Part shown: positions 1-64,000 of the stretch, piece by piece
Position numbering within the stretch: the first letter of the stretch is position 1
How the letters are laid out: each line of letters begins with the position of its first letter
Program-made: the position numbers and the translations under genes
The notes under the pieces: model-generated
Seen by the model: the letters and a program-made list of their open reading frames with translations, nothing else
Told to the model about the DNA's origin: nothing
The model's database searches: none
Sequence record: NC_020079.1
Reading direction: 5' to 3' (one strand)
Origin: Escherichia phage phAPEC8
DNA length: 64,000 nt

Positions 1-29
1 GGGCGCACCAAGCGCCCTTTCTTTTTATA
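1..29 (+). terminator. Rho-independent terminator (GGGCGCACCAAGCGCCC hairpin + T-run)
   Basis: GC stem-loop followed by TTTCTTTTT; identical copy at 5494-5520. Confidence 0.7.
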
Positions 30-47
30 TGTAGAGGATAAACAAAG

Positions 48-233
48 ATGACTTTAAGCGAGCTTAAAACAGCCTACAACGCAACGTTAAAAATAGCCGT
101 GCGTTACCGTGATGCGTATGGTTTTATCGCGCAGGGCGTGATCCTGGGCTTTTCTGACGATGGTTTGATCTATGTTGATGCACATCATAACAAGGTAAAA
201 CCTGAAAACGTCATTAGCATAAAATATCTTTAA
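48..233 (+). CDS. hypothetical small protein
   Basis: ATG ORF with upstream GAGGA SD-like sequence. Confidence 0.5.
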   Translation: MTLSELKTAYNATLKIAVRYRDAYGFIAQGVILGFSDDGLIYVDAHHNKVKPENVISIKYL

Positions 234-239
234 AAGTGG

Positions 240-268
240 TTGACACCATAACCGGACCTGTTAAACTG
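240..268 (+). promoter_or_regulatory. sigma70-like promoter (TTGACA, 17 bp, TAAACT) followed by GC hairpin
   Basis: -35/-10 hexamers read directly; GGGGAA..TTCCCC stem just downstream. Confidence 0.5.
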
Positions 269-318
269 TATTACATCAGGCGGGGAATAGTTCCCCACCA
301 TACAAAAAGGTAAATATC

Positions 319-525
319 ATGATCACAACAAAACAAGAAAAAATTATTACAGACATTGCCGCAGTAGCCGCTATTGCTATTATTGGTACCTACTATGACA
401 CCGCGCGTCCTTCCTCCTTGCATGAGGTCGCCGCCGTTGCATCAGTTGGCGTGCTGTTTTACGTTGGTAAACGCTATTTATCACCAATGATTAACAAGCT
501 GACACCGTGGAAAAATAAAGGTTGA
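319..525 (+). CDS. small hydrophobic (membrane) protein
   Basis: ORF; Ala/Ile/Val-rich stretches consistent with TM helices. Confidence 0.5.
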   Translation: MITTKQEKIITDIAAVAAIAIIGTYYDTARPSSLHEVAAVASVGVLFYVGKRYLSPMINKLTPWKNKG

Positions 526-576
526 TCCTGTTTTACATTGTGTTATAGTTATCGTGTAGGGCGGCAATGGTGCCGC
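522..576 (+). promoter_or_regulatory. promoter (TTGATC/TATAGT) plus conserved 5' hairpin GTAGGGCGGCAATGGTGCCGC
   Basis: hexamers with 16 bp spacer; 21-nt element repeated at 1787-1807 and 3202-3222. Confidence 0.55.
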
Positions 577-596
577 GCCCCTTTGAGGATGCAATC

Positions 597-881
597 ATGA
601 GTAAAGCTAACACCGTGCTAATGTTTTCCCTGATTAATGATCCCGCTTACTTGTCCAACATGACGCAGGAGGGTGACACATTAACGGCAACATTCACCAA
701 TAAGCTTGACCGAGTGATCATCATCTCACTGAAAACAGTTAGTAAAGGCTTTTACTCGTTAGCTTATCATTGGATCACCGATACCGATGAGACAAGCCAG
801 GACTATAGCGCCCCTTTCCCTGAATCAATGGCACGGGAGATCATCGCCGCCGTTGTAAATGATGGTTTGTTTACTGCATAA
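597..881 (+). CDS. hypothetical protein
   Basis: ORF; start moved to ATG 597 (GAGG SD) because track ATG 567 lies inside the 5' hairpin. Confidence 0.5.
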   Translation: MSKANTVLMFSLINDPAYLSNMTQEGDTLTATFTNKLDRVIIISLKTVSKGFYSLAYHWITDTDETSQDYSAPFPESMAREIIAAVVNDGLFTA

Positions 882-979
882 AATAATTCAGAAAAAGGCT
901 TGCAATCATTTTGGGATAATGTATATTTAATGCATAGGGCGGCGGGAATAGTTCCCAAAGCAAACGAGAGGATTACACG

Positions 980-1099
980 ATGAGCAAGTACACAGTAGAA
1001 TACACGGTAGAAAATCCGGCAGTATCCGAAGGTAAAAAGATGACATTTGCCATCAGTAAAATCGCTTTCGTTGTCACTATCTTATCAATCATCTTATAA
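980..1099 (+). CDS. small hydrophobic protein (39 aa)
   Basis: ATG ORF below track size cutoff, GAGAGG SD upstream, follows promoter+hairpin at 899-957. Confidence 0.4.
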   Translation: MSKYTVEYTVENPAVSEGKKMTFAISKIAFVVTILSIIL

Positions 1100-1109
1100 G
1101 GTGCATACC

Positions 1110-1271
1110 ATGAAAACAGCAGACATTATCAAAGAGATCGCCCTTGCCGCTGACGTTGAGATCGAGGAAGTGATCGCGCTCAATCTTACAGAAAACGATC
1201 TGCGCAACTATGAAGCGGAAAGCGTGAAAGCAAGCGGCGCGGTCCTGGCATATAATCCGGCTAACAAATAG
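1110..1271 (+). CDS. hypothetical small acidic protein
   Basis: internal ATG of track ORF 1047-1271 with AAGGTG SD. Confidence 0.45.
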   Translation: MKTADIIKEIALAADVEIEEVIALNLTENDLRNYEAESVKASGAVLAYNPANK

Positions 1272-1350
1272 TTTGACAAGCTGAATCAACCTGATAAGAT
1301 GTATCACATAGGGGCGACAAGCGCCCCGCCTAACAGAAGAGAGAAAAATC

Positions 1351-1629
1351 ATGACCATCGTTAAATTAACAACCGAAGAAATGAAAACAATGTTAACCAC
1401 TAATTTACAAAATTGGAAAATTGGTGTTGACGTTGAAACAGTGTGCAAGTTGAACGACAAACTAACACCGGACGACATTGAAACGATCATCCGTGCAGAT
1501 TTCTATGATGCTTTATACGATGATTCCACAGTCCTTGAAACGATGTTGGATAACGCTTGGATCAATCCCGATTTGGCGGCTTATGGTCATCTTGCCTTTG
1601 AAGCCATCCATAATGTTTATAATCGTTAA
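1351..1629 (+). CDS. hypothetical protein
   Basis: ORF after promoter (TTGACA 1272-1277) and GC hairpin; SD AGAGAGA. Confidence 0.55.
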   Translation: MTIVKLTTEEMKTMLTTNLQNWKIGVDVETVCKLNDKLTPDDIETIIRADFYDALYDDSTVLETMLDNAWINPDLAAYGHLAFEAIHNVYNR

Positions 1630-1639
1630 GGGGGATAAC

Positions 1640-1750
1640 ATGAATCCGAAAGATATGCAAGCATGGAAAGGGTACGACGATCTAAGCGCCTTGCGCAATA
1701 AGTCAAGCCGTAACCTTAGACGGTTGGAAGCAAAGAAAAAGAAAAAATAG
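1640..1750 (+). CDS. small basic protein (36 aa)
   Basis: ATG with strong SD AAGGGGGA; C-terminal part of track ORF 1478-1750. Confidence 0.4.
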   Translation: MNPKDMQAWKGYDDLSALRNKSSRNLRRLEAKKKKK

Positions 1751-1751
1751 T

Positions 1752-1807
1752 TTGACAAGTCCGCGTAGTCTGGTAATATGTATCTTGTAGGGCGGCAATG
1801 GTGCCGC
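1752..1807 (+). promoter_or_regulatory. promoter (TTGACA, 16 bp, TAATAT) plus conserved 5' hairpin GTAGGGCGGCAATGGTGCCGC
   Basis: hexamers and hairpin read directly. Confidence 0.6.
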
Positions 1808-1828
1808 TCACAAGAAGAGAGAAAAATC

Positions 1829-2113
1829 ATGAAAATCACAAAAAGCCTGACTAATTATGCAGCACGTCGCGGATTATGTTTAACCGTTGAAAACTTAGGG
1901 AAAGAAGACTTTTTGTGTTTTTGGGAGCTTGAAAATGATTGCGAATGGATGTTTTCTTATTCTATCTGCGAAGATCAAAACGGTTGTTTGTTAACCTGGC
2001 GCGGTAATATCTATTTACCGGAAGAAATTAAAGAAGAGCTACCAGGTACGATCATGACAGAGAGACAGCTTAAGGAAGTGATCAATTTTGTAGGGCAAAA
2101 CATTAAAAAATAA
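1829..2113 (+). CDS. hypothetical Cys-rich protein
   Basis: ATG with same leader (AGAAGAGAGAAAAATC) as gene at 1351. Confidence 0.5.
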   Translation: MKITKSLTNYAARRGLCLTVENLGKEDFLCFWELENDCEWMFSYSICEDQNGCLLTWRGNIYLPEEIKEELPGTIMTERQLKEVINFVGQNIKK

Positions 2114-2198
2114 TTTGACAGCAGGCAAACAACGTAGTAAAGTTTATTACATAGAGCGGCGGAATGGTCCACCGCTCACAACAGAAGAGAAACAAATC

Positions 2199-2369
2199 AT
2201 GATCCCGACTATGTTTTATGTATCGCGCAAAGGTCACAATATTTTTTGGTCTGAAGATTTAAATGAAGCTATGACGTTTGCCCGTGATCGTGTTGCTATC
2301 GGTGGCGTTAACATCACTGTAACCGATGAAAACGGTATTGAATACTATAACGGCGACGATGAAGAATAA
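2199..2369 (+). CDS. hypothetical small protein
   Basis: internal ATG of track ORF 2115-2369 after promoter/hairpin, conserved leader. Confidence 0.45.
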   Translation: MIPTMFYVSRKGHNIFWSEDLNEAMTFARDRVAIGGVNITVTDENGIEYYNGDDEE

Positions 2370-2446
2370 TTAATGAGGCGGGGGAGTATTCCCCGCCGTC
2401 AATAGGGCGGGGCAATAAGGCAACGCCCACTAATGAGGGTAAAATC

Positions 2447-2551
2447 ATGTTAGAGAAAATTTTCACGGTTGCAGTGGTTGGCCTGGCGTTATCGGTTGGA
2501 GTAGTTGCAACTATGGCTAACATGATCCTATCTTCCCACGGTATCGGTTAA
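2447..2551 (+). CDS. small hydrophobic peptide (34 aa)
   Basis: ATG ORF below cutoff; SD GAGGG; single TM-like segment. Confidence 0.35.
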   Translation: MLEKIFTVAVVGLALSVGVVATMANMILSSHGIG

Positions 2552-2561
2552 GGTGAAACAA

Positions 2562-2777
2562 ATGATCACGAACAAAACAGGCAAAACGGAATTTTTACGC
2601 GGCTTACAAGTTGGTAAACCTGAGATCTGGCATTGCACGAAGTCCGCGCATAACGAAATGAAAGATTTCACCGCTACTTTACAACGTGTTAAAATATCTA
2701 TTACGCAGAAAAAAGCCTTATTAGTAGTAGAAAACGAGATCCCGCAAACTATTATTATTGTCGAGCGTACAGCATGA
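2562..2777 (+). CDS. hypothetical protein
   Basis: track ORF 2553-2777; ATG 2562 preferred over GTG 2553. Confidence 0.45.
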   Translation: MITNKTGKTEFLRGLQVGKPEIWHCTKSAHNEMKDFTATLQRVKISITQKKALLVVENEIPQTIIIVERTA

Positions 2778-3160
2778 AAACAGAAATCATTATTGAAATC
2801 ATCAACGGCTATAAAGAAGCCTTTATTTTTGCTGAATCAGCAAGGGATCATGAAGGTAATTTTATTGATAACTTAGACGATTATGATTTTTCTCCTAGTG
2901 CGGATCAACGGATCGCCCAGGATGTAACAGCCTTTATTAATGCTAATCTTGCCGCTATCTCTGAGGCAATGAGCGACGGCGCAACAGCCAACCAGATCGG
3001 GAATGATTTACATTTTACCCGTAACAGTCACGGCGTAGGCTTTTGGGATCGCCCTGAAATATACACCACTAACACGGCGAACCGCCTAACCAATGCAGCT
3101 AAGTTTATGCCGAACGTGTCGGCTTACATTGGTGAAGATAATTTGATTTATATTGAATAA
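2774..3160 (+). CDS. hypothetical protein
   Basis: ORF, ATGA overlap with upstream gene. Confidence 0.5.
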   Translation: MKTEIIIEIINGYKEAFIFAESARDHEGNFIDNLDDYDFSPSADQRIAQDVTAFINANLAAISEAMSDGATANQIGNDLHFTRNSHGVGFWDRPEIYTTNTANRLTNAAKFMPNVSAYIGEDNLIYIE

Positions 3161-3166
3161 AAAGTA

Positions 3167-3222
3167 TTGACACAGATCGCCAGTGTGCTAATATTTACCA
3201 CGTAGGGCGGCAATGGTGCCGC
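3167..3222 (+). promoter_or_regulatory. promoter (TTGACA/TAATAT) plus conserved 5' hairpin GTAGGGCGGCAATGGTGCCGC
   Basis: third exact copy of the 21-nt hairpin element. Confidence 0.6.
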
Positions 3223-3241
3223 CGATAATGAGGAAAATAAA

Positions 3242-3541
3242 ATGGAAACTATCGCTATTGTTACCGTAGAAAAACTGGTTGTTGGTGATGTATTCGCGTT
3301 AATGGTACCTAACAGCAGCAAGCTGGGCGCTTATGAAGTGATGGATCATAAAAATGAATCATTTGGCGACGGTTGCACAATGGCGGTAAAATCCTTAAAG
3401 GATGGAATCATCCGTCAAGCTAATTGGCACAAAGGGAATCAAGTCGGATTAATATCAGCTAATTTCTTGCCAGAACAGCAAACGTTAGACCAACTATCAG
3501 GCGGTAAGACGTTAGCCGAACTACTGGAAACAGCGATCTAA
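3242..3541 (+). CDS. hypothetical protein
   Basis: ORF with SD GAGGAAAA. Confidence 0.55.
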   Translation: METIAIVTVEKLVVGDVFALMVPNSSKLGAYEVMDHKNESFGDGCTMAVKSLKDGIIRQANWHKGNQVGLISANFLPEQQTLDQLSGGKTLAELLETAI

Positions 3542-3585
3542 TCAACAAAGGGGCGGCAACGCCCCACATCAGAAAGGAAAAGATT

Positions 3586-3822
3586 ATGAGTATTGCAACA
3601 GTATTAACCGCCGTTAAAACCGCTGAATCATCCGGCTTGCATGTTGAGCTTATAGATCAACCAGGTGGCGATCTCCTTGTCCAGGTTTACCCGCCGAAAG
3701 TAGGGGATGATCATTATTGGTGTTATTCTGATACGTTCGAACAAGTAGACACGAAAGCGATCACAGCCTTTATTTTAAAAGCCGTTGAAGAAAATAACTT
3801 TCATTATAACATCAATCAATAA
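3586..3822 (+). CDS. hypothetical protein
   Basis: ORF preceded by GGGGCGGCAACGCCCC hairpin and A-rich SD. Confidence 0.5.
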   Translation: MSIATVLTAVKTAESSGLHVELIDQPGGDLLVQVYPPKVGDDHYWCYSDTFEQVDTKAITAFILKAVEENNFHYNINQ

Positions 3823-3876
3823 ACCATAAGCAGGGCGGTAACGCCCCATTAAACGCAATAGGAAGAGGATAGACGC

Positions 3877-4161
3877 ATGAAAAAGATGATCGCAGTAGTT
3901 GCCCTGGTTGTTGGTATTAACGCGCCTACACTGGCTAATGAGTTGCCAGAATCCATCACGCTAACCGACATCAACGCAGTGAATCGGATCGGTGTTAATT
4001 ATCGCCTATGCCTTGCCGCTAAAACTTTCCAGGACGGCACGACAGAGTACTACGGATTCGAGGGTATCCGCTGCGGTGAGCTTGCACGCGACCTTAAGGA
4101 AGATCCAGACCTTGAGGCCATACCGATGACCGTAAACGGTAAAGCCCACGTAAACCGCTAA
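3877..4161 (+). CDS. secreted/periplasmic small protein
   Basis: N-terminal signal-peptide-like MKKMIAVVALVVGINAPTLA. Confidence 0.55.
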   Translation: MKKMIAVVALVVGINAPTLANELPESITLTDINAVNRIGVNYRLCLAAKTFQDGTTEYYGFEGIRCGELARDLKEDPDLEAIPMTVNGKAHVNR

Positions 4162-4163
4162 CC

Positions 4164-4298
4164 ATGAGAAAGGTAATCATCACAATGGGGATCGTAGTAG
4201 CAACGCTGGCGCTTATCCCTTTCATGGTTGAACATGTGCTGATCAGTGTTGTCCTTGTAGTCAGTGACCTATTGGAAACGGTTGGCACCTGGTTTTAA
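4164..4298 (+). CDS. small membrane peptide (44 aa)
   Basis: ATG ORF below cutoff; hydrophobic; terminator-like hairpin + T-run at about 4307-4332. Confidence 0.35.
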   Translation: MRKVIITMGIVVATLALIPFMVEHVLISVVLVVSDLLETVGTWF

Positions 4299-4550
4299 GA
4301 TAATAAATAGGGCTTGCAATAGTCCTATTTTTTGTTATACTTGTTGAACGGGCGGCACCTGGGAGCAGGGGAAGATAATCACCGGAAGACTCCGCTATAT
4401 ATTGATAACTAACGCCTATCAAACAACAAAACATCAAAGTAACAAACTATCAAATCTTTACAATTCCACCTATTGACACCGGATCACGCTTACACTATTA
4501 TTTATCACGTAGGGCGAGCAATACAGCAAGCCCACAAAGAGGAAAATAAA

Positions 4551-4919
4551 ATGAGCAAATCAGCAATTAAAGCACTTGAAAAAGCACAAAAAGTGATCGC
4601 CACTTCCACCACTGGCACAAGTATTAATCTGGTCGCTTACTTGGAAGATGAAACTATCCGTAAAAATTGGCGTAATGCTGATTTACTGGCTTGCTTGTTG
4701 ATTAATAGTGTCGCTAATGCTTTCCAGTGTGAAACAGCCGAGAGCCTAGAACAAAACTTGTTCGATAATATGGACCAAGCAATTGAAACATATATCCAAT
4801 CTAATTTGGACAGCTGGAACAGTAAAACATGGCCTGACAGCTTACGCGATACAACTGATCAACTGATCCGCCTTGCCCTGATGGTTGAACGCGATAACGT
4901 TTACAACAGCACAAAGTAA
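4551..4919 (+). CDS. hypothetical protein
   Basis: internal ATG with SD AGAGGAAAA; track ATG 4473 lies inside the TTGACA promoter. Confidence 0.5.
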   Translation: MSKSAIKALEKAQKVIATSTTGTSINLVAYLEDETIRKNWRNADLLACLLINSVANAFQCETAESLEQNLFDNMDQAIETYIQSNLDSWNSKTWPDSLRDTTDQLIRLALMVERDNVYNSTK

Positions 4920-5058
4920 GATTATACAAGGGCGCACTAAGCGCCCTTTAACGTAAAGAAATGTAAATAATGCGCTATTCCCTATTGACAGGGGATCGGC
5001 GTTATATTATATTTAACTCACTGGCAGCAAACAACGAAACGAAACAAAGGACAACACC

Positions 5059-5478
5059 ATGAACATTAAATCAAATAATCCGGCTTACTCCTTCGATAAC
5101 GCTTTTTGTCACGGTAGCGCCGCCAAAGGCTTCGAAATCGATGGTAAATTGGTTATCGTGAACGTTGACGGGGAAGAGGTTGCAGTATATCCGGTAAACG
5201 ATGTTAAAAGCCGTTTACAATGCCGCATGGATGTTACCGCATATCAGCTTGATCCGATCCGTGTAGTTGCCCTGGTATTAGAGGAAGAGATCAAAGCAAT
5301 GCATCACAGCAATAAGTTTATTGGTGACGCGCAGGATAATATGAACGTTTGCCGCCATAAAGTTAATGAAGCACTGAAAGAATGCGGTTTTAAGGATCTG
5401 ATGATCAAACGTGATGAAAAATTCCGCTTTCGTAATGACCTGGCAAACCGGATCTACTCAATCTATGAAGCGTTATAA
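5059..5478 (+). CDS. hypothetical protein
   Basis: ORF after promoter TTGACA 4985-4990. Confidence 0.55.
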   Translation: MNIKSNNPAYSFDNAFCHGSAAKGFEIDGKLVIVNVDGEEVAVYPVNDVKSRLQCRMDVTAYQLDPIRVVALVLEEEIKAMHHSNKFIGDAQDNMNVCRHKVNEALKECGFKDLMIKRDEKFRFRNDLANRIYSIYEAL

Positions 5479-5493
5479 TTGACAACAAAACAA

Positions 5494-5520
5494 GGGGCGC
5501 ACCAAGCGCCCTTTCTTTTT
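5494..5520 (+). terminator. Rho-independent terminator, identical to 1-29
   Basis: GGGCGCACCAAGCGCCC + TTTCTTTTT. Confidence 0.7.
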
Positions 5521-7020
5521 GCCCGAACAATGTTGATAGCTTTCGCCTATGAAAAACCGACACAGAACAAAATTGAATAAATCGCGGTATCGAGCTAATC
5601 AACCATTAAACGAATAACCATACCTCCCAGGGTAACAGGCTGTTAGAGAGCCATTTAAAGCGGTTAAAATCGATCAACAACCAACAACAAACCATCAAAA
5701 ACACCCTTTTACCTCCTTTCTAGTGCAATGATAACCATTATCATCTATCCATGTTTATCTATGCAATATAAGTGCATAACTATAATGTTGATAATAGTTC
5801 GCAACAACTAACTAACCAACAACCTAAAACAATAAGCAAACTAATCATAATCAAAGGAATAATAGCAAGATGATTGATAACGACAAACAATCAAACCATG
5901 ATGAATACTAAGCAAGATAACGATAACACGACAAAACAACCAACTAACGAACAATAACAAACGAAACCATTAAAATAACAACTATTAGCAAAATAGTGCC
6001 TGAATGAAATCATTACAAAACGAATCATTCACAGGATCATCATTAGCACGCTATGCCGGACACATAGCGAGCTAATAATAAGCCAACTACACCCCAACAA
6101 TCATAACCATCGGTGATGGTTATTTCTTGTTACTGCGTAGCTTGCAATAATTGCAAGCGTAATTACGCTTACACTTATTGCGCTGGCTTATTATTAGCAT
6201 TATATGTAATTACCAAGATCATAACATTAGCGCAATAACAATAATCATTGTGGTAATTACAAGATGAGATCATTAGCAAGATGAATAATTGCACGTAGCA
6301 ACATGAGCGAATAGCGACAGGTTGCATAGTGTGCACATAGTGTATAAACATACAAGAAAATAAAGGCTAATCTTTTGGGGGCGAATACTATCGCGTAGCG
6401 ATATGTTGAGCACCTTCTCTTAAACGTAAATAAAATCAGAATAATCTTGATTTATTTTAGTTTTTATGTTAATAAACGTTTAAATAATAATCATTCTCAT
6501 ATAAATAATAGTCCGTTTGTCATGAGCGGGATTAGTTGACAGTGTTCCGTCATATGATGAAGTTGCCAACCCCTTGATAAATAAGCCTTTGTGTGATTTA
6601 TAATCAAGTGGCCCACCTTGTCGCTACGTTGGCATGAAGCTTGCATAAGTCATTGAATACGAATGATAATTATTCTCATTCGCATGATATTTGGGAATTG
6701 TCGCTGCGTGGACCTGACGGCCCGAAAATTCGCGTTAAGCACTTCTTACGTATACGCCATGATTTTTGCCATATGATATTGATTCTATTAGATATTCTTG
6801 CCATGATTGCCATGAAACAGGGTGTCCCGAAATAATCTCTCCCCGTAGATATTTTGGGTTACTTTTTATACAAGAGTGGGGTGTCAAAAATAATCGGTAT
6901 ATATGGGATAATTGATAGGAATCCCCTATGATAATTCGATTGTAATTCCCTAAGATTGATCGTATGATGTTGGTGATTGATGATTGCCATGAAAGATGGC
7001 TAACGATGAGAGGAGATTAT
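5521..7020. other. ORF-poor, A+C-skewed, palindrome-rich non-coding region
   Basis: no credible ORF; CAACAA-type low complexity; palindromes GCGTAATTACGC, TTGCAATAATTGCAA; repeated CATTAGCA and TTGCCATGA motifs. Confidence 0.6.
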
Positions 7021-7021
7021 C

Positions 7022-7366
7022 ATGCAAGAGAGTAAAAATGTTCCGTTGAGTAGTTTACGTCTAATGAAGTTTTACAAAGCTTGGCTTGCTGGTGAGGTAG
7101 AAGGTCACACAACGAGTGGCTTGTGCATATGTTTGATTAAGTATGTAGAGGGAACATATCCTGATGAACTGTTACCTCGTCTACAACAGGAGATGAAATC
7201 ACAGTTTATTGGTGCAGGACTGGATTACAATTTCCCGTTTAATGAAGGTGGTTATGAGGAATACACCTTCGAACATAAAAAACATATTTGCCATAAAAAC
7301 AAACATCGTATACAATGGGTGCTAGATAGAATTCAAGATTACGAAGGAGAGAAAAATGACAAATAG
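7022..7366 (+). CDS. paralog family A member 1 (FY..W / GLC / GL..PFN / R..WV.DR motifs)
   Basis: ORF with SD; shared motifs with six other ORFs. Confidence 0.6.
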   Translation: MQESKNVPLSSLRLMKFYKAWLAGEVEGHTTSGLCICLIKYVEGTYPDELLPRLQQEMKSQFIGAGLDYNFPFNEGGYEEYTFEHKKHICHKNKHRIQWVLDRIQDYEGEKNDK

Positions 7367-7724
7367 TATTCCGTTGAGCAGTGCAACATTGCTTCGCTTC
7401 TATAAAGCATGGATTGCCAACTATCCTGCAATGAATCGCACAACGAGTGGCTTATGTGGTTGTCTGGTAGATTATGTAGATGATTTTGTTGGTGAGACAA
7501 CTAGAGAAGAAGATAGAAGATGGCGGGATAGTTTGTTGGACCGTTTGAAATATGAAATGAGGAAACAATTTACATGTGCAGGGCTGGACTATAATCTTCC
7601 GTTCAATGCAGATTGCATGGATTACCTTTCAGAGTGTATAAACTTGGCGTGTCATACCAACACGTTACGTCTTCAATGGGTGAAAGACAGAATTGAAGAT
7701 GCAAATAATGCTTGCATTGAATAA
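7356..7724 (+). CDS. paralog family A member 2
   Basis: LLRFYKAWI, SGLCGCL, AGLDYNLPFN, RLQWVKDRI. Confidence 0.6.
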   Translation: MTNSIPLSSATLLRFYKAWIANYPAMNRTTSGLCGCLVDYVDDFVGETTREEDRRWRDSLLDRLKYEMRKQFTCAGLDYNLPFNADCMDYLSECINLACHTNTLRLQWVKDRIEDANNACIE

Positions 7725-7773
7725 AAATGTCTGTATAGTGGATGACATAACAGATAGCCAATGAGGAGATGAA

Positions 7774-7983
7774 ATGAAGAATTTGAAAACTGTCACAATG
7801 TTCTTGACTGATCCTACACGTGTGCAAGCACTGGCTAAAGCCAGCCGTGTAGCTGTAGAATTCCAAAACTTTAAGCCGTCCGTTGTGACAGGCAGTGAAA
7901 CGTGTGTTATCGATTTCATTAACGAATACTTCCGAGGGAATCCGGTTAGTCGTTACTTCATTAAGGGTCTGAAGGATGCATAA
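7774..7983 (+). CDS. hypothetical protein
   Basis: ORF with SD GAGGAG. Confidence 0.5.
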   Translation: MKNLKTVTMFLTDPTRVQALAKASRVAVEFQNFKPSVVTGSETCVIDFINEYFRGNPVSRYFIKGLKDA

Positions 7984-7984
7984 T

Positions 7985-8206
7985 ATGAAACGCATGAAAA
8001 TTCGTATTGAGAATGATGGTGGTTATAAAGGATTGGCACATGCAAAATTTCCACTTGTGTTGGAAGCTACGGTGGAATACAGTGGGCTTGCTCATGTGCG
8101 ATTCTCGAAGATGATGGAAGTGCAGGAATGGTTTTGGGACGAGATAGATGCACGAGAAGGAGAAGATTATGTTTTCTTTCCTCACGAATATAACATTGTC
8201 TATTAA
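7985..8206 (+). CDS. paralog family B member 1 (W.W..E...G.DYVFF motif)
   Basis: C-terminal motif shared with 11486-11707; second ATG chosen to avoid overlap. Confidence 0.5.
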   Translation: MKRMKIRIENDGGYKGLAHAKFPLVLEATVEYSGLAHVRFSKMMEVQEWFWDEIDAREGEDYVFFPHEYNIVY

Positions 8207-8209
8207 AGG

Positions 8210-8458
8210 TTGTGTGCAATGATCACACCACAACAGAATGAAGCCGCAATGGATCTTCTTGATAGTTTGTATTTCGATAATTGGTACTCTGAATGTGAAT
8301 GGATGAATATGCAAACTCTGAAAGAGAAGACAAAAGCGTTGATTACAGTAGATCAATTTCTTGCAGAGACGGAAAGAATGAATTATGATATGGCATCTCG
8401 CGCACGACGCGTTTCCATTTTCAATAAAATGTTAGCATTATGGGGAGGTAGAAAATGA
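8210..8458 (+). CDS. hypothetical protein
   Basis: ORF tiling. Confidence 0.5.
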   Translation: MCAMITPQQNEAAMDLLDSLYFDNWYSECEWMNMQTLKEKTKALITVDQFLAETERMNYDMASRARRVSIFNKMLALWGGRK

Positions 8459-8916
8459 GACAACTATCTATACTAGAAGCGCATGTGCAATGTGTTGTAG
8501 ATTATGTCAAAGAACACTCAAGTTTGTTGAATGTAACCTGTGCAGTGCAAAACGATGTAGGTATTGTCTGTGTGCAACATATCTTATCTGAAACTCGTTA
8601 TGAAGTATTTCGTGCCACGTTGTTTGGATGTGATCGAGTACATGTAAACTTCCTGGACTCCAATTATCGTTATGCTTTAGAAAATATTGATGATTATCTT
8701 CCTTGCTCTCCGACAGGATATGTAATGGTAACAGCAAACGAAGTAACGCCAAACAACAGTGAGCAGGAAGCTTTGTTACGGAAGAAAATACGCCAACTAC
8801 AAGTGTTGAATGAACTGAAAGAAGAGATTGAAAAAGAACTAAAAGAAGATTTTGGTATGCTTCCAAAAGACGCTTTGAAATGGTATGATGAACTAGGAGG
8901 AGAGAACAATGTTTAA
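8455..8916 (+). CDS. hypothetical protein
   Basis: ORF, ATGA overlap, SD GGGGAGG. Confidence 0.55.
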   Translation: MRQLSILEAHVQCVVDYVKEHSSLLNVTCAVQNDVGIVCVQHILSETRYEVFRATLFGCDRVHVNFLDSNYRYALENIDDYLPCSPTGYVMVTANEVTPNNSEQEALLRKKIRQLQVLNELKEEIEKELKEDFGMLPKDALKWYDELGGENNV

Positions 8917-9358
8917 AGAAGGTCATGTCTACCGTTTCCAGGATGAGGATTATATGCGATTATATTCTACCTTTGATAACAGCATTGCTGCTATCATTGG
9001 AGAGAATTTTTTCGAGGTGTTGAGCACTGATACAAATGGTAATATCTTGTCAATGGTTGTGATAGGTATGAGAGACGGTATTATCACTGCTGGTGATGGG
9101 GATCGTTACATAATCAATTCGGCTCATATAGATTATTTTGTTGACGGTGGTGGTCGTGGAAAACCTCAAGAAGAACCCGCAGTGAATTTTAAACACTATG
9201 CTATTGTTAAAGGTATGAATGTCCAACTGGTGTCACATTCTTACGAAGAGATCGCCACAGAAGCAAAAAAGATGAAGGAAGAATACCCAATTTCTACTGT
9301 TGAGATCTATGAGCGTATTGGTGTTGTTAGTATTGAGCCTACTGCGGTAATAAAATAA
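8909..9358 (+). CDS. hypothetical protein
   Basis: ORF, SD GGAGGAG. Confidence 0.55.
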   Translation: MFKEGHVYRFQDEDYMRLYSTFDNSIAAIIGENFFEVLSTDTNGNILSMVVIGMRDGIITAGDGDRYIINSAHIDYFVDGGGRGKPQEEPAVNFKHYAIVKGMNVQLVSHSYEEIATEAKKMKEEYPISTVEIYERIGVVSIEPTAVIK

Positions 9359-9367
9359 GGAGTTATT

Positions 9368-9805
9368 ATGTTCAAAGTTAATGCTGTTTACTGTTTCAAA
9401 AGTAAAGCTGCCTGTGAAGCTTTCTCTATGATCTCTGATGAAAATTTCAAAATGGCAGCTTTGATTGAAGGGTCTTGTTTCCGCGTCGAAGATGTTAGTG
9501 AATCAGGGTCTGTTTGCTCATTGACTTTATTGGACAGCGGGGATATTATTGAAGCTGGACAGTATCCGTTCAGAAGTTGGGAGATATTGTTAGCTCGCGG
9601 AGAGCGTAACTTTTTTATGTGTGTGTCTGCGGGGGAAGTTGTGAAAGAAACTAAGGATGTTTCTGTTTACAATTCTGAATTTATAAGTTATAGTGAGTAT
9701 CAACATCTGGAAGGCATTGTTGGTCACTTGTTATCTCTGATTGACGTTGAATGTGACCTGCCTGAATCATTGAAAGAAGAGTTGAAAGCATTAGATCTGT
9801 TATAA
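9368..9805 (+). CDS. hypothetical protein
   Basis: ORF, SD AAGGAG. Confidence 0.55.
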   Translation: MFKVNAVYCFKSKAACEAFSMISDENFKMAALIEGSCFRVEDVSESGSVCSLTLLDSGDIIEAGQYPFRSWEILLARGERNFFMCVSAGEVVKETKDVSVYNSEFISYSEYQHLEGIVGHLLSLIDVECDLPESLKEELKALDLL

Positions 9806-9832
9806 TGTTTCGCACAACGAAAGGAGAATAAG

Positions 9833-10132
9833 ATGAATCTGACCGAACAGTTACGCCGTATTGCAAAAGAAGCTTCCTTCAACTTCCCTGTTGAAGAAGT
9901 GATCGAGACATGTTTTGCTGAAGCACGAGCGGGAAACTCTTCAAGAAATTTCACGCCATCTGATTTTGGTCTGGATAATTCCCCTACCCACCCAGGGGAG
10001 ATCTACAATCAGGTGAAGTGGATGGATGAAGCAGTAGCAATTCTTCGTGAGCGTGGACTTATTGTTTATAAAGAAATGGATTTGAACGGAGCATACGAGT
10101 GGATCACTATTGATTGGTCGGAGGTGAAATGA
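9833..10132 (+). CDS. hypothetical protein
   Basis: ORF, SD AAGGAG. Confidence 0.55.
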   Translation: MNLTEQLRRIAKEASFNFPVEEVIETCFAEARAGNSSRNFTPSDFGLDNSPTHPGEIYNQVKWMDEAVAILRERGLIVYKEMDLNGAYEWITIDWSEVK

Positions 10133-10341
10133 TGGTTACTATTACATTGACAGTTACACAAGAGCAAGCAGAAGAATTGCGTGACGCAGTGGCATACATG
10201 GGACGTTCTTATTATATGCCTCATAAATCTCAAGATGTTTTTGCTACAGCCGTTGAGAAAGCTTTAAACAAATATCGAGAAACTCATGCCGTTCCTAAAG
10301 TATCAGCAGAAGAGTTTGGCACTTGGCACGAAGTTCACTAA
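10129..10341 (+). CDS. hypothetical protein
   Basis: ATG after GGAGGTG; track start 10114 is TTG. Confidence 0.5.
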   Translation: MMVTITLTVTQEQAEELRDAVAYMGRSYYMPHKSQDVFATAVEKALNKYRETHAVPKVSAEEFGTWHEVH

Positions 10342-10351
10342 GGAGGTTTCG

Positions 10352-10585
10352 ATGAAAGGTAACAAGATGAAAGTTAATCAGGTACCAAGCGCATACACTT
10401 TGTGGCTTGCGCGAGCGTTACACCAGACGATCAAAAACCCTAAGAAGCCAATGAAGAGCGGGAAGAAGTTTATGTCTAAGGGCAAAACAACCTTTGGCTT
10501 CACTCGTATGTCTGTTAAGATGAAAAGGCTGGGGTACAAGCCAAACTACGCTCGTTACCCTTCCGAATACAACTGGTTTGACTAA
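10352..10585 (+). CDS. small basic (Lys-rich) protein
   Basis: internal ATG with SD AAGGAGG. Confidence 0.5.
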   Translation: MKGNKMKVNQVPSAYTLWLARALHQTIKNPKKPMKSGKKFMSKGKTTFGFTRMSVKMKRLGYKPNYARYPSEYNWFD

Positions 10586-10598
10586 AAGGAGAAAGATT

Positions 10599-10775
10599 AT
10601 GGCTACTTTTCAACAATTGAAAGATGTTTCACGTTTAGTAAGAAAAATCCGAGAAGCAGACGCTGCTGTGCGGAATGCACTAACACCAGCAGAGCGTGAA
10701 GATCTTGAAGAGGAGGTGAAAACAGCCGAGAATGCTTTTGCTGTGTATCTTTCAACACTGCATACGGGAGGCTAA
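10599..10775 (+). CDS. hypothetical small protein
   Basis: ATG with SD AAGGAG. Confidence 0.5.
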   Translation: MATFQQLKDVSRLVRKIREADAAVRNALTPAEREDLEEEVKTAENAFAVYLSTLHTGG

Positions 10776-11090
10776 ATGTCAGAGGAACTTAAAGAATTTT
10801 ATCAAGCATATCATAACTGGCTGTTAGCTGGTGCTCCAGACAATAATCCTTTCTGGCATGATAAAGGTTTGTGCAGTTGCCTCTATCTTTGGTCTGGTGG
10901 TTATGATGATCTAAATTATGAAATGCAAATGCAATTCCGCGAAGCAGGATTGTCTGAAGAATACCCGTTTGATGACGGAGACTGGTTTAAATATGATTTT
11001 GCACAAAGAAACGGGCTATTGCATTTGAATGCTGCCCGTATAAAATGGGTAAAAGATCATGCTACACAGGAGGATGTGCAATGCCAATAG
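10776..11090 (+). CDS. paralog family A member 3
   Basis: EFYQAYHNWL, KGLCSCL, AGLSEEYPFD, RIKWVKDH. Confidence 0.6.
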   Translation: MSEELKEFYQAYHNWLLAGAPDNNPFWHDKGLCSCLYLWSGGYDDLNYEMQMQFREAGLSEEYPFDDGDWFKYDFAQRNGLLHLNAARIKWVKDHATQEDVQCQ

Positions 11091-11281
11091 TGTTTAGTTT
11101 CTTGGTAATTGTTATGGTTGTTCTTTTCGCGGCATGGCTTTGGGATTTTGACCCAGGAGCAGCGCAGCAAAGAGCTACAGACTGGAAAGAACAATGTATT
11201 GTGCTCAAACATGAACGAAATGCGGAGAAATTTCTTGACCTGGAGTGTGATCGCCTTGTAAGATACAAGCAAGATAAATAA
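11081..11281 (+). CDS. small membrane protein
   Basis: ATG with SD AGGAGG; N-terminal hydrophobic helix. Confidence 0.5.
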   Translation: MPIVFSFLVIVMVVLFAAWLWDFDPGAAQQRATDWKEQCIVLKHERNAEKFLDLECDRLVRYKQDK

Positions 11282-11295
11282 CCTTGAGGTGCAAA

Positions 11296-11484
11296 ATGAT
11301 AATTGAGATTAAACTTGAATATGCTGGGGCTGTTGCTCTGATCGCACAAATGCTTGGAGCAAAGATTGAAGAAGTGTATATCAATGCCTGGAGCGTAGAG
11401 ATTGATGTTCCTATGGACAACATTGCTAATCGCTTGCTGGTGGCAGAGTGTGAACGCACCAACATAATCTACAAAGGAGCATAA
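11296..11484 (+). CDS. hypothetical small protein
   Basis: ATG with SD GAGGTG. Confidence 0.45.
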   Translation: MIIEIKLEYAGAVALIAQMLGAKIEEVYINAWSVEIDVPMDNIANRLLVAECERTNIIYKGA

Positions 11485-11485
11485 T

Positions 11486-11707
11486 ATGAAAATTAGAGTT
11501 TGTGATGTATTGGGTTATGTTGGTTTTGAGAATGTTCAGATTCCTTTTATTGTTGAAGCACATCTTGTTAGTGATGATATGACAACATTCTTTGTTACGA
11601 TAGAAGAAATGTCCAAAGTTGAGGGATGGGAGTGGTTTGAAGAAGATGTTTGGGAAGGTTGTGATTACGTATTTTTCTCTGACGAAGTGAATGTTCTTTC
11701 GGAGTAG
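11486..11707 (+). CDS. paralog family B member 2
   Basis: EGWEWFEEDVWEGCDYVFFSDEVN matches 7985-8206 C-terminus. Confidence 0.5.
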   Translation: MKIRVCDVLGYVGFENVQIPFIVEAHLVSDDMTTFFVTIEEMSKVEGWEWFEEDVWEGCDYVFFSDEVNVLSE

Positions 11708-11709
11708 GT

Positions 11710-11916
11710 ATGTCTCGTTTTACAAAAGCAGTGTCCATATGTAAGAAACAGTATGAAAGTGATTACGGAATATTTAATATTCCAGCGGATCATACAGAGT
11801 ATTGTTCATGTGGTAGCAGAATGAAGAAAACAGTGATTTATGCGGATAATGGAGATGAACTTGTTCCGGTTATGGTTTGCAAAGCTTGTCATTCTGTTAA
11901 AACATTAAAAGCGTAA
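11710..11916 (+). CDS. small Cys-rich (zinc-ribbon-like) protein
   Basis: CSCGSR ... CKACH pairs. Confidence 0.45.
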   Translation: MSRFTKAVSICKKQYESDYGIFNIPADHTEYCSCGSRMKKTVIYADNGDELVPVMVCKACHSVKTLKA

Positions 11917-12011
11917 GGAGTCGGGACACCCGACGATTGGAGCTAAAAATTTTGCGTACAACCCTTTCCGCCCAACAGGGGCGCGTCGGGTAAATAAAGA
12001 GGAGAGTTTAT

Positions 12012-12410
12012 ATGAAAAAGATCATCGTAGGTTTATTGTTACTCATTGCATCACTCGGAACAGCAAATGCGTCTCAAGTTTATGAGTGTGTGTCAGAGGT
12101 GGTTGTTAAAAATCTGAAAGGTGAAGTGATTTCTGGTCCTAAGAAAATGGCTTCTGTTGTCATTAATAAAGATAACTCCTTTATCCTTAAAAATTCAGGT
12201 GGTGCTTTGATGAGTGGCATTCTGCAATACACAGGAGAAAAAAGTAAAGATGGTAGTGCTATGTATGGTTCACAACAGTTTATTGGCACTACTGAAGTTG
12301 TGATGATGCGCACAGAGTATCGAGACACTTTAGCTTGGTTTGCATTTCTAAAAAATGATAAAACAATAACGAATGTTCTTACTCTAGAAGCTGATTGTAC
12401 GCAACGATAA
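12012..12410 (+). CDS. secreted protein
   Basis: signal-peptide-like MKKIIVGLLLLIASLGTANA; SD AGAGGAGAG. Confidence 0.55.
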   Translation: MKKIIVGLLLLIASLGTANASQVYECVSEVVVKNLKGEVISGPKKMASVVINKDNSFILKNSGGALMSGILQYTGEKSKDGSAMYGSQQFIGTTEVVMMRTEYRDTLAWFAFLKNDKTITNVLTLEADCTQR

Positions 12411-12419
12411 GGGGGATTT

Positions 12420-12875
12420 ATGACTAAAATGAGACATTACGCTGTAAACTGCAACGATGCTTGGCGTTTGTGTCCTGATGATCCGACAGAAGGCACATTT
12501 GTAAGATATGAAGATTATAAAAAGTTATCGGATGCTGTAATCGCATTGTTAACTGATATCCGTTCACGTTATCCAGGACAAGATTTCACTTGCCCTCACA
12601 TCAAACTTCTTGCTTGCCTGGTAGAAGGTGAGAAAGAAGTGGAAGATGGCTTCAAGCGTGTAGAGTATCAAGGTGAAACTTTAGATGTTCCTGAATTTGT
12701 TAATTATATTGCAACAGATTCAAGTGGCGAGCGTTATGGTTACACTCATAAACCGGAGATTCCAGATTTCGCTTATGCGTGGCGTATTCCTTATGAAGTT
12801 TTTAATGTTGCAGATTGCTGGTATTTAGGAGAAGGAAACAACCTTAATTGGCGTGATTCCTTGGTTCAGGTTTAA
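12420..12875 (+). CDS. hypothetical protein
   Basis: ORF, SD AAGGGGGA. Confidence 0.55.
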   Translation: MTKMRHYAVNCNDAWRLCPDDPTEGTFVRYEDYKKLSDAVIALLTDIRSRYPGQDFTCPHIKLLACLVEGEKEVEDGFKRVEYQGETLDVPEFVNYIATDSSGERYGYTHKPEIPDFAYAWRIPYEVFNVADCWYLGEGNNLNWRDSLVQV

Positions 12876-12879
12876 CAAT

Positions 12880-13143
12880 ATGAAAGAGACATTACCAGCA
12901 GCATACCGTTTGAATGATGAACGTATTTGGGAGTGGACCGACGTTTCTTGTTTTTACCCTGAAATAGTTCAATATTGGCGAGCAAAAGGGTGTGTTGTAG
13001 TTATCAACCCATGTGGACCAGTGGATGAAGATTGCTTGTATCTCGATGGAAAGTGGCACAGTTATTGTCGCTGGCCTTTTGAGTGGATGTGTAAAGAAGA
13101 TCTCCCAGAGGGTTGGGAGTATCCAAAAGCAAATAGGAGATAA
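12880..13143 (+). CDS. hypothetical Cys/Trp-rich protein
   Basis: ATG 12880 avoids overlap; track start is GTG 12853. Confidence 0.45.
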   Translation: MKETLPAAYRLNDERIWEWTDVSCFYPEIVQYWRAKGCVVVINPCGPVDEDCLYLDGKWHSYCRWPFEWMCKEDLPEGWEYPKANRR

Positions 13144-13144
13144 T

Positions 13145-13507
13145 ATGTCTAAAGATTTTGTTGAAATGTTTGTCAAAGATGAAGAAACTGGTTTAGGCAC
13201 AGGTTTCATTTGTGAAGAAACCTTTAAACGTGAACAAGAAAAAGCTATTCTTATGCGAAACTATGATCACGCATTAGAACAATGGAAAAATGCAGAACAA
13301 AAATGCAAAAACCTTTATGCAGAAAATAGAAAACTACAAGATCAAATGGAGTTGTTAGCTATCAGTTTACGATCTCTCATTTTGGCTGTAGAAGATGGTT
13401 TTAAAAATCCAGATGGTTTTCCTGTGAGCGATATTGAACATGATTTGTATCTTGCTCGTGGTGCTTACTTCTATGTTAAACAGAAGTCTGTAGAAGGAGA
13501 GAAGTGA
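13145..13507 (+). CDS. hypothetical protein
   Basis: internal ATG with SD AATAGGAGA. Confidence 0.5.
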   Translation: MSKDFVEMFVKDEETGLGTGFICEETFKREQEKAILMRNYDHALEQWKNAEQKCKNLYAENRKLQDQMELLAISLRSLILAVEDGFKNPDGFPVSDIEHDLYLARGAYFYVKQKSVEGEK

Positions 13508-13704
13508 TGGAAGAAAAACTGGAACGTATTATCGAGTTAGCCATGTCTATTGGCTACGACGATTGTTTTCTCCAAACTATTGGAGAAACAGAGAACGATT
13601 ACGACTCTTGGGTGAAAGAGTTGGAAGAACTTAAAACTTCCTTGATTGCTGACTTTGCTGAAGCAGAGGATAAAGCAGATCGTTACAACTATCTGTGTCG
13701 ATAA
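13507..13704 (+). CDS. hypothetical small acidic protein
   Basis: ATG after SD GAAGGAGAG. Confidence 0.5.
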   Translation: MEEKLERIIELAMSIGYDDCFLQTIGETENDYDSWVKELEELKTSLIADFAEAEDKADRYNYLCR

Positions 13705-13766
13705 GCCTTGACATTTATTTTATGTATGGTATACATACATTATCAACGTGAGCAAGGTGGTGTAAT

Positions 13767-14039
13767 ATGAATAAAGATCGGTTTCTTTCTTTAGTCGCGG
13801 AAGCTCCTTTTGATGTTCTTGGGGTGAGATTATGGAAAGACAGAAACTATGGGTTAGATGTTCAAACATACTCTCTTTGGTTGGTTGGGGAACACAGCTT
13901 AGATGAAAGCTTGTGCATGGGTAGGGATTCTCGTTCCCTCTGTTTAAAGTTCAGAAGCTTAGAACGCGCAAACAAAGAGCAAGAAAAACTAACGAGGTGG
14001 CTAAATGAAAACAAGCGCAAGGTTGATGGAGTTTTATAA
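13767..14039 (+). CDS. hypothetical protein
   Basis: ORF after promoter TTGACA 13707-13712; SD AAGGTGG. Confidence 0.5.
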   Translation: MNKDRFLSLVAEAPFDVLGVRLWKDRNYGLDVQTYSLWLVGEHSLDESLCMGRDSRSLCLKFRSLERANKEQEKLTRWLNENKRKVDGVL

Positions 14040-14331
14040 AATTTATCTAGCATGGATTGATGTTGGTGCTCCTGATGGTAAACCTTTTCGGCGGGATTGC
14101 GGTTTGTGTGCCAACTTATTCGACTATGTGCACGCGGATGGCTACAATCCCCTTATAACAACCTTGTCAGATGAAATGCACGCACAGTTTTACCACAAAG
14201 GGTTGAGTCAAGAATTACCCTTCAATGAGAACTACGATGCATATGTCTTAGAATCAGATGCAGAGGTATGTCACCTGAATGTGGACAGGATTAATTGGGT
14301 AAGAGATCGTATTGCAGAGGAGGATGAATAA
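14005..14331 (+). CDS. paralog family A member 4
   Basis: MEFYKIYLAWI, CGLCANL, KGLSQELPFN, RINWVRDRI. Confidence 0.6.
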   Translation: MKTSARLMEFYKIYLAWIDVGAPDGKPFRRDCGLCANLFDYVHADGYNPLITTLSDEMHAQFYHKGLSQELPFNENYDAYVLESDAEVCHLNVDRINWVRDRIAEEDE

Positions 14332-14558
14332 TGTCGGATTATAACTGGTATGAACTTGAGGCTGTTTGTCAGTTTTATGACTCAATAGTTCTGCGTGATC
14401 CAATCTGTCAAGAATTGAGTCGCCGTGCAAGTGCATTGGCAATCCGTGTTAAAATAAACGGTTGGAACGCAGATTTGGAAAAAGAGTTGGAATTTCTCTT
14501 AGAAAACACGCGGGTCTTCCGCAAAGTGTTCCCTGAATGGTTTGAGATGGAAGAATGA
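14331..14558 (+). CDS. hypothetical protein
   Basis: ORF, SD GAGGAGG. Confidence 0.55.
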   Translation: MSDYNWYELEAVCQFYDSIVLRDPICQELSRRASALAIRVKINGWNADLEKELEFLLENTRVFRKVFPEWFEMEE

Positions 14559-14773
14559 TCATGTGGATTGTGCGTCTTAAGTATGATGGCAAGTTTCCGT
14601 GGGAGAAAGATGTTTGTGCTTGTGATTCGGCAGCACATGCCAAAGCAGCGGGTCAGGCAGTAGTTGACATGTATAACAACACTTCCGTTGATCCAGAAAT
14701 GGCAGGTGTTACAATGAGCATGTTCACTTACTATTCTTTTGAGGTTTACTATCATGAAGGAGAGTGGAAATGA
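14555..14773 (+). CDS. hypothetical protein
   Basis: ORF, overlaps neighbours by 4 nt. Confidence 0.5.
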   Translation: MIMWIVRLKYDGKFPWEKDVCACDSAAHAKAAGQAVVDMYNNTSVDPEMAGVTMSMFTYYSFEVYYHEGEWK

Positions 14774-15090
14774 GCGAAGAACTATTAACATTTTACCGCA
14801 CGTATTTGGCATGGTTGGAAGCTGGTGCTCCTGAAGGCGAACCGTTCACCCGTTGCACAGGTTTGTGCTCGAACCTCTATGATTTTTACGATATGGGTGA
14901 AAGCGAACGATACGAACCCGTACTGGATGAAATGCATGAGCAGTTCTACCACAAAGATTTGGTTATGGTGTTGCCTTTCAACAGTAATTTTGGAAAGTAC
15001 ACCTTAGAAGCGGAAAAAAGCCGTTGTCATTTGAATGTGGATCGTGTGAACTGGGTAAAAGAACGTGTAGCAGAAGAAATAAATAGTTGA
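14770..15090 (+). CDS. paralog family A member 5
   Basis: MSEELLTFYRTYLAWL, TGLCSNL, LPFN, RVNWVKERV; ATG chosen over GTG 14764. Confidence 0.6.
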   Translation: MSEELLTFYRTYLAWLEAGAPEGEPFTRCTGLCSNLYDFYDMGESERYEPVLDEMHEQFYHKDLVMVLPFNSNFGKYTLEAEKSRCHLNVDRVNWVKERVAEEINS

Positions 15091-15144
15091 CAGAAGGATC
15101 TGTCTTTGTCATAATCATCTCATCGAAACAAAGAGGAGAAAATC

Positions 15145-15699
15145 ATGAAAAAGTTTATTTGCACCCGTTCCACTAACAGTGATATCCTTGTAGGTAAGGT
15201 TATCAAAGGAGAACTCTTCCATGCAAACGGTAAGAAATATATTCTGCTGAAAGATTCTTTCAACGGGGAATATCCGCGCTGCACTTTCTTCAATTACAAC
15301 ACTCCATTTGCTTTAGAAGGAGATGCTTGGGACTGGGCTGAACTTCATCCTTTCTGTGAAGATGGACAGACAGAAGAGCAGGAAGAATCTACGGGAAGTT
15401 TACGTGATAAATTGCGTAATAAAGCACTGCAAGCAAATTCCCATTTTACTGAAATGGTAGACGCCGTTCTATTAGAGATTGAAGATTGTGCGGAACAAGG
15501 GAAGTTTGAAAAATACTTTGAACCTTCCAGTTTTGGTTTGTGCAATAACCCTTCTTCTTATGAACAGATAAGTGAACAGAAAAGAGGGGCAAATGTTGTA
15601 GCTACAATACTACGTGCAAAAGGTTTGGATGTAACATTGGCAACCGCAGAGCACAGTATTTTTGGGATTATCAAACACATCATTATTAGTTGGAACTAA
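15145..15699 (+). CDS. hypothetical protein
   Basis: ORF after promoter TTGACA(15087)/CATAAT with inverted repeat GACAG..CTGTC in the spacer. Confidence 0.55.
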   Translation: MKKFICTRSTNSDILVGKVIKGELFHANGKKYILLKDSFNGEYPRCTFFNYNTPFALEGDAWDWAELHPFCEDGQTEEQEESTGSLRDKLRNKALQANSHFTEMVDAVLLEIEDCAEQGKFEKYFEPSSFGLCNNPSSYEQISEQKRGANVVATILRAKGLDVTLATAEHSIFGIIKHIIISWN

Positions 15700-15709
15700 A
15701 GGAGAGAAT

Positions 15710-16009
15710 ATGCAAGTTGAAGACCTGATCCACATCCTGAATAAAGCCAAAGAGAAGGGTGCTATCAAAGACTGGAAACGTGAAACAAGTGAAGATTTAT
15801 CTCACTGTTGTCGAGAATTTTACATCGAAGGTATTGCTAACGATCATTATACTATTGAATGGTATATCAACTTAATGACTCTTAAGCACGGTTCGTTTGA
15901 GGTTTGGTTTGATGACATTGATGTAAATGGTTTTCATCCTGGCTATAAAATCGCTATGCAGTTATCTTATCGTAGAGAAGTTGTAGCACATTTAGGTTTA
16001 CATAACTAA
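15710..16009 (+). CDS. hypothetical protein
   Basis: ATG with SD AAGGAGAG. Confidence 0.5.
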   Translation: MQVEDLIHILNKAKEKGAIKDWKRETSEDLSHCCREFYIEGIANDHYTIEWYINLMTLKHGSFEVWFDDIDVNGFHPGYKIAMQLSYRREVVAHLGLHN

Positions 16010-16019
16010 GGAGAAAAGA

Positions 16020-16343
16020 ATGCAAGCAGTTGTTAACGAAGCTATTATGAACTTATCCTTCTTGTTAGCTGGTTTAGGAGGTGTCCTCATAGGTTTGGCT
16101 CTTATCTGGTGTATTCGTCGATTAATCGGGTACCGACAAAAAGGTGTTTCATGTTTTGTATCTTACAATTTTACAACTGCTTACAGCAATGAGGTTGGAT
16201 CTGGCAATGCTCAAGCATTTTTACCAACATATCCTCCTACGGTGGAAGATATTCGAAACTTGGAAGTAGAACTTATGGGACTAGGTGATAACTATACATC
16301 TCTAGTTATTCAAAATATTTTTCGACTAAAACAGGGGGAGTGA
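16020..16343 (+). CDS. membrane protein
   Basis: TM-like LSFLLAGLGGVLIGLALIWCI; SD AAGGAGAA. Confidence 0.55.
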   Translation: MQAVVNEAIMNLSFLLAGLGGVLIGLALIWCIRRLIGYRQKGVSCFVSYNFTTAYSNEVGSGNAQAFLPTYPPTVEDIRNLEVELMGLGDNYTSLVIQNIFRLKQGE

Positions 16344-16556
16344 ATGAAGGTACATTACCCTCATCCGTTTGATCCTAAAAACAAAGCCGTAATTCTTCGT
16401 CAGTGGCAACGGGTTTGTCGTACTAAATGTCCAATCAATAGCCCACACAATGTAGACAAGGACTATCTTGGGACATTTGTTGAATACACTTACATAGACA
16501 AAAACAAGCGTAAACAACATGTCGAGGAATACTGCTTAAGAGTAGAATGGCTGTAA
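16344..16556 (+). CDS. hypothetical small protein
   Basis: ORF, SD GGGGGAG. Confidence 0.5.
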   Translation: MKVHYPHPFDPKNKAVILRQWQRVCRTKCPINSPHNVDKDYLGTFVEYTYIDKNKRKQHVEEYCLRVEWL

Positions 16557-16626
16557 ATAATAAATACCTTGACAAGTGTTTATTCGTTTTGTAAAGTGAG
16601 AATACAGCAATGGTTTAGGAGTGGTT

Positions 16627-17298
16627 ATGAAAAAGTTTGTTGTTTACAGTCGTCTTTCTAAACAGAAAAAAGGTGAGGCACAATATGGTATGGAGAGCCA
16701 AGAGAATGATATCCGTTACTTCTTAGACTCTGTGCCTGATGCGGAAGTTATTGGTCAATTTTCTGAATACTATTCGGGTAAGGGCGATTGGAAGCAACGT
16801 AAGGAACTGGTTAAAGCGGTTGAAATGTGTAAAGCTACCGGAGCAACTTTATTGGTAGCTAAAGTTGACCGCTTGGGTCGTAACAACGCCTCCGTAGCAA
16901 CTCTTCTAGAGATGATCGATGTTAAGATAGCCATCATGCCAGACGCAGATAAAATGGTTATACAGCTTCTGTCTGTTCTGGCTGAACAAGAAGTTAGAGG
17001 TATTGCTGATCGTATTAAAAAGGGTCTTGCTGTAGCAAAAAGCAAAGGTGTTTTATTAGGCAGTGCTAATCCTAAAACTGCCGCTGCACGTAGAAAAGGG
17101 AAAATGGAATACAACTCTGTTAAAGCAGACGCTTTTGCAGAGACATTCCGTGAACGCTTGGAGATCCTTAGAGATTTAAATACACCTTACAAAACTATTG
17201 CTGAAAAATTCAATAGTAAGAAAATAGCAACAGCACGTGGTGGTAAATGGGATGCTAAAACTGTTTCTCGTTTGTGTGCCAGACTGAACATTAAATAG
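16627..17298 (+). CDS. small serine recombinase (resolvase/invertase family)
   Basis: YSRLS (Ser nucleophile context), LLVAKVDRLGRN, E-helix LSVLAEQEVRGIADR; own TTGACA promoter at 16571. Confidence 0.7.
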   Translation: MKKFVVYSRLSKQKKGEAQYGMESQENDIRYFLDSVPDAEVIGQFSEYYSGKGDWKQRKELVKAVEMCKATGATLLVAKVDRLGRNNASVATLLEMIDVKIAIMPDADKMVIQLLSVLAEQEVRGIADRIKKGLAVAKSKGVLLGSANPKTAAARRKGKMEYNSVKADAFAETFRERLEILRDLNTPYKTIAEKFNSKKIATARGGKWDAKTVSRLCARLNIK

Positions 17299-17306
17299 GA
17301 GAGGAT

Positions 17307-17729
17307 ATGAAACAAGAAAATGAATCTGTAGATCACTTAATCATGCTGTCAGCCCTTTTTGCCGGATGGGACGTATTTTTTGAAAATTTGTTCAATTCTT
17401 CTACAGATGGTTCCGATTTTATGCGCCAGTTTAAACGACGAACTGTTGAGGACTATGCTTTCTATTCAGGTCGGATTGAAAAAGGTTACGAAGATACAAA
17501 TACAACACTCACCATTAAAGTTTTAGATGTGATGTTTAGTGTTATAGATGCTATCGACGAAAGTCTTCCGATCCTAGACAATTGTAATACGAAAGCCTAT
17601 GTTTACAAAATAGCTCGTGCTTATGTGTCTGCAAACAGTTGTCTTCTTTCCACCCAGATTGCCGTGAACAATCTTGCCAACTTGTTTGATGAAGGAGAAA
17701 CTTTTTATGACAATCGATTTGAAGTGTAA
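17307..17729 (+). CDS. hypothetical protein
   Basis: ORF, SD TAGGAGAGG. Confidence 0.5.
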   Translation: MKQENESVDHLIMLSALFAGWDVFFENLFNSSTDGSDFMRQFKRRTVEDYAFYSGRIEKGYEDTNTTLTIKVLDVMFSVIDAIDESLPILDNCNTKAYVYKIARAYVSANSCLLSTQIAVNNLANLFDEGETFYDNRFEV

Positions 17730-18072
17730 GAGGATTCTTTTAGATTTCTATAATAATTGGTTAGAACACCTCCGTCTCTTTCCAAGAGAAAGTGGTTACG
17801 CTGATGTTGGCTTATGCCGAGGTCTGCGTATGTATATAAGTGATGAATTTCGGGCAGAGCATTCTTTAGCATATTCTGTTTATGGTATGCAATTAGCCAG
17901 TTTTGAAAACGCTGGCTTAGATACAACTTTCCCATTTAACACAGCAAAATCTTTTGATCAAGAGTGTAAGGAAAAACGTTGCATGTTTAATGAAAAACGT
18001 GTACAGTGGGTTAAGGATCGAGTTAAACAACTGGAACAAGAGTTGGATTTCTTCTATGATGAGGCAGAATAA
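17707..18072 (+). CDS. paralog family A member 6
   Basis: LLDFYNNWL, VGLCRGL, AGLDTTFPFN, RVQWVKDRV; ATG after GAAGGAGAA. Confidence 0.55.
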   Translation: MTIDLKCKRILLDFYNNWLEHLRLFPRESGYADVGLCRGLRMYISDEFRAEHSLAYSVYGMQLASFENAGLDTTFPFNTAKSFDQECKEKRCMFNEKRVQWVKDRVKQLEQELDFFYDEAE

Positions 18073-18344
18073 TGGATAGACAAACCTTAAAAACAATGGC
18101 AGATGCCACTAATTCCCCGTACTTTGAAAAAGTAAGTAAATTGGTAGCTCAAGCCGCAGAGGAAGGATATTATAACATAAACATCCATAACCCAAGTCTT
18201 ATACTAGAAATGCCAAGTGATAAGAAGATACAAGAGAGTATCTGTGAAGGTATTGTTAGTTACTGGCGCGAGCGTGGGTGTGGTGCAAACATGGCTTTAG
18301 ACAGTGCAAACATTGTAAGATATATAAATATTTCTTGGGGGTGA
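18072..18344 (+). CDS. hypothetical protein
   Basis: ORF tiling. Confidence 0.5.
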   Translation: MDRQTLKTMADATNSPYFEKVSKLVAQAAEEGYYNINIHNPSLILEMPSDKKIQESICEGIVSYWRERGCGANMALDSANIVRYINISWG

Positions 18345-18348
18345 TTTT

Positions 18349-18960
18349 ATGATTCAATGCACTCATATCCAAATTACTTGGAGAGATGAACTTTACCATT
18401 TGGGACAATTTACTGTAGGGGAAACATACCCTGTCATTAAACATAATCCTAACATCGCAAACTTTGATAGGATGGTTCTTGTTGAGGACGATCTGGGTCA
18501 AACTTATTCTTTAGATCTAAAATATCCGTTTTCTTACGGCTACGATTGGATCGTTACTTTTGAAGACGTGGAGGAAAATAAAACAATGAACGAAAAAAAT
18601 TCTTGGTATTATCGTTGTGAACTGCCGCCAGTAGGTGAAAAGGTTATCTTTGTTCCTGATTTGGAAAGATATTCTTGGGACAGTTCTTATTCTATTCCTA
18701 AAGAAGGCACCGAAGTTGAAGTTATTGCACATCGCACAACTTCGCATGGTAACGATGTAGCAGTTGTTTTCTGGGATGATGAAGGCGCTGCTTGTGCAGG
18801 TGGCTTTGTTGCAGGTAATTTTGAACCCCTGCCAGATCCTTTGAAGGAGGCAATTTTAGGCGTAGCTTCTTTTGGACTCTCTTACACATCTGCACAAGAG
18901 ATCGTAGAAGGTATTTTAAACGGTACCGTTCCAAACGAAATTTTTAAACAGATTAAATAA
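18349..18960 (+). CDS. hypothetical protein
   Basis: ORF, SD GGGGGTGA; hairpin CACCCCGTTCTGCGGGGTG + T-rich tract follows. Confidence 0.55.
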   Translation: MIQCTHIQITWRDELYHLGQFTVGETYPVIKHNPNIANFDRMVLVEDDLGQTYSLDLKYPFSYGYDWIVTFEDVEENKTMNEKNSWYYRCELPPVGEKVIFVPDLERYSWDSSYSIPKEGTEVEVIAHRTTSHGNDVAVVFWDDEGAACAGGFVAGNFEPLPDPLKEAILGVASFGLSYTSAQEIVEGILNGTVPNEIFKQIK

Positions 18961-19011
18961 TAGTTGCACCCCGTTCTGCGGGGTGTTATTGTATATGTAA
19001 AGGAGGCGCTA

Positions 19012-19350
19012 ATGTATTACACTGAAGACTACATATTGTATAACTTTTTTAAAGGTTGGTTGAAATGGGCGGAACAAGCTCCTGTCGGAGATTGTGTTTT
19101 TCCTTGGGATTCTCGTCAAGGCTTGTGTCGTTGTTTGGAAGATTGGCTTATAACCACAAACTACAATTCAGAAACTAAGAAATCTACATCAAACAGATTA
19201 AAAATGTTGTTTGAAGAAGATGGTTTAGATCCAATTTATCCTTTCGGTGAGGAAAGTTTCCACAATGGTCTTTTCCTTGGCACTCAACATTATGATAAAG
19301 ATCGTGTAGATTGGGTAAAAGAAAAGGTAGCACAGTATGAATGGGGTTAA
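19012..19350 (+). CDS. paralog family A member 7
   Basis: FFKGWLKW, QGLCRCL, DGLDPIYPFG, RVDWVKEKV; ATG after AAAGGAGG. Confidence 0.55.
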   Translation: MYYTEDYILYNFFKGWLKWAEQAPVGDCVFPWDSRQGLCRCLEDWLITTNYNSETKKSTSNRLKMLFEEDGLDPIYPFGEESFHNGLFLGTQHYDKDRVDWVKEKVAQYEWG

Positions 19351-19540
19351 GAATTATCACCGCTGGTTAGAAAGCTATCTTAAGAAATGTGAACTTGGTG
19401 TTCCAGGTTATACTTACGACACGGACGAGATTCTTGATGAAATGGAAGTTTGGTTTAAAGAGCCTCGTGAACTATTGGAAAACATTCTAATGGCTTGGGA
19501 TGGTACGGCACAAAGCATTGAAGGAGATAGAAATGAGTAA
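19337..19540 (+). CDS. hypothetical small protein
   Basis: ORF but no clear SD. Confidence 0.35.
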   Translation: MNGVKNYHRWLESYLKKCELGVPGYTYDTDEILDEMEVWFKEPRELLENILMAWDGTAQSIEGDRNE

Positions 19541-19667
19541 GAAATTGTTTAATATTCGTGAGAACCGTGATGGATCGTTCTCTGTAGTCAATGAGTTTAA
19601 CGTTTCGGTTGGGACTTTTATTACTAAACGTCAAGCAGAACAAGTAAGAGATACTTTAAACAAGTAA
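19533..19667 (+). CDS. small protein (44 aa)
   Basis: ATG ORF below cutoff, SD GAAGGAGA. Confidence 0.35.
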   Translation: MSKKLFNIRENRDGSFSVVNEFNVSVGTFITKRQAEQVRDTLNK

Positions 19668-19685
19668 ATTTTTAAGGGGGGACTT

Positions 19686-20105
19686 ATGTTAGGTAAGATC
19701 AAAGCTTTTTTCAAACGTATTGTTGAAGGAAGTCCAACAGAAGGTGCATTAGGAAGATCTCTAACAGGAGAACCGCTTGCCATAATTTCTATCAGTCGGT
19801 ATGGTGGATATTCAATTAAACAAACACCTTTAGGTATAGAAGGTAGTATGCTTTCTTGGACAATATCTCAAGTTGGTGATAACAGGCTTGCAGCTATAGC
19901 ATTGCTTCGTGGGGAGTATGACTATTGTTTATCAGCGCCTTGTAAAAAGCATCTCATAGAGCACATTAGAGACAGAGTAGAAAGAGAAGGCGGATACTTC
20001 TTCGAAACTAAGAGAAACGAACAAGGAACTCTTGACTTCACTAAGGTTTACTGGGACAATCATACTCGTCAAACTGTTGAACAACTTCTGGAGGAAAGAT
20101 GTTAA
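19686..20105 (+). CDS. hypothetical protein
   Basis: ORF, SD AAGGGGGGA. Confidence 0.55.
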   Translation: MLGKIKAFFKRIVEGSPTEGALGRSLTGEPLAIISISRYGGYSIKQTPLGIEGSMLSWTISQVGDNRLAAIALLRGEYDYCLSAPCKKHLIEHIRDRVEREGGYFFETKRNEQGTLDFTKVYWDNHTRQTVEQLLEERC

Positions 20106-20308
20106 AAGCTTTTGCTGTATACTCTACTGTAGGATTCTTTTATTGGATTATAGTTATTGTCGGGTGTTGGTTAGGTTCTTGTGTTGTGATGGGAGAATGG
20201 TTAACATACAATGTATTTGAATGGGATGTAGTTTGTAGATCATTACTTGTTATATGGACTGCTATTGTTTGTTGGATAACTGTTAGTCTAACATTGGATC
20301 TATACTGA
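20099..20308 (+). CDS. small membrane protein
   Basis: two hydrophobic helices; SD GGAGGAAAG. Confidence 0.5.
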   Translation: MLKAFAVYSTVGFFYWIIVIVGCWLGSCVVMGEWLTYNVFEWDVVCRSLLVIWTAIVCWITVSLTLDLY

Positions 20309-20309
20309 T

Positions 20310-20668
20310 TAATAGATGGTAGATAGATGATCATAGTTTATCTACCTTCACTTACGTTTCATACCTCACTATCGTGAGTAACATGAAACATTATTATATA
20401 GAAATCTACTACTCGCTATCGCTCGTAAACATATGTTTAGGGTACCATATTTTTTTGAAAAAGTCAATGCTGATTCACCTATCAATTATCTGTTTAAGAT
20501 AAGTCTTACCTATCAATCTAACTCTTAACTAGTATTGCACCTATAGTCAGACTATTCCTATAGTTATTAACCCTCTTCTTCTATAGAATGTAATTAGATC
20601 CTTGACAAACTCACAAAGCTTGTGTTACATTGTGTCTCACAAGTGAATAATACCGAACAGGAGGAAGA
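20310..20668. promoter_or_regulatory. intergenic regulatory region with nested hairpins, CCTAT(C/A)(A/G) direct repeats and TTGACA promoter (20602)
   Basis: GGTAGATA..TATCTACC and GTTTCAT..ATGAAAC inverted repeats; five CTATCA/CTATAG motifs. Confidence 0.45.
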
Positions 20669-20884
20669 ATGAGTTCCAATTTTCTATACAAAGCAAAAGA
20701 TTCACGAGATGGAGAGAACCATTGGTGGTTGATCACAGGAGATGGTGTTATCATCCTACCGTGGGACGGAGAGACAAAAGTTCAAATACTGGAGAAAGTA
20801 AAAGGTGTTAGTTTTAATGTTAGTCATGACATAACAACTTTCAAAGCTTTTGCTATGAATCCTAGTCTTGTTGCTGAATGGTAA
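20669..20884 (+). CDS. hypothetical protein
   Basis: ORF, SD CAGGAGGAAG. Confidence 0.55.
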   Translation: MSSNFLYKAKDSRDGENHWWLITGDGVIILPWDGETKVQILEKVKGVSFNVSHDITTFKAFAMNPSLVAEW

Positions 20885-20897
20885 TCCAGGAGAAAAT

Positions 20898-21116
20898 ATG
20901 ACTAAAATGTATGCAGCCGTTGATAAGCTGGATGGGTCTGATTCTGTTTTTATTTTGAATAAAATGGGTGTCTTAGTTTATGCCCGAACTTCTCAAAACA
21001 TAGAACACCAAGTGGAAGCAGCACAAATTTTAGAGCAAATAACCCCTCCATACCTATACTCAAATGTTGAGCGTTTTAACGATGCACTTGGTTTGACGTT
21101 AATAGCGGAATGGTAA
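20898..21116 (+). CDS. hypothetical protein
   Basis: ATG after CCAGGAGAAA; track start is TTG 20868. Confidence 0.5.
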   Translation: MTKMYAAVDKLDGSDSVFILNKMGVLVYARTSQNIEHQVEAAQILEQITPPYLYSNVERFNDALGLTLIAEW

Positions 21117-21118
21117 TA

Positions 21119-21316
21119 ATGGCGAAAATGTTGGAAATTGATAATGTCGTAACAATCACTACGTCCACACCTTGTTCTCCTATGCCTTGCCCCTATTGTG
21201 GTGGTGCAGGATATGTTATGGCGGATGTAGGTCAAATTTACGAGTGTAACCCGTGCAAAACCACAGGTTATATCCAAATAGAATCAGAGGAGAAACACTA
21301 TGAGCCAAAACACTAA
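21119..21316 (+). CDS. small zinc-binding protein
   Basis: CPYCGG ... CNPCKTTG pairs. Confidence 0.45.
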   Translation: MAKMLEIDNVVTITTSTPCSPMPCPYCGGAGYVMADVGQIYECNPCKTTGYIQIESEEKHYEPKH

Positions 21317-21749
21317 AGAAAAAGAAGTAATCACGGTAATCCGTCAGATGGAAGGTGCCGAAAACAATGCTTTTGTTACTAAAATTCTTCTTAATATCTT
21401 TGAAGATGTTATTTTAAACAATCCTGGTCATAAAGATTATCAGTATGATGTTATGATGGGGGCTTTGCTTGAGATTAACAAAAACACTTTTGCTGAATAT
21501 GAGCAACACATGCTTTTACCAGAGGAAGATCAGGATTATTTGTTATCTGGTGCTTTAAGTGCACAAGAAAATTTCTACCACGTTCTTAATATGGCTTATG
21601 CAGATGAACTTGCTGTCTCCCTTGAAGAGCGGATTCAAATGGTTCGTGACGTAATGAATGAACAAATCCAAGAAGTTGAAGATCTGGTAGCAGAGCCTTT
21701 AGCAGAAATTCGTGCAGCTATTGAAAAACAAAAAGGAACTCAATCATGA
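21300..21749 (+). CDS. hypothetical protein
   Basis: ORF, SD GAGGAGAAA. Confidence 0.55.
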   Translation: MSQNTKEKEVITVIRQMEGAENNAFVTKILLNIFEDVILNNPGHKDYQYDVMMGALLEINKNTFAEYEQHMLLPEEDQDYLLSGALSAQENFYHVLNMAYADELAVSLEERIQMVRDVMNEQIQEVEDLVAEPLAEIRAAIEKQKGTQS

Positions 21750-21913
21750 TGCAAGTAGGTGATGTGGTTTGTCTTAAAGGTGCAAACAAACAAATGACAG
21801 TAATAGAAAGTTATGGTGAATCTTGTAAAGTAACTTGGTTTGATGAAAACGGTGAGTTGCAACACGCTATATTCGATCAAAAAGCTTTGAGGAAGGTTGA
21901 AGAAAAAGAATGA
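21746..21913 (+). CDS. small protein (55 aa)
   Basis: ATG ORF below cutoff, ATGA overlap both sides. Confidence 0.4.
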   Translation: MMQVGDVVCLKGANKQMTVIESYGESCKVTWFDENGELQHAIFDQKALRKVEEKE

Positions 21914-22173
21914 GCCATCCATCAATATTTTTCTGTTTTGTAGATCTTGAAAACGAGTCTTTAATCGTTGATAGTGAGGGTTACTTCACTTATTGGGAAT
22001 CCGAGCACGAAACTATAAGTGTAGTGAAAGAAATTATGCAAACCAATCCAAATCTACCAGCGCATAAGTACGGTATTGCAAAAGTGTTTGTTACTAAAAC
22101 AGAGTACACAAAAGAGCGAAGCACTTTGTACCATAATATTGAAGTGATTCACTATTTCAAAGATGTTATTTAG
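21910..22173 (+). CDS. hypothetical protein
   Basis: ORF tiling. Confidence 0.5.
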   Translation: MSHPSIFFCFVDLENESLIVDSEGYFTYWESEHETISVVKEIMQTNPNLPAHKYGIAKVFVTKTEYTKERSTLYHNIEVIHYFKDVI

Positions 22174-22181
22174 GAGGTTAT

Positions 22182-22790
22182 ATGGAAGAGAAGATTTGGG
22201 ATGGTAAAGATCCTTTAGAAGTTGGACACGTAGCGCGTGTCAAAAAATCTACTACAGGTCCTGGTTTTTCTGGTTTGTATCATATACCAGAAGAAGGTCA
22301 GCACGTTACAATTTTGGCTCGTGACAAACAAAACGGAGCAACGCCTGTGTGGATTGTTCGTTGGTATGACAAAGATCTTAACATTTGCTTGTCACCTATT
22401 ATGGCTCATTTGCTGGAAGCCCCTTGCTCTGAAGAAGCTCTAATTTTTGTTTCGGCTTTTCAGAAAGCCACAGGTTTAACATTAGATGCAAAAGATGTGC
22501 AAAAAGCATTTGACATTATTCAGGAAGACAACGATACTACATCTAACGACGAACTGGTTGAAGTTACAATCTTATCTTCAGAAGATATCCGAGAGATTGA
22601 TAATTGTGATTTTCCAATCACATTTAAAATGTCGCAGAAAGACATACAGTCATCTGGAAGTTGTTTTGGTATACCTCGTTGGTTTTTTGATTCTATCAAA
22701 AATTCTACTACAGAGGGATCAGACTATGATCAAGATGACATGCTTTGGTTCTTAAAAAACAGAGAGATTGTTCTCTCACCACTTAAATAA
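22182..22790 (+). CDS. hypothetical protein
   Basis: ORF, SD TAGGAGG. Confidence 0.55.
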   Translation: MEEKIWDGKDPLEVGHVARVKKSTTGPGFSGLYHIPEEGQHVTILARDKQNGATPVWIVRWYDKDLNICLSPIMAHLLEAPCSEEALIFVSAFQKATGLTLDAKDVQKAFDIIQEDNDTTSNDELVEVTILSSEDIREIDNCDFPITFKMSQKDIQSSGSCFGIPRWFFDSIKNSTTEGSDYDQDDMLWFLKNREIVLSPLK

Positions 22791-22799
22791 GGAGAAATA

Positions 22800-22901
22800 A
22801 TGGTTTCATTTATCGTAGGTGTAGTTGTAGGCTATCTTATTAACAAATATCAAGACGTTATCACGGCAAAAGTAAAAGACATTTTAGACTCATCTAAATA
22901 A
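22800..22901 (+). CDS. small membrane peptide (33 aa)
   Basis: ATG after AAGGAGAAA; hydrophobic N-terminus. Confidence 0.35.
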   Translation: MVSFIVGVVVGYLINKYQDVITAKVKDILDSSK

Positions 22902-22953
22902 TCTATCAAAGCTGCATCTTCAATAGGTGCAGCCTTTTAAAAGGAGATATGGC

Positions 22954-23127
22954 ATGACTAAACGCACTGATTTTAAATGTATGCATTGTGGGAAATCTTT
23001 TGGGGATCATCAAGCTCGCACATTCAACTGTCCACGTAAAGGTCGCGGAAATTTTAAAGGTTTTAATCCCGCACATGTTTATTCTCCAGATTACGATAAG
23101 CCAGAAGAAGAAAAATTTGTTATTTAA
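22954..23127 (+). CDS. small zinc-finger protein
   Basis: CMHCG ... NCPRKGRG; SD AAAAGGAGA. Confidence 0.5.
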   Translation: MTKRTDFKCMHCGKSFGDHQARTFNCPRKGRGNFKGFNPAHVYSPDYDKPEEEKFVI

Positions 23128-23139
23128 TAAGGAGGTCAT

Positions 23140-23421
23140 ATGGAACTCGTTCAAGAATTGTATAATGCTTTAGGAGCAAAAGGAAAAGATTGGCCCGAAC
23201 ATGCGCTTATTGCTATAAGAGACTCCGATGGTGAGATTAAGTTTTCAAGCGTAAGTAAAGAGCACATCGTAGAAACAAAACTGGGTATTTACATGCGTGG
23301 AACTTATTGCTTATTCAACACCAGAATGGTAGAAGCTCCTGTTATCGAGGATGGAACAAAAGATTGCCCCACAATCGTAACAAAATCTGAATATGAGAAG
23401 TTTTTCTACGCTAAGGCTTGA
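23140..23421 (+). CDS. hypothetical protein
   Basis: ORF, SD TAAGGAGG. Confidence 0.55.
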   Translation: MELVQELYNALGAKGKDWPEHALIAIRDSDGEIKFSSVSKEHIVETKLGIYMRGTYCLFNTRMVEAPVIEDGTKDCPTIVTKSEYEKFFYAKA

Positions 23422-23455
23422 CACAGAAACAATACTATAGGATAGTGATCCTATC

Positions 23456-23490
23456 GTAGCAATAAAACCCGCTTCGGCGGGTTTTTTCAT
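23456..23490 (+). terminator. Rho-independent terminator
   Basis: AACCCGCTTCGGCGGGTT hairpin + TTTTTT. Confidence 0.7.
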
Positions 23491-23512
23491 ATCTGTAGCA
23501 ATAGGAGGTCGT

Positions 23513-23743
23513 GTGTTAAATAAAATCGAAGAAGGTTGTATGGCATTTTTGGTAGATAACCCGTTTCCCTTTATGGTTAAGGTCCATGTAGGAGAGTATT
23601 TAGGTTATGACGAATGGGATTGTAGTATCAATAGTGAAATGCACCACTACCAACCAACAATACTTAAGACGGATCAAATGGCGCGTATTACAGTAGAGGA
23701 TGAATTGATCATTGAGTTATACGAGAGAGCACTACACAAGTAA
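23513..23743 (+). CDS. hypothetical protein
   Basis: GTG start with SD AGGAGG. Confidence 0.45.
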   Translation: MLNKIEEGCMAFLVDNPFPFMVKVHVGEYLGYDEWDCSINSEMHHYQPTILKTDQMARITVEDELIIELYERALHK

Positions 23744-23780
23744 GCTAGAACCCACCTAAATCGAACAGAGACGCTCTAAA

Positions 23781-23812
23781 ATAGAAAAGGCACCCACTTG
23801 GGTGCCTTTGTT
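23781..23812. terminator. bidirectional terminator at convergent junction
   Basis: AGGCACCCACTTGGGTGCCT hairpin with T-rich tracts on both strands. Confidence 0.6.
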
Positions 23813-24085
23813 TTATTCTTCGTTAGATTGCGTTTCAGACGCGTTAAATTCGGTTTCAGTACAGCTTGCTAGGTAACTTATGTTTTGCATCACTACAACT
23901 ACAGGTGTTTGAAGTTTATCTTCTAGCCCAGCAGCCACTTGAGCCAAGGCGTTATCAATATTTGATTTCCTAACGCCTGTTCCATGCCCTGTTGCCAAGT
24001 AAAGATTACCTTCCCCTTTTTGTGTAGCATTGGCAAAGTAGTAAACGTAATGTGCAAGGTAGTAATCACGGATTTCTTCAGTCAT
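23813..24085 (-). CDS. hypothetical protein
   Basis: ORF with SD; preceded by cUUCGg-loop terminator of upstream gene. Confidence 0.5.
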   Translation of the reverse strand: MTEEIRDYYLAHYVYYFANATQKGEGNLYLATGHGTGVRKSNIDNALAQVAAGLEDKLQTPVVVVMQNISYLASCTETEFNASETQSNEE

Positions 24086-24128
24086 TTTATTCTCCTAATA
24101 AGAAAGGGGCCGAAGCCCCTTGAGTGGT

Positions 24129-24929
24129 TTATTTGTTTAAGTGGTCTTCGACCATTTTAATGAAACCTTCATTGCTGAAGGCTGTTGCAGCTTTTTCTCG
24201 GTAAACAAAAACTCCACGATCTTCATAGAGAAGTGTTTCTTCGTAATTAACTCCAGGGTTAACTACAACCATTTTTGTTCCGATGTTAAGAGCAGGAAAA
24301 AGCTCCCAGTTAAAATTGATAACTTGATTAGAGCAACCCACTACAATCACCATATCTTGAGCCGTCAAGCCGTCTAAGATGTGGTACATATCGTTATACA
24401 ATGGGGCAGTCTCCCCAAAGAACACTACATTGGGCTTCACATACTTGTAATCATCTACATCGATAGCAGCATAGCCAACATCTTTGATGATTCTATTGTC
24501 TACGATCACTTCAGGCAGGAAGCCGTGAACATGTAGAACATCTTCATGAACAACACCTGCTTGTTCCAGAAGATCATCTACGTTTGTCGTGATGTTGATA
24601 ACACGATCACAGCCGTACTCTTGGAACCACTCTGCGATCTGGTAATGCGCAGCGTTAGGAGACACACTATCCATCTCTACGCGACGTTTATTGTAGAAGT
24701 CATGAGTTTTACGGTAGAGGTTGTATCCCTCTGCATCTAATCCACCAACAGCGCCAGGAACACACTGTTCTTGCTGGTAGCCAGCACGGAAATTGAAAAT
24801 ATCGCACACTTCAGAAAGGTCGTATTCATCCCACAAAGCTTTCCCACTATCTGTATCAGTGCGGAAAGTACGTACACCGCTATCGGCGCTTAGACCCGCG
24901 CCGCTGATCACTATTAATCGTCTTGGCAT
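24129..24929 (-). CDS. SIR2-family (sirtuin-like) NAD-dependent protein, no zinc-ribbon module
   Basis: GAGLSADSGVRTFR, NAAHYQIAEW, NITTNVDDLLEQAG, HVHG, KPNVVFFGE, VVGCSNQV, VVVNP; no CxxC pairs. Confidence 0.75.
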   Translation of the reverse strand: MPRRLIVISGAGLSADSGVRTFRTDTDSGKALWDEYDLSEVCDIFNFRAGYQQEQCVPGAVGGLDAEGYNLYRKTHDFYNKRRVEMDSVSPNAAHYQIAEWFQEYGCDRVINITTNVDDLLEQAGVVHEDVLHVHGFLPEVIVDNRIIKDVGYAAIDVDDYKYVKPNVVFFGETAPLYNDMYHILDGLTAQDMVIVVGCSNQVINFNWELFPALNIGTKMVVVNPGVNYEETLLYEDRGVFVYREKAATAFSNEGFIKMVEDHLNK

Positions 24930-25417
24930 TCTTCCTCCTCATAATCATCATAATCTTCGTCATCCAAATCGTACACTTCGTCTTGAGAATAACTCACTTC
25001 AAAGTAAATATCAAACTCCGCAAACAAACGTAGAATGTTGGACATGCTGTAATAATTATCGTAGGCAGATTCAGCTTCATAGTAAACATAAAGCAAATGG
25101 TTAGCCTTATCATCTTCCAAATATTTCCCGTCTGCATACGCATAGTCTGCATATGCTTTACCTGCATCTTCCACAAGAGAACGATCAAGCAGAGTAGGAA
25201 ATGGTTTCTCTTTTTCTTTTAGTTTGCTCACCAACCAGTGTGCAATATCATGCCAATCTGCATCCTCTCCGCTGAAGCAGCTTGCGACTTCGCCAAACTT
25301 GGCATCTCCTAAGTCTCCGCTAATAGTGATCATGGTTGAACTATTGTAACCACAAGTCTCGCAATTTGAACAACTGTTGTGCACATGAATTTCTACTTGA
25401 AACATATTTCCTCCCAT
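24914..25417 (-). CDS. hypothetical protein with N-terminal Cys cluster and acidic C-terminus
   Basis: CSNCETCG; DD/EE-rich tail; overlaps SIR2 start by 16 nt. Confidence 0.5.
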   Translation of the reverse strand: MGGNMFQVEIHVHNSCSNCETCGYNSSTMITISGDLGDAKFGEVASCFSGEDADWHDIAHWLVSKLKEKEKPFPTLLDRSLVEDAGKAYADYAYADGKYLEDDKANHLLYVYYEAESAYDNYYSMSNILRLFAEFDIYFEVSYSQDEVYDLDDEDYDDYEEEECQDD

Positions 25418-25463
25418 AAAAGAAAAGCCCCCTGAAACAGGAGGCTTTGTTCAGATATCGGCA

Positions 25464-26117
25464 CTATATCAGACTTTCAAGGTATTTGTCAAGGGCTTCT
25501 TGATCACCTTGACAAACATAGCAACGGAAGTCTTGAGCCGAAGGTTGTTTATTTTCATCCCAGTCCCAATAAACATTACCCTTATAACGTGAACCAGGAA
25601 ACTCAAAAGAGGCTGTATGTGTAATGTATCCTGGGCCACCAGTGAAATCACAGAATGAGAATTGGGGGTATGCCGCCTTTACTGCCTCAATAAACCAAGC
25701 TTTACGATCTAAAGCTTCATTGATGCTATACGCATGTCTCTCCATTTCTTCCCACGTTTTCCAGACACTTCTCTCATCAGGAGAAAAGACAAGCCATTCT
25801 GGAAGGTACAGAGTGTCATAGTAATCATCATATTCGATCTCGGAGGCGCACGAAGCTGACTCCTCCAGTTTTGAGTAATCAAAAGCAGAATATACCCACC
25901 AACCATCTTCCAGTAACGCTTTGATAGGGACGAAGCCTTTATCAGCATATTGATCGAATTGTTTGACACGGTGGCTTGTGCAGTCTTCAAACTCACATTC
26001 TAAACGATATGCACCTTTTCGACGAGCCTCAAGACCGTGTGTACTGAAAATAACAACACTTCCTTCACCATCATTACGATCTACTTGATAAGCAACTACT
26101 GGTTTTGAATTTGACAT
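25464..26117 (-). CDS. hypothetical protein
   Basis: ORF tiling. Confidence 0.5.
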   Translation of the reverse strand: MSNSKPVVAYQVDRNDGEGSVVIFSTHGLEARRKGAYRLECEFEDCTSHRVKQFDQYADKGFVPIKALLEDGWWVYSAFDYSKLEESASCASEIEYDDYYDTLYLPEWLVFSPDERSVWKTWEEMERHAYSINEALDRKAWFIEAVKAAYPQFSFCDFTGGPGYITHTASFEFPGSRYKGNVYWDWDENKQPSAQDFRCYVCQGDQEALDKYLESLI

Positions 26118-26800
26118 TATTTCTCCTTATCTAGAAGATTGTTAGACAAAAACACTGCACGAGCAAAACCACGTGCGGTTAAGGATCTAAGTTGTTTTGT
26201 TTTTGCACTAGCTCCACCTAAGCTTTTCCAACCCCAGAAGCAGCCTATATGATCTACTGGTTTCTTCACTGGTTGAACAAAACCATTGCCGTGCCAAATA
26301 CAAGTTTTCTTTGTATACCCATCACGGGTAGGCATTTTAGGATGAAAGCTTCCTTCCTCTTCAAACAAATACCCACCATACTCATAAGGATCAAAGTAAA
26401 AATCGGGTTTACGCCATAAGGTTGAAAGTTTACCTACTGGGTTCTCAATCATCCAAGGAACATTATATTTGTTACCCAAAGCTTCCACTACACGAATATT
26501 AGCTAAAGCTTCATCTAGTTCCTCTGTGCTACGTTCGTGTTTGCTACCACTACCTGCTAACATAGTGCAAGGTGGAAATCCAAAAATAATATCGGGTTTA
26601 GGTATCCCATGATCTTCAGGGTTGAATGTAGAATCTATCCAGGCATTCACATAGGTTATGTTTGGGTGCTCCATCCTAACCTCGTATTTACCGTGATCCC
26701 CTTCATCAGCGTTTACACAAAAACACTTGTGACCTGCTTCGGCATAACGTAACACCATGATCCCAGATCCGTCAAACATAGACAAAACTGTTTTACTCAT
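26117..26800 (-). CDS. C5-cytosine methyltransferase-like protein
   Basis: FDGSG (motif I-like), GFPPCT (PC motif), ENP (ENV-like); start set at MSKT with SD GGAGGGG. Confidence 0.4.
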   Translation of the reverse strand: MSKTVLSMFDGSGIMVLRYAEAGHKCFCVNADEGDHGKYEVRMEHPNITYVNAWIDSTFNPEDHGIPKPDIIFGFPPCTMLAGSGSKHERSTEELDEALANIRVVEALGNKYNVPWMIENPVGKLSTLWRKPDFYFDPYEYGGYLFEEEGSFHPKMPTRDGYTKKTCIWHGNGFVQPVKKPVDHIGCFWGWKSLGGASAKTKQLRSLTARGFARAVFLSNNLLDKEK

Positions 26801-27206
26801 TACCCCTCCATTCAAGACAAGCCATAACTTTACGCCAATCACTTTCTGTAAGAAAAATCTCGTTTGCTTTCTTCCACAAATCTAAATCGTGAAGGGTTGG
26901 AATACGATATGTTAGTTCACAGAATCTATGCTCTTCTTCTGTAATATAACCAAAATGCAGAGCCACATCGTGAAACCAACACCAACCATGCATCTCTCGA
27001 ACAACATGGTCATGCTGAGACATTGTTTTATGCCGTAAACCTAACCAACAAGGAACAGATACTTTAGTAGTCTTTAATCTGTGATCAACAGTATTAGAGT
27101 ATTCAATAATAGCTGTCAGTTTCAATCGTGCTTTTTCTAAATCCTCATGGGTCACTTTGAAATAACTTTCTGAAAGATATCCACACATATTAATAACCTC
27201 CTTCAA
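26793..27206 (-). CDS. hypothetical protein
   Basis: ORF tiling. Confidence 0.5.
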   Translation of the reverse strand: MKEVINMCGYLSESYFKVTHEDLEKARLKLTAIIEYSNTVDHRLKTTKVSVPCWLGLRHKTMSQHDHVVREMHGWCWFHDVALHFGYITEEEHRFCELTYRIPTLHDLDLWKKANEIFLTESDWRKVMACLEWRGNE

Positions 27207-28131
27207 AAGGCTTAACTACATGTTGATTAGCTTTAAAACGTTCAACATAATCGTTTTCGCCCATGTTTTCATATAGCTTAGTAACAACATAAAAGTTTTC
27301 CCAAGCATATTCCCTAAACCAACCACTAGTGATGGATGTGCAGACTTTAGATAAAGCCATTATAAAACTTTGCTTAGGGGTTGGACCTCCGATCTCTTCA
27401 CCGAAAGGAATTTGTGAACGTTCCAAAGCCAAAACACACGCTTCTTCATAAACACCTAACAGGCGCACATGTTTTGGTTGAGCAAAAAACTTTTCTTTGC
27501 TGGTCATAACTTCACTTCCATCTTTCATATAAGATTTATATGCTGGAGCATCCATTACCGCGATTGCTTCATGGATAGAATCATGATCATAAACATACGG
27601 AACCTCATCACCTTTAAAGAAGTCTTTACTTTTTACGTTTAAGTTCGGATGAGAGTAAGTGTATGTTTCTTTCTCACGCAATTCATAAATACTCTTAAGA
27701 TTTTCTGGGATCTTTGCACCCAGTGACCGCATGAAATGAATATCTTTCATAGTTTTAAAGAAGTGAGGACTATCCTTTTTAAAACGATGACTCATTTTAA
27801 GAAGGTAGAGCACATCTAAAGGAGCAACAACATGTCCAGCGTAAGTTCGACGAACATCATCAGAACCTTCACAATAACTAATCAAAGCTTCTGTGCTATC
27901 TCCTTGAGAAGCAATATCATATTCCAAATGTGCACCAGCTATCATTTTGACATGGCCTTTGTTTCCTTTACGTTCTACAAGTTCAACAAACTCATCTTGA
28001 GAGAACATTTTTGATAATTCTTCCCACTCTTGTTCTGTACACAGGTAATCTAAATCTACACAAGGGCGATACAAGTCTTTTCCCATGTCCATAGCATGAA
28101 TTTGTAATGCACGGCTACCAATTAACACCAT
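27190..28131 (-). CDS. Pol-beta-superfamily nucleotidyltransferase-like protein
   Basis: N-terminal GS-x(n)-VDLD signature (IGSRALQ...CVDLDYL). Confidence 0.4.
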   Translation of the reverse strand: MVLIGSRALQIHAMDMGKDLYRPCVDLDYLCTEQEWEELSKMFSQDEFVELVERKGNKGHVKMIAGAHLEYDIASQGDSTEALISYCEGSDDVRRTYAGHVVAPLDVLYLLKMSHRFKKDSPHFFKTMKDIHFMRSLGAKIPENLKSIYELREKETYTYSHPNLNVKSKDFFKGDEVPYVYDHDSIHEAIAVMDAPAYKSYMKDGSEVMTSKEKFFAQPKHVRLLGVYEEACVLALERSQIPFGEEIGGPTPKQSFIMALSKVCTSITSGWFREYAWENFYVVTKLYENMGENDYVERFKANQHVVKPFEGGY

Positions 28132-28221
28132 AATATTTCTCCTCTATTGGTTGATAGGTTAAGTTTATCAAGCTTCCAGATTCCTGTCAATAAAAAACCC
28201 GCCGAAGCGGGTTATTATTTA

Positions 28222-28494
28222 CTAACACATTGAGGAAGAAGAGATCCAAACACCTCTTGTGGTTAAACCATTTTCATCCAACTCTACACCATAATCTTCA
28301 CAAATGAAATCAATATAGTGATCTGCGGCTGGCGTTCCTGTAGGGTAATAAGTTTCTCCGTTACCGTAGTCACCTATCCAAGCTTGTTCCTGAAACTGTT
28401 CACAAAGTTCTTCAATTTCCTTACGAAACTTTCTTTGTGCTTGTTCCATCTCTTTAACTTTCTTTTTTATCAGCAGTTCGCCTTCAGACTCCAC
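28222..28494 (-). CDS. acidic small protein, paralog 1 (C-terminal W-x-SSS-C)
   Basis: ends GVWISSSSMC; highly acidic. Confidence 0.5.
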   Translation of the reverse strand: MESEGELLIKKKVKEMEQAQRKFRKEIEELCEQFQEQAWIGDYGNGETYYPTGTPAADHYIDFICEDYGVELDENGLTTRGVWISSSSMC

Positions 28495-28503
28495 AATCTC
28501 TCC

Positions 28504-28764
28504 TTAACAGCTACTACTGTGCCAAACGCCTTGAGAATTAACGACGAAACCATCATCACCTTCACCATAACAAGAAGAGGATTGCCAATCTTCAAAACAG
28601 ATTGCGTCATCTTCTAAACTAAGACCAAAACCAGCATCTTCAGCTTCTTTTGTAAGTTCGTCCACTAAAGCCATAATAGCTTGGGCTTTTTCAGTTAATT
28701 CTTCAACATTACGATAACTCATTAGTATTTCTCCTCTGGTTGGAAAACGGAACGACATGCCCAC
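28504..28764 (-). CDS. acidic small protein, paralog 2
   Basis: ends QGVWHSSSC. Confidence 0.5.
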   Translation of the reverse strand: MGMSFRFPTRGEILMSYRNVEELTEKAQAIMALVDELTKEAEDAGFGLSLEDDAICFEDWQSSSCYGEGDDGFVVNSQGVWHSSSC

Positions 28765-29030
28765 ATAGAAGCTTCTTTCAACTTAGTCTTTGCTATTGAA
28801 ATTTGGTCAAGGCGGGTGGATATATTGGTAGACTCTTCCAAATCTTCACAATCATCCAGTTCAGTCCACAATTCAGACATTAGAGCATCAAAGATTAAGC
28901 CTAATCGAACTTCAGCATCTTTAAGAGCATTCACTTTACCAATTTTGTCATCGGTATGCGGTTTATAACCTTTGATATCTTCGATTCCCACTTTACCTCC
29001 TATTAACAACTTAAAGAAGATGGATGCCAA
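28722..29030 (-). CDS. hypothetical protein
   Basis: ORF; overlaps neighbour, start uncertain. Confidence 0.35.
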   Translation of the reverse strand: MASIFFKLLIGGKVGIEDIKGYKPHTDDKIGKVNALKDAEVRLGLIFDALMSELWTELDDCEDLEESTNISTRLDQISIAKTKLKEASMWACRSVFQPEEKY

Positions 29031-29200
29031 TTTGTTCCAGTATTCTCATTTTCATCTTCTGGATCATAATAACCACCCATCCCATATTCAGGGGAGAAAC
29101 TGAAACCTTCACCAGTCTCGTCTGCTAACTGCTCTGCTTCCGCTAAAGCCTCATAAGCTGCTTTTACGGCTTCTTCTACTGTTTTAAACTTGGTCGTCAT
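29003..29200 (-). CDS. acidic small protein, paralog 3
   Basis: ends NWHPSSLSC. Confidence 0.5.
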   Translation of the reverse strand: MTTKFKTVEEAVKAAYEALAEAEQLADETGEGFSFSPEYGMGGYYDPEDENENTGTNWHPSSLSC

Positions 29201-29474
29201 AAAATTTCTCCTCTCCTAAAGACATGTTGACATGAAATGCGCGGTATGTAAATTCGTTGTCCGTTGTGTTAGAATAAAACTCAAATTGAACAACACCATC
29301 TTGAGAAGACAGATACATGCCAATTTGAACTGTTCCTTCTGGTACTAGGTAAGCATACTCTGGACGTAGTGTTACATTGTAAAAATAAAGTTCCCCAACA
29401 CCCATTTCATCCCAAGCTTCCCAAGCGGTAACGAAGTTACTTTCAAAACTTGTTACTGATCTGAACTCTGCCAT
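29184..29474 (-). CDS. hypothetical protein
   Basis: ORF tiling. Confidence 0.5.
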   Translation of the reverse strand: MAEFRSVTSFESNFVTAWEAWDEMGVGELYFYNVTLRPEYAYLVPEGTVQIGMYLSSQDGVVQFEFYSNTTDNEFTYRAFHVNMSLGEEKFYDDQV

Positions 29475-29965
29475 AAAACCTCCTCAATCTTGTAGTTTGA
29501 CTCCATCTCCAACACATTTCCACGAACGTCTCTCCGAAGAAAGGCATAAGCTTTATTAGGTATTGTAGACTCATATTTAACCATATCTGGCACAGCAAAA
29601 GATACTACTACTCCTGCTGGGCTTCTGTCAAGAGCCTTATTAATATTTCTAAGGATATCGTTAGCCAAGATTTCTGCCAATTCTCCAAGAACGGTTTCGG
29701 TTATATCTTTATATCCCATTAAGTATTTGTTGATATCTTTCATCTCTGTATTGTTCAGAGTATAATCCAAAGGATAGAAATTCAAAGCGGAGTCACTTTT
29801 ATGTGTCCACATGAAATGCACCCGATCCGAGCAGAATCGTAACCCTCTTTGAAGAATATCTTCTACAACAGGTAGAATTTCTTTTGTCACATCATTAACC
29901 ATGTTGTAATCTAAGATTTCTGCCAAGTTTGTTCTTTGTTCACCACGTTTACGTTTAGGAATCAC
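29453..29965 (-). CDS. hypothetical protein
   Basis: ORF tiling. Confidence 0.5.
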   Translation of the reverse strand: MIPKRKRGEQRTNLAEILDYNMVNDVTKEILPVVEDILQRGLRFCSDRVHFMWTHKSDSALNFYPLDYTLNNTEMKDINKYLMGYKDITETVLGELAEILANDILRNINKALDRSPAGVVVSFAVPDMVKYESTIPNKAYAFLRRDVRGNVLEMESNYKIEEVLWQSSDQ

Positions 29966-30560
29966 TTGTTATTGCCCTCATTACCAAAGGTCGTAGAAAA
30001 TCGTAAATCTCTTGTTTTGTTTTCCCACGAATATTTAAACAAGGAACATTATTGGCTTTAGCTATCTTCCAAGCCGTAGCTGTTCCACCTTTTGCATCTC
30101 CATGTTTATCAGTATTAGCACAAGCCAACAAGAAACATGATGGAGCAGGATTCTCCAAATCTCTACCTAACACTTGATGCACATTACGTTGGTGCAATTT
30201 TCTAGCACCCTGCTTAAGCTTTTCATAGGCTGGGTGAACATCTTTGATCCATTGCACAGAGATAGCATAGTTCATTGTATCTGGTTTTGCAAGAACAATA
30301 ACATCCCCTGGAATCTGATTACCTTTGAAATTTTCCCAAGGAACATAAATCTCCTTGTTAGTAGGATTTTCAGACTCTTGGACACCTGTTTCAAAAGCAG
30401 AATCACTACCCTCTGCCTTCCCAGACCTTAATTTAAACCCAAGGTTTGAAAGCCATTTCCCTATGCCTACCATCAAAGCCCACTCTTCTTCGGATATGTC
30501 TCTACTTCCAACTCCCGTATAGAACAGTTCTGCCATAATCACCTCAACAAGTAATTTCAA
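29955..30560 (-). CDS. DprA/Smf-like (SLOG-superfamily) Rossmann-fold protein
   Basis: YTGVGSR ... SGKAEGSDSAFETG pattern. Confidence 0.45.
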   Translation of the reverse strand: MKLLVEVIMAELFYTGVGSRDISEEEWALMVGIGKWLSNLGFKLRSGKAEGSDSAFETGVQESENPTNKEIYVPWENFKGNQIPGDVIVLAKPDTMNYAISVQWIKDVHPAYEKLKQGARKLHQRNVHQVLGRDLENPAPSCFLLACANTDKHGDAKGGTATAWKIAKANNVPCLNIRGKTKQEIYDFLRPLVMRAITSDS

Positions 30561-30852
30561 AAGGTGTATACGGTTCCGTATTTCTCATGATCCAAGGACT
30601 GCTAGGATTGCTCGGATCATAAGGACCAAAAGGTTTTATGGTCGGTTGTGTTTCTTTCTTCTGAATCTCTTCAAAAATACGACGAAGTTCAGAATATTCT
30701 TGATCCACCATAAGATTCGGTGCATCTGATTCTACAGCTTGCAGGTTATCTTCCTTAAGAACAATCTCACGAACAAGATTAACATCTTCTGTTTCTAAGA
30801 TAACTTCTTTACGGATATTACCTACACTTTGAATAATTGTAATCTTATACAT
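30544..30852 (-). CDS. hypothetical protein
   Basis: ORF tiling. Confidence 0.5.
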   Translation of the reverse strand: MYKITIIQSVGNIRKEVILETEDVNLVREIVLKEDNLQAVESDAPNLMVDQEYSELRRIFEEIQKKETQPTIKPFGPYDPSNPSSPWIMRNTEPYTPFEITC

Positions 30853-31595
30853 TAATCCTCCTCAAGAGTTGAATAAAATTGAAGACCACCGTCCATATCG
30901 AAATAAGCAAATGTTAAGTTATTATTGAACACAGATCCAGTATCCATATAAACACGATTCGCATTGATAATAGGTGTTTTTACATAAGAGTGTCCATGAA
31001 ACACATAATCCACACCCATCACAACAGGAAGTTTCATTCCCTCTTTAGCACAGTCTACCATATCTCTGTCCCACATAAGTGCTTCAGCAAAACGGTTTTC
31101 CTGTGTTTTTGTCATCTTCGAAATGTATTCTGGGATATCTGTTACAGGGAGATATTCCAAAGAAGATGGATACCCACCATGAATAAACGCAAGTTTCATG
31201 CCTCTGTAGTTAACAATGAGAACAACAGGTAAATCTTCTGTCATCATTGCTAAGGCTGTAGCTCCTTCTTCACCACATTCTTCAAAGACCGTATATCCTC
31301 CATTTTGATACCAACACTCGTAGTAGCTACGATCTCCTTCCAGCATACCTTTAATCATCATGTCTTCATGATTGCCACGAATAGCGTAGCGATTGTGTTT
31401 ACGAGTAAATTCTAAAACACAACGAAAGTTTTGCTTTCCACGGTCAGTAAGATCTCCTAGAGATACAACCACATCTGTATCTCGGATACCTAACTTTGCC
31501 TTTCCTTTTTCATACAAATTATAACAACCGTGTAGATCTCCAATTATAAAAAGATCTTGATCGCTTTTAACAGTAATTTCTCTGTGTATGATCAC
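30852..31595 (-). CDS. Ser/Thr protein phosphatase (lambda PPase-like metallophosphatase)
   Basis: GDLHGCY, GDLTDRG, GNHEDMM, VFHGHS. Confidence 0.9.
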   Translation of the reverse strand: MIIHREITVKSDQDLFIIGDLHGCYNLYEKGKAKLGIRDTDVVVSLGDLTDRGKQNFRCVLEFTRKHNRYAIRGNHEDMMIKGMLEGDRSYYECWYQNGGYTVFEECGEEGATALAMMTEDLPVVLIVNYRGMKLAFIHGGYPSSLEYLPVTDIPEYISKMTKTQENRFAEALMWDRDMVDCAKEGMKLPVVMGVDYVFHGHSYVKTPIINANRVYMDTGSVFNNNLTFAYFDMDGGLQFYSTLEED

Positions 31596-31921
31596 TTATC
31601 CTCCTCAAAATCTAAGAAAATAAAAATATTCACCTTTCCTTCAATCTCTTGTTCTAAAACAAGATCGGCAAATTCTGCATAAGCTTTCTCTTCAACTTTT
31701 TCAATATGTTCTGCGGCATCTTTAAAAGGCGTATCCCCATCCACCTTTACTAATAAGAAAAGAGATCGCATTTCGACGTTTTTACTGTTACGAGGAAGGA
31801 AATCTACAGCTTCAACAATTCTCCAACCCAAATAGCCAGGGGTTTTATGAATCTCCCCTAAATACTTTTCTAAGATTTTACGACCCTCGTCGATAAGGGC
31901 TTGTTCTGTAGTAATTTCCAT
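31592..31921 (-). CDS. hypothetical protein
   Basis: ORF, ATGA overlap. Confidence 0.5.
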   Translation of the reverse strand: MEITTEQALIDEGRKILEKYLGEIHKTPGYLGWRIVEAVDFLPRNSKNVEMRSLFLLVKVDGDTPFKDAAEHIEKVEEKAYAEFADLVLEQEIEGKVNIFIFLDFEEDK

Positions 31922-31931
31922 TCCTTCCTCC

Positions 31932-32522
31932 TCAAATTATTAACGAAACCGCATGACTAAATCTTGGTTCAGATATAACCTCTGCTACAGTCACATATGT
32001 ATCGTGCAGCCAAAAAGATTCTACTCTACAAACACAAATACCGTTGATAATGAAATCTACACAGGCTTTATTATTTTCGCACACTTGTTGACTATAAACA
32101 ACCCCTAAAGAGTCATAAAGTGATCTCACTGTTGCTACCATTTCATCTGTTTCGTCTTCCTGTGAAACAAAGAAAACGAATACAGACAAGTTATTAGCGA
32201 AAGTATTGCTATTCTCTACTTCAACCGACTTACAAGGTAAAAAGGAGTAATATTTACCGTTAGGTATCAATTTCGCCTCAACCTGGTTAAGTATGCTTTG
32301 AGATGGTTTTGTTACATAAAAAAGATTTTCTGTTGGGTTTTCAACATTACTCCTTACTATGCAACGAGTGGGGTTCGAAGGATCAAAAACATGATCGAAA
32401 TCGACACACACAGGTAAGTTAACAACTTTAAACTTTTTGCTAAGAATGCTTACTGCTGTAAAAATCAAACCAGCATTTATTTTGCCAGTGAAAGTTGAAC
32501 GCATAACTACTCCTCGGATCAT
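31932..32522 (-). CDS. hypothetical protein
   Basis: ORF tiling. Confidence 0.5.
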   Translation of the reverse strand: MIRGVVMRSTFTGKINAGLIFTAVSILSKKFKVVNLPVCVDFDHVFDPSNPTRCIVRSNVENPTENLFYVTKPSQSILNQVEAKLIPNGKYYSFLPCKSVEVENSNTFANNLSVFVFFVSQEDETDEMVATVRSLYDSLGVVYSQQVCENNKACVDFIINGICVCRVESFWLHDTYVTVAEVISEPRFSHAVSLII

Positions 32523-32713
32523 TCTACCAAAGAGAATTCCGCCTCTTCCAGGTAGATTACAGACCTTGTTGCATGATATTTAACGCTCCAGAAATTACCT
32601 TCGCGCCGTAAAAGTATCTCATTCACATCAAGATTGCTTAGAAAAACCATATAACTTAAAGCTTGTTGACGCGTTGAGAATTGTTTCTCTAAAAGTTCTT
32701 CTCCGCTCTGCAT
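32519..32713 (-). CDS. hypothetical small protein
   Basis: ORF tiling. Confidence 0.45.
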   Translation of the reverse strand: MQSGEELLEKQFSTRQQALSYMVFLSNLDVNEILLRREGNFWSVKYHATRSVIYLEEAEFSLVE

Positions 32714-32758
32714 AATCCCTCCTTAAAATACTCCCTCCGAAAAGGGAGTATAAGTATA

Positions 32759-32962
32759 TCACGTAGTTGTTATGTTGTCTTCTTGGATTCTAGAATCCAC
32801 TTCTGCAAACATATCTTCTGCACTGTAATTATTTCCAGTCCAGCGTGATAAAAGGATAGCACCAATCTCTTTTGCATGAGATTCGGACTCCGCATAAACG
32901 TTAGTCCCAGTGTCACCTTTTTTCTTTTCATGTGCATAAATGCAGTAATAATTGTAAGCCAT
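32759..32962 (-). CDS. hypothetical small protein
   Basis: ORF tiling. Confidence 0.45.
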   Translation of the reverse strand: MAYNYYCIYAHEKKKGDTGTNVYAESESHAKEIGAILLSRWTGNNYSAEDMFAEVDSRIQEDNITTT

Positions 32963-33198
32963 TAATCTTCCCAGTCATTGCCCTCGGTAGAGTGAACTAA
33001 AGCTCGCACGATACCACCGTAATCTACTGCCTGATTTGCAGCATGTTCGGCATAAACTTCAATGGCTTTTTTGAAGAAAAGAGCAGTAGCTGCTTCAATA
33101 TTATCCATTTCGCCATCTACGTCAGTAGAAAGTGAAAGGTTGAGGCTTTCATCTACTTCATCAAAATCAATAGCCACTGTCATAATTAGTTTACCCAT
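32962..33198 (-). CDS. hypothetical small acidic protein
   Basis: ORF tiling. Confidence 0.45.
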   Translation of the reverse strand: MGKLIMTVAIDFDEVDESLNLSLSTDVDGEMDNIEAATALFFKKAIEVYAEHAANQAVDYGGIVRALVHSTEGNDWED

Positions 33199-33210
33199 AG
33201 TTCACACTCC

Positions 33211-33720
33211 TTAAACAAAATAAAATGGTTGAGAGAGGCCCAAACGATTCTTTGGGTCGTATACATACCAAGCGTATGCTGTCTTATCTGTTCCACCTGC
33301 AACAAACGAAGGCCGTTCTGAAAGGACTATAAGGTTTGTTGGTGGATTCTTTTGATGGAACTCTCGTCGTTTCTTTGACTCCAAGAAGCCCAACCGAAGA
33401 AGATAAATACAAACATCCGCCTCTTTTAAGCTCTTTTCCAAGAACTCCATTGCTAACTTAAATGGAGGATTTGTGATTATAATATCGGGACGATTTTCCC
33501 ATTTATGACTAAAATAATCTTTACCTTCTTCAAGTTCGCAATATTCTGAACCTTCAGGAAAATGGCGATAAATCGCTTCAGCTTCACCTCTACAAGGTTC
33601 TGCAAAAACCCAACCTTCTTCCTTTAGATTTTTGAAATCTATAACACTAAACAAACTATTGATTGCTTTTTGCGGTGTCGGATAATAATCGCTCGTTGGG
33701 CGATCATAATCTAATGCCAT
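33211..33720 (-). CDS. DNA N6-adenine methyltransferase-like protein
   Basis: DIIITNPPF motif IV; EPCRGEA motif I-like. Confidence 0.6.
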   Translation of the reverse strand: MALDYDRPTSDYYPTPQKAINSLFSVIDFKNLKEEGWVFAEPCRGEAEAIYRHFPEGSEYCELEEGKDYFSHKWENRPDIIITNPPFKLAMEFLEKSLKEADVCIYLLRLGFLESKKRREFHQKNPPTNLIVLSERPSFVAGGTDKTAYAWYVYDPKNRLGLSQPFYFV

Positions 33721-34138
33721 CTAAAATCTCCTCTTTTGTAATATTATCCAACTCTTTAAAGGATGAAATCTCGTTTAATAATCCTATTTGATCAGCTTCT
33801 AGAGGATAAGTGTTTTTATCTGTTTTTCTAGACAGGATATCTTCAACAAACTTATCAATAGCCAAAGAAGAATCATAAAATTTTAAAAGTTGGTAATCCA
33901 TAGGAGATATTTTGTCATCTCTTAGAAATATTTCTAACATGTTTTCAGGAGTATCGTGGTTTAGTTTATGTTCACCAAAAATATTAACTTCGTAAACATC
34001 TTTGCCAAACCAACGTTTCTTCTTTTCAACAGTATAGGTTTTTGCCACCAGACCATCTAAACAGTTTCTTGCCCTCTTACATGTTTGACGGTAAGAGTGG
34101 ATAGCGCCTTCAACAAACTTAGCAGGAACTTGTAACAT
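33704..34138 (-). CDS. hypothetical protein
   Basis: ORF; cUUCGg terminator downstream. Confidence 0.5.
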   Translation of the reverse strand: MLQVPAKFVEGAIHSYRQTCKRARNCLDGLVAKTYTVEKKKRWFGKDVYEVNIFGEHKLNHDTPENMLEIFLRDDKISPMDYQLLKFYDSSLAIDKFVEDILSRKTDKNTYPLEADQIGLLNEISSFKELDNITKEEILDGIRL

Positions 34139-34183
34139 TATTAATCTCCTATGTTTAAGAAATGCCCCCGAAGGGGCAGTTTG

Positions 34184-34876
34184 TTAAATAGCGGTTCCTT
34201 CGAAATCCGCCACATTTACGAGATTAATATTTTCAGATTTAGAAGTCAAGTTGTTTTCTGCAACAGATTTTTCTTCAGTATCCGCCTCGTTACCTGCCAC
34301 GTTACGAGGTTCTTCTTCACCGTAGGGATTACCGAATTTCAAAAGATTGATCAATTCTTCTTTGGAGAAGTTTTCTAAATCATCGTCTGTTAATTCAATA
34401 ATCTCGTCTTGTTCTTCAATAAATGTTTCACCACCAGAAAAAGCATCTCGCTTTTTAGCTACTTCCATAGCCTGTTCTGGTGTTGCCCCTGCATCAAGAG
34501 CAGCTAAAGCAAAGTCTGACCCACTTCCTACCGCATAATATTCTTCATCAATCGGATATGCACGTGTTGGGTTGTTACCTTCGTGCAGGAAAATACGTCC
34601 GTCTGGATGAACAACAAGTGCAATAAACTCTTCATCTTCTTTATCTGGATCAGAGTGAATCATCAAACCAGGGACAGCATCACGTGCTGCTTCGCACTGT
34701 AGATTTTGTTCAAACCATTGAAAGAAAGAAAGCACGGAGGTCAGACGACCAGCACCACCTACAAGGTAATCTCCAATTTTTCGGACCTTTTTGAAATTAA
34801 TAGAATCTACACGTCCACCAAAAGTTACCTTACCGTCACTCAAAATCTTATTTTTGGTTGCAATAATTGTCGTCAC
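34184..34876 (-). CDS. HslV-like N-terminal-threonine peptidase with acidic C-terminal extension
   Basis: MTTIIATKN..DGKVTFGG..KKVRK..YAVGSGSDFALAA parallels E. coli HslV; SD GAGGAGG. Confidence 0.65.
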   Translation of the reverse strand: MTTIIATKNKILSDGKVTFGGRVDSINFKKVRKIGDYLVGGAGRLTSVLSFFQWFEQNLQCEAARDAVPGLMIHSDPDKEDEEFIALVVHPDGRIFLHEGNNPTRAYPIDEEYYAVGSGSDFALAALDAGATPEQAMEVAKKRDAFSGGETFIEEQDEIIELTDDDLENFSKEELINLLKFGNPYGEEEPRNVAGNEADTEEKSVAENNLTSKSENINLVNVADFEGTAI

Positions 34877-35379
34877 TATTCTTCCTCCTCTGTTAATGTT
34901 TTAAGAACCGCTTTCCCGCCATTCACATATTTGCAGATGTATTCTATCGCACGTAGTGTCTCTTTGTCAACAAAAATTTGATCAGACGTTGCGAGCGGGT
35001 TATTAAGAAGATCACTGCAATCACGAACAAGCAGTGCTTTCTTATTAAACAAATTACTTAAGAACAGTAACTTCGCCTCTTCTTCTGTTATGTGCAGAAG
35101 GCTAGGATCGGAGCCAGCTATTCCTATTATACAATCAAACAAGCTTTCTTTACTATCAGAAAGTTCTTGAAAATGGTTTAAAAGCCAATCTTCTCCTAGA
35201 CACCAACATTTAAACATTTCCAGTTTATCTCGGAGGGTCATATTCTCTAAAGTAAGAGCAATCTCTTTTTCAATATGGTTTACACAAATTTGACGAAATT
35301 CGTTAGGTTTTACGAGTCCCGTTTGATAGCACTCATCTATACCGCTTCTTCCGATAGCTATTGTTGCTACACCCATCAA
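34876..35379 (-). CDS. hypothetical protein
   Basis: ORF tiling. Confidence 0.5.
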   Translation of the reverse strand: MMGVATIAIGRSGIDECYQTGLVKPNEFRQICVNHIEKEIALTLENMTLRDKLEMFKCWCLGEDWLLNHFQELSDSKESLFDCIIGIAGSDPSLLHITEEEAKLLFLSNLFNKKALLVRDCSDLLNNPLATSDQIFVDKETLRAIEYICKYVNGGKAVLKTLTEEEE

Positions 35380-35411
35380 TCCTCCTTATAAATGGCTTCC
35401 CTGCCATGTTA

Positions 35412-36170
35412 TTAAATAAACACTTCAGTAATCAGTTTAGACAAACGTCCACGTTTATTATCGTCCGTTGTCAGTTCAACGTATCCAATAAAATCTACAA
35501 TTGGCTCACGAACACCTTCTTCATTTTCTGGATATAAAAGTTCCAAAATTTGATGCAGACCATTGCTACGTTTTTTAATTGCATATGTCTGGCGAACATC
35601 GCCTAATACAATAACATGCGTATTAATACCTGCACGTTCAATAAGAAGTTTAAGTGTTTCTGTTGACATAAGTTGTGCTTCGTCAATAATGACGATTGTA
35701 TTATCCAGGGTGGCCCCCAACAAATAGTTAGGAATATTCAATTCGATCTTACCTGATCCAATATCGTTTTCCAATTTGTTGGCTGTCATGAATTGCTGGA
35801 AAATACGTTTTGTAGATTCATAGTGTGCTGCTAGTTTATCTGTTTTATCCCCAGACAAGAAACCAATCTGGTCATCTCCTACTTCAGTAGGGTTCTTGAT
35901 AAAAAGTAGTTTACGGAAGTCTCCTGAACGAAGCATCTGCAAAGCTTTCCATAAAGCAACAGAGGTTTTACCAGTCCCTGCCGGAGCATTTACAACAGTC
36001 AGATCATTCCAGATCATGCTTTGAACAATCTTATTTTGGTCCCCTTCAGGCATAAATTCATCTAAACGGTAATCGTCATTACCTACCGCTTTTGCTGCAT
36101 AACGGCTTTCAATCTTTGCTGAATTAGCCAATTTCTGCCGTTGTGTTTTAGCTGCGGTTTTATTTCCCAT
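35412..36170 (-). CDS. phoH: PhoH-like ATPase
   Basis: Walker A NAPAGTGKTS, Walker B VIIDEAQ; start moved to MGNK after terminator hairpin and SD. Confidence 0.85.
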   Translation of the reverse strand: MGNKTAAKTQRQKLANSAKIESRYAAKAVGNDDYRLDEFMPEGDQNKIVQSMIWNDLTVVNAPAGTGKTSVALWKALQMLRSGDFRKLLFIKNPTEVGDDQIGFLSGDKTDKLAAHYESTKRIFQQFMTANKLENDIGSGKIELNIPNYLLGATLDNTIVIIDEAQLMSTETLKLLIERAGINTHVIVLGDVRQTYAIKKRSNGLHQILELLYPENEEGVREPIVDFIGYVELTTDDNKRGRLSKLITEVFI

Positions 36171-36207
36171 AGTAGCACTCCTTTTAGAAGGGGCCGAAGC
36201 CCCTTTA

Positions 36208-36708
36208 TTAGTTGTAAGCATCTAAAGTTCCAGAAGTCAGAACTTTAATTACTCGTTCAGCACGGTTTGGCGTCTGGCTATACCATTGGCTTTTACGCAT
36301 GTTTTTACCTGCTTGAGTATAATATGCATTGCTGATTAAAGTCAAGCTATTTTGAAACCCTTCAGCACCTTTTAACCCCAACTGGAAAACCATGTTGATT
36401 ATTCCCAATTTACGAGTATCACTAACCTTATCATAGATTGGTGATAAGATAGCACTGTTTTTTATGTCTCTCTTCACTTTTGCAACATCGTCAGCAAAGA
36501 TTTGACGGGCTTCTTTTTCTGTGATAACTCCATTAGTCTTACGACCAAGAAGATTATCTAAGATTTGAATAGCCTTTGCTTTATCTTTTATTTTAGTCAG
36601 AAGGTGTCCTATGCCGACTGTCCAATAACCAAGATGGTCTTGATAAACAGTAAGCTTCAGTCCTTCATCGACTCGTAGCATATCAAACTCATCTACTACT
36701 TTAGCCAT
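36208..36708 (-). CDS. T4-type lysozyme (GH24 endolysin)
   Basis: RVDEGLKLTVYQDHLGYWTVGIGHLLTK, INMVFQLG, WYSQTPNRAERV collinear with T4 lysozyme. Confidence 0.95.
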   Translation of the reverse strand: MAKVVDEFDMLRVDEGLKLTVYQDHLGYWTVGIGHLLTKIKDKAKAIQILDNLLGRKTNGVITEKEARQIFADDVAKVKRDIKNSAILSPIYDKVSDTRKLGIINMVFQLGLKGAEGFQNSLTLISNAYYTQAGKNMRKSQWYSQTPNRAERVIKVLTSGTLDAYN

Positions 36709-36870
36709 TTACTTCCTATTCGTCGTCTCCTACTCCGTGATCCAACTCGTTAAACAACAGATGTTCTGGAGAAGTTTCACGTTTTGGTTTCGTTTTCTTT
36801 ATGTTGGACTTCAGCTCATTTGCCAAAGCACGAGAAAAGATCTTACGTTTCTGTTTACTTTTCATAATTG

Positions 36871-37131
36871 TTACTCCGCAATTTGAGCCATGAGATCACG
36901 CAGTTCGGTAAAACCGCCTACGTATGTTACCTCCCCGTTCACTTCAGACAGAATTTGTGGAAATGTGCGTGGAGGAACTCCGGTAAGATCAACAACTGTT
37001 TTAGTCATTGATTCTAAATCATAGTCTTGATCAAGACTTAAATATTCAAACTGTTTATTGCGCATGGTTAATAGTTGTTTTGACATTTCACAAAATTGAC
37101 AGTTAGGTTTACCAAAAATTACAAATTCCAT
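36871..37131 (-). CDS. glutaredoxin/NrdH-like redoxin
   Basis: 86 aa, N-terminal CQFC active-site motif. Confidence 0.6.
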   Translation of the reverse strand: MEFVIFGKPNCQFCEMSKQLLTMRNKQFEYLSLDQDYDLESMTKTVVDLTGVPPRTFPQILSEVNGEVTYVGGFTELRDLMAQIAE

Positions 37132-37973
37132 TACCTCTCCTTATTAAGTAATACTGCTAAAGACTGTTCAATACCTTTATTTAAATCTGATTTTGTAAGA
37201 TAGTGACTGGTTACTAGTTGTGACTTCATCGGACGTGCTGCTGGAGCATTATAGGTTGAAGCTGATACCGCCGATATCTTAACAGGTTCTGGCATCTGTG
37301 TCAAGATCTTTTCCGCAAACTCCGCCCAAGAAATAAGATGGCTTCCTGCAAAATGGTAAGTCTTAACAGACCTTGACCAACCTGTTCTTAATACTTCAAA
37401 AATAGCTTCTGCTAAATCTGGAGCATATGTTGGACAAGAGAACTGATCAGCAACAATAATAAAATCACGTTGTCCATCATTATAGCGAGACAACATGGTT
37501 TTTAGAAAGTTATTTCCAAATTCGCTATATACCGAGGCTGTTCGAATAATATATGCATTTGGGTTAACTCCTCGCACCATTTTTTCACCAAGTTCTTTCG
37601 TATACCCATAATTGTTTATTGGGTTAGGTGTAGTATCTTCAAAAATAGGATGAGAATAATTAAAAATATAGTCTGTAGAAATATGCACAAAATCAATTTT
37701 AAGTTTGCTGCACACTGCCGCAATATTTGCAGGTCCATACGCATTAACAGCCAAAGCAGTAGCAAAATCATGTTCTGCTTTATCTACAGCCGTATAAGCG
37801 GCGCAATTAATAACACCATCTACATAATCTTCAATAATAGCGTTTCGCACAGCTTCAAAATTTGTAATATCTACACGTTCTTTAGGATAAATTAAAGATA
37901 CATTTGAAGGAGCCACTTTACGTAAAGCTTGTCCCAGTTGTCCATTACCGCCCAATACCAGATATGTTAGCAT
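37131..37973 (-). CDS. rmlD: dTDP-4-dehydrorhamnose reductase
   Basis: N-terminal GGNGQLG Rossmann motif; size and operon context. Confidence 0.8.
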   Translation of the reverse strand: MLTYLVLGGNGQLGQALRKVAPSNVSLIYPKERVDITNFEAVRNAIIEDYVDGVINCAAYTAVDKAEHDFATALAVNAYGPANIAAVCSKLKIDFVHISTDYIFNYSHPIFEDTTPNPINNYGYTKELGEKMVRGVNPNAYIIRTASVYSEFGNNFLKTMLSRYNDGQRDFIIVADQFSCPTYAPDLAEAIFEVLRTGWSRSVKTYHFAGSHLISWAEFAEKILTQMPEPVKISAVSASTYNAPAARPMKSQLVTSHYLTKSDLNKGIEQSLAVLLNKER

Positions 37974-38533
37974 ACACCCTCGCTACGTAACTGTTGAAAA
38001 GATTTAGCCATTGCATCTTTTGTTGATAGAATAGGTTTAAAACCTTCGTCAAAAATCATATCGAAGCCCCAATCGATCCCTATATCAGGATCATCCCAAC
38101 GTAAACTTTGTTCACTAGAAGGGTCGTATGGAGTTGTGCATTTGTATTCAAAGATAGCATCCATACTCAAAACTATAAAACCATGAGCCAAACCAGGCGG
38201 AAGCCAAAACTGCGTATGGTGTCGTGCACGAAGAACAACACCGTCCCAAGCACCGTAAGTTGGACTATCTTTACGTAAATCTACAGCGAAATCCAATACT
38301 TCCCCACTTACACAACGAACTAGCTTACCTTGCGGGTTATTTGTTTGAAAGTGCATTCCTCGCAAAACACCGAAGTTTGATTTAGACATGTTATCTTGAA
38401 CGAAAGTTTGTCTACCAATAATATCTTCGTATTTTTGTTCATTATATGTTTCTAGAAAGAAACCACGATCATCTTTATAAACGTCTGGTTTGATAATTAC
38501 CGCACCTTCAATTTTTGTTTTTTCTACTTTCAT
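37967..38533 (-). CDS. rmlC: dTDP-4-dehydrorhamnose 3,5-epimerase
   Basis: [35 protein letters not shown]; start at internal ATG. Confidence 0.9.
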
Positions 38534-39408
38534 TTTCTCTCCGCTAATTTGAGTAGGTATTGCCCGTACTCTGTTTTCTTCAGTGAGTTTCCATGATACA
38601 CCAAAGTCTCTAAAGAAATCCACCCTTTTTTGAAAGCAATTTCTTCCAAGCACGCAATCTTCAATCCTTGACAGTTCTCAATAGTCTGCACGAATTGACC
38701 AGCTTCCATCAGACTGGCGTGTGTTCCTGTGTCAAGCCAAGTAAATCCTCGTCCGAGAACTTCCACTTGTAACTTCCTGTCTTCTAGGTAGCTGCGATTG
38801 ATATCAGTGATCTCCAGTTCTCCACGCGCGGAAGGGGTTACTTCTAATGCACGTTGAATAACAGAGTTATCATAGAAATACAAACCTGTGACAGCATAAT
38901 CTGATTTAGGATTTTCAGGTTTCTCTTCAATAGAAATAGCTTGACGATTACTCCCAAATTCAACCACACCGAATCGTTCAGGATCTTTCACCAAATACCC
39001 GAAAATACAAGCTCCGCCCCAAACATCTACCATCTCACTGGCGTTAATCAGTAGTTTACCAAAGCTTTGTCCGAAGAATAGGTTGTCACCTAAAATAAGA
39101 GCAACAGAGTCTTCTCCGATAAAATCTTTACCTATGATGAAAGCTTCCGCAAGACCTCGTGGCTCGGATTGGATTGCGTAAGTGAGTTTTATCCCAAACA
39201 TAGACCCATCTCCGAGAAGATACTCAAAGTCTTCCTGATCACCTGGTGTGGTGATGATTAAAATATCCTTAATGTCAGCCAACATCAATACCGATAAAGG
39301 GTAGTAGATCATGGGTTTGTCATACACAGGGAGCAATTGCTTGCTCACACTGCGTGTTACCGGATGAAGGCGGGTTCCACTTCCTCCCGCCAAAATAATA
39401 CCTTTCAT
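38530..39408 (-). CDS. rmlA: glucose-1-phosphate thymidylyltransferase
   Basis: [18 protein letters not shown]. Confidence 0.9.
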
Positions 39409-39416
39409 AACCCTCC

Positions 39417-40409
39417 TTAAATTTTCTCACTCCACCATTGAGGGTTGTTTAAGTACCATTCAATCGTTGAGTAGAGATCTTGTTCAAATGTAGAGTTTGC
39501 ACTCCAGCCCAGTTCAGACTCTATCTTAGAAGGATTGATTTCATAACGCAAGTCATGTCCTTTACGATCTTCAACAAAAGTTATCAAGTTGGAAGAAGGG
39601 TAGGTTACTGCTTCTGGATGTACAGTATCCATATAGTCACAAACCATATAGATGATCTCCATATTGGTTTTGGGATTACGTGTTCCAACATTATACGTTT
39701 GACCTGGTTCTCCACCTGTTGCCACTTGAAGAATAGCTCGCGCATGATCCTCAACAAAAAGCCAGTCTCGCACCTGGTCGCCTTTACCATACACCGGAAT
39801 CTCTTTATTCGTCAAGATACTTGTGATGATTTTTGGGATCAGCTTTTCTGGATGTTGATAAGGCCCAAAGTTATTGGAGCAGTTGGTTATCACAACAGGC
39901 AAATCGTAGGTGCGGTGCCAAGCTTTCACAAGATGGTCAGATGCTGCCTTAGACGCACTGTACGGGCTTGAAGGGGCATAAGCTGTCTCTTCGGTAAAGG
40001 GAACGCCAGAGTCTGCCATATCGCCGTACACTTCGTCTGTGGAGACGTGTACGAACATCTTCAGTTTATTTTTTGGGAGGAGCCTTGCAGCTTCCAATAA
40101 ATTGTATGTACCGATAATATTGGAGTCGATGAAAACTCGTGGATTCTTGATAGAATTATCCACATGACTTTCTGCCGCTAAGTGAATGATGAAGTCAGGA
40201 TTGCACTCTACTACTAAACTTTTGACCTGGGTTTCGTTTGCCAAATCTGTCATGCTTAGTTTAACGTGAGTGATATCGCCTACATTCTCAATATCTGCTG
40301 CATAGCCCATCTTATCAACGACAAAAACTTCGTTATTAGGATCTTGACAAAGAGAGCGCACCACGGCACTCCCAATAAAACCAAGACCACCTGTTACCAG
40401 ATAGCGCAT
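39417..40409 (-). CDS. rmlB: dTDP-glucose 4,6-dehydratase
   Basis: [16 protein letters not shown]; extended SDR fold. Confidence 0.9.
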
Positions 40410-40418
40410 CAGTTCTCC

Positions 40419-40745
40419 TTACCAGACATGTTGAGAAATAATAGTTTCCGTTTTAATGTTATATTTTTCAAGTAGCTTTGCATAGGCTTCTTTTGCATTC
40501 TCATTCAATTGCTCAAGATCTACAGCTATGCTTCCCTCTCCGCCTTCTAAATCAAGGCCATATATGCAATAAGACTCATCCGCATCGTAGAAAGGAGAGA
40601 TGCGGCTTAAGTCCAGACCTTCTTGTAAGAACCAGTTAAAATCTCCATCAAATTCTTCTTCAATTCTAGGATCTTCTCCTACAGCCTCTTCCCATTTATT
40701 AAAAGGTGCACCCTGTAACATACGCCATTCAATATCAATACCCAT
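40419..40745 (-). CDS. hypothetical acidic protein
   Basis: ORF tiling. Confidence 0.5.
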   Translation of the reverse strand: MGIDIEWRMLQGAPFNKWEEAVGEDPRIEEEFDGDFNWFLQEGLDLSRISPFYDADESYCIYGLDLEGGEGSIAVDLEQLNENAKEAYAKLLEKYNIKTETIISQHVW

Positions 40746-40899
40746 TTTTCATCTCCTCCTCTTCTTGAGCAGCTTTAATAATTGCTTCATAAATATCGTA
40801 AGCAATGCCTCCACAACATCTAGCTTCGAAAGCTATTGCTTCTGCAATGTGATCTGTTAATTCTCGTGGAATACGGACATACTCTTTTTCATTCTCCAT
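40735..40899 (-). CDS. hypothetical small protein
   Basis: ORF; start set at internal ATG. Confidence 0.4.
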   Translation of the reverse strand: MENEKEYVRIPRELTDHIAEAIAFEARCCGGIAYDIYEAIIKAAQEEEEMKNGY

Positions 40900-41035
40900 C
40901 TTCCACCTCTTCTTTTTCAAAGACTACTACTCGTCCCTCACCATGACAATTCAGGCAAGGAAATGTTACCATAATTTCCACTTCCATCTGTCCAGTCCCA
41001 CCGCACACAGGACAAAAAATAAGTTTTTCAGCCAT
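40889..41035 (-). CDS. small zinc-ribbon protein (48 aa)
   Basis: ATG ORF below cutoff; CPVCGG ... CLNCHG; TAATG coupling. Confidence 0.4.
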   Translation of the reverse strand: MAEKLIFCPVCGGTGQMEVEIMVTFPCLNCHGEGRVVVFEKEEVEDGE

Positions 41036-41244
41036 TATTCCTCCTTAATTATTTCAAACTTGGCAACACCATTTACAATAATATGACCACAAGACATAAC
41101 TCCTAGCCAAGGATCGCCGTTTTTCTTCAGGCGTTTACCGAATACATCACAAAAACCATTCTTCATTTCGGAGGCTTCATAAGAAGCCCCTTTATCAAAA
41201 ACGTCTTTGAATGTGTCGATTATACCAACACATCTCAAAATCAT
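41035..41244 (-). CDS. hypothetical small protein
   Basis: ORF tiling. Confidence 0.45.
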   Translation of the reverse strand: MILRCVGIIDTFKDVFDKGASYEASEMKNGFCDVFGKRLKKNGDPWLGVMSCGHIIVNGVAKFEIIKEE

Positions 41245-42329
41245 TAGAAGTCAAGCTCCTCATCATCAGAGAGATCTTTGTTAGCTGAATTCAATTTGTA
41301 ATTAGTTAACTGAATCTCTTGGGCTGCTGACTGAATCAAATCAGGATTCAACCATTTTTCCATCCAAGCTAAAGGACTATGTTTAGGTGCTTTAAACTTG
41401 GCTTTCATTTTCAATCGACGATAAATAGGAGCAGCATTGAAATAAACCCACTGTTTAGACAATTCGGCGTTAAGACCTACAATAAAACGACCTTCACTAA
41501 ACAGGTAGTCACACCACTGTTCCTCTTGTTCAACAACAGTGTCGAGGATCAAAGTCAACTCTTCAATATTGTCTTCGTAAATTTTACGCCAAATTGGGTC
41601 ATGCATCAATGCATCAATTACAGCATAATCCATCTTAACATGCAAGATTTCATCTAGCATAATTTTCTGGATCAGTTTACAAGCCCCAACAAACAGTTGT
41701 TGTTCTGCCATAGCAAAAGTAGCAGAGAAGGAAGATATAAACTGAATACCTTCTAATCCAATCAGGGCTACCATCCCTTTAAGAATCAACAATCGAAGTT
41801 CATCGTTAGCTTCAATCAATCCTAGAGCATACTTATGACCAGCTTCTTCCAACTGACCCATGATATCAGCAATGATACCCATACGATTGAAAATTTTATC
41901 ATTAACCATAATCTGATTGATGACTTCAATTGGATCTGGAGTACATTGGCGGATTATTTCAGAATACGTTAACGCATGGAGAACTTCCATTTCACTCTGC
42001 TTCATCATCATAGCACAGGCTTCATTGTTACTCAAGAATGGAGAGAACAAAGTGATGATTGATTTTGCAAGAGAATCATTTTCCCATTGGAACGATAAGT
42101 TTTTAATCATAACGTCATAGTTGTTTTTAGAACAAGCTACGAAATCTTTACGTGTCTGATCCAGATTAACTTCGTTTTCATCCCAATCTTGTGCTTTTTG
42201 AAGTTTGTAGAGTTTGTGCATTTCTGGATAAGTTACGTTAACAGAATCAAAGATCCCTAATTGCTCCCCCAAAAATACTGGATATTTCCCTGTCTTGTAA
42301 ACTTCGTTGTGTAAATTAATTGCTGCCAT
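41244..42329 (-). CDS. nrdB: ribonucleotide reductase class Ia small subunit
   Basis: two E..H iron-ligand motifs (EVLH, EILH); size and adjacency to nrdA. Confidence 0.85.
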   Translation of the reverse strand: MAAINLHNEVYKTGKYPVFLGEQLGIFDSVNVTYPEMHKLYKLQKAQDWDENEVNLDQTRKDFVACSKNNYDVMIKNLSFQWENDSLAKSIITLFSPFLSNNEACAMMMKQSEMEVLHALTYSEIIRQCTPDPIEVINQIMVNDKIFNRMGIIADIMGQLEEAGHKYALGLIEANDELRLLILKGMVALIGLEGIQFISSFSATFAMAEQQLFVGACKLIQKIMLDEILHVKMDYAVIDALMHDPIWRKIYEDNIEELTLILDTVVEQEEQWCDYLFSEGRFIVGLNAELSKQWVYFNAAPIYRRLKMKAKFKAPKHSPLAWMEKWLNPDLIQSAAQEIQLTNYKLNSANKDLSDDEELDF

Positions 42330-42654
42330 TTAAATCCTCCACTATTTCACAAAAACCTCTTAAGCTTAAAATATCTTCTTCCTCAAAATCATTGCTCCGG
42401 TAGAAAGCTTCCAGTGCTTCCCATACGCTTCTACCAAGTATAACAGTCACTGTTTCTTCACTTCTTGCCCTTATTATTGCGTAAGCCGTGGCTTCTGGAT
42501 AAAAAGATTCCCAAATCTGCATGTTAGCTATTTCAAGACCGCCAAGATAATGGTGACACCAAGTAGGGGTAAAATCTTCAGGGCGAATCAACAGAGGCTT
42601 AAACCCAGGTCGGTAGATTGGGGTTACTCCAGGTAAAACTATAAGTGTGCTCAT
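42316..42654 (-). CDS. hypothetical protein
   Basis: start at internal ATG after cUUCGg terminator and SD GAGGAGG. Confidence 0.45.
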   Translation of the reverse strand: MSTLIVLPGVTPIYRPGFKPLLIRPEDFTPTWCHHYLGGLEIANMQIWESFYPEATAYAIIRARSEETVTVILGRSVWEALEAFYRSNDFEEEDILSLRGFCEIVEDLNGSN

Positions 42655-42694
42655 AATCCTCCTCAATAAAAAGGGGCTGAAGCCCCTAGTTTCA

Positions 42695-44935
42695 TCACAT
42701 TTTGCAAGCTTCACAACCACCATCAGAATCTTCTTGTGCTAAAGAGTCTGCTGATTTTGTTCTACTGTTAAGGTAATACAATGACTTGCCACCAAGTCTA
42801 GCAAAATTCAGAATAAACTGCATCTCAGCTTTCACTGATAAACGTCCACCTACCAATTTAGAATAATCTAGCCAAGAATCACAAGAAATTCCTTGGTCCG
42901 TAAACTTGGTAAAGATACCATACATTTCTGCAAGATCTTTAGCCGGAGTGTCCCAGGCAGACTGGTAGAACATTTTCAGTTTTTCATAGTCTGGAACAAT
43001 AAATAATACACTACCTTTCTGACTTTGTTTATACATAATAGTATCACGAACAGGATACAGAGAGTTAGTAGTATTGCTTACCAAACTGCTGGACTCATTA
43101 GGTGCAATAGCAGCCAAGACACTGTTACGGATACCACCTTGTTCAATGATTTCAGCACGTAAGCCTTCCCAGTCCATTTTAAGATCAAAATTACCGATAC
43201 TATCTACTGTTTTAGCATAAGTGTCAATTGGTAGCCAACCTTGAGGCCATTTGGTCTTATCGATCCATTCTGCATTACCTTTTTCCTTAGCCAGACGCAG
43301 AGAGGCTTTTGCCAACCAAAAGTAATGACGTTCTGCAAGTTCATGCATTAATTTTTTAGCATAAGCGTCTGAATAATTTACAAAATTACTTGCCAAATAA
43401 TGCGCTAAGTTTGTAATGCCTACACCAATAGATCTACGTGCTTTAGCAGTTATTTCGTTATGTTTAAATGGATAATCCATTGTTTCAATAACGTTGTCAA
43501 TTGTCAATACAGTGTAGTATGCAACATCCTCATATTCTTCAGGTAAGACACGACCAGCAACAATAGAAGATAAGAAGCATAAAGCCAATTCTTGATTTTC
43601 TGTATTCTCACCAGTAAAGAGATCCGGCATACTGTGGAAAGCTTTAGTTGGTAAGAAGATCTCTTGACACAGGTTTGATTGATACACCGTATCCAGGAAA
43701 GGTGTATGGTTGTTAACGTTGTCAGCAAAGAACATGTAAATACGTCCTGTTTCTGCACGTTGAACAATAATCTCTGTCAGAAGATCACGAGCCTTAACAA
43801 ATTTTTTCTTAATGCGACGACGGCTTACTTTGTCATAAACTGCATCAAACTCTTCTTCACTTTTATACAAAGCTTCATAAAGTTCAGGAGCATCATCACA
43901 ACTAACTAACATCCAATCTTCGTTTTTTGCTGCTCGACGCAAGAACGAACGGTTAACAACAATAGAATAATCCAGTTTGTCTACTCGTTTATCTATAGGT
44001 GTTGTTGGATTCTTCAGTCGAATCAGATCGTCGAAGTCTGGTTCAAGTATGGTAAAGGTAACTGTAGCACTACCTCCACGGCTTGCTTGCTTCGAAGCTC
44101 CAACACTATCTTCCATCCATTTCAGATACGGAAGAAGACCACCATGAATAATACGATTATTCTTAACACCTTGACCTGTGGCACGAGTTTGAAGATTAAC
44201 ACCAATACCTGCGTTATTCAACGTATACTCATGAGCTAAGTAATTAGCAATGGCTAAAGACTCTGCCGTATCGTCTGCACGGAACAAACAACAAGACGCA
44301 CTTCCTTTGATTGGAGTTCGTAGAGTTGTCAGATACGGCGATGGCAGATTAATCTTAAGATCGCTAACATAAGTATAAAGTTTTTTAATATCTTCTATAC
44401 GGCGTTCTTTTGGTTGGATCTCCATAACCTTCATTGCGATACCAATGAAAAGAAACTGTGGAGACTCATGCACCACATCGTTTACTGCATCTCGAATAAG
44501 ATATTTATCTACCATCTGACGTAAAACAGAATAACCATAAGTTAGATTTTTATTATGCTTTACAATCTTACCGATTTCTTTGATCTCTTCATCAGTATAA
44601 TCCATTTTAGCCCAATGTCCACGTTCTACCATATCATGATAAAAGGTATTCAGTGAAGGGATACTGTGGTATCCCCCATGAGCCTGTTTGTAAATCATAC
44701 CCAGAAGAAGTCTTCCTGCCATATCACTGTAAGCTTGTGTTTTCTTGTCAATACACGCTGCAATCATTGCTTTATGCAGATCACGTGTAGACACACCGTC
44801 ATAACACCGCTTCACAGCTTCTAATTCAATTTCAGACCAGTTTAGTTTACCTGCTGCAAATTCAGACCACTTGCGAAGTTTTTCTGGATTAAACTCCTCT
44901 GTCTTACCGTTAGATTTAGTTACAAAACGAATCAA
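42695..44935 (-). CDS. nrdA: ribonucleotide reductase class Ia large subunit
   Basis: 746 aa with N-terminal ATP-cone; C-terminal Cys pair. Confidence 0.9.
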   Translation of the reverse strand: MIRFVTKSNGKTEEFNPEKLRKWSEFAAGKLNWSEIELEAVKRCYDGVSTRDLHKAMIAACIDKKTQAYSDMAGRLLLGMIYKQAHGGYHSIPSLNTFYHDMVERGHWAKMDYTDEEIKEIGKIVKHNKNLTYGYSVLRQMVDKYLIRDAVNDVVHESPQFLFIGIAMKVMEIQPKERRIEDIKKLYTYVSDLKINLPSPYLTTLRTPIKGSASCCLFRADDTAESLAIANYLAHEYTLNNAGIGVNLQTRATGQGVKNNRIIHGGLLPYLKWMEDSVGASKQASRGGSATVTFTILEPDFDDLIRLKNPTTPIDKRVDKLDYSIVVNRSFLRRAAKNEDWMLVSCDDAPELYEALYKSEEEFDAVYDKVSRRRIKKKFVKARDLLTEIIVQRAETGRIYMFFADNVNNHTPFLDTVYQSNLCQEIFLPTKAFHSMPDLFTGENTENQELALCFLSSIVAGRVLPEEYEDVAYYTVLTIDNVIETMDYPFKHNEITAKARRSIGVGITNLAHYLASNFVNYSDAYAKKLMHELAERHYFWLAKASLRLAKEKGNAEWIDKTKWPQGWLPIDTYAKTVDSIGNFDLKMDWEGLRAEIIEQGGIRNSVLAAIAPNESSSLVSNTTNSLYPVRDTIMYKQSQKGSVLFIVPDYEKLKMFYQSAWDTPAKDLAEMYGIFTKFTDQGISCDSWLDYSKLVGGRLSVKAEMQFILNFARLGGKSLYYLNSRTKSADSLAQEDSDGGCEACKM

Positions 44936-44951
44936 CTTCTCCTCCCTATTA

Positions 44952-45206
44952 TTAATGCATATTCAAAACATCTACATCATAACCGAACTTCATTTCATTA
45001 AAAAGTCCATTAGCATATAGAAAACCTTCAAAATGAGTTATGTCATCAAACCCTTTTGCTTTTGCTCGACGGTCTGCTTCTTGTCTTTTAGGAGATAAAC
45101 GTTTTGAAGTGTCTAGAATTACAGTTACATTACAACCAACAGTTTCATCAAAATAGACTTCGATTTCACAGCCTTCATATTTATTATCAGTCATTGTCCC
45201 TCTCAT
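44952..45206 (-). CDS. hypothetical small protein
   Basis: ORF tiling. Confidence 0.45.
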   Translation of the reverse strand: MRGTMTDNKYEGCEIEVYFDETVGCNVTVILDTSKRLSPKRQEADRRAKAKGFDDITHFEGFLYANGLFNEMKFGYDVDVLNMH

Positions 45207-45613
45207 TGATTAGTATCATCTGCTTTCGCAGGATCATAAGAGTTACCGAAATCATCCATCTTAATATGTGACGCACCCCAACCTGTAAATTCTTCATCAC
45301 CAAAATGAAAAATATCATTTTCTTGATAGATTCGTTTAAAACCACAATTAGGTGAAACAGGGAAAGTGAAAAGCGTTGTATTTGAAAACACTACTCGCTT
45401 ATCGTTATTGCTTCGGATATTCACATTACGCTCAACAGAATAGTGTGAATCTTCAGCCATACCCAGCATTACAAGCGACGCTCTAATAACAGCATTTTGT
45501 TTCTCGTGTGGGATATTGCCATTGTGTTTATTTGATTCTAGTTTCCAGATAGGGGTAGACATTACAGTAGACATGCTTACGGTAGCCCAAGTTGTAGTAT
45601 TTACTAATGACAT
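45203..45613 (-). CDS. hypothetical protein
   Basis: start at internal ATG with SD GAAGGAGAA. Confidence 0.45.
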   Translation of the reverse strand: MSLVNTTTWATVSMSTVMSTPIWKLESNKHNGNIPHEKQNAVIRASLVMLGMAEDSHYSVERNVNIRSNNDKRVVFSNTTLFTFPVSPNCGFKRIYQENDIFHFGDEEFTGWGASHIKMDDFGNSYDPAKADDTNQ

Positions 45614-45664
45614 ATTTTCTCCTTCATTTTGAATGGGAGGACTCACCTCCTCCCAGTATTGTGC

Positions 45665-45697
45665 TATATTATACTAAAACTAATACTAAAGTCAATA
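45665..45697 (-). promoter_or_regulatory. sigma70-like promoter (TTGACT, TATAAT) on minus strand
   Basis: consensus hexamers read on reverse complement. Confidence 0.5.
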
Positions 45698-45711
45698 ACT
45701 ATTTAAACAGA

Positions 45712-46710
45712 TCACCATTTAGTATGATTTGTTAAAAGTTGACGATGTTGAATCCAGCCTTTGAAATTGCCAGACCAAAACTTACCATTACGATCTACAT
45801 GGGTAATACCTGGTTCCCAAGAGTTAAAATCCCAAGGAGCATTGATAAACAAATCTTCAAAACAGTTCTCTCCATATTGTTCGCATGTTTCTTGAATTGG
45901 AGTGGCTTGATGTTCAAACGGAGAAGCATGAACCTTGCGCCCAGTCAGCAAACGACCATAGATATCTAAAGCTTTATCTTTAGTTGCATTTAAACGACGA
46001 TAGCTAACCTGTGCACAACATGAAGCTGAAATAGCTTTGGCTTCTTCCAAAGTAAGCACAACAACTTCTCCAGATTCATCTTGAACGTAGTATCCACCAA
46101 AAACAAAATGATCGTCACCTTCTGTGCCAATATTATCGTAGAAATGGTCTACATAAGGTGTGTGCCATTGCCCTGGTTTCAGCACTTCTGGTGTAGATCC
46201 TTCATACTCTTTGTGCATCTCTTTAGCCAAAGCTTCGATAGTAGGATCGGCTTCTTTGTCATCACGTAGCCACCAGAAATTTTCATATTCTGTTGCTGTC
46301 AGAACTGTTTTAATTCGTTGGAAAGGTTCCAGAAGACGGTTTGCAACTTGTTTGTGGTACCCTGCCAAAGAGAATTCTTCTGCAAAACGTGCTGCACTAA
46401 GCGCGGCAAGATCCCACCACTCTTGAGCAGTATAACCTGCATCAATAAGAGCGTCATGATCAACACCTTTATCCTGCATACCAGGTTGGTTAGCCCCAAA
46501 ACGATAAGGACGAGCAGGTTGATTTCGCACCATTTCAATCAGTGTTTTAACAGGTATAGCACGGCTAGAAGCAGCATTACGACTGAACAGGCGGTGAGTC
46601 ATCAATTCTGAATGAATAATACGTGGATATTCTAGTTCAAAAGTTACAATCTCTTTTCCGTCTTCAGTGATGGAATGCGCAATAATACTAGCCGAAATCT
46701 GTTTTGTCAT
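45712..46710 (-). CDS. thyX: flavin-dependent thymidylate synthase-like (ThyX family)
   Basis: ThyX-type signature THRLFSRNAASSRA; 332 aa, longer than typical. Confidence 0.65.
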   Translation of the reverse strand: MTKQISASIIAHSITEDGKEIVTFELEYPRIIHSELMTHRLFSRNAASSRAIPVKTLIEMVRNQPARPYRFGANQPGMQDKGVDHDALIDAGYTAQEWWDLAALSAARFAEEFSLAGYHKQVANRLLEPFQRIKTVLTATEYENFWWLRDDKEADPTIEALAKEMHKEYEGSTPEVLKPGQWHTPYVDHFYDNIGTEGDDHFVFGGYYVQDESGEVVVLTLEEAKAISASCCAQVSYRRLNATKDKALDIYGRLLTGRKVHASPFEHQATPIQETCEQYGENCFEDLFINAPWDFNSWEPGITHVDRNGKFWSGNFKGWIQHRQLLTNHTKW

Positions 46711-46719
46711 TTTTTCTCC

Positions 46720-47328
46720 TTAGTTTTTAAAATTGTTCAAAGTGTTAAAAACATCCAAACATGTTAGCCACTGATCTTCTAAACCTGTGATCACAACATT
46801 TGGTTTTTTCTTTAGTTCTTCTAGATGGTTATCTTTATAAGGCGTATTAAAATATATTTTAACCACTTCATCTGGAAAATATAGTAGGTTATCAGACCTG
46901 TCATCTATTGCTATATCACAAGGCAATAAGTATTTTTCTTTCGTAGCAAAAAAGCCGTTACCAGATCCTTTGCTAAAATCAATCGTATCTAACGTTCTTA
47001 AAACATGCTTATGTTTAGAACTTAAGTGACCACCTTTTGTCACACTTGCGATCAAAAGATTGCTACCTTTCCTTGAAACATACTTTAAGAAATCTGGCAT
47101 ACCTGGAACAAAACCCATTGTATCATAGAGATGAGGATTATCCAGAAATCCGTAAGGATCTATATTGAACTCCTCCCTGAAACCAGGAAAGTAGTTGGTA
47201 AGATCATAGTCTGCATTTTTTGTGAATGTGTCTATCTTAACACCAAGTCCACTAATCTTATTCAACCATTCTAACCAAGCAACATCTAATGGAGCCACAA
47301 CTAAATCCCAATCACATACTATCTGCAT
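46720..47328 (-). CDS. HAD-superfamily 5'(3')-deoxyribonucleotidase-like
   Basis: N-terminal DWDLV (DxD motif I). Confidence 0.45.
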   Translation of the reverse strand: MQIVCDWDLVVAPLDVAWLEWLNKISGLGVKIDTFTKNADYDLTNYFPGFREEFNIDPYGFLDNPHLYDTMGFVPGMPDFLKYVSRKGSNLLIASVTKGGHLSSKHKHVLRTLDTIDFSKGSGNGFFATKEKYLLPCDIAIDDRSDNLLYFPDEVVKIYFNTPYKDNHLEELKKKPNVVITGLEDQWLTCLDVFNTLNNFKN

Positions 47329-47364
47329 AAAACCTCCTCTCTCTTTTAGTATAGTTATCTTATA

Positions 47365-47940
47365 CTAACTTTCAATTTCCTGCAATAGGATTTTGACTAT
47401 TTGTTTGCGGCGTTTCGCTACTGTGCTTTCAGGTTCTATTTTACGCTTCTTCAACCAAGCTTTATCTTTCTTAGCTCTACACAAAGCTATTGCTTCTTTT
47501 TCAGCTTTCGCTTCTTCAAAAGATATACCTTGTTTATCTGCATAAGCAAGAATAGAGTTGCACAATTTACAAACCATTCGCAAATCTTCTTCTTTCACAT
47601 AGATCAAACGGAAAACAAAAAGGGGAATATCCTCAAAACATTGAAGTTGTTTTGCTGCGTGAATATGATCCACTTGGAAGTCTTTCATTCCTCCTCTGTG
47701 TCCACATATTTCGCACTCACAATTCCAAACTTGTTTTGGTTTTCCAGTTTTCTTGTCTATCATCACATTGCCGTCTTTATCTACACGATCAACTTTAAAA
47801 CGCCTTGCATTGATAACCTTAATTTTATTAGGGTGTCTCATCCATGCTTTTCTAAAACATCCCCTAAGATAAGTATAAAATTCAGCTTGTGTTTTCCAGG
47901 GTGTTCCTTCACCCCACATTATTTTTGGTTCACCTGCCAA
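47365..47940 (-). CDS. HNH endonuclease
   Basis: CECEICGH ... DHIHA ... CKLCN. Confidence 0.6.
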   Translation of the reverse strand: MAGEPKIMWGEGTPWKTQAEFYTYLRGCFRKAWMRHPNKIKVINARRFKVDRVDKDGNVMIDKKTGKPKQVWNCECEICGHRGGMKDFQVDHIHAAKQLQCFEDIPLFVFRLIYVKEEDLRMVCKLCNSILAYADKQGISFEEAKAEKEAIALCRAKKDKAWLKKRKIEPESTVAKRRKQIVKILLQEIES

Positions 47941-47980
47941 TATTGCTCACCTTTTTAGCTGTATATTCCCCTGGTGGGAT

Positions 47981-48010
47981 ATTGTGTTTAAAAAACAAAA
48001 GGCGGTCTAA
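47981..48010 (-). terminator. Rho-independent terminator
   Basis: GGCGG..CCGCC hairpin followed by T-run on minus strand. Confidence 0.5.
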
Positions 48011-48107
48011 CCCCGCCTTGCACATTGTTTCTGGAATAGTCAAAGTTAGTAAAAGTTTATCACCTTTTCGGTTGAATATTTTATAAACTTCTCCTGCTCC
48101 ATATTGT

Positions 48108-48509
48108 TTAGTATTGCTCGCCACTAATACGTTCCTTAAGTTGTTTAATAGCTTCGATTGCATCTACATAAGAAGAGTTATACATGTGTTTCAGTGCTAC
48201 TCGTACTAAAGGATCTTTTGTGAAGAAATCAATAAGAAGCATAGCTTGATCATGTTTAGCTGCATTTGTCATAGATGGATAATTTTCACGAACCATATAC
48301 GTGTTATTTTGCATAAGGGTTCTTTCTAGTTCAATACAATGAATAGCTTTATCTAGGTTAATCTGACGTTCACCTTTAATACGTGTTGCGTATTTTGCCA
48401 ATTTGCAAAAACAAGGTGTGCCACCAACCAAATAAGCTAGTTCAATAGGTTGCATTGCCATTTTTGTGTAGTGATCACCGTCAACCTGATTATCAAAAGC
48501 ATTAGACAT
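48108..48509 (-). CDS. hypothetical protein
   Basis: ORF tiling. Confidence 0.5.
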   Translation of the reverse strand: MSNAFDNQVDGDHYTKMAMQPIELAYLVGGTPCFCKLAKYATRIKGERQINLDKAIHCIELERTLMQNNTYMVRENYPSMTNAAKHDQAMLLIDFFTKDPLVRVALKHMYNSSYVDAIEAIKQLKERISGEQY

Positions 48510-48765
48510 AATTTTCCTCCTGAATTCCTACTGCACCTTCTTCTGGGTAGTCTGCATAATAAGCTACCCTACCTTGATAGATAACATCACCATCATTATT
48601 GTAGATTGCTGTATCTTCTTGAATTGTTATTTCAACATCAAGTAAATCTGGGTCTTTCTCGATGGTATAGTTCAAACCTAACATTTCAAACAGTTCGAAA
48701 ATTTCGTTACCTGTTAATGTAATGCTCATATTTCCTCCTTTTATTGTGGTTAGCAGAGTATACAC
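48502..48765 (-). CDS. hypothetical protein
   Basis: ORF tiling. Confidence 0.5.
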   Translation of the reverse strand: MYTLLTTIKGGNMSITLTGNEIFELFEMLGLNYTIEKDPDLLDVEITIQEDTAIYNNDGDVIYQGRVAYYADYPEEGAVGIQEENYV

Positions 48766-48815
48766 TAATATAAAATTTTTGTCAATAAAAAAGGGAGCAA
48801 TAAGCTCCCTGATTA

Positions 48816-49775
48816 TTAGATTCCAATAATAGTTGCTGCTCGTTTATCCTTGGATCTGGTGTTTGCTCTACTACGTGACAAACCGCCGCAAGATTCACAA
48901 CGAATGATATCGAAAGAACTTACCGCAGTGTGGTATTGTTTACCAGTAACAACGTGAACGTGATCACTGCCACAACGAGAACAACGGACCTTCTCATCTG
49001 GGTAATAAGCGGATAAGTTAGGATGCTGTGGAATCCACGGAAGGATTTTCATATACAAATCACGGAGTGAAACAACATCACCATCATTGTAAATCTGCAT
49101 ACGTTCAAAAGCATCACGATCACCTTCACAACATGCTTTCCATAAAGGGAATCCCTCGTTATCCAGTTTTTCACTTTCTGTTTCGAAATATGCTCCCATT
49201 TCTTTAAGGGAGTTGGAAGGAAGTGCAAATTGTTTCTTAGCTGCCTTCAATGTATCAACAACTACATAATTAGAAGGAGGAGCCATATCGTGATATGCAA
49301 ATCGTTGGTTAATGTATGCACGGTCAAACTTATACCCGTTGTGTGCCACAACTACATCTGCCTCATTCAGAAGGTTCCAAAGATCTTGGCAAAGCTCCCA
49401 ATCATCTGTATGATCAATATCAAAAAGAGGATAAGAAGACAAGTTCTTACCTTCCACTTCACCAGTATACAGGTCAGCAGAAGAGTAAGATAACAAATAA
49501 CCCCTACGAATTACTTGATCTGGAGAAATGAAGGCTTTGAATCGACGGAAAGTATATGCAATCTCTGGTGCAGTTTCAACATCAATAATTTTAATAACGG
49601 GTTGTTTCTTTTTAACTAGCTCTTGTTTACTTGCTCCAAATCGTGCAAGGAAATCGTTCACTGTGCTTTTTCTTGTTGGACTACCTAAAACAATTGCTGC
49701 AATATTACGAGAAGACATACCCTCTGCACTCATACTAAGGATATCTGCTTTCTGCTCTTCTGTTAATCTGCTCAC
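48816..49775 (-). CDS. DEDD-type 3'-5' exonuclease-like protein with N-terminal HTH and C-terminal zinc ribbon
   Basis: IIDVET (Exo I), VVVAHNGYKFD (Exo II), C-terminal CSRCG..CESCGG. Confidence 0.5.
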   Translation of the reverse strand: MSRLTEEQKADILSMSAEGMSSRNIAAIVLGSPTRKSTVNDFLARFGASKQELVKKKQPVIKIIDVETAPEIAYTFRRFKAFISPDQVIRRGYLLSYSSADLYTGEVEGKNLSSYPLFDIDHTDDWELCQDLWNLLNEADVVVAHNGYKFDRAYINQRFAYHDMAPPSNYVVVDTLKAAKKQFALPSNSLKEMGAYFETESEKLDNEGFPLWKACCEGDRDAFERMQIYNDGDVVSLRDLYMKILPWIPQHPNLSAYYPDEKVRCSRCGSDHVHVVTGKQYHTAVSSFDIIRCESCGGLSRSRANTRSKDKRAATIIGI

Positions 49776-50461
49776 TCTGCCTCCTGTTGTGAGATGTATG
49801 ACTGAAGCATACTCTCAAATGTTGTATCGTCATTATCCCAGCGTTTCATGTATACCAACTGGAAAATTGTTTCTATCCATTCATCTGTTGTCATATGGAC
49901 TTCTTCTCCATCCCAAGAAGTAAAATTAACACCATCTGGGAACCATGAGTAGTAAGTATCTTTAACTGTTTGGAAAAGTTCTGCTTGAGTTTTACAAGCT
50001 GAAAGAAGATTAAAACAAGTAATATCTCCGAACTTAATATCAAAATCTTGATAAGGTCGGATACTATCTGTTTTATCTCCCATTAGCATCTGATATGCTA
50101 ACCAGTAACTGCCCCAACCTTTAACTTCTTTCTTTTTACCTTTATCTACGATCCATATATCGCCAATAGACTCGTCAATAAGAATTATATCTGGATTTTT
50201 AAATACTCCATCCTCTTTGTAGAAATTAAAAAGGATACTAGGAGTATGTAAACTATCTTTATCTATAGATACTACGATATAAGAAAATTTACCCGTCCTT
50301 TTATAATCTTTATAACCTTGGAAACCATACTTCTCTAACTCATCATCAGCTTCTATTACAGTAACAACATCACCATTGTGGAACTCCACAAGATAATCTT
50401 TGGTTTCTGAAAGCTGAAGTGGTTTGATATCTAATCGTTCAGATTTATATTCTACAGGCAT
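49772..50461 (-). CDS. hypothetical protein; reading frame stays open upstream to 50902 with GVGKT P-loop-like motif
   Basis: ATG ORF; 147 in-frame sense codons upstream without ATG/GTG/TTG. Confidence 0.45.
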   Translation of the reverse strand: MPVEYKSERLDIKPLQLSETKDYLVEFHNGDVVTVIEADDELEKYGFQGYKDYKRTGKFSYIVVSIDKDSLHTPSILFNFYKEDGVFKNPDIILIDESIGDIWIVDKGKKKEVKGWGSYWLAYQMLMGDKTDSIRPYQDFDIKFGDITCFNLLSACKTQAELFQTVKDTYYSWFPDGVNFTSWDGEEVHMTTDEWIETIFQLVYMKRWDNDDTTFESMLQSYISQQEAE

Positions 50462-50902
50462 TTTGAAGGCGTGTCTGAAAGTTTTTCCTACGCCAATAAC
50501 TCCGCAATATTTTTCTAAACGTAGATGTTTTAGAATACCTAAGACTTTTGTTTTAGCTGCTTGGAAGGTGTGTCCGATATCTTCTGGCGGGTATTGCTTA
50601 TCAATGATTTCGAACTCTTCCTTTGTGAAGGGACGTTTGTTTTTGGAGGCTCTTTCTGCATTTGTATCTCCTAGCCAACCTCCAATTTTAGTCTTGCTTT
50701 TACCCCAAAACTCTGTCTTATTTTTAAATTCCTTTTGAGCACCTGAAGGGATGTGCTTCGCAATGATTGTTCTTTTCTCTAATGCAGACGCTGCTTGGAA
50801 AGCGATCTGATCATAATCAATTGCAGCTATTGTTTCTTCATTGACATATAAATGAAGATCTTCAGGTTTAATTAAAATATAACCGCTAATATTTCCCCCT
50901 AG

Positions 50903-51112
50903 TTATTCATCGTCATCCTCTGTTGAGAATGTTTTAGTATACGGACATTGACGACTTTTCGGGATTGCTATAACTTCATCTTGGTTAGCGTTAGAATAGT
51001 AGCAATATTTTGTATTGCCATTAACTTCAGAATCAGACAAGATTAAAGTAATTTGACCTGCTGCTACTGTGAAACTAAAAGCTAAAAGAACGACTGTCAG
51101 AATCTTTTTCAT
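50903..51112 (-). CDS. small secreted protein
   Basis: signal-peptide-like MKKILTVVLLAFSFTVAAG; two Cys. Confidence 0.5.
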   Translation of the reverse strand: MKKILTVVLLAFSFTVAAGQITLILSDSEVNGNTKYCYYSNANQDEVIAIPKSRQCPYTKTFSTEDDDE

Positions 51113-51184
51113 AACGCCTCCTAAAAAGCCTACCTCATTAAGTAGGTAGGCATAATATCATAACTAATCCCGCAAGTCAAGAAC

Positions 51185-52063
51185 TTATTTAAGGATTGTT
51201 GCTTTGGTTAAATCTTCCATCAGACCTCGAATCTCATTGAAGCACAGAAGGACTGAAGCTTCAATACTGCCTTCTTCGTCTGCAAAATATTTCGGAAAAC
51301 GTAGTTTAGAAAGTTTAAACTCTTTATCCACTACGAAATCTACAACACCGTCATATTCAAGACCGATTGCAACAACATCTTTACCATCTTCTTTTAGTTC
51401 GACAGCTTTAGACTCGTATAGGGATTCTTTACTCCAAACAACAACGCCCTCGCTATCCTCCATTTTGATATAATTTCCGAGAGTAATACGATCTGCTTCG
51501 TGATTCTCCAGCAATTCACCAAAACCTTTTACAATAGCTTCTTCATGCACACTAAAACCTACCGAAGGGAAAGTCCCCAGAACGGAACGGAGGAAAGAAG
51601 TAATCTCTTCTGCAACCTTTTTACTTCCATTAAGAACATAAAGAAGATTCGTAGTTTTATCCAAGACAACATAGTTAAAGAAATCTTCAGGTTCTGTTTC
51701 AGGCAATAGTGCAAATTCAATATCTTCCTTCATTGCTTTTACTACTTCTTTATCGACATAAAACTCTTTACCTTCGCTCTCCATGTCCTGACGCATTTCT
51801 TCTAGACGTTCATTCAGAATACGTTTAACTTTCTTTTTATCTACCTTCTTCACAGATTGACCTACATTAAGCAGTTCAAGATCTGAAAACTCTTTTACAA
51901 ATTTAGAGTCATCTTCGAAACGAACAAGACCGATAGTGTGTGACTGGGAGCCTTCTGCTGTTACAAATTCCAGAGGAATATCTGTAATGTTGTTAAGGGA
52001 TGCTACAGAAGCATTGTCACCAACAACCATAGGCAGAGCGGATTTAAAAGATTTTACAAACAT
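51185..52063 (-). CDS. RdgC-like recombination-associated protein
   Basis: FALLPETEPEDFFNYVVLDKTTNLLYV...LRSVLGTFPSV parallels E. coli RdgC. Confidence 0.6.
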   Translation of the reverse strand: MFVKSFKSALPMVVGDNASVASLNNITDIPLEFVTAEGSQSHTIGLVRFEDDSKFVKEFSDLELLNVGQSVKKVDKKKVKRILNERLEEMRQDMESEGKEFYVDKEVVKAMKEDIEFALLPETEPEDFFNYVVLDKTTNLLYVLNGSKKVAEEITSFLRSVLGTFPSVGFSVHEEAIVKGFGELLENHEADRITLGNYIKMEDSEGVVVWSKESLYESKAVELKEDGKDVVAIGLEYDGVVDFVVDKEFKLSKLRFPKYFADEEGSIEASVLLCFNEIRGLMEDLTKATILK

Positions 52064-52119
52064 GTTTCCTCCTATTTAATACATCTCACATTACCGCCCG
52101 TAAAGGGCGGCTTACAACA

Positions 52120-52845
52120 TTACTTGTTAATAATACCTGCAATATTAGGTTTGACAAAGGTCGATGGTTTCATGATCTTACCTTTATCATCAAAGAACAC
52201 ATACACTTTCTGTTTTTCATTATAAACAGCATGAACACCAGTGTATGCCCCTTCTGGACGATTGGCATTTCGTTCTTCAATTGCAGCGCATTCTTGTGCA
52301 ATGGCTGAATCGATATCCGAAGTTTTCCAAGTTTTCAGCAACTGTTGTTTAGTTGGATACTTGGAATCATTACTTTTCAATACCTCTTTAATAACTTTCT
52401 TTTCTGGATATTTTGAACGGATTAGAGTGTCACGAGACATACGCATAATACCAGCAGCCATTAGTGCCATTTGAACTGGCTCTGTAAATGTTTGTTCCAA
52501 AGCATCAAAATCAGTATACACAGTTGGAGTAAAAACATCGCCTACAGCATAGTCCAAGAAATTCATCGTATGTTCTTCACCAAAGAACATGTAAGTCAGA
52601 TAACTGGATACTACAAAAATATCCGCTGCTGCATCCAAGAGTTCTACATGATCGTTTACTTTCGCGGCTGTTTCATACTCTTTAAGCTCTTCACGAACGA
52701 ACCCGATTTGGGACATAAATAACTCTTGAGTGAATTCAGGTTGTTCACCACCTCGTGCTTTGGCATTCCAATCAATTACGTGCTTTGCTGCATTTTTGAA
52801 AAATTCAGTATCGAATTTAATATCTTTAAAAAAATTCTCGATCAT
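52120..52845 (-). CDS. MazG-like nucleotide pyrophosphohydrolase-like protein
   Basis: EELKEYETAA...ELLDAAADIFVV (ExxE...DxxD pattern). Confidence 0.4.
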   Translation of the reverse strand: MIENFFKDIKFDTEFFKNAAKHVIDWNAKARGGEQPEFTQELFMSQIGFVREELKEYETAAKVNDHVELLDAAADIFVVSSYLTYMFFGEEHTMNFLDYAVGDVFTPTVYTDFDALEQTFTEPVQMALMAAGIMRMSRDTLIRSKYPEKKVIKEVLKSNDSKYPTKQQLLKTWKTSDIDSAIAQECAAIEERNANRPEGAYTGVHAVYNEKQKVYVFFDDKGKIMKPSTFVKPNIAGIINK

Positions 52846-52854
52846 TATAACTCC

Positions 52855-53037
52855 TTATTTAAAATAGCTTTCTAGAAAGTTGCTAATATTTACTACAGAC
52901 TCACCCATGTAAATCCCTGCGAAACCGAAAACAAGCATACGTGGAATATTGAAATACCATTTATCTGCCGGAAAAGATGCCAGAATTACAATAGCAATTG
53001 CTATCAACATCATAAGAATTGTTGCTAAAATTATCAT
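52855..53037 (-). CDS. small membrane protein
   Basis: two hydrophobic helices. Confidence 0.45.
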   Translation of the reverse strand: MIILATILMMLIAIAIVILASFPADKWYFNIPRMLVFGFAGIYMGESVVNISNFLESYFK

Positions 53038-53090
53038 AAAAATGCCTCCAGGTATTTTTCACAATGATAAGCTAAGAACATTTTTCCTCC

Positions 53091-54218
53091 TTATTCTGCT
53101 GGTTCCCAAGTGCCTGGGATCATTTCTCGAATACGAACACCAACAGGTTTTGTTGGAATACCTTCATCTGAAAATTCTTCATACTCTATTTCAACGAACT
53201 GATTAATCAAGGTAGAAGCATTCTCTGCTTTACGATAATTGATAGTCTCATGAGCATCTTTACGCATTAAGAATTCGACTACTTTACCATTTTCCATCTC
53301 GCCTGTCAACACTCCATCACCATTTTTATCACTTTTTGAATTTATTACTTTAACTTCAAGCGTATGACGAGGCTTACGTTTAATAACATCATAAGAACGT
53401 TTATCAAATTCGTAAACTCCGTGAGCATTACGATATACTACACCTTCAGCTTTCTCAAGTAAAGCTTTTTCATAGAAAGCATCAAACTGTTCTTGGTTTT
53501 CAATATACTCTGTATGAACTACACAAATAAGCTCATCAAGACCATAATCCTCCACTACTGCCTTAAGAGCAGTAAGAACATCAACACGTTTTTCAAACGG
53601 TAGATCTGGAACTGGAATATCGTATACGTAATAGTTCAGCAAAGGTGTATTTGCATTATGCTTCTTCCAGGCACTGTTAATTTGTTGTAGACTAAGGACA
53701 CCTAACCCAGCAAACACTTCACCATCAAGAGGATGACCAACAACTTCACTAATAAAGTTTGGAATACCTTTCCAATGAGGTGGCAGGTTATACACTTCCC
53801 CAGCTTTTGATAAACACTCCCCTTTCATGTTAATCATAGAACGTAACCCGTTCAGTTTGTATTGTGCATAACCAGGGAACACAACCCTTTCAGGATAATC
53901 TTTATAATCCTGGCATTTCATTGGTGTGGAAGGAACATGGTTTTCAGCTTCTTCTTTTGTTTTATAATAGCCATTCTTTAACTGTTTTGTCCATTTGGCA
54001 AAAGCTTCAAGTTCAGCTTGTTCTTCCGGTGTTGTTTCATTGGAACGACCAATGTTTTTTGCTTCTGCTGTATAAGATTTTTCTGTGATTTTTCCACCTA
54101 CCCTTCCATGAGCTACAGTAACAACTGCACCATCTGTATACACTGTCCACTGTTTAAGTTTTCCTTTTGAATCTTTACCATACAGCGTTTGATTTGTTTG
54201 TTGCATTAGTCCTCCCAT
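53091..54218 (-). CDS. nucleotidyltransferase-superfamily ligase-like protein (DNA or RNA ligase)
   Basis: motif I-like YKLNGLR (KxNG rather than KxDG). Confidence 0.4.
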   Translation of the reverse strand: MGGLMQQTNQTLYGKDSKGKLKQWTVYTDGAVVTVAHGRVGGKITEKSYTAEAKNIGRSNETTPEEQAELEAFAKWTKQLKNGYYKTKEEAENHVPSTPMKCQDYKDYPERVVFPGYAQYKLNGLRSMINMKGECLSKAGEVYNLPPHWKGIPNFISEVVGHPLDGEVFAGLGVLSLQQINSAWKKHNANTPLLNYYVYDIPVPDLPFEKRVDVLTALKAVVEDYGLDELICVVHTEYIENQEQFDAFYEKALLEKAEGVVYRNAHGVYEFDKRSYDVIKRKPRHTLEVKVINSKSDKNGDGVLTGEMENGKVVEFLMRKDAHETINYRKAENASTLINQFVEIEYEEFSDEGIPTKPVGVRIREMIPGTWEPAE

Positions 54219-54538
54219 TTAAAAACTGAAATTTTCAATCTGTTACACACTTCATCCAAATCTGCGTCGAGTAACGTTGTAGATGTTGCCAACATATAAT
54301 CAATGCTTGTGAAACCTTGCCCTTTGGCATAGTCAAACATATCTTCATACATATCTTCTTCAGTCCCGAAACAGAAGTCACCCAAATGCCACATCTTGAC
54401 ACCTGGACTCGTAGCGCATTTATTCCATGCTTCGATCAGTGCTTCTGTCATGTGGTCCATATCTTCCCACGGTCGATATTCAGGAGCAAACTCTCGTATA
54501 CGTTTGTGCATAAAATGCAAATCACTTGTAATAAACAT
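54206..54538 (-). CDS. hypothetical protein
   Basis: ORF; DLH and GD motifs only. Confidence 0.4.
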   Translation of the reverse strand: MFITSDLHFMHKRIREFAPEYRPWEDMDHMTEALIEAWNKCATSPGVKMWHLGDFCFGTEEDMYEDMFDYAKGQGFTSIDYMLATSTTLLDADLDEVCNRLKISVFKWED

Positions 54539-54894
54539 TAGTATAATCCCTCGCTAAATAGGTCACGATCATGACCATTACGTTCGTAGTCAATCTGGTC
54601 TGCGTGTTTTGCAATAATGTATGCATCTTCACGACTCCACCAATTGTAGTATTGATCAATAAAACCTTGATTGTTTGGAAGACAATGCACTTTATCAAGC
54701 ACACCTGCTTCTTTCAATACATTCAACTGTGTAGATAATACAGGATTTGCATGTCGAACACAAGGAATAATTAACTCTTCACCATTATTCAAAATATACT
54801 TATTCGCAGCACAGACTATAACACGTTGCGCATAATGACCCTCACCAATCCAGGTAAGAGGCTGGTAACAAATGTTGTTTTCAATACCACTCAT
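54538..54894 (-). CDS. hypothetical protein
   Basis: ORF tiling. Confidence 0.45.
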   Translation of the reverse strand: MSGIENNICYQPLTWIGEGHYAQRVIVCAANKYILNNGEELIIPCVRHANPVLSTQLNVLKEAGVLDKVHCLPNNQGFIDQYYNWWSREDAYIIAKHADQIDYERNGHDRDLFSEGLY

Positions 54895-55053
54895 TGTTTC
54901 CTAATCCTCCTCTCTTAAGTTATCCTCTAAAAAGCTAGTATCTGGAAGTAAAAGATCATTACTTGTGTCGGGCCAACCCTCTTCTTCTCGGTAGATAAAG
55001 TAACCTTCGTCCTCTTCTTGTTCTGACCAAACCGAATGATGCATGTTCTCTCC

Positions 55054-55398
55054 TTAATAGTGCACACGAATCATTTTAATACCATAACGCAGCATGGATT
55101 CTTTTGCAAGCATGAATTTATCCCCAGCGGCGGGATTAGAAGTATGCACGAAAATGGTAGGTGAACCAAAGCAAGGTTTACCAAACGCCAGAAGTTCTTC
55201 CAGGTACAGGAAAACATCATACCCATCTTGGTCTGACTCCATACCTAAATCATTGTCAAAAGACCACTCGGTTACTCTTCGATACAGTTTAGCAGGATCA
55301 TTAAGAAAAGCCATAGCTTCTTGTGACGTTTTAAACCAAATTGCATCTTCCTGTCCATAGTCGGCTGGGTTCCGCATATCATCTATCCAAACTTTCAT
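55054..55398 (-). CDS. hypothetical protein
   Basis: ORF tiling. Confidence 0.45.
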   Translation of the reverse strand: MKVWIDDMRNPADYGQEDAIWFKTSQEAMAFLNDPAKLYRRVTEWSFDNDLGMESDQDGYDVFLYLEELLAFGKPCFGSPTIFVHTSNPAAGDKFMLAKESMLRYGIKMIRVHY

Positions 55399-55408
55399 AT
55401 AACCTCCT

Positions 55409-55879
55409 CTAAGCTGGCATGATTAAAAAAGAACTCTCCACTTCAAAATGCCAATCCTCCACAAGCCCTGATTCCCAGTCCTTCTCTTCGTGGAAGGAAC
55501 AGATCCAACGGTACATTCCTGGCGGTGTATTCTCCACATCTTCCGGCAACCCATAATCCAAGGCTGTCTTGCCATTCTCTGTAAAACCAGGGTGGAGATT
55601 AGGAGCTTTCAGTACAGAAACCATACCTCCAACATCCACAGCTACGATCCACTCTGTCATGTATGGGCTGTCATATTGAGGCTCATCAGAACCTACCTCA
55701 ACAGCCTCTGTGCGTAAGATGATAATAGGCTGCTCTGTGATTGGGGCTTTGACAATATAACCGTGGTCCTCAAAAAGATCGATAACCTCGAACTCATCGC
55801 CGTTTTCGACACCATAGCTCTTATTCAAAGAGATAAACTTCGGGTTATCATCATAAGCTTTAGTTACTTTAATTCTCAT
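55409..55879 (-). CDS. hypothetical protein
   Basis: ORF tiling. Confidence 0.5.
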   Translation of the reverse strand: MRIKVTKAYDDNPKFISLNKSYGVENGDEFEVIDLFEDHGYIVKAPITEQPIIILRTEAVEVGSDEPQYDSPYMTEWIVAVDVGGMVSVLKAPNLHPGFTENGKTALDYGLPEDVENTPPGMYRWICSFHEEKDWESGLVEDWHFEVESSFLIMPA

Positions 55880-56100
55880 TTTCCCTCCTTCACTTTAACC
55901 TCAAATTCTACAGGCTTACCCTCAATGTAAAAACACTGATACTCTGCCTTATCATCCTCATCACGAGGCCAAGTTACCAAGGAGTTATAGCAATCTTCTG
56001 GTGCTTTGAAGATGGTTTTAGTCTCCATAGTAACATTCCCATTAAGTGTTGCCAATACCACCCACCCAGCTACAGGGATCATAGTGCCTCCACTTTCCAC
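55876..56100 (-). CDS. hypothetical small protein
   Basis: ORF, ATGA overlap. Confidence 0.45.
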   Translation of the reverse strand: MESGGTMIPVAGWVVLATLNGNVTMETKTIFKAPEDCYNSLVTWPRDEDDKAEYQCFYIEGKPVEFEVKVKEGK

Positions 56101-56261
56101 GTTTTACCCTTATCAACCAAGGTCTTTGCTACAGCATACTCCTTCCCATTAACAAGGAAATAATAAACTATAAAAGATTTCCCGATTGTTACTGTCTTAG
56201 TAACCTCTACACGTTTAACACCTTGCATGTATTTTGCCTTACCGGAATAGAGTAAAATCAT
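56079..56261 (-). CDS. hypothetical small protein
   Basis: ORF tiling. Confidence 0.4.
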   Translation of the reverse strand: MILLYSGKAKYMQGVKRVEVTKTVTIGKSFIVYYFLVNGKEYAVAKTLVDKGKTWKVEAL

Positions 56262-56539
56262 TTTGCATTCCTCTTGTTGTTGATAACATCCATAGCAGTA
56301 TATGGTTTATTAGTGCCATGATACTCTAGAATCATTGGAGAGCCTTCTTGCACTACTTCAAAAATACCATAAACAGAACTTTCAGCAAATACCATTTGCT
56401 TCGTTCCTTCATCGTTTACAACGAGAGAAAACTTCTTACCTGTCCCGTTGAGGATCTCGTATTTCTTGCCAGCAGTGAATAATCCAGAGTACCACTCACT
56501 ATCTGTTGCTTTTACACACTTCAGGAAAGTCTTGATCAT
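56258..56539 (-). CDS. hypothetical protein
   Basis: ORF tiling. Confidence 0.45.
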   Translation of the reverse strand: MIKTFLKCVKATDSEWYSGLFTAGKKYEILNGTGKKFSLVVNDEGTKQMVFAESSVYGIFEVVQEGSPMILEYHGTNKPYTAMDVINNKRNAK

Positions 56540-56889
56540 TTCTTTTTGCTCCTCTTCTTAGATTTATCATACAAACCTAACACAGCAGCCTCTTTTGCAC
56601 AAGTAGGGACTGAAGTCATTCCTCTTCGCTTTGCATCGGGCAGGTTGAGCGTCCACCATCCGAACCAGTAGATTTGGTCTTCCGTGAGTGGTTCAGCCAT
56701 TGGATCTGCCTCCTGCTTCTCAAGACGTTGCAACGCTTCTTCAATCTTCTCAATTGGTGTGTCAAAGACGAATGCCTCCGTATCAAACTTATCTTTCTTA
56801 GGAACTGATTTGGCTACTTTGAGAACCTCGTTTTTCGGTTTCTTAGTAACGTTCTTTGGCTTTGATAACTTCTTCGGTGTTTTCGCCAC
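56536..56889 (-). CDS. Lys-rich basic protein
   Basis: N-terminal KKxxK repeats. Confidence 0.45.
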   Translation of the reverse strand: MAKTPKKLSKPKNVTKKPKNEVLKVAKSVPKKDKFDTEAFVFDTPIEKIEEALQRLEKQEADPMAEPLTEDQIYWFGWWTLNLPDAKRRGMTSVPTCAKEAAVLGLYDKSKKRSKKK

Positions 56890-57082
56890 TTACTACCTCC
56901 ATACGATCTAAAAAGTCATTCACAAATCTCCAATAACGTTGACCTGTTCTAAGATCTTCATAGATAACAACAGGATCAAACACTTTAGATATTCCGGCAG
57001 GTTTTGGAAATTCCACGACCGTATATAAGCCACCTTTTGATACACAAGAATAGGTTACACCTGTAATTGGATATTTGCTCAT
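56843..57082 (-). CDS. hypothetical small protein
   Basis: ORF; 47 nt overlap with downstream gene. Confidence 0.4.
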   Translation of the reverse strand: MSKYPITGVTYSCVSKGGLYTVVEFPKPAGISKVFDPVVIYEDLRTGQRYWRFVNDFLDRMEVVSGENTEEVIKAKERY

Positions 57083-57273
57083 TTCTTTACGTACTCCATG
57101 ATTGGGGTATGGTCGCCAGTGAGCGTCACACGGTTGTAGGAAACGTTTTGTGTCTTCAACGTCTCAACCCATTCCAGGAAATGTTCTTTCGCTTCTGTGT
57201 AGTTCTGGGTGCCTTTAACAACATGAATATCATCCAGGGTGACACGGAATACCATTTGAATAACGTCTTTCAT
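57079..57273 (-). CDS. hypothetical small protein
   Basis: ORF tiling. Confidence 0.4.
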   Translation of the reverse strand: MKDVIQMVFRVTLDDIHVVKGTQNYTEAKEHFLEWVETLKTQNVSYNRVTLTGDHTPIMEYVKK

Positions 57274-57386
57274 TTCTTACCTCCTTTGTTGTCAAAATAG
57301 CTTACCAGAACATCGTGAACCACACAAATGGCAAAAATCAGAACAATTGTTGCCAGGATTGGGTTCTCACTAATTAGTGCTATCAT
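57270..57386 (-). CDS. small membrane peptide (38 aa)
   Basis: internal ATG with SD GGAGG; hydrophobic core. Confidence 0.35.
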   Translation of the reverse strand: MIALISENPILATIVLIFAICVVHDVLVSYFDNKGGKK

Positions 57387-57693
57387 CTTTAACCACCTCC
57401 AATTGCCTTTCGAGTTTGACTCTGTTTGAGAACTGATAATGACACAACTTACATTGCATGTCAACAATCTGATCGTGATTTAACCCTACAATTTTAACTT
57501 CCTTTGCACCATCCCACTCCAAATACTCAAAGCCATCCAAATGATTACTCTTGTCCAACAGGAATGCTATCTGCTGCCATTCAATCTGAATGTCATTTAA
57601 ATGATATGCTGCACAGAAGATATCCTCATAGTAAAAGACGATCATTGTCATTGCTTCGTCCAGCACAACTACTTCTTGTCTTGTAAATCTCAT
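57370..57693 (-). CDS. hypothetical protein
   Basis: first gene of minus block; SD GGAGG. Confidence 0.5.
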   Translation of the reverse strand: MRFTRQEVVVLDEAMTMIVFYYEDIFCAAYHLNDIQIEWQQIAFLLDKSNHLDGFEYLEWDGAKEVKIVGLNHDQIVDMQCKLCHYQFSNRVKLERQLEVVKDDSTN

Positions 57694-57699
57694 TCTAGC

Positions 57700-58164
57700 C
57701 TCCTAAACGCGTCTCTGACGCACTTTTTATATATAAGATGATAAATCACCTTACCTAGTAAGTAAGCTTGCTCTACGAGCCTCTTATGAAGCTTAAGTTA
57801 TACTATTGCTACCTGTTTAAGCAAGGTTTTGCACACAGAAAATAATTTTTAATAAAACTCTTGACTTTTGTGTTCGAAGTATGCTACCCTAGAAATCTAT
57901 TAACGAGCGCAGCGAGTTAAGGTTTTAGGTTGTTGATGTAGTACTCTGTACTAAAGCACTGTACTCCGTACTAGATTAATAATTATTAAATATTAATAAA
58001 TAATTATTAGATCTAACAAACAGGTACAGTGTATCAGAACTGGTACGTACATATCAACTTCTATCAATTAAAAAATAAAATAATAAATTATTATAAATAA
58101 TACTTGATCTATAAATCAGTATGAAGTACAGTACGTAACATCTTAACAAGAATGGAGGTGTGCA
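57700..58164. promoter_or_regulatory. divergent intergenic control region with GTAC-containing repeats and AT-rich palindromes
   Basis: TGTACT/AGTACAG half-sites about 8 times; TAATAATTATTAAATATTAATAAATAATTATTA; minus-strand TTGCTT/TATAAC promoter. Confidence 0.5.
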
Positions 58165-58350
58165 ATGATTAGTGAGAATCCGTGCAAATGGCATCATGTG
58201 CCTATTAAAGATTGTATGTCTTGTAATCCACGTTCTATTTATAACATTGCATCTTATGATGATGACAATGTGTTAGACGATGATGAAGGCTGGGAGGATT
58301 TAGATTGGACTGGTTATGAAACCAAAAAGGATAAAATTATTCCTAGTTGA
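58165..58350 (+). CDS. hypothetical small acidic protein
   Basis: ORF, SD GGAGGTG. Confidence 0.5.
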   Translation: MISENPCKWHHVPIKDCMSCNPRSIYNIASYDDDNVLDDDEGWEDLDWTGYETKKDKIIPS

Positions 58351-58387
58351 CTTAAGATATCCTTCGTGCTAAACTAGAAGTGAGGAG

Positions 58388-58639
58388 ATGCCGATCACTC
58401 CCCATTTGGGGTTCGAAGGATATATGCAAAATAGCTTTTATTTTAGGTGCCGTGCTTGTAATAGGCATTTGACAAACCACTCCAGACGTGATAAAAATGG
58501 AGTCATCAAGGAATCAGACCTCTGTTCTATTTGCACAGGTTTGGCTTTTGATGATAGTCCCGAAAGGGTTTATCAGCATCAATGTATAACAGACGTTCTC
58601 GTGTCAAACTTGGTAGAGGACGAACAACTAACAGATTAG
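58388..58639 (+). CDS. small zinc-finger protein
   Basis: CRACN ... CSICTG pairs; SD GAGGAGA. Confidence 0.5.
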   Translation: MPITPHLGFEGYMQNSFYFRCRACNRHLTNHSRRDKNGVIKESDLCSICTGLAFDDSPERVYQHQCITDVLVSNLVEDEQLTD

Positions 58640-58647
58640 GAGGAACA

Positions 58648-58896
58648 ATGTCTCTATTAGAAAAACACGTGTTTGAAGATGGTAACGGCAATGCAGTTTT
58701 TCTTTTCCATCCAGAAAAATACACATCTGAAAACAATGGTACAACTTCTATTGTAATCACTAAAGATGTTAAAGTTATTGATTTCTTGGCTCTGATGCGA
58801 GAGATGGATCTTGAAATTAATACTTTTAACGCAGAAGCTTTGGTTGTTGCTCTTCTGGAAAAGAAAGATAGTGAAGAAGTAGCAGAATATGCTTAA
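58648..58896 (+). CDS. hypothetical protein
   Basis: internal ATG with SD TAGGAGGAA. Confidence 0.5.
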   Translation: MSLLEKHVFEDGNGNAVFLFHPEKYTSENNGTTSIVITKDVKVIDFLALMREMDLEINTFNAEALVVALLEKKDSEEVAEYA

Positions 58897-58903
58897 ATAA
58901 CTA

Positions 58904-58938
58904 TTGACAAACGTATCCTTCATATGTTAGGATACGTT
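58904..58938 (+). promoter_or_regulatory. promoter (TTGACA) overlapped by 9-bp inverted repeat AACGTATCC..GGATACGTT
   Basis: hexamer and palindrome read directly. Confidence 0.5.
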
Positions 58939-59142
58939 CATCAAGTGTGGTAACAGGGTCGTTGACTTTTGTTAAGAGGGGCTTGCACTGCGGTAGTGTT
59001 AGAGACTACTTCTTCAGAGGTTAGCTACCAAAGAGGAAAAGGAATAGTCTCGGCTCAAGAACTTTTACGCTGAAAGTTGGGCTTGGTCTTAGAGAATGTA
59101 GCGGTTCTCTACAATCGTCAGCGTCTCTGTTACCACATTTAT

Positions 59143-59214
59143 GGCCCTGTAGCTCAATGGGAGAGCTGTCGGCTCATAACCGATAGGTAGCTGGATCGAA
59201 ACCAGCCAGGGCCA
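59143..59214 (+). tRNA. tRNA-Met (anticodon CAT)
   Basis: manual cloverleaf: acceptor GGCCCTG/CAGGGCC, loop CTCATAA, T-loop GATCGAA, CCA encoded. Confidence 0.75.
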
Positions 59215-59219
59215 CCAAC

Positions 59220-59291
59220 GTCTTTATGGTGTAATGGATAGCACAGGAGTCTTCTAAACTCTTAGTCAAGGTTCGATTCCTTGTAAAGACA
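59220..59291 (+). tRNA. tRNA-Arg (anticodon TCT)
   Basis: acceptor GTCTTTA/TAAAGAC, loop CTTCTAA, T-loop TTCGATT. Confidence 0.7.
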
Positions 59292-59528
59292 CCAGAACAT
59301 TTTAACATGAATTAGCTCAAGTGATTTGAACCCACTACTGATCATGGTGGCAGAGAATGAGGCAAGTATGTCAGACATTATAAACAAAGGCCACGGTTAC
59401 ATTAGAAGACATAAATGCTCGAAGAGCACCGTTCGTGGAGAACGGGGGTTGGTGGAGTCACCATTCATGGTAAAATGTTTTAAAAAACTATTGACAACTA
59501 ACATTATTTTATGTTAGATTATAAGTAT

Positions 59529-59616
59529 GGAAGGGCAAATCGACGTGGCGACGAAAACGGTCTTGAAAACCGCCGAGCTTGAAAGAGCCTTGGGAGTTCG
59601 ACTCTCCCTCCTTCCG
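59529..59616 (+). tRNA. tRNA-Ser (anticodon TGA), type II
   Basis: long variable arm; loop CTTGAAA; T arm GGGAG-TTCGACT-CTCCC. Confidence 0.7.
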
Positions 59617-59623
59617 CCAGATT

Positions 59624-59706
59624 GGTAGATTGGTGAAATGGTAGCCACGACAGTTTGCTAAACTGTAGTCGGAAACGGCGTGTAGGTTCGAGTCCTACAT
59701 CTACCG
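59624..59706 (+). tRNA. tRNA-Ser (anticodon GCT), type II
   Basis: acceptor GGTAGAT/ATCTACC; stem ACAGT/ACTGT loop TTGCTAA; long variable arm. Confidence 0.7.
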
Positions 59707-59836
59707 CCAAGTTGTTTTTAATGTAGCGTTGCGGCTACTTACTTTAGCAGAGTAAATCTTCGGCAAGTGGCGGTAACCACTTTACCGATACCGCATAGTC
59801 AGTAAGGCGAATACTGGCTACTTTAAAAACAATTTT

Positions 59837-59917
59837 GTGAGATTGGCAGAGTGGTCGATTGCGGGGGACTGTAAATCCCTTCTGAAAGGCGCGGTGGTTC
59901 GAATCCATCATCTCACA
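59837..59917 (+). tRNA. tRNA-Tyr (anticodon GTA), type II
   Basis: acceptor GTGAGAT/ATCTCAC; loop CTGTAAA; long variable arm. Confidence 0.7.
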
Positions 59918-59926
59918 CCAAATTAA

Positions 59927-60009
59927 GATGAGTTGGCTGAATGGTTTAAGCGGCGGACTGTTAATCCGTGTTCGAAAGAACGATATAGGTTCAAATCCTA
60001 TACTCATCG
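59927..60009 (+). tRNA. tRNA-Asn-like (anticodon GTT) with 15-nt variable arm
   Basis: anticodon arm GCGGA-CTGTTAA-TCCGT matches E. coli tRNA-Asn; extra GTTC-GAAA-GAAC hairpin in variable region. Confidence 0.55.
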
Positions 60010-60019
60010 CCAGAATTAT

Positions 60020-60096
60020 GGACTTGTAGAGTTAAGGTAAACCCCCAGTCGCCAAGAGGCTTCTGGAATTGCAGGTATCGAATCCTGCCGAGTCCC
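60020..60096 (+). tRNA. tRNA-like element, non-canonical, anticodon unresolved
   Basis: 7-bp acceptor GGACTTG/CGAGTCC and T-arm-like GCAGG..CCTGC, but no canonical anticodon arm and 8-nt T-loop. Confidence 0.3.
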
Positions 60097-60102
60097 AGCT
60101 TT

Positions 60103-60174
60103 GCTCCTATAGTATAATGGCTATTACAACGGTTTTGTAATCCGTGGATCTCTGTTCGATTCAGAGTGGGAGCA
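60103..60174 (+). tRNA. tRNA-Thr (anticodon TGT)
   Basis: acceptor GCTCCTA/TGGGAGC; loop TTTGTAA; T arm CTCTG-TTCGATT-CAGAG. Confidence 0.65.
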
Positions 60175-60452
60175 CCAACACAACATTAAGGGCACTGTGA
60201 TTGATCGTCGTATCCTGTGCACAAGGTCTGTTCGAAAGACAGTGTTCTTAGTATTGTGTTGATCACACAAAAAGAGTTACCTGAAACTTGACCGGAGTAG
60301 GGTTGGATGGGGCAAAAGAAGAAGCGGCTCTCCCATCGACAGCAACGAAGAATAATATTTGACTTTGGTTTTGTATTATTTTAAGTTAGCTTACCGAACG
60401 TAGGGCTAGTCACCCAACGGGATACTCGTCACTGTCCCACTCAATAAAACTA

Positions 60453-60483
60453 TTGACAACCAATAGTAAAATGTAGTATAGTA
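60453..60483 (+). promoter_or_regulatory. promoter (AACTATTGACAA ... TAGTAT) upstream of tRNA-Gly
   Basis: -35 TTGACA, 16 bp spacer, -10-like hexamer. Confidence 0.5.
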
Positions 60484-60493
60484 AAGATGTAGG

Positions 60494-60564
60494 GCGTTCT
60501 TGGTGTAGCGGTAGCATTCCGTCCTTCCAAGTCGGCGGCACGAGTTCGATCCTCGTAGAACGCT
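60494..60564 (+). tRNA. tRNA-Gly (anticodon TCC)
   Basis: acceptor GCGTTCT/AGAACGC; D-loop AGCGGTAG; loop CTTCCAA; T arm ACGAG-TTCGATC-CTCGT. Confidence 0.7.
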
Positions 60565-60666
60565 CCAAATTATTTAATAAAGGGTTGCCAGAAAACTTTC
60601 TCTTTTACTCATGGTTTTCTCCTTCTCTCACACCTCTTCTGGTTGCCCTTCATTAAATGATTTATT

Positions 60667-60739
60667 GGTTTGTAGTGTAGTCCGGTAGCACACGACACTT
60701 TGACTGTCGTAGGTTTGGTTCAAATCCAGACAGACCAGC
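60667..60739 (+). tRNA. tRNA-Gln (anticodon TTG)
   Basis: acceptor TGGTTTG/CAGACCA; stem CGACA/TGTCG loop CTTTGAC. Confidence 0.7.
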
Positions 60740-60834
60740 CATATAACAAAGGTGAGTCACTACCTCAAGTGTGAAGTTAAAAACGAGGAGCCGCCGAACA
60801 CTTTCTTTTGCGGCGTACCTTTAGAATGTTATGA

Positions 60835-60908
60835 CGGAATTTAGCTCAGTTTGGTAGAGTGTACGCTTTGGGAGCGTATTGTCGCAGGTTCGAATCCTGC
60901 AATTCCGA
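60835..60908 (+). tRNA. tRNA-Pro (anticodon TGG)
   Basis: acceptor CGGAATT/AATTCCG; D arm TAGCTCAGTTTGGTAGAG; loop TTTGGGA; T arm GCAGG-TTCGAAT-CCTGC. Confidence 0.8.
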
Positions 60909-60917
60909 CCAATTAAA

Positions 60918-60988
60918 TGTTTCGTAGTTCAATGGTAGAACCCACGACTGATAATCGTGAGATACAAGTTCGATTCTTGTCGAAACAA
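60918..60988 (+). tRNA. tRNA-Ile (anticodon GAT)
   Basis: acceptor TGTTTCG/CGAAACA; stem CACGA/TCGTG loop CTGATAA. Confidence 0.75.
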
Positions 60989-60993
60989 CCAGT

Positions 60994-61062
60994 TTCCCGT
61001 TAGACTTACAGGATAAGAGTTCCACAATTTATTGTGACGCTGGTTCGAATCCAGCACGGGAT
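60994..61062 (+). tRNA. degenerate tRNA-like element (possible tRNA pseudogene)
   Basis: 6-bp acceptor TCCCGT/ACGGGA and canonical T arm GCTGG-TTCGAAT-CCAGC, but anticodon region is a palindrome with no 7-nt loop. Confidence 0.3.
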
Positions 61063-61069
61063 ACATAAT

Positions 61070-61145
61070 AGCGGGATAGAGGAGTCTGGTCGTCCTCGCC
61101 AGTTTCATATGCTGGAGATCATTGGTTCAAATCCAATTCCCGCCT
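61070..61145 (+). tRNA. tRNA with CAT anticodon (Met, initiator or Ile-lysidine)
   Basis: D arm GAGG..CCTC; stem CCAGT/GCTGG loop TTCATAT; A1-C72 mismatch. Confidence 0.6.
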
Positions 61146-61355
61146 CCAAATATCGCTTGCCAGCGGTATCTTTGAAGACCTTGCCTGGTTCCTTCTAAGA
61201 TGGAGGGGTGCGACTCCTTAACGCACAATTATAATAAAGCATTTCAAATTAACAGTATTTATTAGCCTCCTTATTGGAGGCTTTTTGCTATCTATTGAAT
61301 AAAACTTGACTTATTATTTTTTATATGTTAAGATAAAGTTTAGGAGGATTTTATT

Positions 61356-61652
61356 ATGCCTAAACTAAAACGTGGTCGTGGAAGACCAACAGCCGAAATG
61401 CAACAGATTTACGCAATGGATGCGGCGCAAGCAAGTGTAAAAGAATTATTTGCAGAGCATTATTTAGAAGCTATGCGGTATATTGTTGAACTTGTTAATG
61501 ATAAGGATGCAGCAAAACCTCTCCGCTTCCAAGCAGCTAAAGCTATTAAAGAGCAAGTAGAAGAATGGTTAGAAGAACATTATGAAGCTATGGAAGAAGA
61601 AACCCCTGCCGTGCAGAATACAGATGACGTTCCTAAAAAGATCGTAATCTAA
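61356..61652 (+). CDS. hypothetical protein with N-terminal AT-hook-like motif
   Basis: KRGRGRP motif; promoter TTGACT at 61306; SD AGGAGG. Confidence 0.5.
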   Translation: MPKLKRGRGRPTAEMQQIYAMDAAQASVKELFAEHYLEAMRYIVELVNDKDAAKPLRFQAAKAIKEQVEEWLEEHYEAMEEETPAVQNTDDVPKKIVI

Positions 61653-61699
61653 TCCCTCTCCTCTCTTGGGGCTTTGCCCCTCCTCCTTGTTATTTTTAA

Positions 61700-61735
61700 C
61701 ACCCCTCTCCGAAAGGTTAGGGGCTTTTTTATTTT
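61700..61735 (+). terminator. Rho-independent terminator
   Basis: CCCCTCTCCGAAAGGTTAGGGG hairpin + TTTTTTATTTTT. Confidence 0.6.
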
Positions 61736-61814
61736 TAATGCTTGCAATTATATATCATTTTGTGATAAGATCAGATATGAGGAGGATAAAATATGCGCAA
61801 TTTTGTAGTTAAAA

Positions 61815-62030
61815 ATGATTTTAACCGTTCTTCTTATCATAAAGATAAAAAGAATGATTACACACGGGCTTGGAACTTGGAGGAAGAACTTTATGATGAC
61901 AGAGAAGACTTGGGAAGAGATCCTAGCGGAGGCTCAACCAATGGAAGTGAAGAAGATAGTTAACAACGCCCCTTCTCTTCCTAAAATAAAATTTTATGAG
62001 AAAGTAGAAGATAATGAATCTAAAGACTAA
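61815..62030 (+). CDS. hypothetical small protein (frame and start uncertain)
   Basis: track ORF; competing 59-aa ORF 61793-61969 in another frame has the stronger SD. Confidence 0.3.
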   Translation: MILTVLLIIKIKRMITHGLGTWRKNFMMTEKTWEEILAEAQPMEVKKIVNNAPSLPKIKFYEKVEDNESKD

Positions 62031-62406
62031 AACTGTATTAAGTTTTGTTTTAATTGTTGTTCTTATTCTTGCCGGAATGTTTGCTTATAACAAGATACGT
62101 GAGTCTGGCTACAAAGATGGTGTTGCCTATCAAACGCAAGTATATCAAGCAGCCCAAGCAAAAGCAAAACAAGATTTTGATGTTCTTCAAAAAAGAGCAG
62201 ATGAAGAAAGAGCATTATTAAATACTCAAATAAACAACTTGTCTAAAAACAATGCACAATTAAAAGCAGATTTAGAGAAGAAGAAACAAACGATCAATGA
62301 GGATACAACGAATTATGCAAAAACTAATTCTGGCAGTATGTCTTGCTTTGCCCCTAATGATGACGGGTTGTTCATCATCAACAAAAGTTTCCCCAGTTCT
62401 TATTGA
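62014..62406 (+). CDS. i-spanin (Rz-like) candidate
   Basis: N-terminal TM helix then Gln/Ala/Lys-rich coiled-coil-like region; overlaps lipoprotein ORF. Confidence 0.5.
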   Translation: MNLKTKTVLSFVLIVVLILAGMFAYNKIRESGYKDGVAYQTQVYQAAQAKAKQDFDVLQKRADEERALLNTQINNLSKNNAQLKADLEKKKQTINEDTTNYAKTNSGSMSCFAPNDDGLFIINKSFPSSY

Positions 62407-62641
62407 TGAGTGTAAGGCTGTAGCCATAGAAAAGGTTAAAGGTCCAGATTCGGACTTGATGGATAAAGTATCGACACCTGTGCCATACACTAAAAATCAA
62501 ATTGCAAAAGGGGTTAGTAGATCTGAAGTTGTTAACAACCAAACTCAAAACAATGCTCTTTGGGAGCAAGATAGACGAAAGGTTCTAGGTTTACAAACAT
62601 ATATTAAAACACTGCAAGAAAAAGGTATTATTGCTGAATAA
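62315..62641 (+). CDS. o-spanin (Rz1-like) lipoprotein candidate
   Basis: lipobox-like LMMTGC after hydrophobic signal; +1 frame overlap with i-spanin. Confidence 0.5.
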   Translation: MQKLILAVCLALPLMMTGCSSSTKVSPVLIDECKAVAIEKVKGPDSDLMDKVSTPVPYTKNQIAKGVSRSEVVNNQTQNNALWEQDRRKVLGLQTYIKTLQEKGIIAE

Positions 62642-62650
62642 GGAGGGAAT

Positions 62651-64000
62651 GTGGCAAAGAAAAAGGCAGCAGGTAGTTTAGCTGGAGTAGATATTGAAGT
62701 AAAGGCTCAACCAGGTAAACAGACTCTTGCAATGGATTTAATGCCAGAAGTTATGATTTATGGTGGTGCCGCTGGATGTGTTTCTGCTGAAACGGAATAT
62801 CTTACAAAAGATGGTTGGAGGCAGATTAGTGAATATTCGGGAGAGGATATTTACCAATACAATCCTAAGAATAAGCGTTTAGAATTGGTAACACCTTATT
62901 TTGTAGAATATGATTTAAATGGAGATAACCTATACAGAATAACAAATGGTGTAGGATTGTTCCAAGAACTTAGTATGGAACACCGTTTTGTATTCTATAA
63001 GAAAAAGAAATCAAAGAAACATTTCGAGATTCTTGTAGGAGATCTTATTGCATTACAGCAAATAGGAAAACCCCTGCGAGGTTATGTAGAAAATCCATTC
63101 GGTAAACGTGTTCCTTTTAACATACCTGGTAAAAAGAGCACTTACTTAAAAATACACGAGGTTATTTCAACAGATGATAAGAAATATTGTTTTGAGACTC
63201 CAAGCAGCTATATTGTCTTTAGACGTGGCGATCACTGCTTCGTTACTGGGAATAGCGGCAAGTCTCGTCTGCTATTGCTGAAAGCTTTAAAATACGCCTA
63301 CAAAGACCCTTTGTTTGGTGGAATACTTTTCCGTAAGAACACCACTGCTCACCGTAAACCAGGTGGTCTGTTTACAGAAGCAAAACGTTTGTATCTTCCT
63401 TTACAACCACACGTAAAAGAAAGTACAATGGATATCATTTTTGAAGCCACTGGTGGTGGAACCCTCAAATTTGACCATTTGGAAAATGATAACGTAACAG
63501 CAGAAACAAACCATCAGGGTACACAGTATTCAATGGTAGGTTTTGACGAGTTAACCCACTTCACACAATATGAAATGCTCTATCTTCTGGGACGTATGCG
63601 TTCAGAGTCAGAAACAAGTTTCATGTTGTGCACATGTAACCCTGACGCAGATAGTTGGGTTTTGAATTGGGTGTTACCTTATCTTGATGAGGGTGGTTAT
63701 CCTAGAGAAGATATGTGTGGTAAACAAAAATATTTCATCATTGTTAACGATGAACCTGTTTTTGCTGACACACCTGAAGAACTGAAAGAAAAATATCCAG
63801 AGAACTGTTTCATGGAAAACCCTAATACAGGGGAGACAGTTGTTATTGAACCACAAACTTTCGTATTTATTGGTGGGACAATATTTGATAACCCAGAACT
63901 CATTAGGCTTAACCCTAATTACTTAGCACAGCTTAAATCACAAACAGCTATCAAAAGAGCACAGCTTCTGGACGGTTGTTGGTTTGCACGTATCCAGAAA
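62651..64000 (+). CDS. terL: terminase large subunit-like P-loop ATPase (runs off window end), interrupted by mini-intein
   Basis: GTG start after SD AGGAGGG; Walker B MVGFDELTHF; canonical Walker A GAAGSGKS only if 62777-63253 is removed. Confidence 0.55.
   Translation, partial: MAKKKAAGSLAGVDIEVKAQPGKQTLAMDLMPEVMIYGGAAGCVSAETEYLTKDGWRQISEYSGEDIYQYNPKNKRLELVTPYFVEYDLNGDNLYRITNGVGLFQELSMEHRFVFYKKKKSKKHFEILVGDLIALQQIGKPLRGYVENPFGKRVPFNIPGKKSTYLKIHEVISTDDKKYCFETPSSYIVFRRGDHCFVTGNSGKSRLLLLKALKYAYKDPLFGGILFRKNTTAHRKPGGLFTEAKRLYLPLQPHVKESTMDIIFEATGGGTLKFDHLENDNVTAETNHQGTQYSMVGFDELTHFTQYEMLYLLGRMRSESETSFMLCTCNPDADSWVLNWVLPYLDEGGYPREDMCGKQKYFIIVNDEPVFADTPEELKEKYPENCFMENPNTGETVVIEPQTFVFIGGTIFDNPELIRLNPNYLAQLKSQTAIKRAQLLDGCWFARIQK
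62777..63253 (+). mobile_element. mini-intein (159 aa) in terminase P-loop
   Basis: starts CVSAETEY (block A-like), SMEH (block B-like), ends ...FVTGN before Ser +1; no endonuclease domain. Confidence 0.5.

Follow-up and report, generated by a model that had tools for sequence, protein, structure and literature searches.

The early hyperplastic region of this phAPEC8-like phage appears to be organized around a repeated cassette of ~80 nt, running from one stop codon to the next ATG. Each cassette would comprise a host σ70 promoter, often with an extended −10, then a hairpin and a leader with a Shine-Dalgarno sequence, ahead of a small ORF. On balance we favor reading it as a modular early-expression cassette, in which the 5′ hairpin shields the mRNA from RppH and RNase E and the repetition drives gene shuffling. 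The DNA analyzed, here called the window, is a 64,000-nucleotide stretch of a Phapecoctavirus (phAPEC8-like) genome with 96% identity to phAPEC8-like phages.

The cassettes lie in a block, positions 1 to 5520, that ends on both sides in the same 26-nt intrinsic terminator (repeat family D6). A preliminary description of this DNA had called the two copies identical, and comparison of 1-26 (GGGCGCACCAAGCGCCC plus a T-run) with 5495-5520 confirmed this. The first copy closes an earlier block of like units, visible in relatives (L001, 500-4390), and the second marks the block end. All 18 small ORFs in the block hit PHROG families. Promoters were called by consensus scan only and are predicted sites; TTGACA-type −35 promoter-like sites were found at 240, 1273, 1752, 2115, 3167, 4473, and 4985, and weaker ones at 522, 900, and 4314. 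The order of σ70-type promoter, GC hairpin, and A-rich leader was borne out by sequence scans and folding. The preliminary description had, however, assigned such a unit to nearly every gene. While the architecture is real, only 8 of the 18 ORFs carry both promoter and hairpin upstream (starts at 319, 597, 980, 1351, 1829, 2199, 3242, and 4551). Three have a hairpin without a promoter (2447, 3586, and 3877), one has a promoter without a hairpin (5059), and six have neither (48, 1110, 1640, 2562, 2774, and 4164).

All of the features located here are on the + strand. In cassette 1 (240-299), a −35 TTGACA at 240 and an extended −10 TAAACT ending at 267 precede a hairpin at 279-299 (−12.5 kcal/mol, z −3.59), and the unit leads ORF 319-525. 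Cassette 2 (522-579; −35 TTGATC, −10 TATAGT ending at 549) has its hairpin at 559-579 and leads ORF 597-881, whose start at 597 agrees with the PHROG profile. Cassette 3 (900-961), upstream of ORF 980-1099, combines a TTGCAA/TATATT promoter with a weaker hairpin at 939-961 (−7.8 kcal/mol) and has ATAGGGCGG at 934. Cassette 4 (1273-1327; TTGACA/TAAGAT) folds into the hairpin GGGGCG-ACAAG-CGCCCC at 1311-1327 and leads ORF 1351-1629; cassette and ORF together (1271-1630) are missing in two relatives. Cassette 5 (1752-1811; TTGACA/TAATAT) leads ORF 1829-2113, and its hairpin (1787-1811; −15.1 kcal/mol, z −4.35) is paired from the predicted +1. Folding placed the hairpin of cassette 6 (2115-2177; TTGACA/TAAAGT; ORF 2199-2369) at 2154-2177, with one C·A mismatch, and that of cassette 7 (3167-3223; TTGACA/TAATAT; ORF 3242-3541) at 3206-3223. 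Cassette 8 (4473-4535; TTGACA/TATTAT) has its hairpin at 4509-4535 (−11.5 kcal/mol, z −5.18) and leads ORF 4551-4919. The 21-nt element GTAGGGCGGCAATGGTGCCGC, reported earlier at three sites, has exactly three copies, all exact + strand matches, at 556-576, 1787-1807, and 3202-3222 in cassettes 2, 5, and 7. No further copy was found at three or fewer mismatches, and none occurred in 100 shuffles. The three identical cores sit within flanks of 63 to 75% identity.

Four hairpins lack a promoter. The segment 2374-2428 (−33.9 kcal/mol, z −4.86), upstream of ORF 2447-2551, holds two, at 2374-2401 and 2405-2428, and is an indel hot spot in 5 of 5 close relatives. The second of the pair is apparently a cassette stripped of its promoter exactly before ATAGGGCGG. 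The hairpin GGGGCG-GCAA-CGCCCC at 3550-3565 (−14.1 kcal/mol, z −4.55) follows the stop codon of ORF 3242-3541 and precedes ORF 3586-3822, and another at 3833-3846 (−10.3 kcal/mol, z −1.83) lies upstream of ORF 3877-4161. The region 4305-4400 is an indel junction in relatives; there a terminator (4305-4330) overlaps a TTGCAA/TATACT promoter (4314-4341), and past this promoter lies a conserved GC structure of greater length, beginning with CGGGCGGCAC at 4349. At 4928-4948 there is a variant of the bracketing terminator hairpin (D6, 77%) without a T-run. The strong promoter at 4985-5013 (11/12), which leads ORF 5059-5478, has no hairpin (0 kcal/mol); strong promoters without hairpins also occur in the same genome at 15087, 16569, and 20602.

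The same cassette was found in the Stephanstirmvirinae and Vequintavirinae, and it is present in Schickermooser, phi92, FV3, FENT2, and ~150-kb IMG/VR contigs. In a pattern scan of IMG/VR, most single matches came from one unrelated ~40-kb phage family without the hairpin. Our search of the phAPEC8, rV5, Vequintavirinae, and Phapecoctavirus literature, which covered few subscription journals, found no description of the hairpin, nor did a literature search turn up mapped transcription starts, RNA-seq, or mRNA half-lives for these phages. The rV5 annotation lists gp11 as an Srd homologue (PMC3606486).

Hairpins are associated with promoter-like sites. Within 1-7000, a 5′-proximal hairpin was present at 7 of 12 strong promoter-like sites, while at randomly chosen positions the share was 3.6 to 6.2% (P about 5e-8 to 2e-6), and in the window together with the loci of eight relatives, 82 of 144 strong promoter-like sites had one. 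The first paired base lies 10 to 12 nt past the −10 hexamer in 57 of these 82 units; most of the others have an offset of 7 to 9 nt, with added outer pairs that extend to the predicted +1. Stems of the promoter-proximal hairpins in the window begin 10 to 12 nt past the −10, with minimum free energies of −7.8 to −15.9 kcal/mol, and six of the eight have z scores of −3.0 or below against shuffles, those at 556 (z −1.18) and 934 (z −1.42) being weaker. A function at the 5′ end requires a stem near +1, and the offset of 10 to 12 nt places it there, with the predicted RNA entering the stem at about +3 to +5. Downstream of the −10, the consensus reads GTATCAC-R-TAGGGCGG. Start-site selection in E. 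coli usually uses a pyrimidine-purine step at this distance, and the consensus has one there. The probable start would be the conserved purine 8 nt past the −10 box, and geometry from the −10 box predicts 0 to 4 unpaired nucleotides at the 5′ ends so placed. The leaders that follow are 14 to 23 nt long (30 nt in one promoterless unit) and contain 52% A, against 32% A in the block.

The hairpins themselves vary widely. We counted 40 to 41 distinct hairpins in 17 stem-arm classes, with stems of only 6 to 11 bp and 19 different loop sequences; across 46 units, hairpin length ranged from about 15 to 37 nt. MAFFT and RNAalifold gave no consensus structure for the 46 units because stem and loop lengths differ among them, and an arm-swap permutation test was used in place of an alignment-based consensus fold. 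Cognate arms gave −11.3 kcal/mol and swapped arms −7.95 kcal/mol, with none of 2,000 permutations as good. A comparison of strands gave a weak signal: the RNA-sense strand had 15 G·U pairs versus 9 and −12.7 versus −12.0 kcal/mol, at a P value of about 0.05 for units that are not independent of one another. No T-run followed the hairpin in the leaders inspected, which contain 13% T, unlike the true terminators elsewhere in the window, with their UUCG/GAAG loops and T-runs; the earlier statement that the hairpins are not intrinsic terminators therefore holds. Arm covariation, variable loops, and the missing T-run together point to selection acting on a hairpin held in register with the start site, rather than on a terminator or a rigid operator.

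By analogy with established 5′ stem-loops, mRNA stabilization is the best-supported mechanism, and the hairpin probably stabilizes early mRNA. It would form the 5′ end of that mRNA with only 0 to 4 nt unpaired, and such a closed end would block RppH and the RNase E 5′-sensor pathway, giving a longer mRNA life. T7 gene 10 transcripts have a 5′ stem-loop of the stabilizer kind. Elements of this type, among them those of the ompA and papA mRNAs, begin with a stable hairpin that leaves few or no nucleotides unpaired, and an unstructured ribosome-binding region follows; the same arrangement is predicted here. The ompA and papA stem-loops of E. coli (Emory, Bouvet, and Belasco, 1992, as cited in PMC3997798) are single, experimentally tested elements, whereas the hairpins described here have a predicted function, number more than 15 per genome, are fused to promoters, and carry the conserved 5′ motif RTAGGGCGG. 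RppH and RNase E both require 5′ termini that are single stranded, which accounts for the stabilization long known to come from 5′ secondary structure; in E. coli, RppH-dependent decay concerns just a minority of mRNAs (PMC3997798). Since four hairpins are promoterless, a strictly 5′-terminal role cannot account for every copy, and the internal copies may be intercistronic stabilizers or cassette relics. Those at 2374-2428, 3550, and 3833 share with REP-type intercistronic stabilizers a GC hairpin placed between cistrons and the lack of a T-run, but their sequences do not resemble the REP consensus, and a promoter is linked to most copies here.

The 5′ half of the element, RTAGGGCGG, is strongly conserved (G13 and G15 are invariant, and A10, C14, and G16 reach at least 90%), beyond what hairpin formation alone needs. 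The motif and hairpin could form a protein recognition site, whether for a repressor or activator of early mRNAs, for an antiterminator (nut/boxB-like), or as a DNA operator of early promoters. The near invariance of the 5′ half in both subfamilies, the fixed position beside +1, and the restriction to one phage lineage would suit such a site, which we nonetheless consider unlikely given the diversity of loops and covarying arm classes and a range of hairpin lengths that leaves half-site spacing unfixed, unlike the requirement of a dimeric operator. With lambdoid nut sites (boxA plus boxB), downstream of early promoters, the leader of an early phage transcript also contains a small hairpin; boxB, however, has a conserved, N-bound loop together with boxA, whereas the loops here are variable, direct reading found no boxA-like element beside the hairpin in the leaders, and the copies are numerous, at one for each small gene. 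An Rfam scan of 1-8000 gave no family match and one sub-threshold chance hit. Regulator binding, as the preliminary description had proposed, is thus weakened by the variable loops and stems, although the conservation of RTAGGGCGG still speaks for it. It is improbable that the motif and hairpin serve as the handle of a dedicated phage factor that controls all early mRNAs at once or catalyzes cassette exchange; if they did, the Stephanstirmvirinae and Vequintavirinae would possess an integron-like gene-cassette platform in virulent phages.

The promoter-early stem-loop (PeSL) cassettes of T4-like phages (Arbiol et al. 2010, PMC2839356; Comeau et al. 2014, PMC4122927) are likewise repeated intergenic cassettes, of ~70 to 100 nt, that combine a near-consensus σ70 promoter with a GC stem-loop and a Shine-Dalgarno sequence. 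As here, they stand ahead of small ORFs without known function in an early region that is hyperplastic, indels that distinguish close relatives have their junctions within them, and degraded “half” cassettes occur near indels. The PeSL stem-loop lies between the −35 and −10 elements or overlaps the −10, at a variable position, and acts as a terminator; the hairpin here differs in lying downstream of the −10 in fixed register, where it would form the 5′ end of the mRNA made from its own promoter, and in having no U-tract. The phages also belong to another lineage (Stephanstirmvirinae/Vequintavirinae instead of T4-like), and the two kinds of cassette have no sequence similarity.

An RB49 PeSL stem-loop placed before lacZ cut expression as much as rrnB T1 did (PMC2839356), and the promoterless hairpins at 2374, 3550, and 3833 come directly after stop codons. 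Both facts would fit hairpins that, like T4-type PeSL stem-loops, serve as attenuators or insulators curbing read-through from upstream units. We nevertheless find this very doubtful: a hairpin fixed at +3 to +5 past its own promoter would stop its own transcript too, no U-tract follows it, and the genuine terminators here look different and already bracket the block.

In comparisons with five relatives, at least one end lay in a cassette element at 5 of 6 distinct indel sites, and two of these indels set a single cassette against two cassettes enclosing an extra ORF. Cassette 7 is a recombination junction (overlap 3188-3253), cassette 8 has a junction at 4499-4516, and at both places relatives have an extra ORF between two cassettes. 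Some junctions fall exactly at the start of TAGGGCGG (2402/2403 and 4499-4516), and the leaders and hairpins form a mosaic when phi92 is compared with the window. The repeated cassettes, like PeSL cassettes, would be substrates for homologous recombination that inserts, deletes, and swaps small early ORFs, and we infer that they mark sites of gene exchange between related phages. These junctions, the mosaicism, and the three identical 21-nt cores within divergent flanks could also mean that the hairpin has no role in expression and persists because it promotes recombination or hitchhikes on it, the cassette being a selfish mobile element or one under concerted evolution driven by gene conversion. 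We give this little credence, since homology-driven recombination alone would not be expected to yield covariation across 17 arm classes or a constant offset from the −10 and the junctions are spread along the cassette rather than at one site.

Finally, promoter escape or promoter-proximal pausing might be tuned by the nascent hairpin together with the GC-rich sequence that is transcribed first, for instance so that transcription is coupled to ribosome loading. The position fixed from about +3 and a hairpin end about 5 to 10 nt before the Shine-Dalgarno sequence are compatible with this, but it has little chance of being right: direct reading of the initial transcribed region found no −10-like pause element, GC richness at the start of a transcript tends to hinder escape, and the promoterless copies are left unaccounted for. 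Studies of the T5 N25 and N25anti promoters reportedly found that GC-rich initial sequences tend to impair escape, not help it. An RNase III target was ruled out by the short stems, an N4-type hairpin promoter by the consensus σ70 promoter that every hairpin follows at fixed spacing, and a tRNA-like origin was rejected because GTAGGGCGT after the promoter at 60453, which overlaps the 5′ end of tRNA-Gly, is a one-mismatch, chance-level match.

The cassettes described here offer compact natural parts (promoter, 5′ hairpin, and RBS), and their layout would correct start-codon calls in deposited genomes. They would carry the PeSL concept, in which regulatory cassettes serve as recombination linkers, past the T4-like phages, their hairpin placement implying another primary function, and would provide a testable rule for how the numerous small early genes without known function are expressed and exchanged in a large group of therapeutic-candidate coliphages (phAPEC8-, phi92-, and rV5-like).

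The first 5,520 nt contain 18 small ORFs, all on the + strand, and phAPEC8-like phages (Phapecoctavirus, Stephanstirmvirinae) are 94 to 97% identical to the window across positions 1 to 7000. All 18 ORFs matched a PHROG family, and these families are of unknown function except for one annotated merely as a membrane protein. Sigma70-type promoters of such phages have already been listed and lie in a region of short hypothetical genes, where they were placed in the rV5 genome paper (PMC3606486) and mapped in that on Certrevirus (PMC7344957); from these papers we infer that 1-5520 is an early region. As the preliminary description had it, the block is bracketed by identical terminators (1-26 and 5495-5520). 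There is also a third copy, without the T-run, at 4930-4955.

A consensus scan found promoter-like sites scoring 10 to 11 out of 12 at 240, 1273, 1752, 2115, 3167, 4473, and 4985 and sites scoring 9 at 522, 900, and 4314. Downstream of eight promoters was a GC hairpin whose stem started 10 to 12 nt past the −10 hexamer (minimum free energy, −7.8 to −15.9 kcal/mol; z ≤ −3.0 against dinucleotide shuffles in six of the eight). When promoter sites and random positions were scored with one fixed criterion, such a hairpin was found at 7 of the 12 strong promoter-like sites in 1-7000, versus 3.6% of positions drawn at random from the window and 6.2% of those from the block (P ~5e-8 and ~2e-6, respectively). 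Leaders from hairpin to ATG were 14 to 23 nt long (30 nt in one promoterless unit) and consisted of 52% A (the block as a whole has 32%) and 13% T. The 21-mer GTAGGGCGGCAATGGTGCCGC, described as identical in three units, was indeed exact at 556, 1787, and 3202, with no near-match elsewhere in the 64 kb or in shuffled sequence. The claim that nearly every gene has a promoter and hairpin proved too broad: it holds for eight ORFs, while three have only the hairpin, one has only the promoter, and six, packed against the preceding ORF, have neither.

Relatives annotate ORF 597-881 from ATG 567, inside the hairpin, and ORF 2199-2369 from TTG 2115, at the −35 box. PHROG profiles fit these ORFs over their full length when translation begins at ATG 597 and ATG 2199, so the true starts probably lie downstream of the deposited ones.

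The first 5.5 kb held 8 of the 22 perfect GC-rich hairpins in the window; those outside it were mostly terminators with UUCG/GAAG loops and T-runs. Such tetraloop terminators lie at 23464-23485, 23786-23809, 28196-28213, 42672-42687, and 48792-48810, among others, and several, with a T-run on each strand, are bidirectional.

E. coli RNA polymerase normally initiates at a pyrimidine-purine step 7 to 8 nt past the −10 box. The consensus following the −10 box of the cassettes is GTATCAC-R-TAGGGCGG, with a conserved pyrimidine-purine step at just this distance, so the RNA is predicted to begin 5′ R-U-A and then enter the stem. The first paired base lay 10 to 12 nt past the −10 box in 57 of 82 promoter-linked hairpins and 7 to 9 nt past it in 24, in which extra outer pairs extend to the predicted +1. 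These distances predict that 0 to 4 of the 5′ nucleotides are left unpaired.

A set of 46 units checked by hand comprised 40 distinct hairpins in 17 inner-arm classes (for example, GGCGGCA/TGCCGCC, GGCGGGAA/TTCCCGCC, GGGGCG/CGCCCC, and GGGGCAA/TTGCCCC). Folding energy averaged −11.3 kcal/mol when each 5′ arm was paired with its cognate 3′ arm and −7.95 kcal/mol when arms were swapped, and none of 2,000 arm-swap permutations did as well as the observed pairing. There were 19 loop sequences of 3 to 8 nt, and neither the spacing between the GGCGG and CCGCC halves nor total hairpin length was fixed. Because the arms covary, the loops are diverse, and the half spacing is variable, the data argue for a folded single strand over a rigid duplex operator. 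G·U pairs numbered 15 on the + strand and 9 on the − strand and the strand energy difference was marginal, a weak test of which strand folds. No consensus structure for the cassette units emerged from MAFFT with RNAalifold, and Rfam gave no match to them.

The fixed distance to the predicted start site suggests a role linked to the transcript 5′ end. T7 gene 10 transcripts start with a stabilizing stem-loop. Those of ompA and papA, among others, are also stabilized by 5′ stem-loops, explained by the single-stranded 5′ termini that RppH and the RNase E 5′ sensor require (PMC3997798). Given this precedent and the fixed register, we favor a promoter-fused 5′ stabilizer: the hairpin would shield early mRNA from RppH and the RNase E 5′ sensor, and the open A-rich leader downstream would serve as the ribosome-binding region. 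Promoterless copies would be intercistronic stabilizers or relics. Literature searches found no start-site or decay data for this phage group. Recognition of the element by a specific binding factor, or its maintenance by concerted evolution through recombination, is a less likely alternative, suggested by the conservation of RTAGGGCGG, which is strong and exceeds the needs of pairing. A terminator role, already discounted in the preliminary description, is unlikely, since the hairpins lack a U-tract, lie downstream of the −10 box in fixed register, and would belong to their own transcript, unlike the promoter-early stem-loops (PeSLs) of T4-like phages, which occupy the −35/−10 spacer or overlap the −10 box and stop upstream transcription (PMC2839356).

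The cassettes resemble PeSLs in their association with indels. Collinear BLAST of window positions 1-5600 against five close relatives revealed six distinct indel sites. At 1270/1631, a cassette and ORF are missing in two relatives. All five relatives are longer by 75 to 482 nt at 2382-2404, and the hairpin at 2405 in the window has lost its promoter exactly ahead of ATAGGGCGG. At 3188-3253, the window's single hybrid cassette corresponds in relatives to two cassettes that flank an additional ORF; 4238-4307 lies at a terminator/promoter; and at 4499-4516, where the junction is within TATCACGTAGGGCG, two cassettes in relatives again flank an additional ORF. Only 2551/2769 lies outside a cassette. 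Cassette elements, ~14% of the block, were thus touched by five of the six sites (P ~0.006, a rough binomial estimate), and leaders and hairpins are mosaic between phi92 and the window. Indel-linked shuffling, with degraded "half" elements near indels, is likewise known for PeSL cassettes (PMC2839356; PMC4122927).

At 4305-4472, a TTGCAA/TATACT promoter is overlapped by a terminator. Between it and the next promoter lie a structured segment that is conserved (CGGGCGGCAC...CCGCTATATAT) and then ~70 nt of A/C-rich noncoding sequence. This arrangement, kept in five Phapecoctavirus relatives and Vequintavirus FV3, may be a small RNA or long leader. Beyond the block, 5521-7020 is A/C-rich, with no convincing ORF over ~1.5 kb, and has palindromes at 6062-6207 and 6144-6181 plus short tandem repeats; the ends of many relatives' deposited genomes map to ~6250-6740, so a role as terminus, packaging region, or origin is possible. 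Five paralogous small proteins (~104 to 122 aa; 7022-7366, 7356-7724, 10776-11090, 14005-14331, and 14764-15090) have a ...FY..YLAW...GLC.CL...LPFN... type of motif in common, and their genes have no hairpin cassette upstream. Eleven tRNA genes cluster at 59143-61148; GTAGGGCGT, after a promoter at 60453, overlaps the tRNA-Gly 5′ end, and its likeness to the cassette motif was judged fortuitous.

The cassette arrangement fills the intergenic regions of Schickermooser, which are a uniform 78 to 97 nt, and also those of phi92 (Justusliebigvirus) and FV3; in FENT2 (Seunavirus) it is sparser. BLAST with one cassette matched 144 phage records, which belong to these lineages judging by organism names and the taxonomy of five checked loci. 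In a gapped pattern scan of IMG/VR, multicopy arrays occurred solely on contigs of ~97 to 153 kb. A stable hairpin downstream of TTGACA...TAnnnT...TAGGGCGG was also seen on a few unrelated IMG/VR contigs (L014, L015, and L037, of 26 to 48 kb; L035; L056; and L016, of 279 kb), so other phage groups may also have promoter-fused 5′ hairpins.

Within incomplete literature coverage, no account turned up of the linked hairpin, the motif string, or cassette-mediated shuffling in these phages. Stabilizing 5′ hairpins and promoter-stem-loop cassettes acting as recombination linkers are known concepts; what is new is the placement of the hairpin and the combination, in one cassette, of a putative stabilizer with a putative recombination linker.

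Follow-up and report, generated by a model that had tools for sequence, protein, structure and literature searches.

A gene-free region of the Escherichia phage phAPEC8 genome as the probable concatemer junction with a short direct terminal repeat

Gene content and conservation of the region

A stretch of DNA between two gene blocks in which no gene is apparent was found at positions 5521–7020 of the analyzed DNA, a 64,000-nt stretch of Escherichia phage phAPEC8 (NC_020079.1; hereafter, the window). The window matched Phapecoctavirus, i.e., the phAPEC8-like myoviruses, with 97% identity to phAPEC8_ev052. A sequence-only reading had offered a replication origin, an injection or packaging signal, a transcriptional insulator, and a non-coding RNA locus as candidate roles. 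Judging from related genomes, the region is most probably the concatemer junction of the phage packaging DNA, carrying a short direct terminal repeat.

The scarcity of open reading frames was confirmed. The longest ATG, GTG, or TTG frame touching 5521–7020 encoded 65 aa, and the longest stop-to-stop frame within 5479–7021 was 93 codons, a value as low as this being found in just 2 of 125 same-sized windows of the 64 kb. The region lies between genes at 1–5478 on the left and a tightly packed operon starting at 7022 on the right, and Pfam and PHROG searches with the four flanking genes gave no function. A gene-free gap of 1.5–2.1 kb was present in each lineage fetched, and 83 related records contained the gene-free region. 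Far from being poorly conserved in relatives, the region was better conserved than the adjacent genes. No transcriptome of phAPEC8-like phages and no description of their non-coding region were found in the literature.

It is highly improbable that the region encodes small proteins overlooked by gene callers. Short CDSs are annotated across the gap in the records of ETEC-TG, EP57, PsgM04F, Tr1, and FKP3, and 6–9 "hypothetical proteins" are annotated here in several deposited relatives; however, these calls disagree in position and strand from record to record. None of the frames was open over its full length in other lineages, where stops arise, and the nearly identical Wec181 was the sole relative keeping any intact. 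Close relatives differ by indels of 1, 10, 18, and 19 nt. Moreover, overlapping frames on opposite strands scored alike, and because the frames of both strands matched the relatives equally well, this is the signature of DNA conservation and not of protein conservation. Conservation tracks base-paired helices instead.

Genome ends of relatives and motifs at the repeat edges

By homology with relatives that are 91–97% identical across the region, the virion DNA would start at 6409 and end at 6736 or 6737, the presence of the repeat at both ends being transferred to this phage at 95–97% identity. In the Schickermooser record, the first 329 nt are exactly identical to the last 329 nt and map to 6409–6737, while in Mt1B1_P17 the first 328 nt exactly match the last 328 nt and map to 6409–6736. 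The record of 10C3_SA_NWU begins at 6409, and those of WPEC1 and WPEC6 end at the same point. The left end at 6409 is common to three independent Phapecoctavirus records and the right end at 6736 or 6737 to two. In the case of BME3, which belongs to a second genus, the first and last 342 nt are identical and map to the homologous interval; only the identity of the two ends was used, as approximately 1.2 kb is duplicated within this record, which also contains runs of N and has its repeat annotated 73 nt out of place. For Schickermooser, a terminal repeat of 328 bp was reported (PMC6563267), and for BME3 one of 342 bp (PMC12210895), both called by PhageTerm or coverage (PMC6563267, PMC12210895), and Stephanstirmvirinae genomes were stated to end in direct terminal repeats (PMC12695924). 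Deposited record ends depend on the methods of the depositors, and some records of relatives open at arbitrary points in the region (ESCO13 at 5556; ESCO5 and ESCO37 at 6661). In the genomes with both edges assignable, the predicted repeat length was 321–353 nt. The repeat is single-copy in the window because the record was joined across the ends. Among the candidate roles, the packaging signal was supported by the genome ends and short direct terminal repeat mapping to 6409–6736/6737, and a terminus or packaging function of the region can be regarded as well supported by these comparisons. The features of the predicted ends and their surroundings are as follows.

5492–5514, unstranded: hairpin resembling a two-way intrinsic terminator, closing the right-end gene block (terminator scan of both strands)
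6389–6417, plus strand: left-end module, comprising the hairpin TATCGC-GTA-GCGATA (6389–6403) and then TGTTG|AGCACCTTC, with the predicted cut between 6408 and 6409
6409–6737, unstranded: homologue of the direct terminal repeat (record ends of relatives)
6645–6700, unstranded: block of deep conservation within the repeat, containing TCATT repeats and a GAATGA..TCATTC near-palindrome
6731–6746, plus strand: right-end motif CGCGTTA|AGCACTTCT, with the cut predicted to follow 6736 or 6737 (where the Schickermooser and Mt1B1_P17 records end)
6738–7021, plus strand: leader of the left-end operon (promoter scan), the ATG at 7022 being preceded by a GAGGAG ribosome-binding site
6807–6836, 6865–6894, and 6940–6968, plus strand: promoter-like sites in the leader (promoter scan)

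Because records of relatives have their ends in the region, the "early gene blocks" said to flank it would sit at opposite ends of the virion DNA. The earlier description thus holds on the circularly joined map and fails for the virion, and the opposite-end placement explains why the two blocks look so different. The virion right end would carry, in order, genes 1–5478, the terminator, an A+C-rich block, a structured element, a variable spacer, and the right repeat copy; the left end would carry the left repeat copy, the promoter-like sites at 6807–6968, and the packed operon from 7022.

The transcription signals on both sides agreed with the reported difference in promoter style, with seven perfect-TTGACA promoter-like sites in 1–5500 and none in 7000–14000. 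In the annotation of a relative, promoters and terminators lie among the genes on the left, and the genes on the right are tightly packed. The hairpin at 5492–5514 has a T-run on the plus strand and CTTGTTTTGT after the stem on the minus strand, and its stem recurs at 1–17 of the window. On the right, the 15-mer ATGATTGCCATGAAA occurs twice in the leader (6803 and 6980) and nowhere else in the window. A TTGTAA-17-TATGAT site is located at +231 from the right cut here and at +240/+269 in Justusliebigvirus, and 6846–7054 shares 92% identity with muut.

The same motif, GTTR|AGCAC, was present at both repeat edges and was kept in 19 of 21 genomes across all lineages sampled; in the remaining two (Wec190 and PsgM04F), R is C at the right edge. 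In the longer form, the left-edge motif ATGTTG|AGCAC and the right-edge CGCGTT(A/C)AGCA were each found in all 21 genomes compared. GTTRAGCAC has only three copies in the 64 kb, two of them precisely at the independently mapped ends; since this count (2–3 versus approximately 1 expected) is not significant alone, the weight lies in position and conservation. The hairpin adjoining the left edge has been replaced in sequence yet remains complementary in most other strains, with the variants CCGCC-ACA-GGCGG and CCGCC-TAT-GGCGG and a loop flipped to TAC. When IMG/VR was scanned with the right-edge motif, 95 loci were obtained, nearly all by chance, with four relevant; the core motif returned the same four. 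The metagenome scan yielded five useful new lineages and three unrelated matches.

The edge motif is a direct repeat, and by itself it misfits the simplest model of staggered nicks on opposite strands.

Inside the repeat, the block at 6645–6700 was near-invariant in 16 of 17 lineages (Tr1 has an insertion), while the remaining repeat diverges. This block also overlaps a weak promoter-like site on the minus strand (6697–6669) that is missing in many lineages.

Composition, repeated motifs, and the origin and insulator explanations

To the left of the repeat, three parts can be distinguished.

5521–6030, unstranded: A+C-rich non-coding block (G+T-rich on the minus strand) with G-free stretches (composition and conservation)
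6038–6203, minus strand: five-helix structured element of 166 nt (covariation and folding)
6204–6388, unstranded: spacer between the element and the repeat, conserved to approximately 6250 and variable at 6250–6400, with more copies of (A/C)ATTAGC(A/G)

The strand skew noticed in the sequence was pronounced. The A+C fraction reached 0.72 at 5801–6100 against a window mean of 0.506 (sd 0.040), and the nine most A+C-rich 300-nt windows in the 64 kb all lie within 5451–6200. The GC skew falls to −0.36 and the AT skew rises to +0.36. The block is 95–98% identical among close relatives, approximately 70% identical to Justusliebigvirus, and mostly 85–98% identical in relatives whose terminal repeat is just 43–91% identical. 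When 15 lineages were compared at the block position in 100-nt bins, the A+C fraction exceeded 0.5 in nearly every bin. Conservation of the spacer falls to 53–74% even between close relatives, and in other lineages the spacer holds one or two additional modules of a hairpin and TGTTG|AGC.

That the block at 5521–6030 acts as a transcriptional insulator is unlikely. In such a case, plus-strand readthrough RNA past the terminator would be C-rich, G-poor, and unstructured, which is ideal for Rho loading, and early transcription would thereby be kept from the packaging signals. This explanation fits the strong excess of C over G with G-free runs, the location of the block directly downstream of the seven consensus promoters, all aimed toward it, and the retention of the A+C excess despite sequence divergence. 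However, composition alone leaves the 95–98% identity unexplained, the neighboring DNA being far more diverged, and the skew is far weaker in other genera (0.52–0.65).

The density of palindromes had also been emphasized, and this was only weakly borne out. Eight perfect palindromes of at least 8 nt occur in the 1.5 kb, i.e., 5.3 per kb versus 3.0 per kb window-wide (approximately 1.8 times the background), and other 500-nt windows hold more. What stands is the presence of imperfect inverted repeats that form conserved helices, including the 16-nt AAGCGTAATTACGCTT at 6155. The repeated motifs, in turn, are real: ATTAGC has eight of its 34 window copies in the region, TTAGC/GCTAA has seven copies in 5950–6400 versus 0.87 expected, and the three copies of TTGCCATGA in the region are the only ones in the 64 kb, while exact copies of CATTAGCA number only two. 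In nearly all of 15 lineages, oriented copies of TTAGC are concentrated around the element (2–3 copies in muut and ECGD1). Together with the 6645–6700 block, these oriented repeats are candidate protein-binding sites.

These features also bear on a replication origin, which the region is improbable to be or to contain. The origin would consist of an A/T-rich inverted-repeat stretch (approximately 6420–6500), the iterated motifs, and the element as a priming signal. The gene-free stretch is the largest in this part of the genome, its GC content goes down to 0.31–0.36, and the cumulative GC skew has a local minimum at approximately 6000–6300. The clustering of oriented TTAGC repeats, the TCATT repeats inside the terminal repeat, and the sign change of the A+C skew at the element, seen in all lineages compared, are likewise in favor of an origin. 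Moreover, to judge from the title of Chung and Hinkle 1990, which PMC4281155 cites, plasmid packaging by T7 needed a replication origin as well as the concatemer junction. However, the skew minimum is made by the A+C block alone, with no genome-wide switch; no DnaA boxes were found, and the counts of DnaA boxes, IHF sites, and GATC in the region showed no enrichment. There is no adjacent initiator gene, the flanking genes being without known function, and in rV5, a related phage, no origin could be defined by skew analysis (PMC3606486).

The five-helix element, end formation, and known systems

The element at 6038–6203 is located approximately 200 nt to the left of the repeat and is single-copy in the window. 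Its helices, all on the minus strand, are as follows.

6185–6198/6071–6084: H1, the closing helix
6166–6181/6144–6159: H2
6135–6142/6085–6092: H3
6115–6123/6103–6111: H4
6062–6069/6049–6056: H5, with a nearly invariant loop (CCGGACA on the plus strand)

A model-guided alignment was used, because MAFFT, applied to 23 sequences, placed one hairpin wrongly and thereby led RNAalifold to a local palindrome. Pairing was retained in 99.9% of 845 pair cells and in 99.5% of 1272 (24 sequences), while slid controls gave 24–53%. Compensatory changes, with both sides altered, were found in 14–15 pairs, and the covariation score was 0.27 versus 0.02–0.055 with slid partners, a level reached by 0 of 500 shuffles. 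The element therefore shows a conserved secondary structure backed by compensatory changes, as is expected of a structured non-coding RNA gene. The element model scored lineages left out of its building at 135–179 bits. Rfam 15, including the phage pRNA family, gave no matches at E ≤ 1 over 4500–8000, and at E ≤ 10 over 5990–6260 only chance matches were returned (12–18 bits versus gathering scores of 43–169).

The pairing is strand-biased. Read on the minus strand, the 53 pairs were 99.9% canonical, compared with 89.9% when read on the plus strand. The minus strand showed 84 G·U cells in 11 pair columns and no A·C cells, and none of these would be G·U on the plus strand; in 7 of the 11 columns, one-sided transitions pair only on the minus strand (e.g., C-G to U-G in 8 of 16 sequences). 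The consensus fold by RNAalifold was −67.4 kcal/mol on the minus strand versus −46.7 on the plus strand, and the single-sequence fold was −77.1 (z −9.1) versus −60.7 (z −7.8). The element is a folded single strand under selection, more likely the minus strand.

The hairpin at 6103–6123 had been considered as a plus-strand terminator ending an A+C-rich RNA. It has only three G-C pairs, its stem covaries, and the T-run after it is lost in Tr1, FKP3, L092, and related sequences (TCTCATG, ATTCGTG). Since the T-run lacks conservation and the hairpin fits better inside the larger fold, as helix H4, this candidate was rejected.

Whether the left part of the region, 5495–6400, is mainly a minus-strand non-coding RNA gene is close to an even question, with the balance slightly against it, and such a gene is compatible with the terminus. 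The leftward transcript would comprise the 166-nt five-helix domain and then a G+U-rich stretch, ending at the two-way terminator at 5511–5495. The pairing, the G·U cells, the one-sided transitions, and the fold energies all favor the minus strand. In addition, the G>C skew of the minus strand has the same sign here as the sense strand of phage genes, and the terminator-like hairpin at 5511–5495 faces the minus strand. However, an upstream conserved sigma-70-type promoter was looked for and not found; the search of both strands around the element gave weak sites only, none positionally conserved across all lineages. The minus-strand TATAAT at 6204–6199 shows no conservation beyond the genus, and an RNA started from it would begin within H1. 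The site at 6697–6669 is the weak one described above. The literature search found no transcript data. Given the G+T richness of the minus strand, chance extension may account for some of the invariant G·U pairs, and folded DNA also tolerates G·T wobble; as DNA, both strands fold far better than shuffles. The suggestion of a non-coding RNA locus therefore survives for 6038–6203 through the covariation and the G·U bias, and is weakened by the lack of a conserved promoter. For the element itself, an RNA transcribed leftwards toward the two-way terminator has nearly an even chance, whereas a signal acting as single-stranded DNA or a cruciform in end processing or priming is a somewhat less likely possibility.

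Taking the concatemer junction as the preferred reading, the region would be the site where unit genomes are excised from replicated multi-genome DNA, and the 328–329 nt between the cuts would become present at each end of the particle DNA. The terminase or a partner nuclease may recognize GTTR|AGCAC at both repeat edges, with the left edge adding the small hairpin next to it, of which some lineages have several copies. Duplication of the repeat would then have to follow one of the schemes proposed for T7, through strand displacement or through hairpin-primed or primase-primed synthesis, and the 6645–6700 block and the oriented TTAGC repeats may serve as protein-binding sites. In this scheme, the record ends of relatives, the motif common to both edges, the covariation, and the conservation are observations; we infer the cutting protein, the packaging direction, and the roles of the element and the A+C block.

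The arrangement resembles that of T7, SP6, and phiEco32 in that unit genomes end at fixed points and the repeat measures a few hundred bases. As in T7-type phages, the repeat has a gene-free stretch to its left, and host-type promoter-like sites lie just inside the left repeat. Unlike T7, the phage is a large 150-kb myovirus without sequence similarity to it; here both edges bear one oriented motif, with a covarying hairpin module added at the left edge and repeated there in some lineages. We know of no T7 counterpart of the 166-nt multi-helix element or of the 500-nt A+C block. A palindrome or hairpin beside the repeat is a further likeness to T7, for which PMC4281155 summarizes multi-step repeat processing and a hairpin intermediate.

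The phi29 pRNA is a folded RNA of approximately 174 nt encoded within a few hundred bases of the genome end. Given this similar size and position, a packaging role for the element is conceivable; however, the likeness is one of position and size only, as the element has no Rfam match, including the pRNA family. The phi29 ends are protein-primed and have no terminal repeat. Single-strand initiation signals, such as the G4-type origin, plasmid ssi, and Frpo, are strand-specific multi-hairpin DNA folds of 100–300 nt linked to priming; they tolerate G·T wobble and act on naturally single-stranded DNA. No sequence or family match was found between them and the element, and we know of no step in this phage that exposes the minus strand at 6038–6203.

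The first-step-transfer region of T5 is a repeat- and palindrome-rich non-coding stretch near the genome end, beside strongly promoted early genes. A T5-type pre-early region with an injection-stop signal was rejected, as the window is Phapecoctavirus; the terminal repeat of T5 is approximately 10 kb (PMC6563267), whereas that found here is 0.33 kb. The map of rV5 (Vequintavirinae), a large myovirus of the same broad group, is drawn with an unlabelled "non-coding" ORF-free box (PMC3606486). No nucleotide similarity to rV5-type phages was detected.

Since the short terminal repeats of phAPEC8-like and phi92-like phages are already published, placing the ends here would by itself be unremarkable. 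The new findings are that both repeat edges share a single cut motif in all sampled subfamily lineages, that a left-edge hairpin module evolves by compensatory change, and that a single-copy, strand-biased five-helix element lies outside the catalogued RNA families. It is possible, although doubtful, that the element represents a previously undescribed class of structured nucleic acid, confined to Stephanstirmvirinae and acting at the genome end. It would do so by one of three routes, put forward just as tentatively: a minus-strand RNA for packaging or end processing, a primer or priming signal for repeat duplication, or a folded DNA that selects the terminase site. If so, the RNA route would provide a functional analogue of the phi29 pRNA in a terminal-repeat myovirus, the folded DNA would direct the terminase to one of several GTTR|AGCAC sites, and the modules of hairpin and cut motif would be an unrecognised kind of terminase cut signal.

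For the recognition, cutting, and duplication of short repeats, the elements described here are precise targets for mutation. Phages of this kind are isolated widely for use in therapy and biocontrol. Among the deposited genomes, many have been opened at an arbitrary position or contain spurious small genes in this region, and the edge motifs let the true ends be placed from sequence alone.

Probable genome ends in the gene-free interval

The phage belongs to Phapecoctavirus, subfamily Stephanstirmvirinae, a group of myoviruses of ~150 kb. A sequence search returned 83 related phage records containing the 1.7-kb stretch around the finding, to which Escherichia phage phAPEC8_ev052 is 97% identical. 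The sequence-only reading had seen no credible ORF in 5521–7020, and this was borne out: the longest ORF is 65 aa, stop-to-stop frames reach at most 93 codons, and just 2 of the 125 windows of equal size across the 64 kb have a longest frame as low. No frame is fully open in other lineages except in the nearly identical Wec181, and relatives are matched equally by frames of both strands. Curated relatives also have no genes here: the gap lies between genes 016 and 017 in ASO2A, is likewise found in ESCO13, phAPEC8_ev052, AV126, EF1-1, ZCKP1, DE16, phiWec190, and phiWec181, and measures 1.5–2.1 kb in all other Stephanstirmvirinae lineages fetched. Elsewhere in the window, one stretch has a longest open frame of 66 codons, shorter than in this region, and 11 tRNA genes are clustered on the plus strand at 59143–61148.

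Several deposited linear genomes were found by sensitive search to end within the interval. In Schickermooser, the first 329 nt equal the last 329 nt and align to 6409–6737, the terminal repeat being given as 328 bp by its authors (PMC6563267); in Mt1B1_P17, the first and last 328 nt are the same and align to 6409–6736, and the record of 10C3_SA_NWU starts at 6409. The first 342 nt of BME3, from a second genus, equal its last 342 nt, as reported (342 bp; PMC12210895), and map to 3584–3925 of muut (Justusliebigvirus), a stretch homologous to that interval of the window. Direct terminal repeats at the ends have been described for Stephanstirmvirinae genomes (PMC12695924). The window is therefore joined across the genome ends and holds one repeat copy, and by homology the phage is assigned to the short-terminal-repeat class. 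In the BME3 record (PP239276.1), which contains N bases, ~1.2 kb around the terminal repeat is apparently duplicated internally, and the 'DTR-L' feature is offset by 73 nt from the stretch truly repeated at the record ends.

Judged from the homologous ends, genes 1–5478 are predicted to lie at the right end of the particle DNA and the operon from 7022 at the left end. The two early blocks had been said to differ in style, and they do: 1–5500 has seven promoter-like sites containing a perfect TTGACA, against none in 7000–14000, which would follow from the blocks sitting at opposite ends of the particle DNA. Packaging or termini, the right role, was among the candidates listed earlier but had not been singled out.

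Cut motif, hairpin and comparison with T7

The repeat edges read ...TATCGCGTAGCGATATGTTG/AGCACCTTCTCTTAAACGTA and ...AAAATTCGCGTTA/AGCACTTCTTACGTA (slash, cut), and GTTR/AGCAC is common to both in the same orientation. This 9-mer has three copies in the 64 kb, of which two coincide exactly with the mapped ends; the count by itself is not significant, and the weight lies in the position. Among the 21 genomes compared, five of which are known from metagenomes only, the left-edge motif was present in all and the right-edge motif in all, with the final A changed to C in Wec190 and PsgM04F. Where both edges could be assigned, the predicted repeat length was 321–353 nt. Directly before the left cut lies a small hairpin whose sequence is exchanged from strain to strain, most strains retaining complementarity; in one strain, just the loop is flipped.

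Forms of the left-edge hairpin (arm-loop-arm)
TATCGC-GTA-GCGATA, window form
CCGCC-ACA-GGCGG, other-strain form
CCGCC-TAT-GGCGG, other-strain form
TATACCGC-ATA-GCGGTATA, other-strain form
AACCCT-GCT-AAGGGTT, other-strain form

Upstream of the true edge, several lineages carry one or two extra modules of hairpin plus TGTTG/AGC at a spacing of ~67 nt. Within the repeat, 16 of 17 lineages share an almost unchanged block at ~6645–6700, and the rest of the repeat diverges. The A/T-rich repeat start (6420–6483), ~72% conserved between genera, forms a 64-nt imperfect inverted repeat (TTAAACGTAAATAAA ... TTAATAAACGTTTAA) enclosing a second one, AATCA...TGATT.

The best-supported interpretation of the region is a T7-type concatemer junction. 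On this reading, as in T7, the ends are fixed and carry a short repeat, the DNA to the left of the repeat is free of genes and has a palindrome next to the cut, and host-type promoters come directly inward of the left repeat. A summary of T7 work describes multi-step cutting in which the repeat must be duplicated, and a hairpin intermediate has been observed (PMC4281155). Unlike T7, this phage group has the same oriented motif at both edges and an iterated hairpin module; its 166-nt structured element and A+C-rich block have no known T7 counterpart. The cutting protein, the packaging direction, and the mode by which the repeat would be duplicated are matters that we infer.

A five-helix element left of the repeat

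The 166-nt element (6038–6203) was recognized in a cross-lineage alignment of 6025–6215, in which compensatory changes are visible by eye. RNAalifold on 16 distinct sequences gave a five-helix fold on either strand, much better on the minus strand.

Consensus folds and helices of the element
Minus-strand fold, RNAalifold: -67.4 kcal/mol, 53 pairs, 14 compensatory pairs
Plus-strand fold, RNAalifold: -46.7 kcal/mol, 44 pairs, 12 compensatory pairs
Standard-pair cells, minus-strand structure: 99.9% of 845 (24–53% with partners slid 1–3 columns)
Covariation score, minus-strand structure: 0.274 (0.02–0.055 with partners slid 1–3 columns)
6185–6198 / 6071–6084, minus strand, helix H1
6166–6181 / 6144–6159, minus strand, helix H2
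6135–6142 / 6085–6092, minus strand, helix H3
6115–6123 / 6103–6111, minus strand, helix H4
6062–6069 / 6049–6056, minus strand, helix H5

None of 500 shuffles reached the observed covariation score. A covariance model trained on the 16 sequences found a single copy in the 64 kb, at 6038–6203 on the minus strand (189.8 bits), with only partial matches of 17–25 bits at the same site on the plus strand, and it matched five metagenomic lineages outside the training set (135–179 bits). In a model-guided alignment of 24 distinct sequences, which is biased towards the model, 99.5% of 1272 cells were paired, with 15 compensatory pairs. The element matched no Rfam family.

We consider it slightly less than an even bet that the element is an RNA, as a leftward transcript. 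This is favored by the G·U asymmetry: the minus-strand pairs are only 89.9% canonical when read on the plus strand, of the 84 paired cells that are not Watson-Crick, every one is G·U on the minus strand and none would be on the plus, and one-sided transitions keep pairing on the minus strand only in seven pair columns. The minus strand also has a G>C skew of the same sign as the sense strand of phage genes, and a terminator-like hairpin faces the minus strand at 5511–5495. However, no conserved promoter was found for such a transcript, nor transcript data in the literature; some G·U pairs are cheap given the G+T-rich minus strand, and folded DNA also tolerates G·T wobble. A single-stranded-DNA or cruciform signal is rated somewhat less likely than an RNA. 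For the element as it stands in the window, the minus strand folded as RNA reaches -77.1 kcal/mol (z -9.1) and the plus strand -60.7 (z -7.8); the corresponding DNA folds, -46.9 and -40.2, are likewise far better than shuffles.

The earlier observation of the region was largely correct. A+C strand skew reaches its window maximum here (0.72; mean 0.506, sd 0.040), with GC skew down to -0.36. The palindrome richness was borne out weakly: perfect palindromes show only a 1.8-fold enrichment and reach higher densities in other parts of the window, although imperfect inverted repeats are plentiful. Repeated motifs were confirmed, the region holding 8 of the 34 window copies of ATTAGC and all three of TTGCCATGA; part of the CATTAGCA motif falls in the element helices, and further same-orientation copies of TTAGC flank the element in nearly all lineages.

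Flanking blocks, conservation and significance

Within the genus, the A+C block (5521–6030) shows high sequence conservation; it is ~70% identical to Justusliebigvirus, its A+C excess being kept in nearly all 100-nt bins of all lineages and changing sign at the element. The block might serve as the 3' part of a minus-strand RNA, as a zone of Rho loading that halts read-through from the strongly promoted upstream block, or as part of an origin; site counts gave zero DnaA boxes and a single IHF consensus site. At ~5988–6000, phiWec190 and AV126 carry independent 18–19 nt insertions at a small hairpin, ACTATTAGCAAAATAGT, each duplicating part of it. In three Justusliebigvirus genomes, muut (3069–3130), inny, and arall, depositors annotated, without explanation, a 'repeat_region' of ~60 nt within this block, just left of the element. 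A terminator stem, GGGCGCACCAAGCGCCC, plus T-run occurs twice, at 1–26 and 5492–5517, ~5.5 kb apart; since the stem recurs and the first 26 window bases exactly match the homologous Schickermooser terminator, the right-end gene block makes repeated use of the cassette.

The simplest reading of 6738–7021 is as promoter plus leader of the operon at the left end.

Promoter-like sites in 6738–7021 (promoter scan)
6807–6836, promoter-like site
6865–6894, promoter-like site
6940–6968, promoter-like site, with a counterpart about as far from the right cut in Justusliebigvirus

A 15-mer, ATGATTGCCATGAAA, has its only two window copies here; it may be an operator, although not every relative conserves it. 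The first two genes after the left repeat (7022–7366 and 7356–7724) are tandem paralogues with similar N-termini and overlapping start/stop codons, both matching PHROG 2510 (unknown function).

The non-coding DNA is more conserved than the adjacent genes, which are mosaic. Identity over 5500–6250 is 95–100% in close relatives and mostly 85–98% in the phiWec/PsgM04F group (53% at 6200–6250), whose repeat is only 43–91% identical to the window; the conservation trough is 6250–6400. Flanking genes (5000–5480, 7050–7500) are absent or replaced in several close relatives. Despite its different genus, muut is 92–99% identical to the window over 6846–7054 (92%) and 7369–7500, which suggests recent between-genus exchange at the left end. 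Records labelled Campylobacter phages A145, A150, B15, and C3, Pseudomonas phage PsgM04F, Acinetobacter phage ABPW7, and 'Dompiswa phage' are 72–96% identical to E. coli Phapecoctavirus or Justusliebigvirus across the region; these host labels look doubtful, or else the distribution is unusually wide.

Locating genome ends here is an ordinary result. No mention of a non-coding or intergenic region was found in the papers on these phages that were searched. Three features seem not to have been described before: the conserved cut motif, the hairpin that covaries, and above all the five-helix element with its strand bias; all three are open to direct testing.

Follow-up and report, generated by a model that had tools for sequence, protein, structure and literature searches.

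Phage T4 carries several diverged paralogs of an early host-modifying protein, Alt, ModA and ModB, in one virulent phage genome; the three are ADP-ribosyltransferases whose fold and catalytic residues are known. Escherichia phage N4 encodes gp3 (YP_950481), a member of PHROG 2510, a family with no assigned function, Pfam entry or solved structure. Here, we analysed a stretch of 64,000 nucleotides of Escherichia phage phAPEC8 (NC_020079.1; hereafter the window), whose source is a phAPEC8-like myovirus of the genus Phapecoctavirus, and found seven proteins (F1 to F7; Table 1) with the same length and motifs as N4 gp3, present as one copy in N4 and as seven in the window. The set has in common with Alt, ModA and ModB that it is a group of diverged paralogs, but it lacks an enzyme signature. 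All seven proteins matched PHROG 2510 over profile positions ~4-113 and, more weakly, PHROG 6418 and 27059, and each of these entries is labelled 'unknown function'. N4 gp3 belongs to the same family (phrog_2510 E=7.8e-24; family HMM E=7e-22; tblastn with F4, N4 1226-1525, E=1e-5). A sequence-only reading of the window, made before any database search, had not recognised the family; this holds for its function, which is unassigned, but the family itself was already in databases as PHROG 2510, N4 gp3 included.

Table 1. Genes of the family and an associated hairpin in the window (SD, Shine-Dalgarno-type motif; E, match to phrog_2510).
Feature	Position	Strand	Length (aa)	SD	E	pN/pS	Remarks
F1	7022..7366	+	114	GAGGAG	5.6e-26	0.07	opens gene block; leave-one-out E=1e-28; missing in WPEC2
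F2	7356..7724	+	122	GAAGGAG	2.1e-25	0.23	tandem to F1, 45% identity to F1; long insertion separates helix 2 from helix 3 (alignment)
F3	10776..11090	+	104	GGGAGG	8.9e-29	0.01	of the seven other Phapecoctavirus regions, only phiWec179 lacks it and carries a diverged member of the clade instead
F4	14005..14331	+	108	GAGGTGG	3.5e-32	0.28	copy used for structure model
F5	14770..15090	+	106	GAAGGAG	8.3e-31	0.29	nearest paralog F4 (51% identity); presence varies among close relatives, absent from Schickermooser, REC and Ro121c4YLVW
F6	17707..18072	+	121	GAAGGAG	3.5e-26	0.08	divergent; lacks consensus E57, Q61 and H90 (M at H90)
Terminator-like hairpin	18966..18986	+					9-bp stem, 6 GC pairs, T-rich tail; just upstream of F7
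F7	19012..19350	+	112	AAGGAGG	6.1e-27	0.06	most divergent paralog; lacks E57 and Q61; N92D

All seven are genuine protein-coding genes, paralogs built on a single phage-borne domain of ~100 aa with five helices. That they are genes follows from the SD motifs, found 5-9 nt upstream of the ATG in 7/7 cases, and from pN/pS values of 0.01-0.29 per paralog across seven related genomes, and the seven plus-strand ORFs with ATG starts that the sequence-only reading had picked out were thus correctly placed. Longer GTG or TTG starts for F5, F6 and F7 were considered and rejected, as it is the ATG starts that carry the SD motifs; for F7, a TTG start at 18964 would moreover read through the hairpin immediately upstream, which favours the ATG, and this hairpin is annotated as a terminator in phage Schickermooser too. 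The genes lie among other small genes on the same strand to which no function is assigned.

The relationship between the copies was equally clear at the protein level. In leave-one-out HMM searches against 670 window ORFs every copy was recovered (E 9e-16 to 4e-37), pairwise identity was 22-51% (BLASTP), and lengths ranged from 104 to 122 aa, all of which bears out the proposal of a paralogous family of about 110-aa proteins. A six-frame profile scan of the window returned exactly seven members, with the next match at E = 0.04, and hence no eighth copy. The 7-way alignment had invariant columns at M1, L14, F17, G33-L34-C35, L38, F62 and L67, and further ones at P72-F73, R96, W99 and V100; these correspond to the motifs first noticed by eye (FY..WL, GLC..L, GL....PF and R..WV), so that the alignment and HMM check proposed at the time found them collinear and statistically supported. 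The flanking sequence had been described, correctly, as divergent, and similarity between copies at the DNA level was confined to patches of 31-53 nt, from which we conclude that the duplications are old. A reading of GLC as a lipoprotein 'lipobox' was rejected, there being no signal peptide and, judging from the alignment, the wrong residue at -1. The proteins are mildly acidic (pI 4.5-6.2; net charge -2 to -10).

Among 217 aligned domains of the wider family, C35 was present in 214 (99%) and R95 in ~100%, while E57, Q61, N92 and H90 were conserved in most members. H90 was found in 162 domains (~75%), and Y, W, M or P takes its place in ~18%, including F6; most members carry an H-x-N motif in the loop ahead of helix 5. 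The AlphaFold2 model of F4 was confident (pLDDT 94.8) and consisted of five helices in an all-alpha arrangement, with C35 at the N-terminus of helix 2. Modelling had been suggested as a check on the family, and it did yield this fold, but the searches that followed led only back to the family or nowhere: a sequence profile search of the PDB gave no match, no PDB chain had a similar fold, and Foldseek matches in BFVD were uncharacterised phage proteins only, that is, the family itself. A tandem-domain fusion was also modelled by AlphaFold (pLDDT 94.9, pTM 0.82), and ATG...TAA/TAG overlaps of 11 nt were seen at four tandem junctions in three phages, among them the F1/F2 junction (ATGACAAATAG); such overlaps suggest translational coupling. 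Together, one pTM value and the gene arrangement (fusions and overlaps) suggest that the proteins may form homo- or heterodimers.

Across Phapecoctavirus, each paralog formed its own orthologous clade, with long internal branches between the seven clades, and the duplications are older than the genus. Purifying selection maintains every copy; pooled pN/pS was 0.14, compared with 0.17 in neighbouring genes. The sequence-only reading had spoken of diversifying paralogs: diverged they are, but ongoing diversification is not supported, because each has its own orthologous clade under purifying selection. Counting copies, another of the checks then proposed, gave 6-9 among relatives, with single copies gained and lost, and orthologs are retained across genera. 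Public data also contained a chimeric protein (P0007) whose N-terminal part is F1 and whose C-terminal part is F2. Whole copies are thus gained, lost and occasionally recombined. The family has expanded independently in other phages, including a three-copy expansion in PTXU04.

Beyond the window, we found the family in 257 phage records; at E<=1e-3, clustering at 50% identity gave 1,925 clusters, among them self-fusions of two and three domains. The N4 gp3 gene lies in a block at the left genome end, adjoining the early cofactors gp1 and gp2; the PTXU04 homologues sit in a terminal small-gene block; one member occurs in a P1-like plasmid, and another in a lambdoid prophage, where it lies, together with hokD, DUF968 and rusA, in the row of small genes that separates the replication genes from the antiterminator gene Q. 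The prophage and P1-like versions have a C-terminal extension of ~50 aa, and the extensions of P0169, P0046, P0114, P0173 and the P1-like protein had no significant Pfam match. The family occupies small-gene accessory blocks in many unrelated phages, and it does so as a stand-alone gene without a conserved partner across them: no neighbour was conserved outside the subfamily, no fusion to another known domain was seen (only self-fusions), and no nuclease or other mobility domain was found. Searches of Pfam, NCBIfam and PADLOC with the seven proteins, 38 homologues and 135 diverse members gave no above-threshold family, the scattered matches being confined to single sequences and all below threshold; with the PDB results, this agrees with the expectation that no well-characterised family would be matched. 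Word-indexed homologue searches with a broad alignment and a consensus sequence added almost no further members, and a profile scan of viral contigs gave one locus. A narrow peptide pattern had no match in 100,044 bacterial genomes; we nevertheless dropped the statement that the family is absent from bacteria, as blastn found prophage copies in E. coli. In the literature we found nothing on the function of N4 gp3, nor was phrog_2510 or any of the motif strings named in a paper. The supplementary files of three anti-defence papers, two of them experimental accessory-gene screens and the third a preprint on machine-learning prediction of anti-defence genes, likewise lacked these strings, which means that the family was not reported there, and no more.

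We reasoned about timing and dispensability from several sources. Sigma-70-like promoters were present in and upstream of the block, in a number not above that of a shuffled control, and a literature search found no Phapecoctavirus transcriptome; the proteins may be made early, from host sigma-70 promoters. The block may be an early region with a role in host take-over or anti-defence, as had been supposed at the outset, and the positions of homologues fit this reading: they lie in the early region of N4, in a lambdoid region of the nin type and in the terminal block of PTXU04. In a CRISPRi-ART screen of PTXU04, genes PTXU04_00085, 86 and 87 were all scored 'Not Fit' (PMC11879866, supplementary file 16), and they remained 'unknown' after the authors' annotation by HHpred and AlphaFold (PMC11879866). 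The three PTXU04 homologues are therefore dispensable, in the sense that single knock-downs in a laboratory host carried no fitness cost. On the evidence of these knock-downs and of the natural absence of single copies from close relatives, family members are non-essential accessory genes in PTXU04 and probably in the phAPEC8-like phage as well. The dispensability in PTXU04 fits the take-over or anti-defence reading; dispensability of single copies could also reflect redundancy.

How might such proteins act? The explanation that we favour, though tentatively, is a dispensable set of stoichiometric binders of host factors, serving take-over or anti-defence, in which each paralog would have a host protein of its own as target, or its own allele of a shared one. 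Their mode would be binding rather than catalysis: a conserved scaffold (L7, F10, Y11, W17, GLC35, F62, PF73, R95 and W98) would bear, between helices 2 and 3, a segment that varies in length, the proteins would act as homo- or heterodimers, and the breadth of the toolkit would come from copy number. A common catalytic site is disfavoured by the incomplete conservation of H90, the putative base, and by the loss of E57 and Q61 in F6 and F7. Orthologs gave no sign of arms-race evolution, which speaks against binders, as does the fact that C35 and R95 match the hydrophobic core in conservation, with E57, Q61, N92 and H90 retained in most members; one would sooner expect such a pattern around a shared ligand or active site than in a set of binders that differ in target. 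Such conservation is what would be expected of a ligand sponge, in which C35, E57, Q61, N92, H90, R95, W98 and Y80 would line a pocket, perhaps where two subunits meet, and the pocket would sequester a small molecule, for instance a nucleotide signal of an immune system, with paralogs covering different ligands. Its action would resemble that of Acb2, Tad1 or Tad2, whose folds are unrelated to this one. In favour, these are small helical proteins, probably oligomeric, that are dispensable and occur in unrelated phages, polar and aromatic positions are kept even in distant members, and E57 and Q61 are both absent in 33 members compared with ~10 expected under independent loss, which suggests one functional unit given up by some subfamilies; all the same, we consider a sponge unlikely.

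The same residues could be read as those of a thiol-dependent enzyme or a metal or redox protein that modifies a host or phage molecule, with C35 serving, alongside R95 and H90/N92, as nucleophile or metal ligand. Nearly invariant, C35 starts helix 2, where the helix dipole can lower its pKa, R95 is essentially invariant and the H-x-N motif precedes helix 5 in most members; yet the substitutions at H90 noted above, the lack of similarity of this ~100-aa, all-alpha protein to any enzyme fold or family, and the presence of seven co-resident copies at such low identity, unusual for an enzyme, make this reading doubtful in our eyes. A papain-like cysteine hydrolase in particular does not agree with the all-alpha fold, the partial presence of His90 or the Met in F6. 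It is improbable, too, that the proteins are phage-internal factors that regulate or aid transcription, replication or assembly of the phage, say by linking up with a phage or host polymerase as adaptors, and do not act against the host. Finally, this might be a selfish or near-neutral family, whose copies persist and increase in number through recombination between repeats while bringing the phage little benefit. Copy-number polymorphism, the F1/F2 chimera, the recurrent 11-nt overlap at tandem junctions, as unequal crossing-over would give, and the PTXU04 knock-downs without fitness effect are in keeping with this, but strong purifying selection on every copy (pN/pS down to 0.01), retention of orthologs across genera, conservation of the fold over ~1,900 clusters and the lack of a nuclease or other mobility domain render it very improbable.

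Small early gene blocks are less well understood than any other part of large virulent phages, phAPEC8-like phages and other therapeutic candidates included, and this family offers a comparatively tractable entry: some ~1,900 clusters, occurrence in N4, PTXU04, lambdoid prophages and P1-like plasmids, a confident model whose fold is unmatched by solved structures, and a short list of invariant residues to mutate (C35, P72, F73, R95 and W98). Repeated lineage-specific expansion is, moreover, the usual mark of genes at the phage-host interface. Were a target found, hundreds of 'hypothetical proteins' could be annotated in one step and N4 gp3 would gain a function, while neutrality of the copies would make the family a clear case of how gene families turn over in phage genomes. 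There is also a slim chance that phages have in this family a counter-defence protein of a new structural class, made of five-helix homo- and heterodimers with a Cys-Arg pocket and deployed in arrays of 3-9 paralogs. Here the pocket, centred on the invariant Cys and Arg, would capture an immune signal or block an immune sensor, and combinatorial breadth would come from the array, in which some paralogs are fused or coupled in translation; N4 gp3 and ~1,900 related clusters would then amount to a previously unrecognised anti-immune system.

The lambdoid member sits in the classic non-essential, delayed-early position of the nin region but is homologous to no named nin gene. With Acb2, Tad1 and Tad2 the family shares a size of ~100 aa, a probably oligomeric state, wide distribution and dispensability on hosts without the matching defence, as well as conserved polar and aromatic residues that could line a pocket; the F4 model did not match the fold of any of these three sponges. 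An anti-restriction DNA mimic of the Ocr/ArdA type was set aside, given the modest net charge and the lack of a fold match. Like Ocr, the ArdA-type DNA mimics and Acr proteins, the family is small, acidic, helical and dispensable, lies in early or accessory blocks and is exchanged between unrelated phages. It has, however, no sequence or fold similarity to them and is far less acidic than the DNA mimics, and it differs from all of them in being multi-copy, with deep paralogs and a conserved Cys and Arg.

All seven ORFs proposed by the sequence-only reading (F1 to F7) were found, their ATG starts are correct, and a Shine-Dalgarno motif lies upstream of each; a longer TTG start for F7, at 18964, was rejected, as it would begin within a terminator-like hairpin. 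The motifs taken to be shared are collinear in a seven-way alignment, in which they coincide with the invariant columns (L14, F17, G33-L34-C35, L38, F62, L67, P72-F73, R96, W99 and V100). Every copy was recovered by leave-one-out profiles, with E-values between 9e-16 and 4e-37; any two copies are 22-51% identical, and DNA-level similarity is confined to short patches. A six-frame profile scan of the 64-kb window returned these seven copies only, and they form its largest paralog family, besides which we found only two weaker pairs.

In a distance tree, each copy occupies its own tight orthologous clade, with long branches between clades, and the duplications therefore predate the genus Phapecoctavirus. 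Across seven related genomes (Schickermooser, phiWec179, AV125, REC, WPEC2, Ro121c4YLVW and Mt1B1_P17), pooled pN/pS is 0.14 for the family and 0.17 for other genes of the small-gene block, and F1-F7 are real, maintained genes. Ongoing, rapid diversification of the paralogs is not supported, given these tight clades and per-copy values of 0.01-0.29. Copy number is the feature that changes: Phapecoctavirus genomes carry 6-9 copies each, and single copies are naturally lost among relatives (F5 is missing from three, F1 is lost in WPEC2, and Klebsiella phage ZCKP1 is without F4), while phiWec179 has additional copies, among them a triple tandem. One public protein (P0007) is a chimera of F1 and F2, as unequal recombination within this tandem pair would produce. 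At four tandem junctions, spread over three phages that are unrelated or distant, family genes share an identical 11-nt overlap (ATG...TAA/TAG). This suggests coupled translation, and it would also fit tandem duplication by a shared mechanism.

Positions of the features (window coordinates unless another genome is named)
Feature	Position	Strand	Detail
F1	7022	+	pN/pS 0.07
F2	7356	+	pN/pS 0.23
F3	10776	+	pN/pS 0.01
F4	14005	+	pN/pS 0.28
F5	14770	+	pN/pS 0.29
F6	17707	+	pN/pS 0.08
F7	19012	+	pN/pS 0.06
11-nt overlaps	7356-7366; L010 2849-2859, 3126-3136; phiWec179 (L009) 11894-11904		ATGNNNNNTAA/TAG
Array of very small genes	1-5520	+
Near-consensus sigma-70 promoter	e.g. 4469-4498, 4981-5010		CCTATTGACA...TACACTAT
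GC-rich hairpin	536-595, 1767-1826, 3182-3241, 4495-4516		GTAGGGCGGCAATGGTGCCGC
Repeated terminator hairpins	1-26, 4930-4955, 5495-5520		GGGCGCACCAAGCGCCCTTT
AT-rich gap	5520-7020		short repeats, e.g. AATRATAAYYATTMTCAT x3
Matching gaps in relatives	phiWec179 (L009) 9612-11157; ZCKP1 (L017) 10333-11875; alia (L016) 16435-18256
Paralog pair, 73-76 aa	7976-8206, 11486-11707		BLASTP E=1e-11
99-aa protein and C-terminal half of 184-aa protein	9833-10132, 15145-15699		E=3e-7
Possible third member of the 99-aa/184-aa set	18072-18344		ends ...ISWG
Adjacent pair	8909-9358, 9368-9805		both match phrog_3710
Serine recombinase / DNA invertase	16627-17298	+	Pfam Resolvase E=5e-18; phrog_125 'DNA invertase'
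Small protein, N-terminal hydrophobic helix	11081-11281	+	MPIVFSFLVIVMVVLFAAWLW...; overlaps F3 end
Homologues of this small protein	alia (L016) 20335-20544; phiWec179 (L009) 23492-23698
Bidirectional terminator	23786-23809		strong, perfect 10-bp stem
Cluster of 11 tRNA genes	59143-61148	+	Met, Arg, Ser, Tyr, Asn, Thr, Gly, Gln, Pro, Ile, Met

The copies lie within a + strand block of ~60 small genes, closed by the bidirectional terminator. Across positions 7000-19400 the DNA shares 96-97% identity with over 50 Escherichia phages assigned to Phapecoctavirus (phAPEC8-like myoviruses of ~150 kb, subfamily Stephanstirmvirinae), whose records label nearly all genes under the match 'hypothetical protein'. 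Between ~6 kb and 24 kb the GC skew is positive; from ~24000 to 58000 it is negative, which suggests - strand genes there, and the tRNA cluster follows.

Other elements in and around the block deserve separate mention. Ahead of several genes of the 1-5520 array stands a repeated module, a sigma-70 promoter followed by a GC-rich hairpin. The array has the appearance of immediate-early mini-genes, each transcribed on its own, and its layout recurs in phiWec179, ZCKP1 and alia. Immediately upstream of F1 lies ~1.5 kb of AT-rich DNA with many short direct and inverted repeats, no convincing ORF and no Rfam match, which could be a regulatory region or origin; relatives have a similar-sized unannotated gap in the same place. 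Smaller paralog sets within the block carry no function label, and the third member listed for one of them may belong there, as judged by eye. Purifying selection on the invertase gene, which sits inside the block, is very strong (pN/pS 0.01), and its ortholog is called 'methionine ABC transporter ATP-binding protein' in several GenBank records, which looks like an annotation error. The small protein overlapping F3 has homologues directly downstream (alia) or one gene further downstream (phiWec179) of family members that belong to different clades, and this may be recurrent pairing or mere synteny.

Beyond this genus, F1-F7 and N4 gp3 match PHROG 2510, and more weakly PHROGs 6418 and 27059, each labelled 'unknown function'. 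An exhaustive profile search gave 1,925 clusters (50% identity) at E<=1e-3 and ~1,000 at <=1e-10, some with two or three domain copies per polypeptide (e.g. gp339 of Burkholderia phage BcepSaruman). With tblastn the family appeared in 257 phage records: Stephanstirmvirinae; large (134-145 kb) Escherichia phages outside that subfamily (e.g. TH18, A7_1); N4-like phages of Escherichia, Achromobacter, Erwinia, Rhizobium and Klebsiella; coliphages of ~47-48 kb (e.g. Sf12, IME207, Phleasolo) and of ~60 kb, including PTXU04 (Xuquatrovirus); and Pectobacterium, Ralstonia and Pseudomonas phages. Structure matches in BFVD extend the range to phages of Delftia and Burkholderia. The three tandem copies of PTXU04 form their own clade and thus represent an independent expansion. 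In N4 the gp3 gene lies in the early region straight after gp1 and gp2, and in N4-like phages the family gene is always inside the first few kb of the genome; across unrelated phages we found no conserved neighbour gene. The sole plasmid match is a P1-like phage-plasmid; its version of the family gene also occurs in E. coli chromosomes, at a site between the replication genes and antiterminator gene Q of a lambdoid prophage. Of 5,426 complete E. coli genomes, 1,333 gave partial matches (80-90% identity) to a 480-nt blastn query from the plasmid member, but only 20 gave full-length ones. It follows that some part of the P1-like gene, probably its C-terminal extension or flanking sequence, is common to a very frequent prophage gene.

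Over 217 aligned domains, conservation is highest at C35 (99%), P72 and F73 (about 99%) and R95 (98-100%), followed by F10, Y11, W17, G33, L34, F62 and W98 (at least 89%), N92 (88%), Q61 (80%), E57 (78%) and H90 (75%). E57 and Q61 are lost jointly (33 of the 217 domains lack both vs. ~10 expected under independence), and F6 and F7 are without either. By helical periodicity, R95 would fall mid buried face of helix 5 and may be a structural keystone. The helix 2-helix 3 segment shows more than 20 residues of variation between paralogs, a pI of 4.5-6.2 makes the proteins mildly acidic, and neither a signal peptide nor a membrane segment is present in the sequences of F1-F7. For P0039, a natural fusion of two domains, the model reached pLDDT 94.9 and pTM 0.82, scores that mean a fixed packing of its two domains in the prediction; a Rosetta-stone argument then makes it probable that single-domain members assemble as homo- or heterodimers.

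No member of sets of 7, 38 or 135 matched Pfam, NCBIfam or PADLOC, no PDB sequence profile matched the family, and we found no fusion of its domain to other known domains. The PTXU04 homologues were still 'unknown' to the CRISPRi-ART authors after HHpred and AlphaFold annotation, and PTXU04_00085, 86 and 87 were all 'Not Fit' in their transcriptome-wide knock-down in laboratory E. coli (PMC11879866). These observations agree with an accessory protein of phages that works by binding. We tentatively favour a conserved dimeric scaffold whose paralogs would each recognise a different host factor, the set possibly serving as a host-takeover or anti-defence toolkit.

The strong conservation of one Cys and one Arg, together with several polar residues, leaves two other readings in play, namely that the proteins soak up a small molecule, which we consider unlikely, and that they have a thiol- or metal-dependent activity, which seems distinctly unlikely. 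A regulatory role internal to the phage is rather unlikely, and near-neutral, selfish persistence highly improbable, given how varied the phages with this family are, that it is dispensable and how strongly purifying selection acts on it. The remaining probability falls to functions beyond these.

GenBank already lists the sequences, as hypothetical proteins, and PHROGs already catalogues the family. What seems undescribed, as we found no account of it in the searchable literature, is its size and breadth, the N4 gp3 link, the confident fold without a solved relative, the short list of invariant residues, and the repeated independent expansions and self-fusions. In kind these are small phage accessory proteins, here of an uncharacterised family and fold, and it is a familiar phenomenon for a large virulent phage to carry a family of orphan paralogs in an early-type block; the family is a good experimental target and no surprise in itself.
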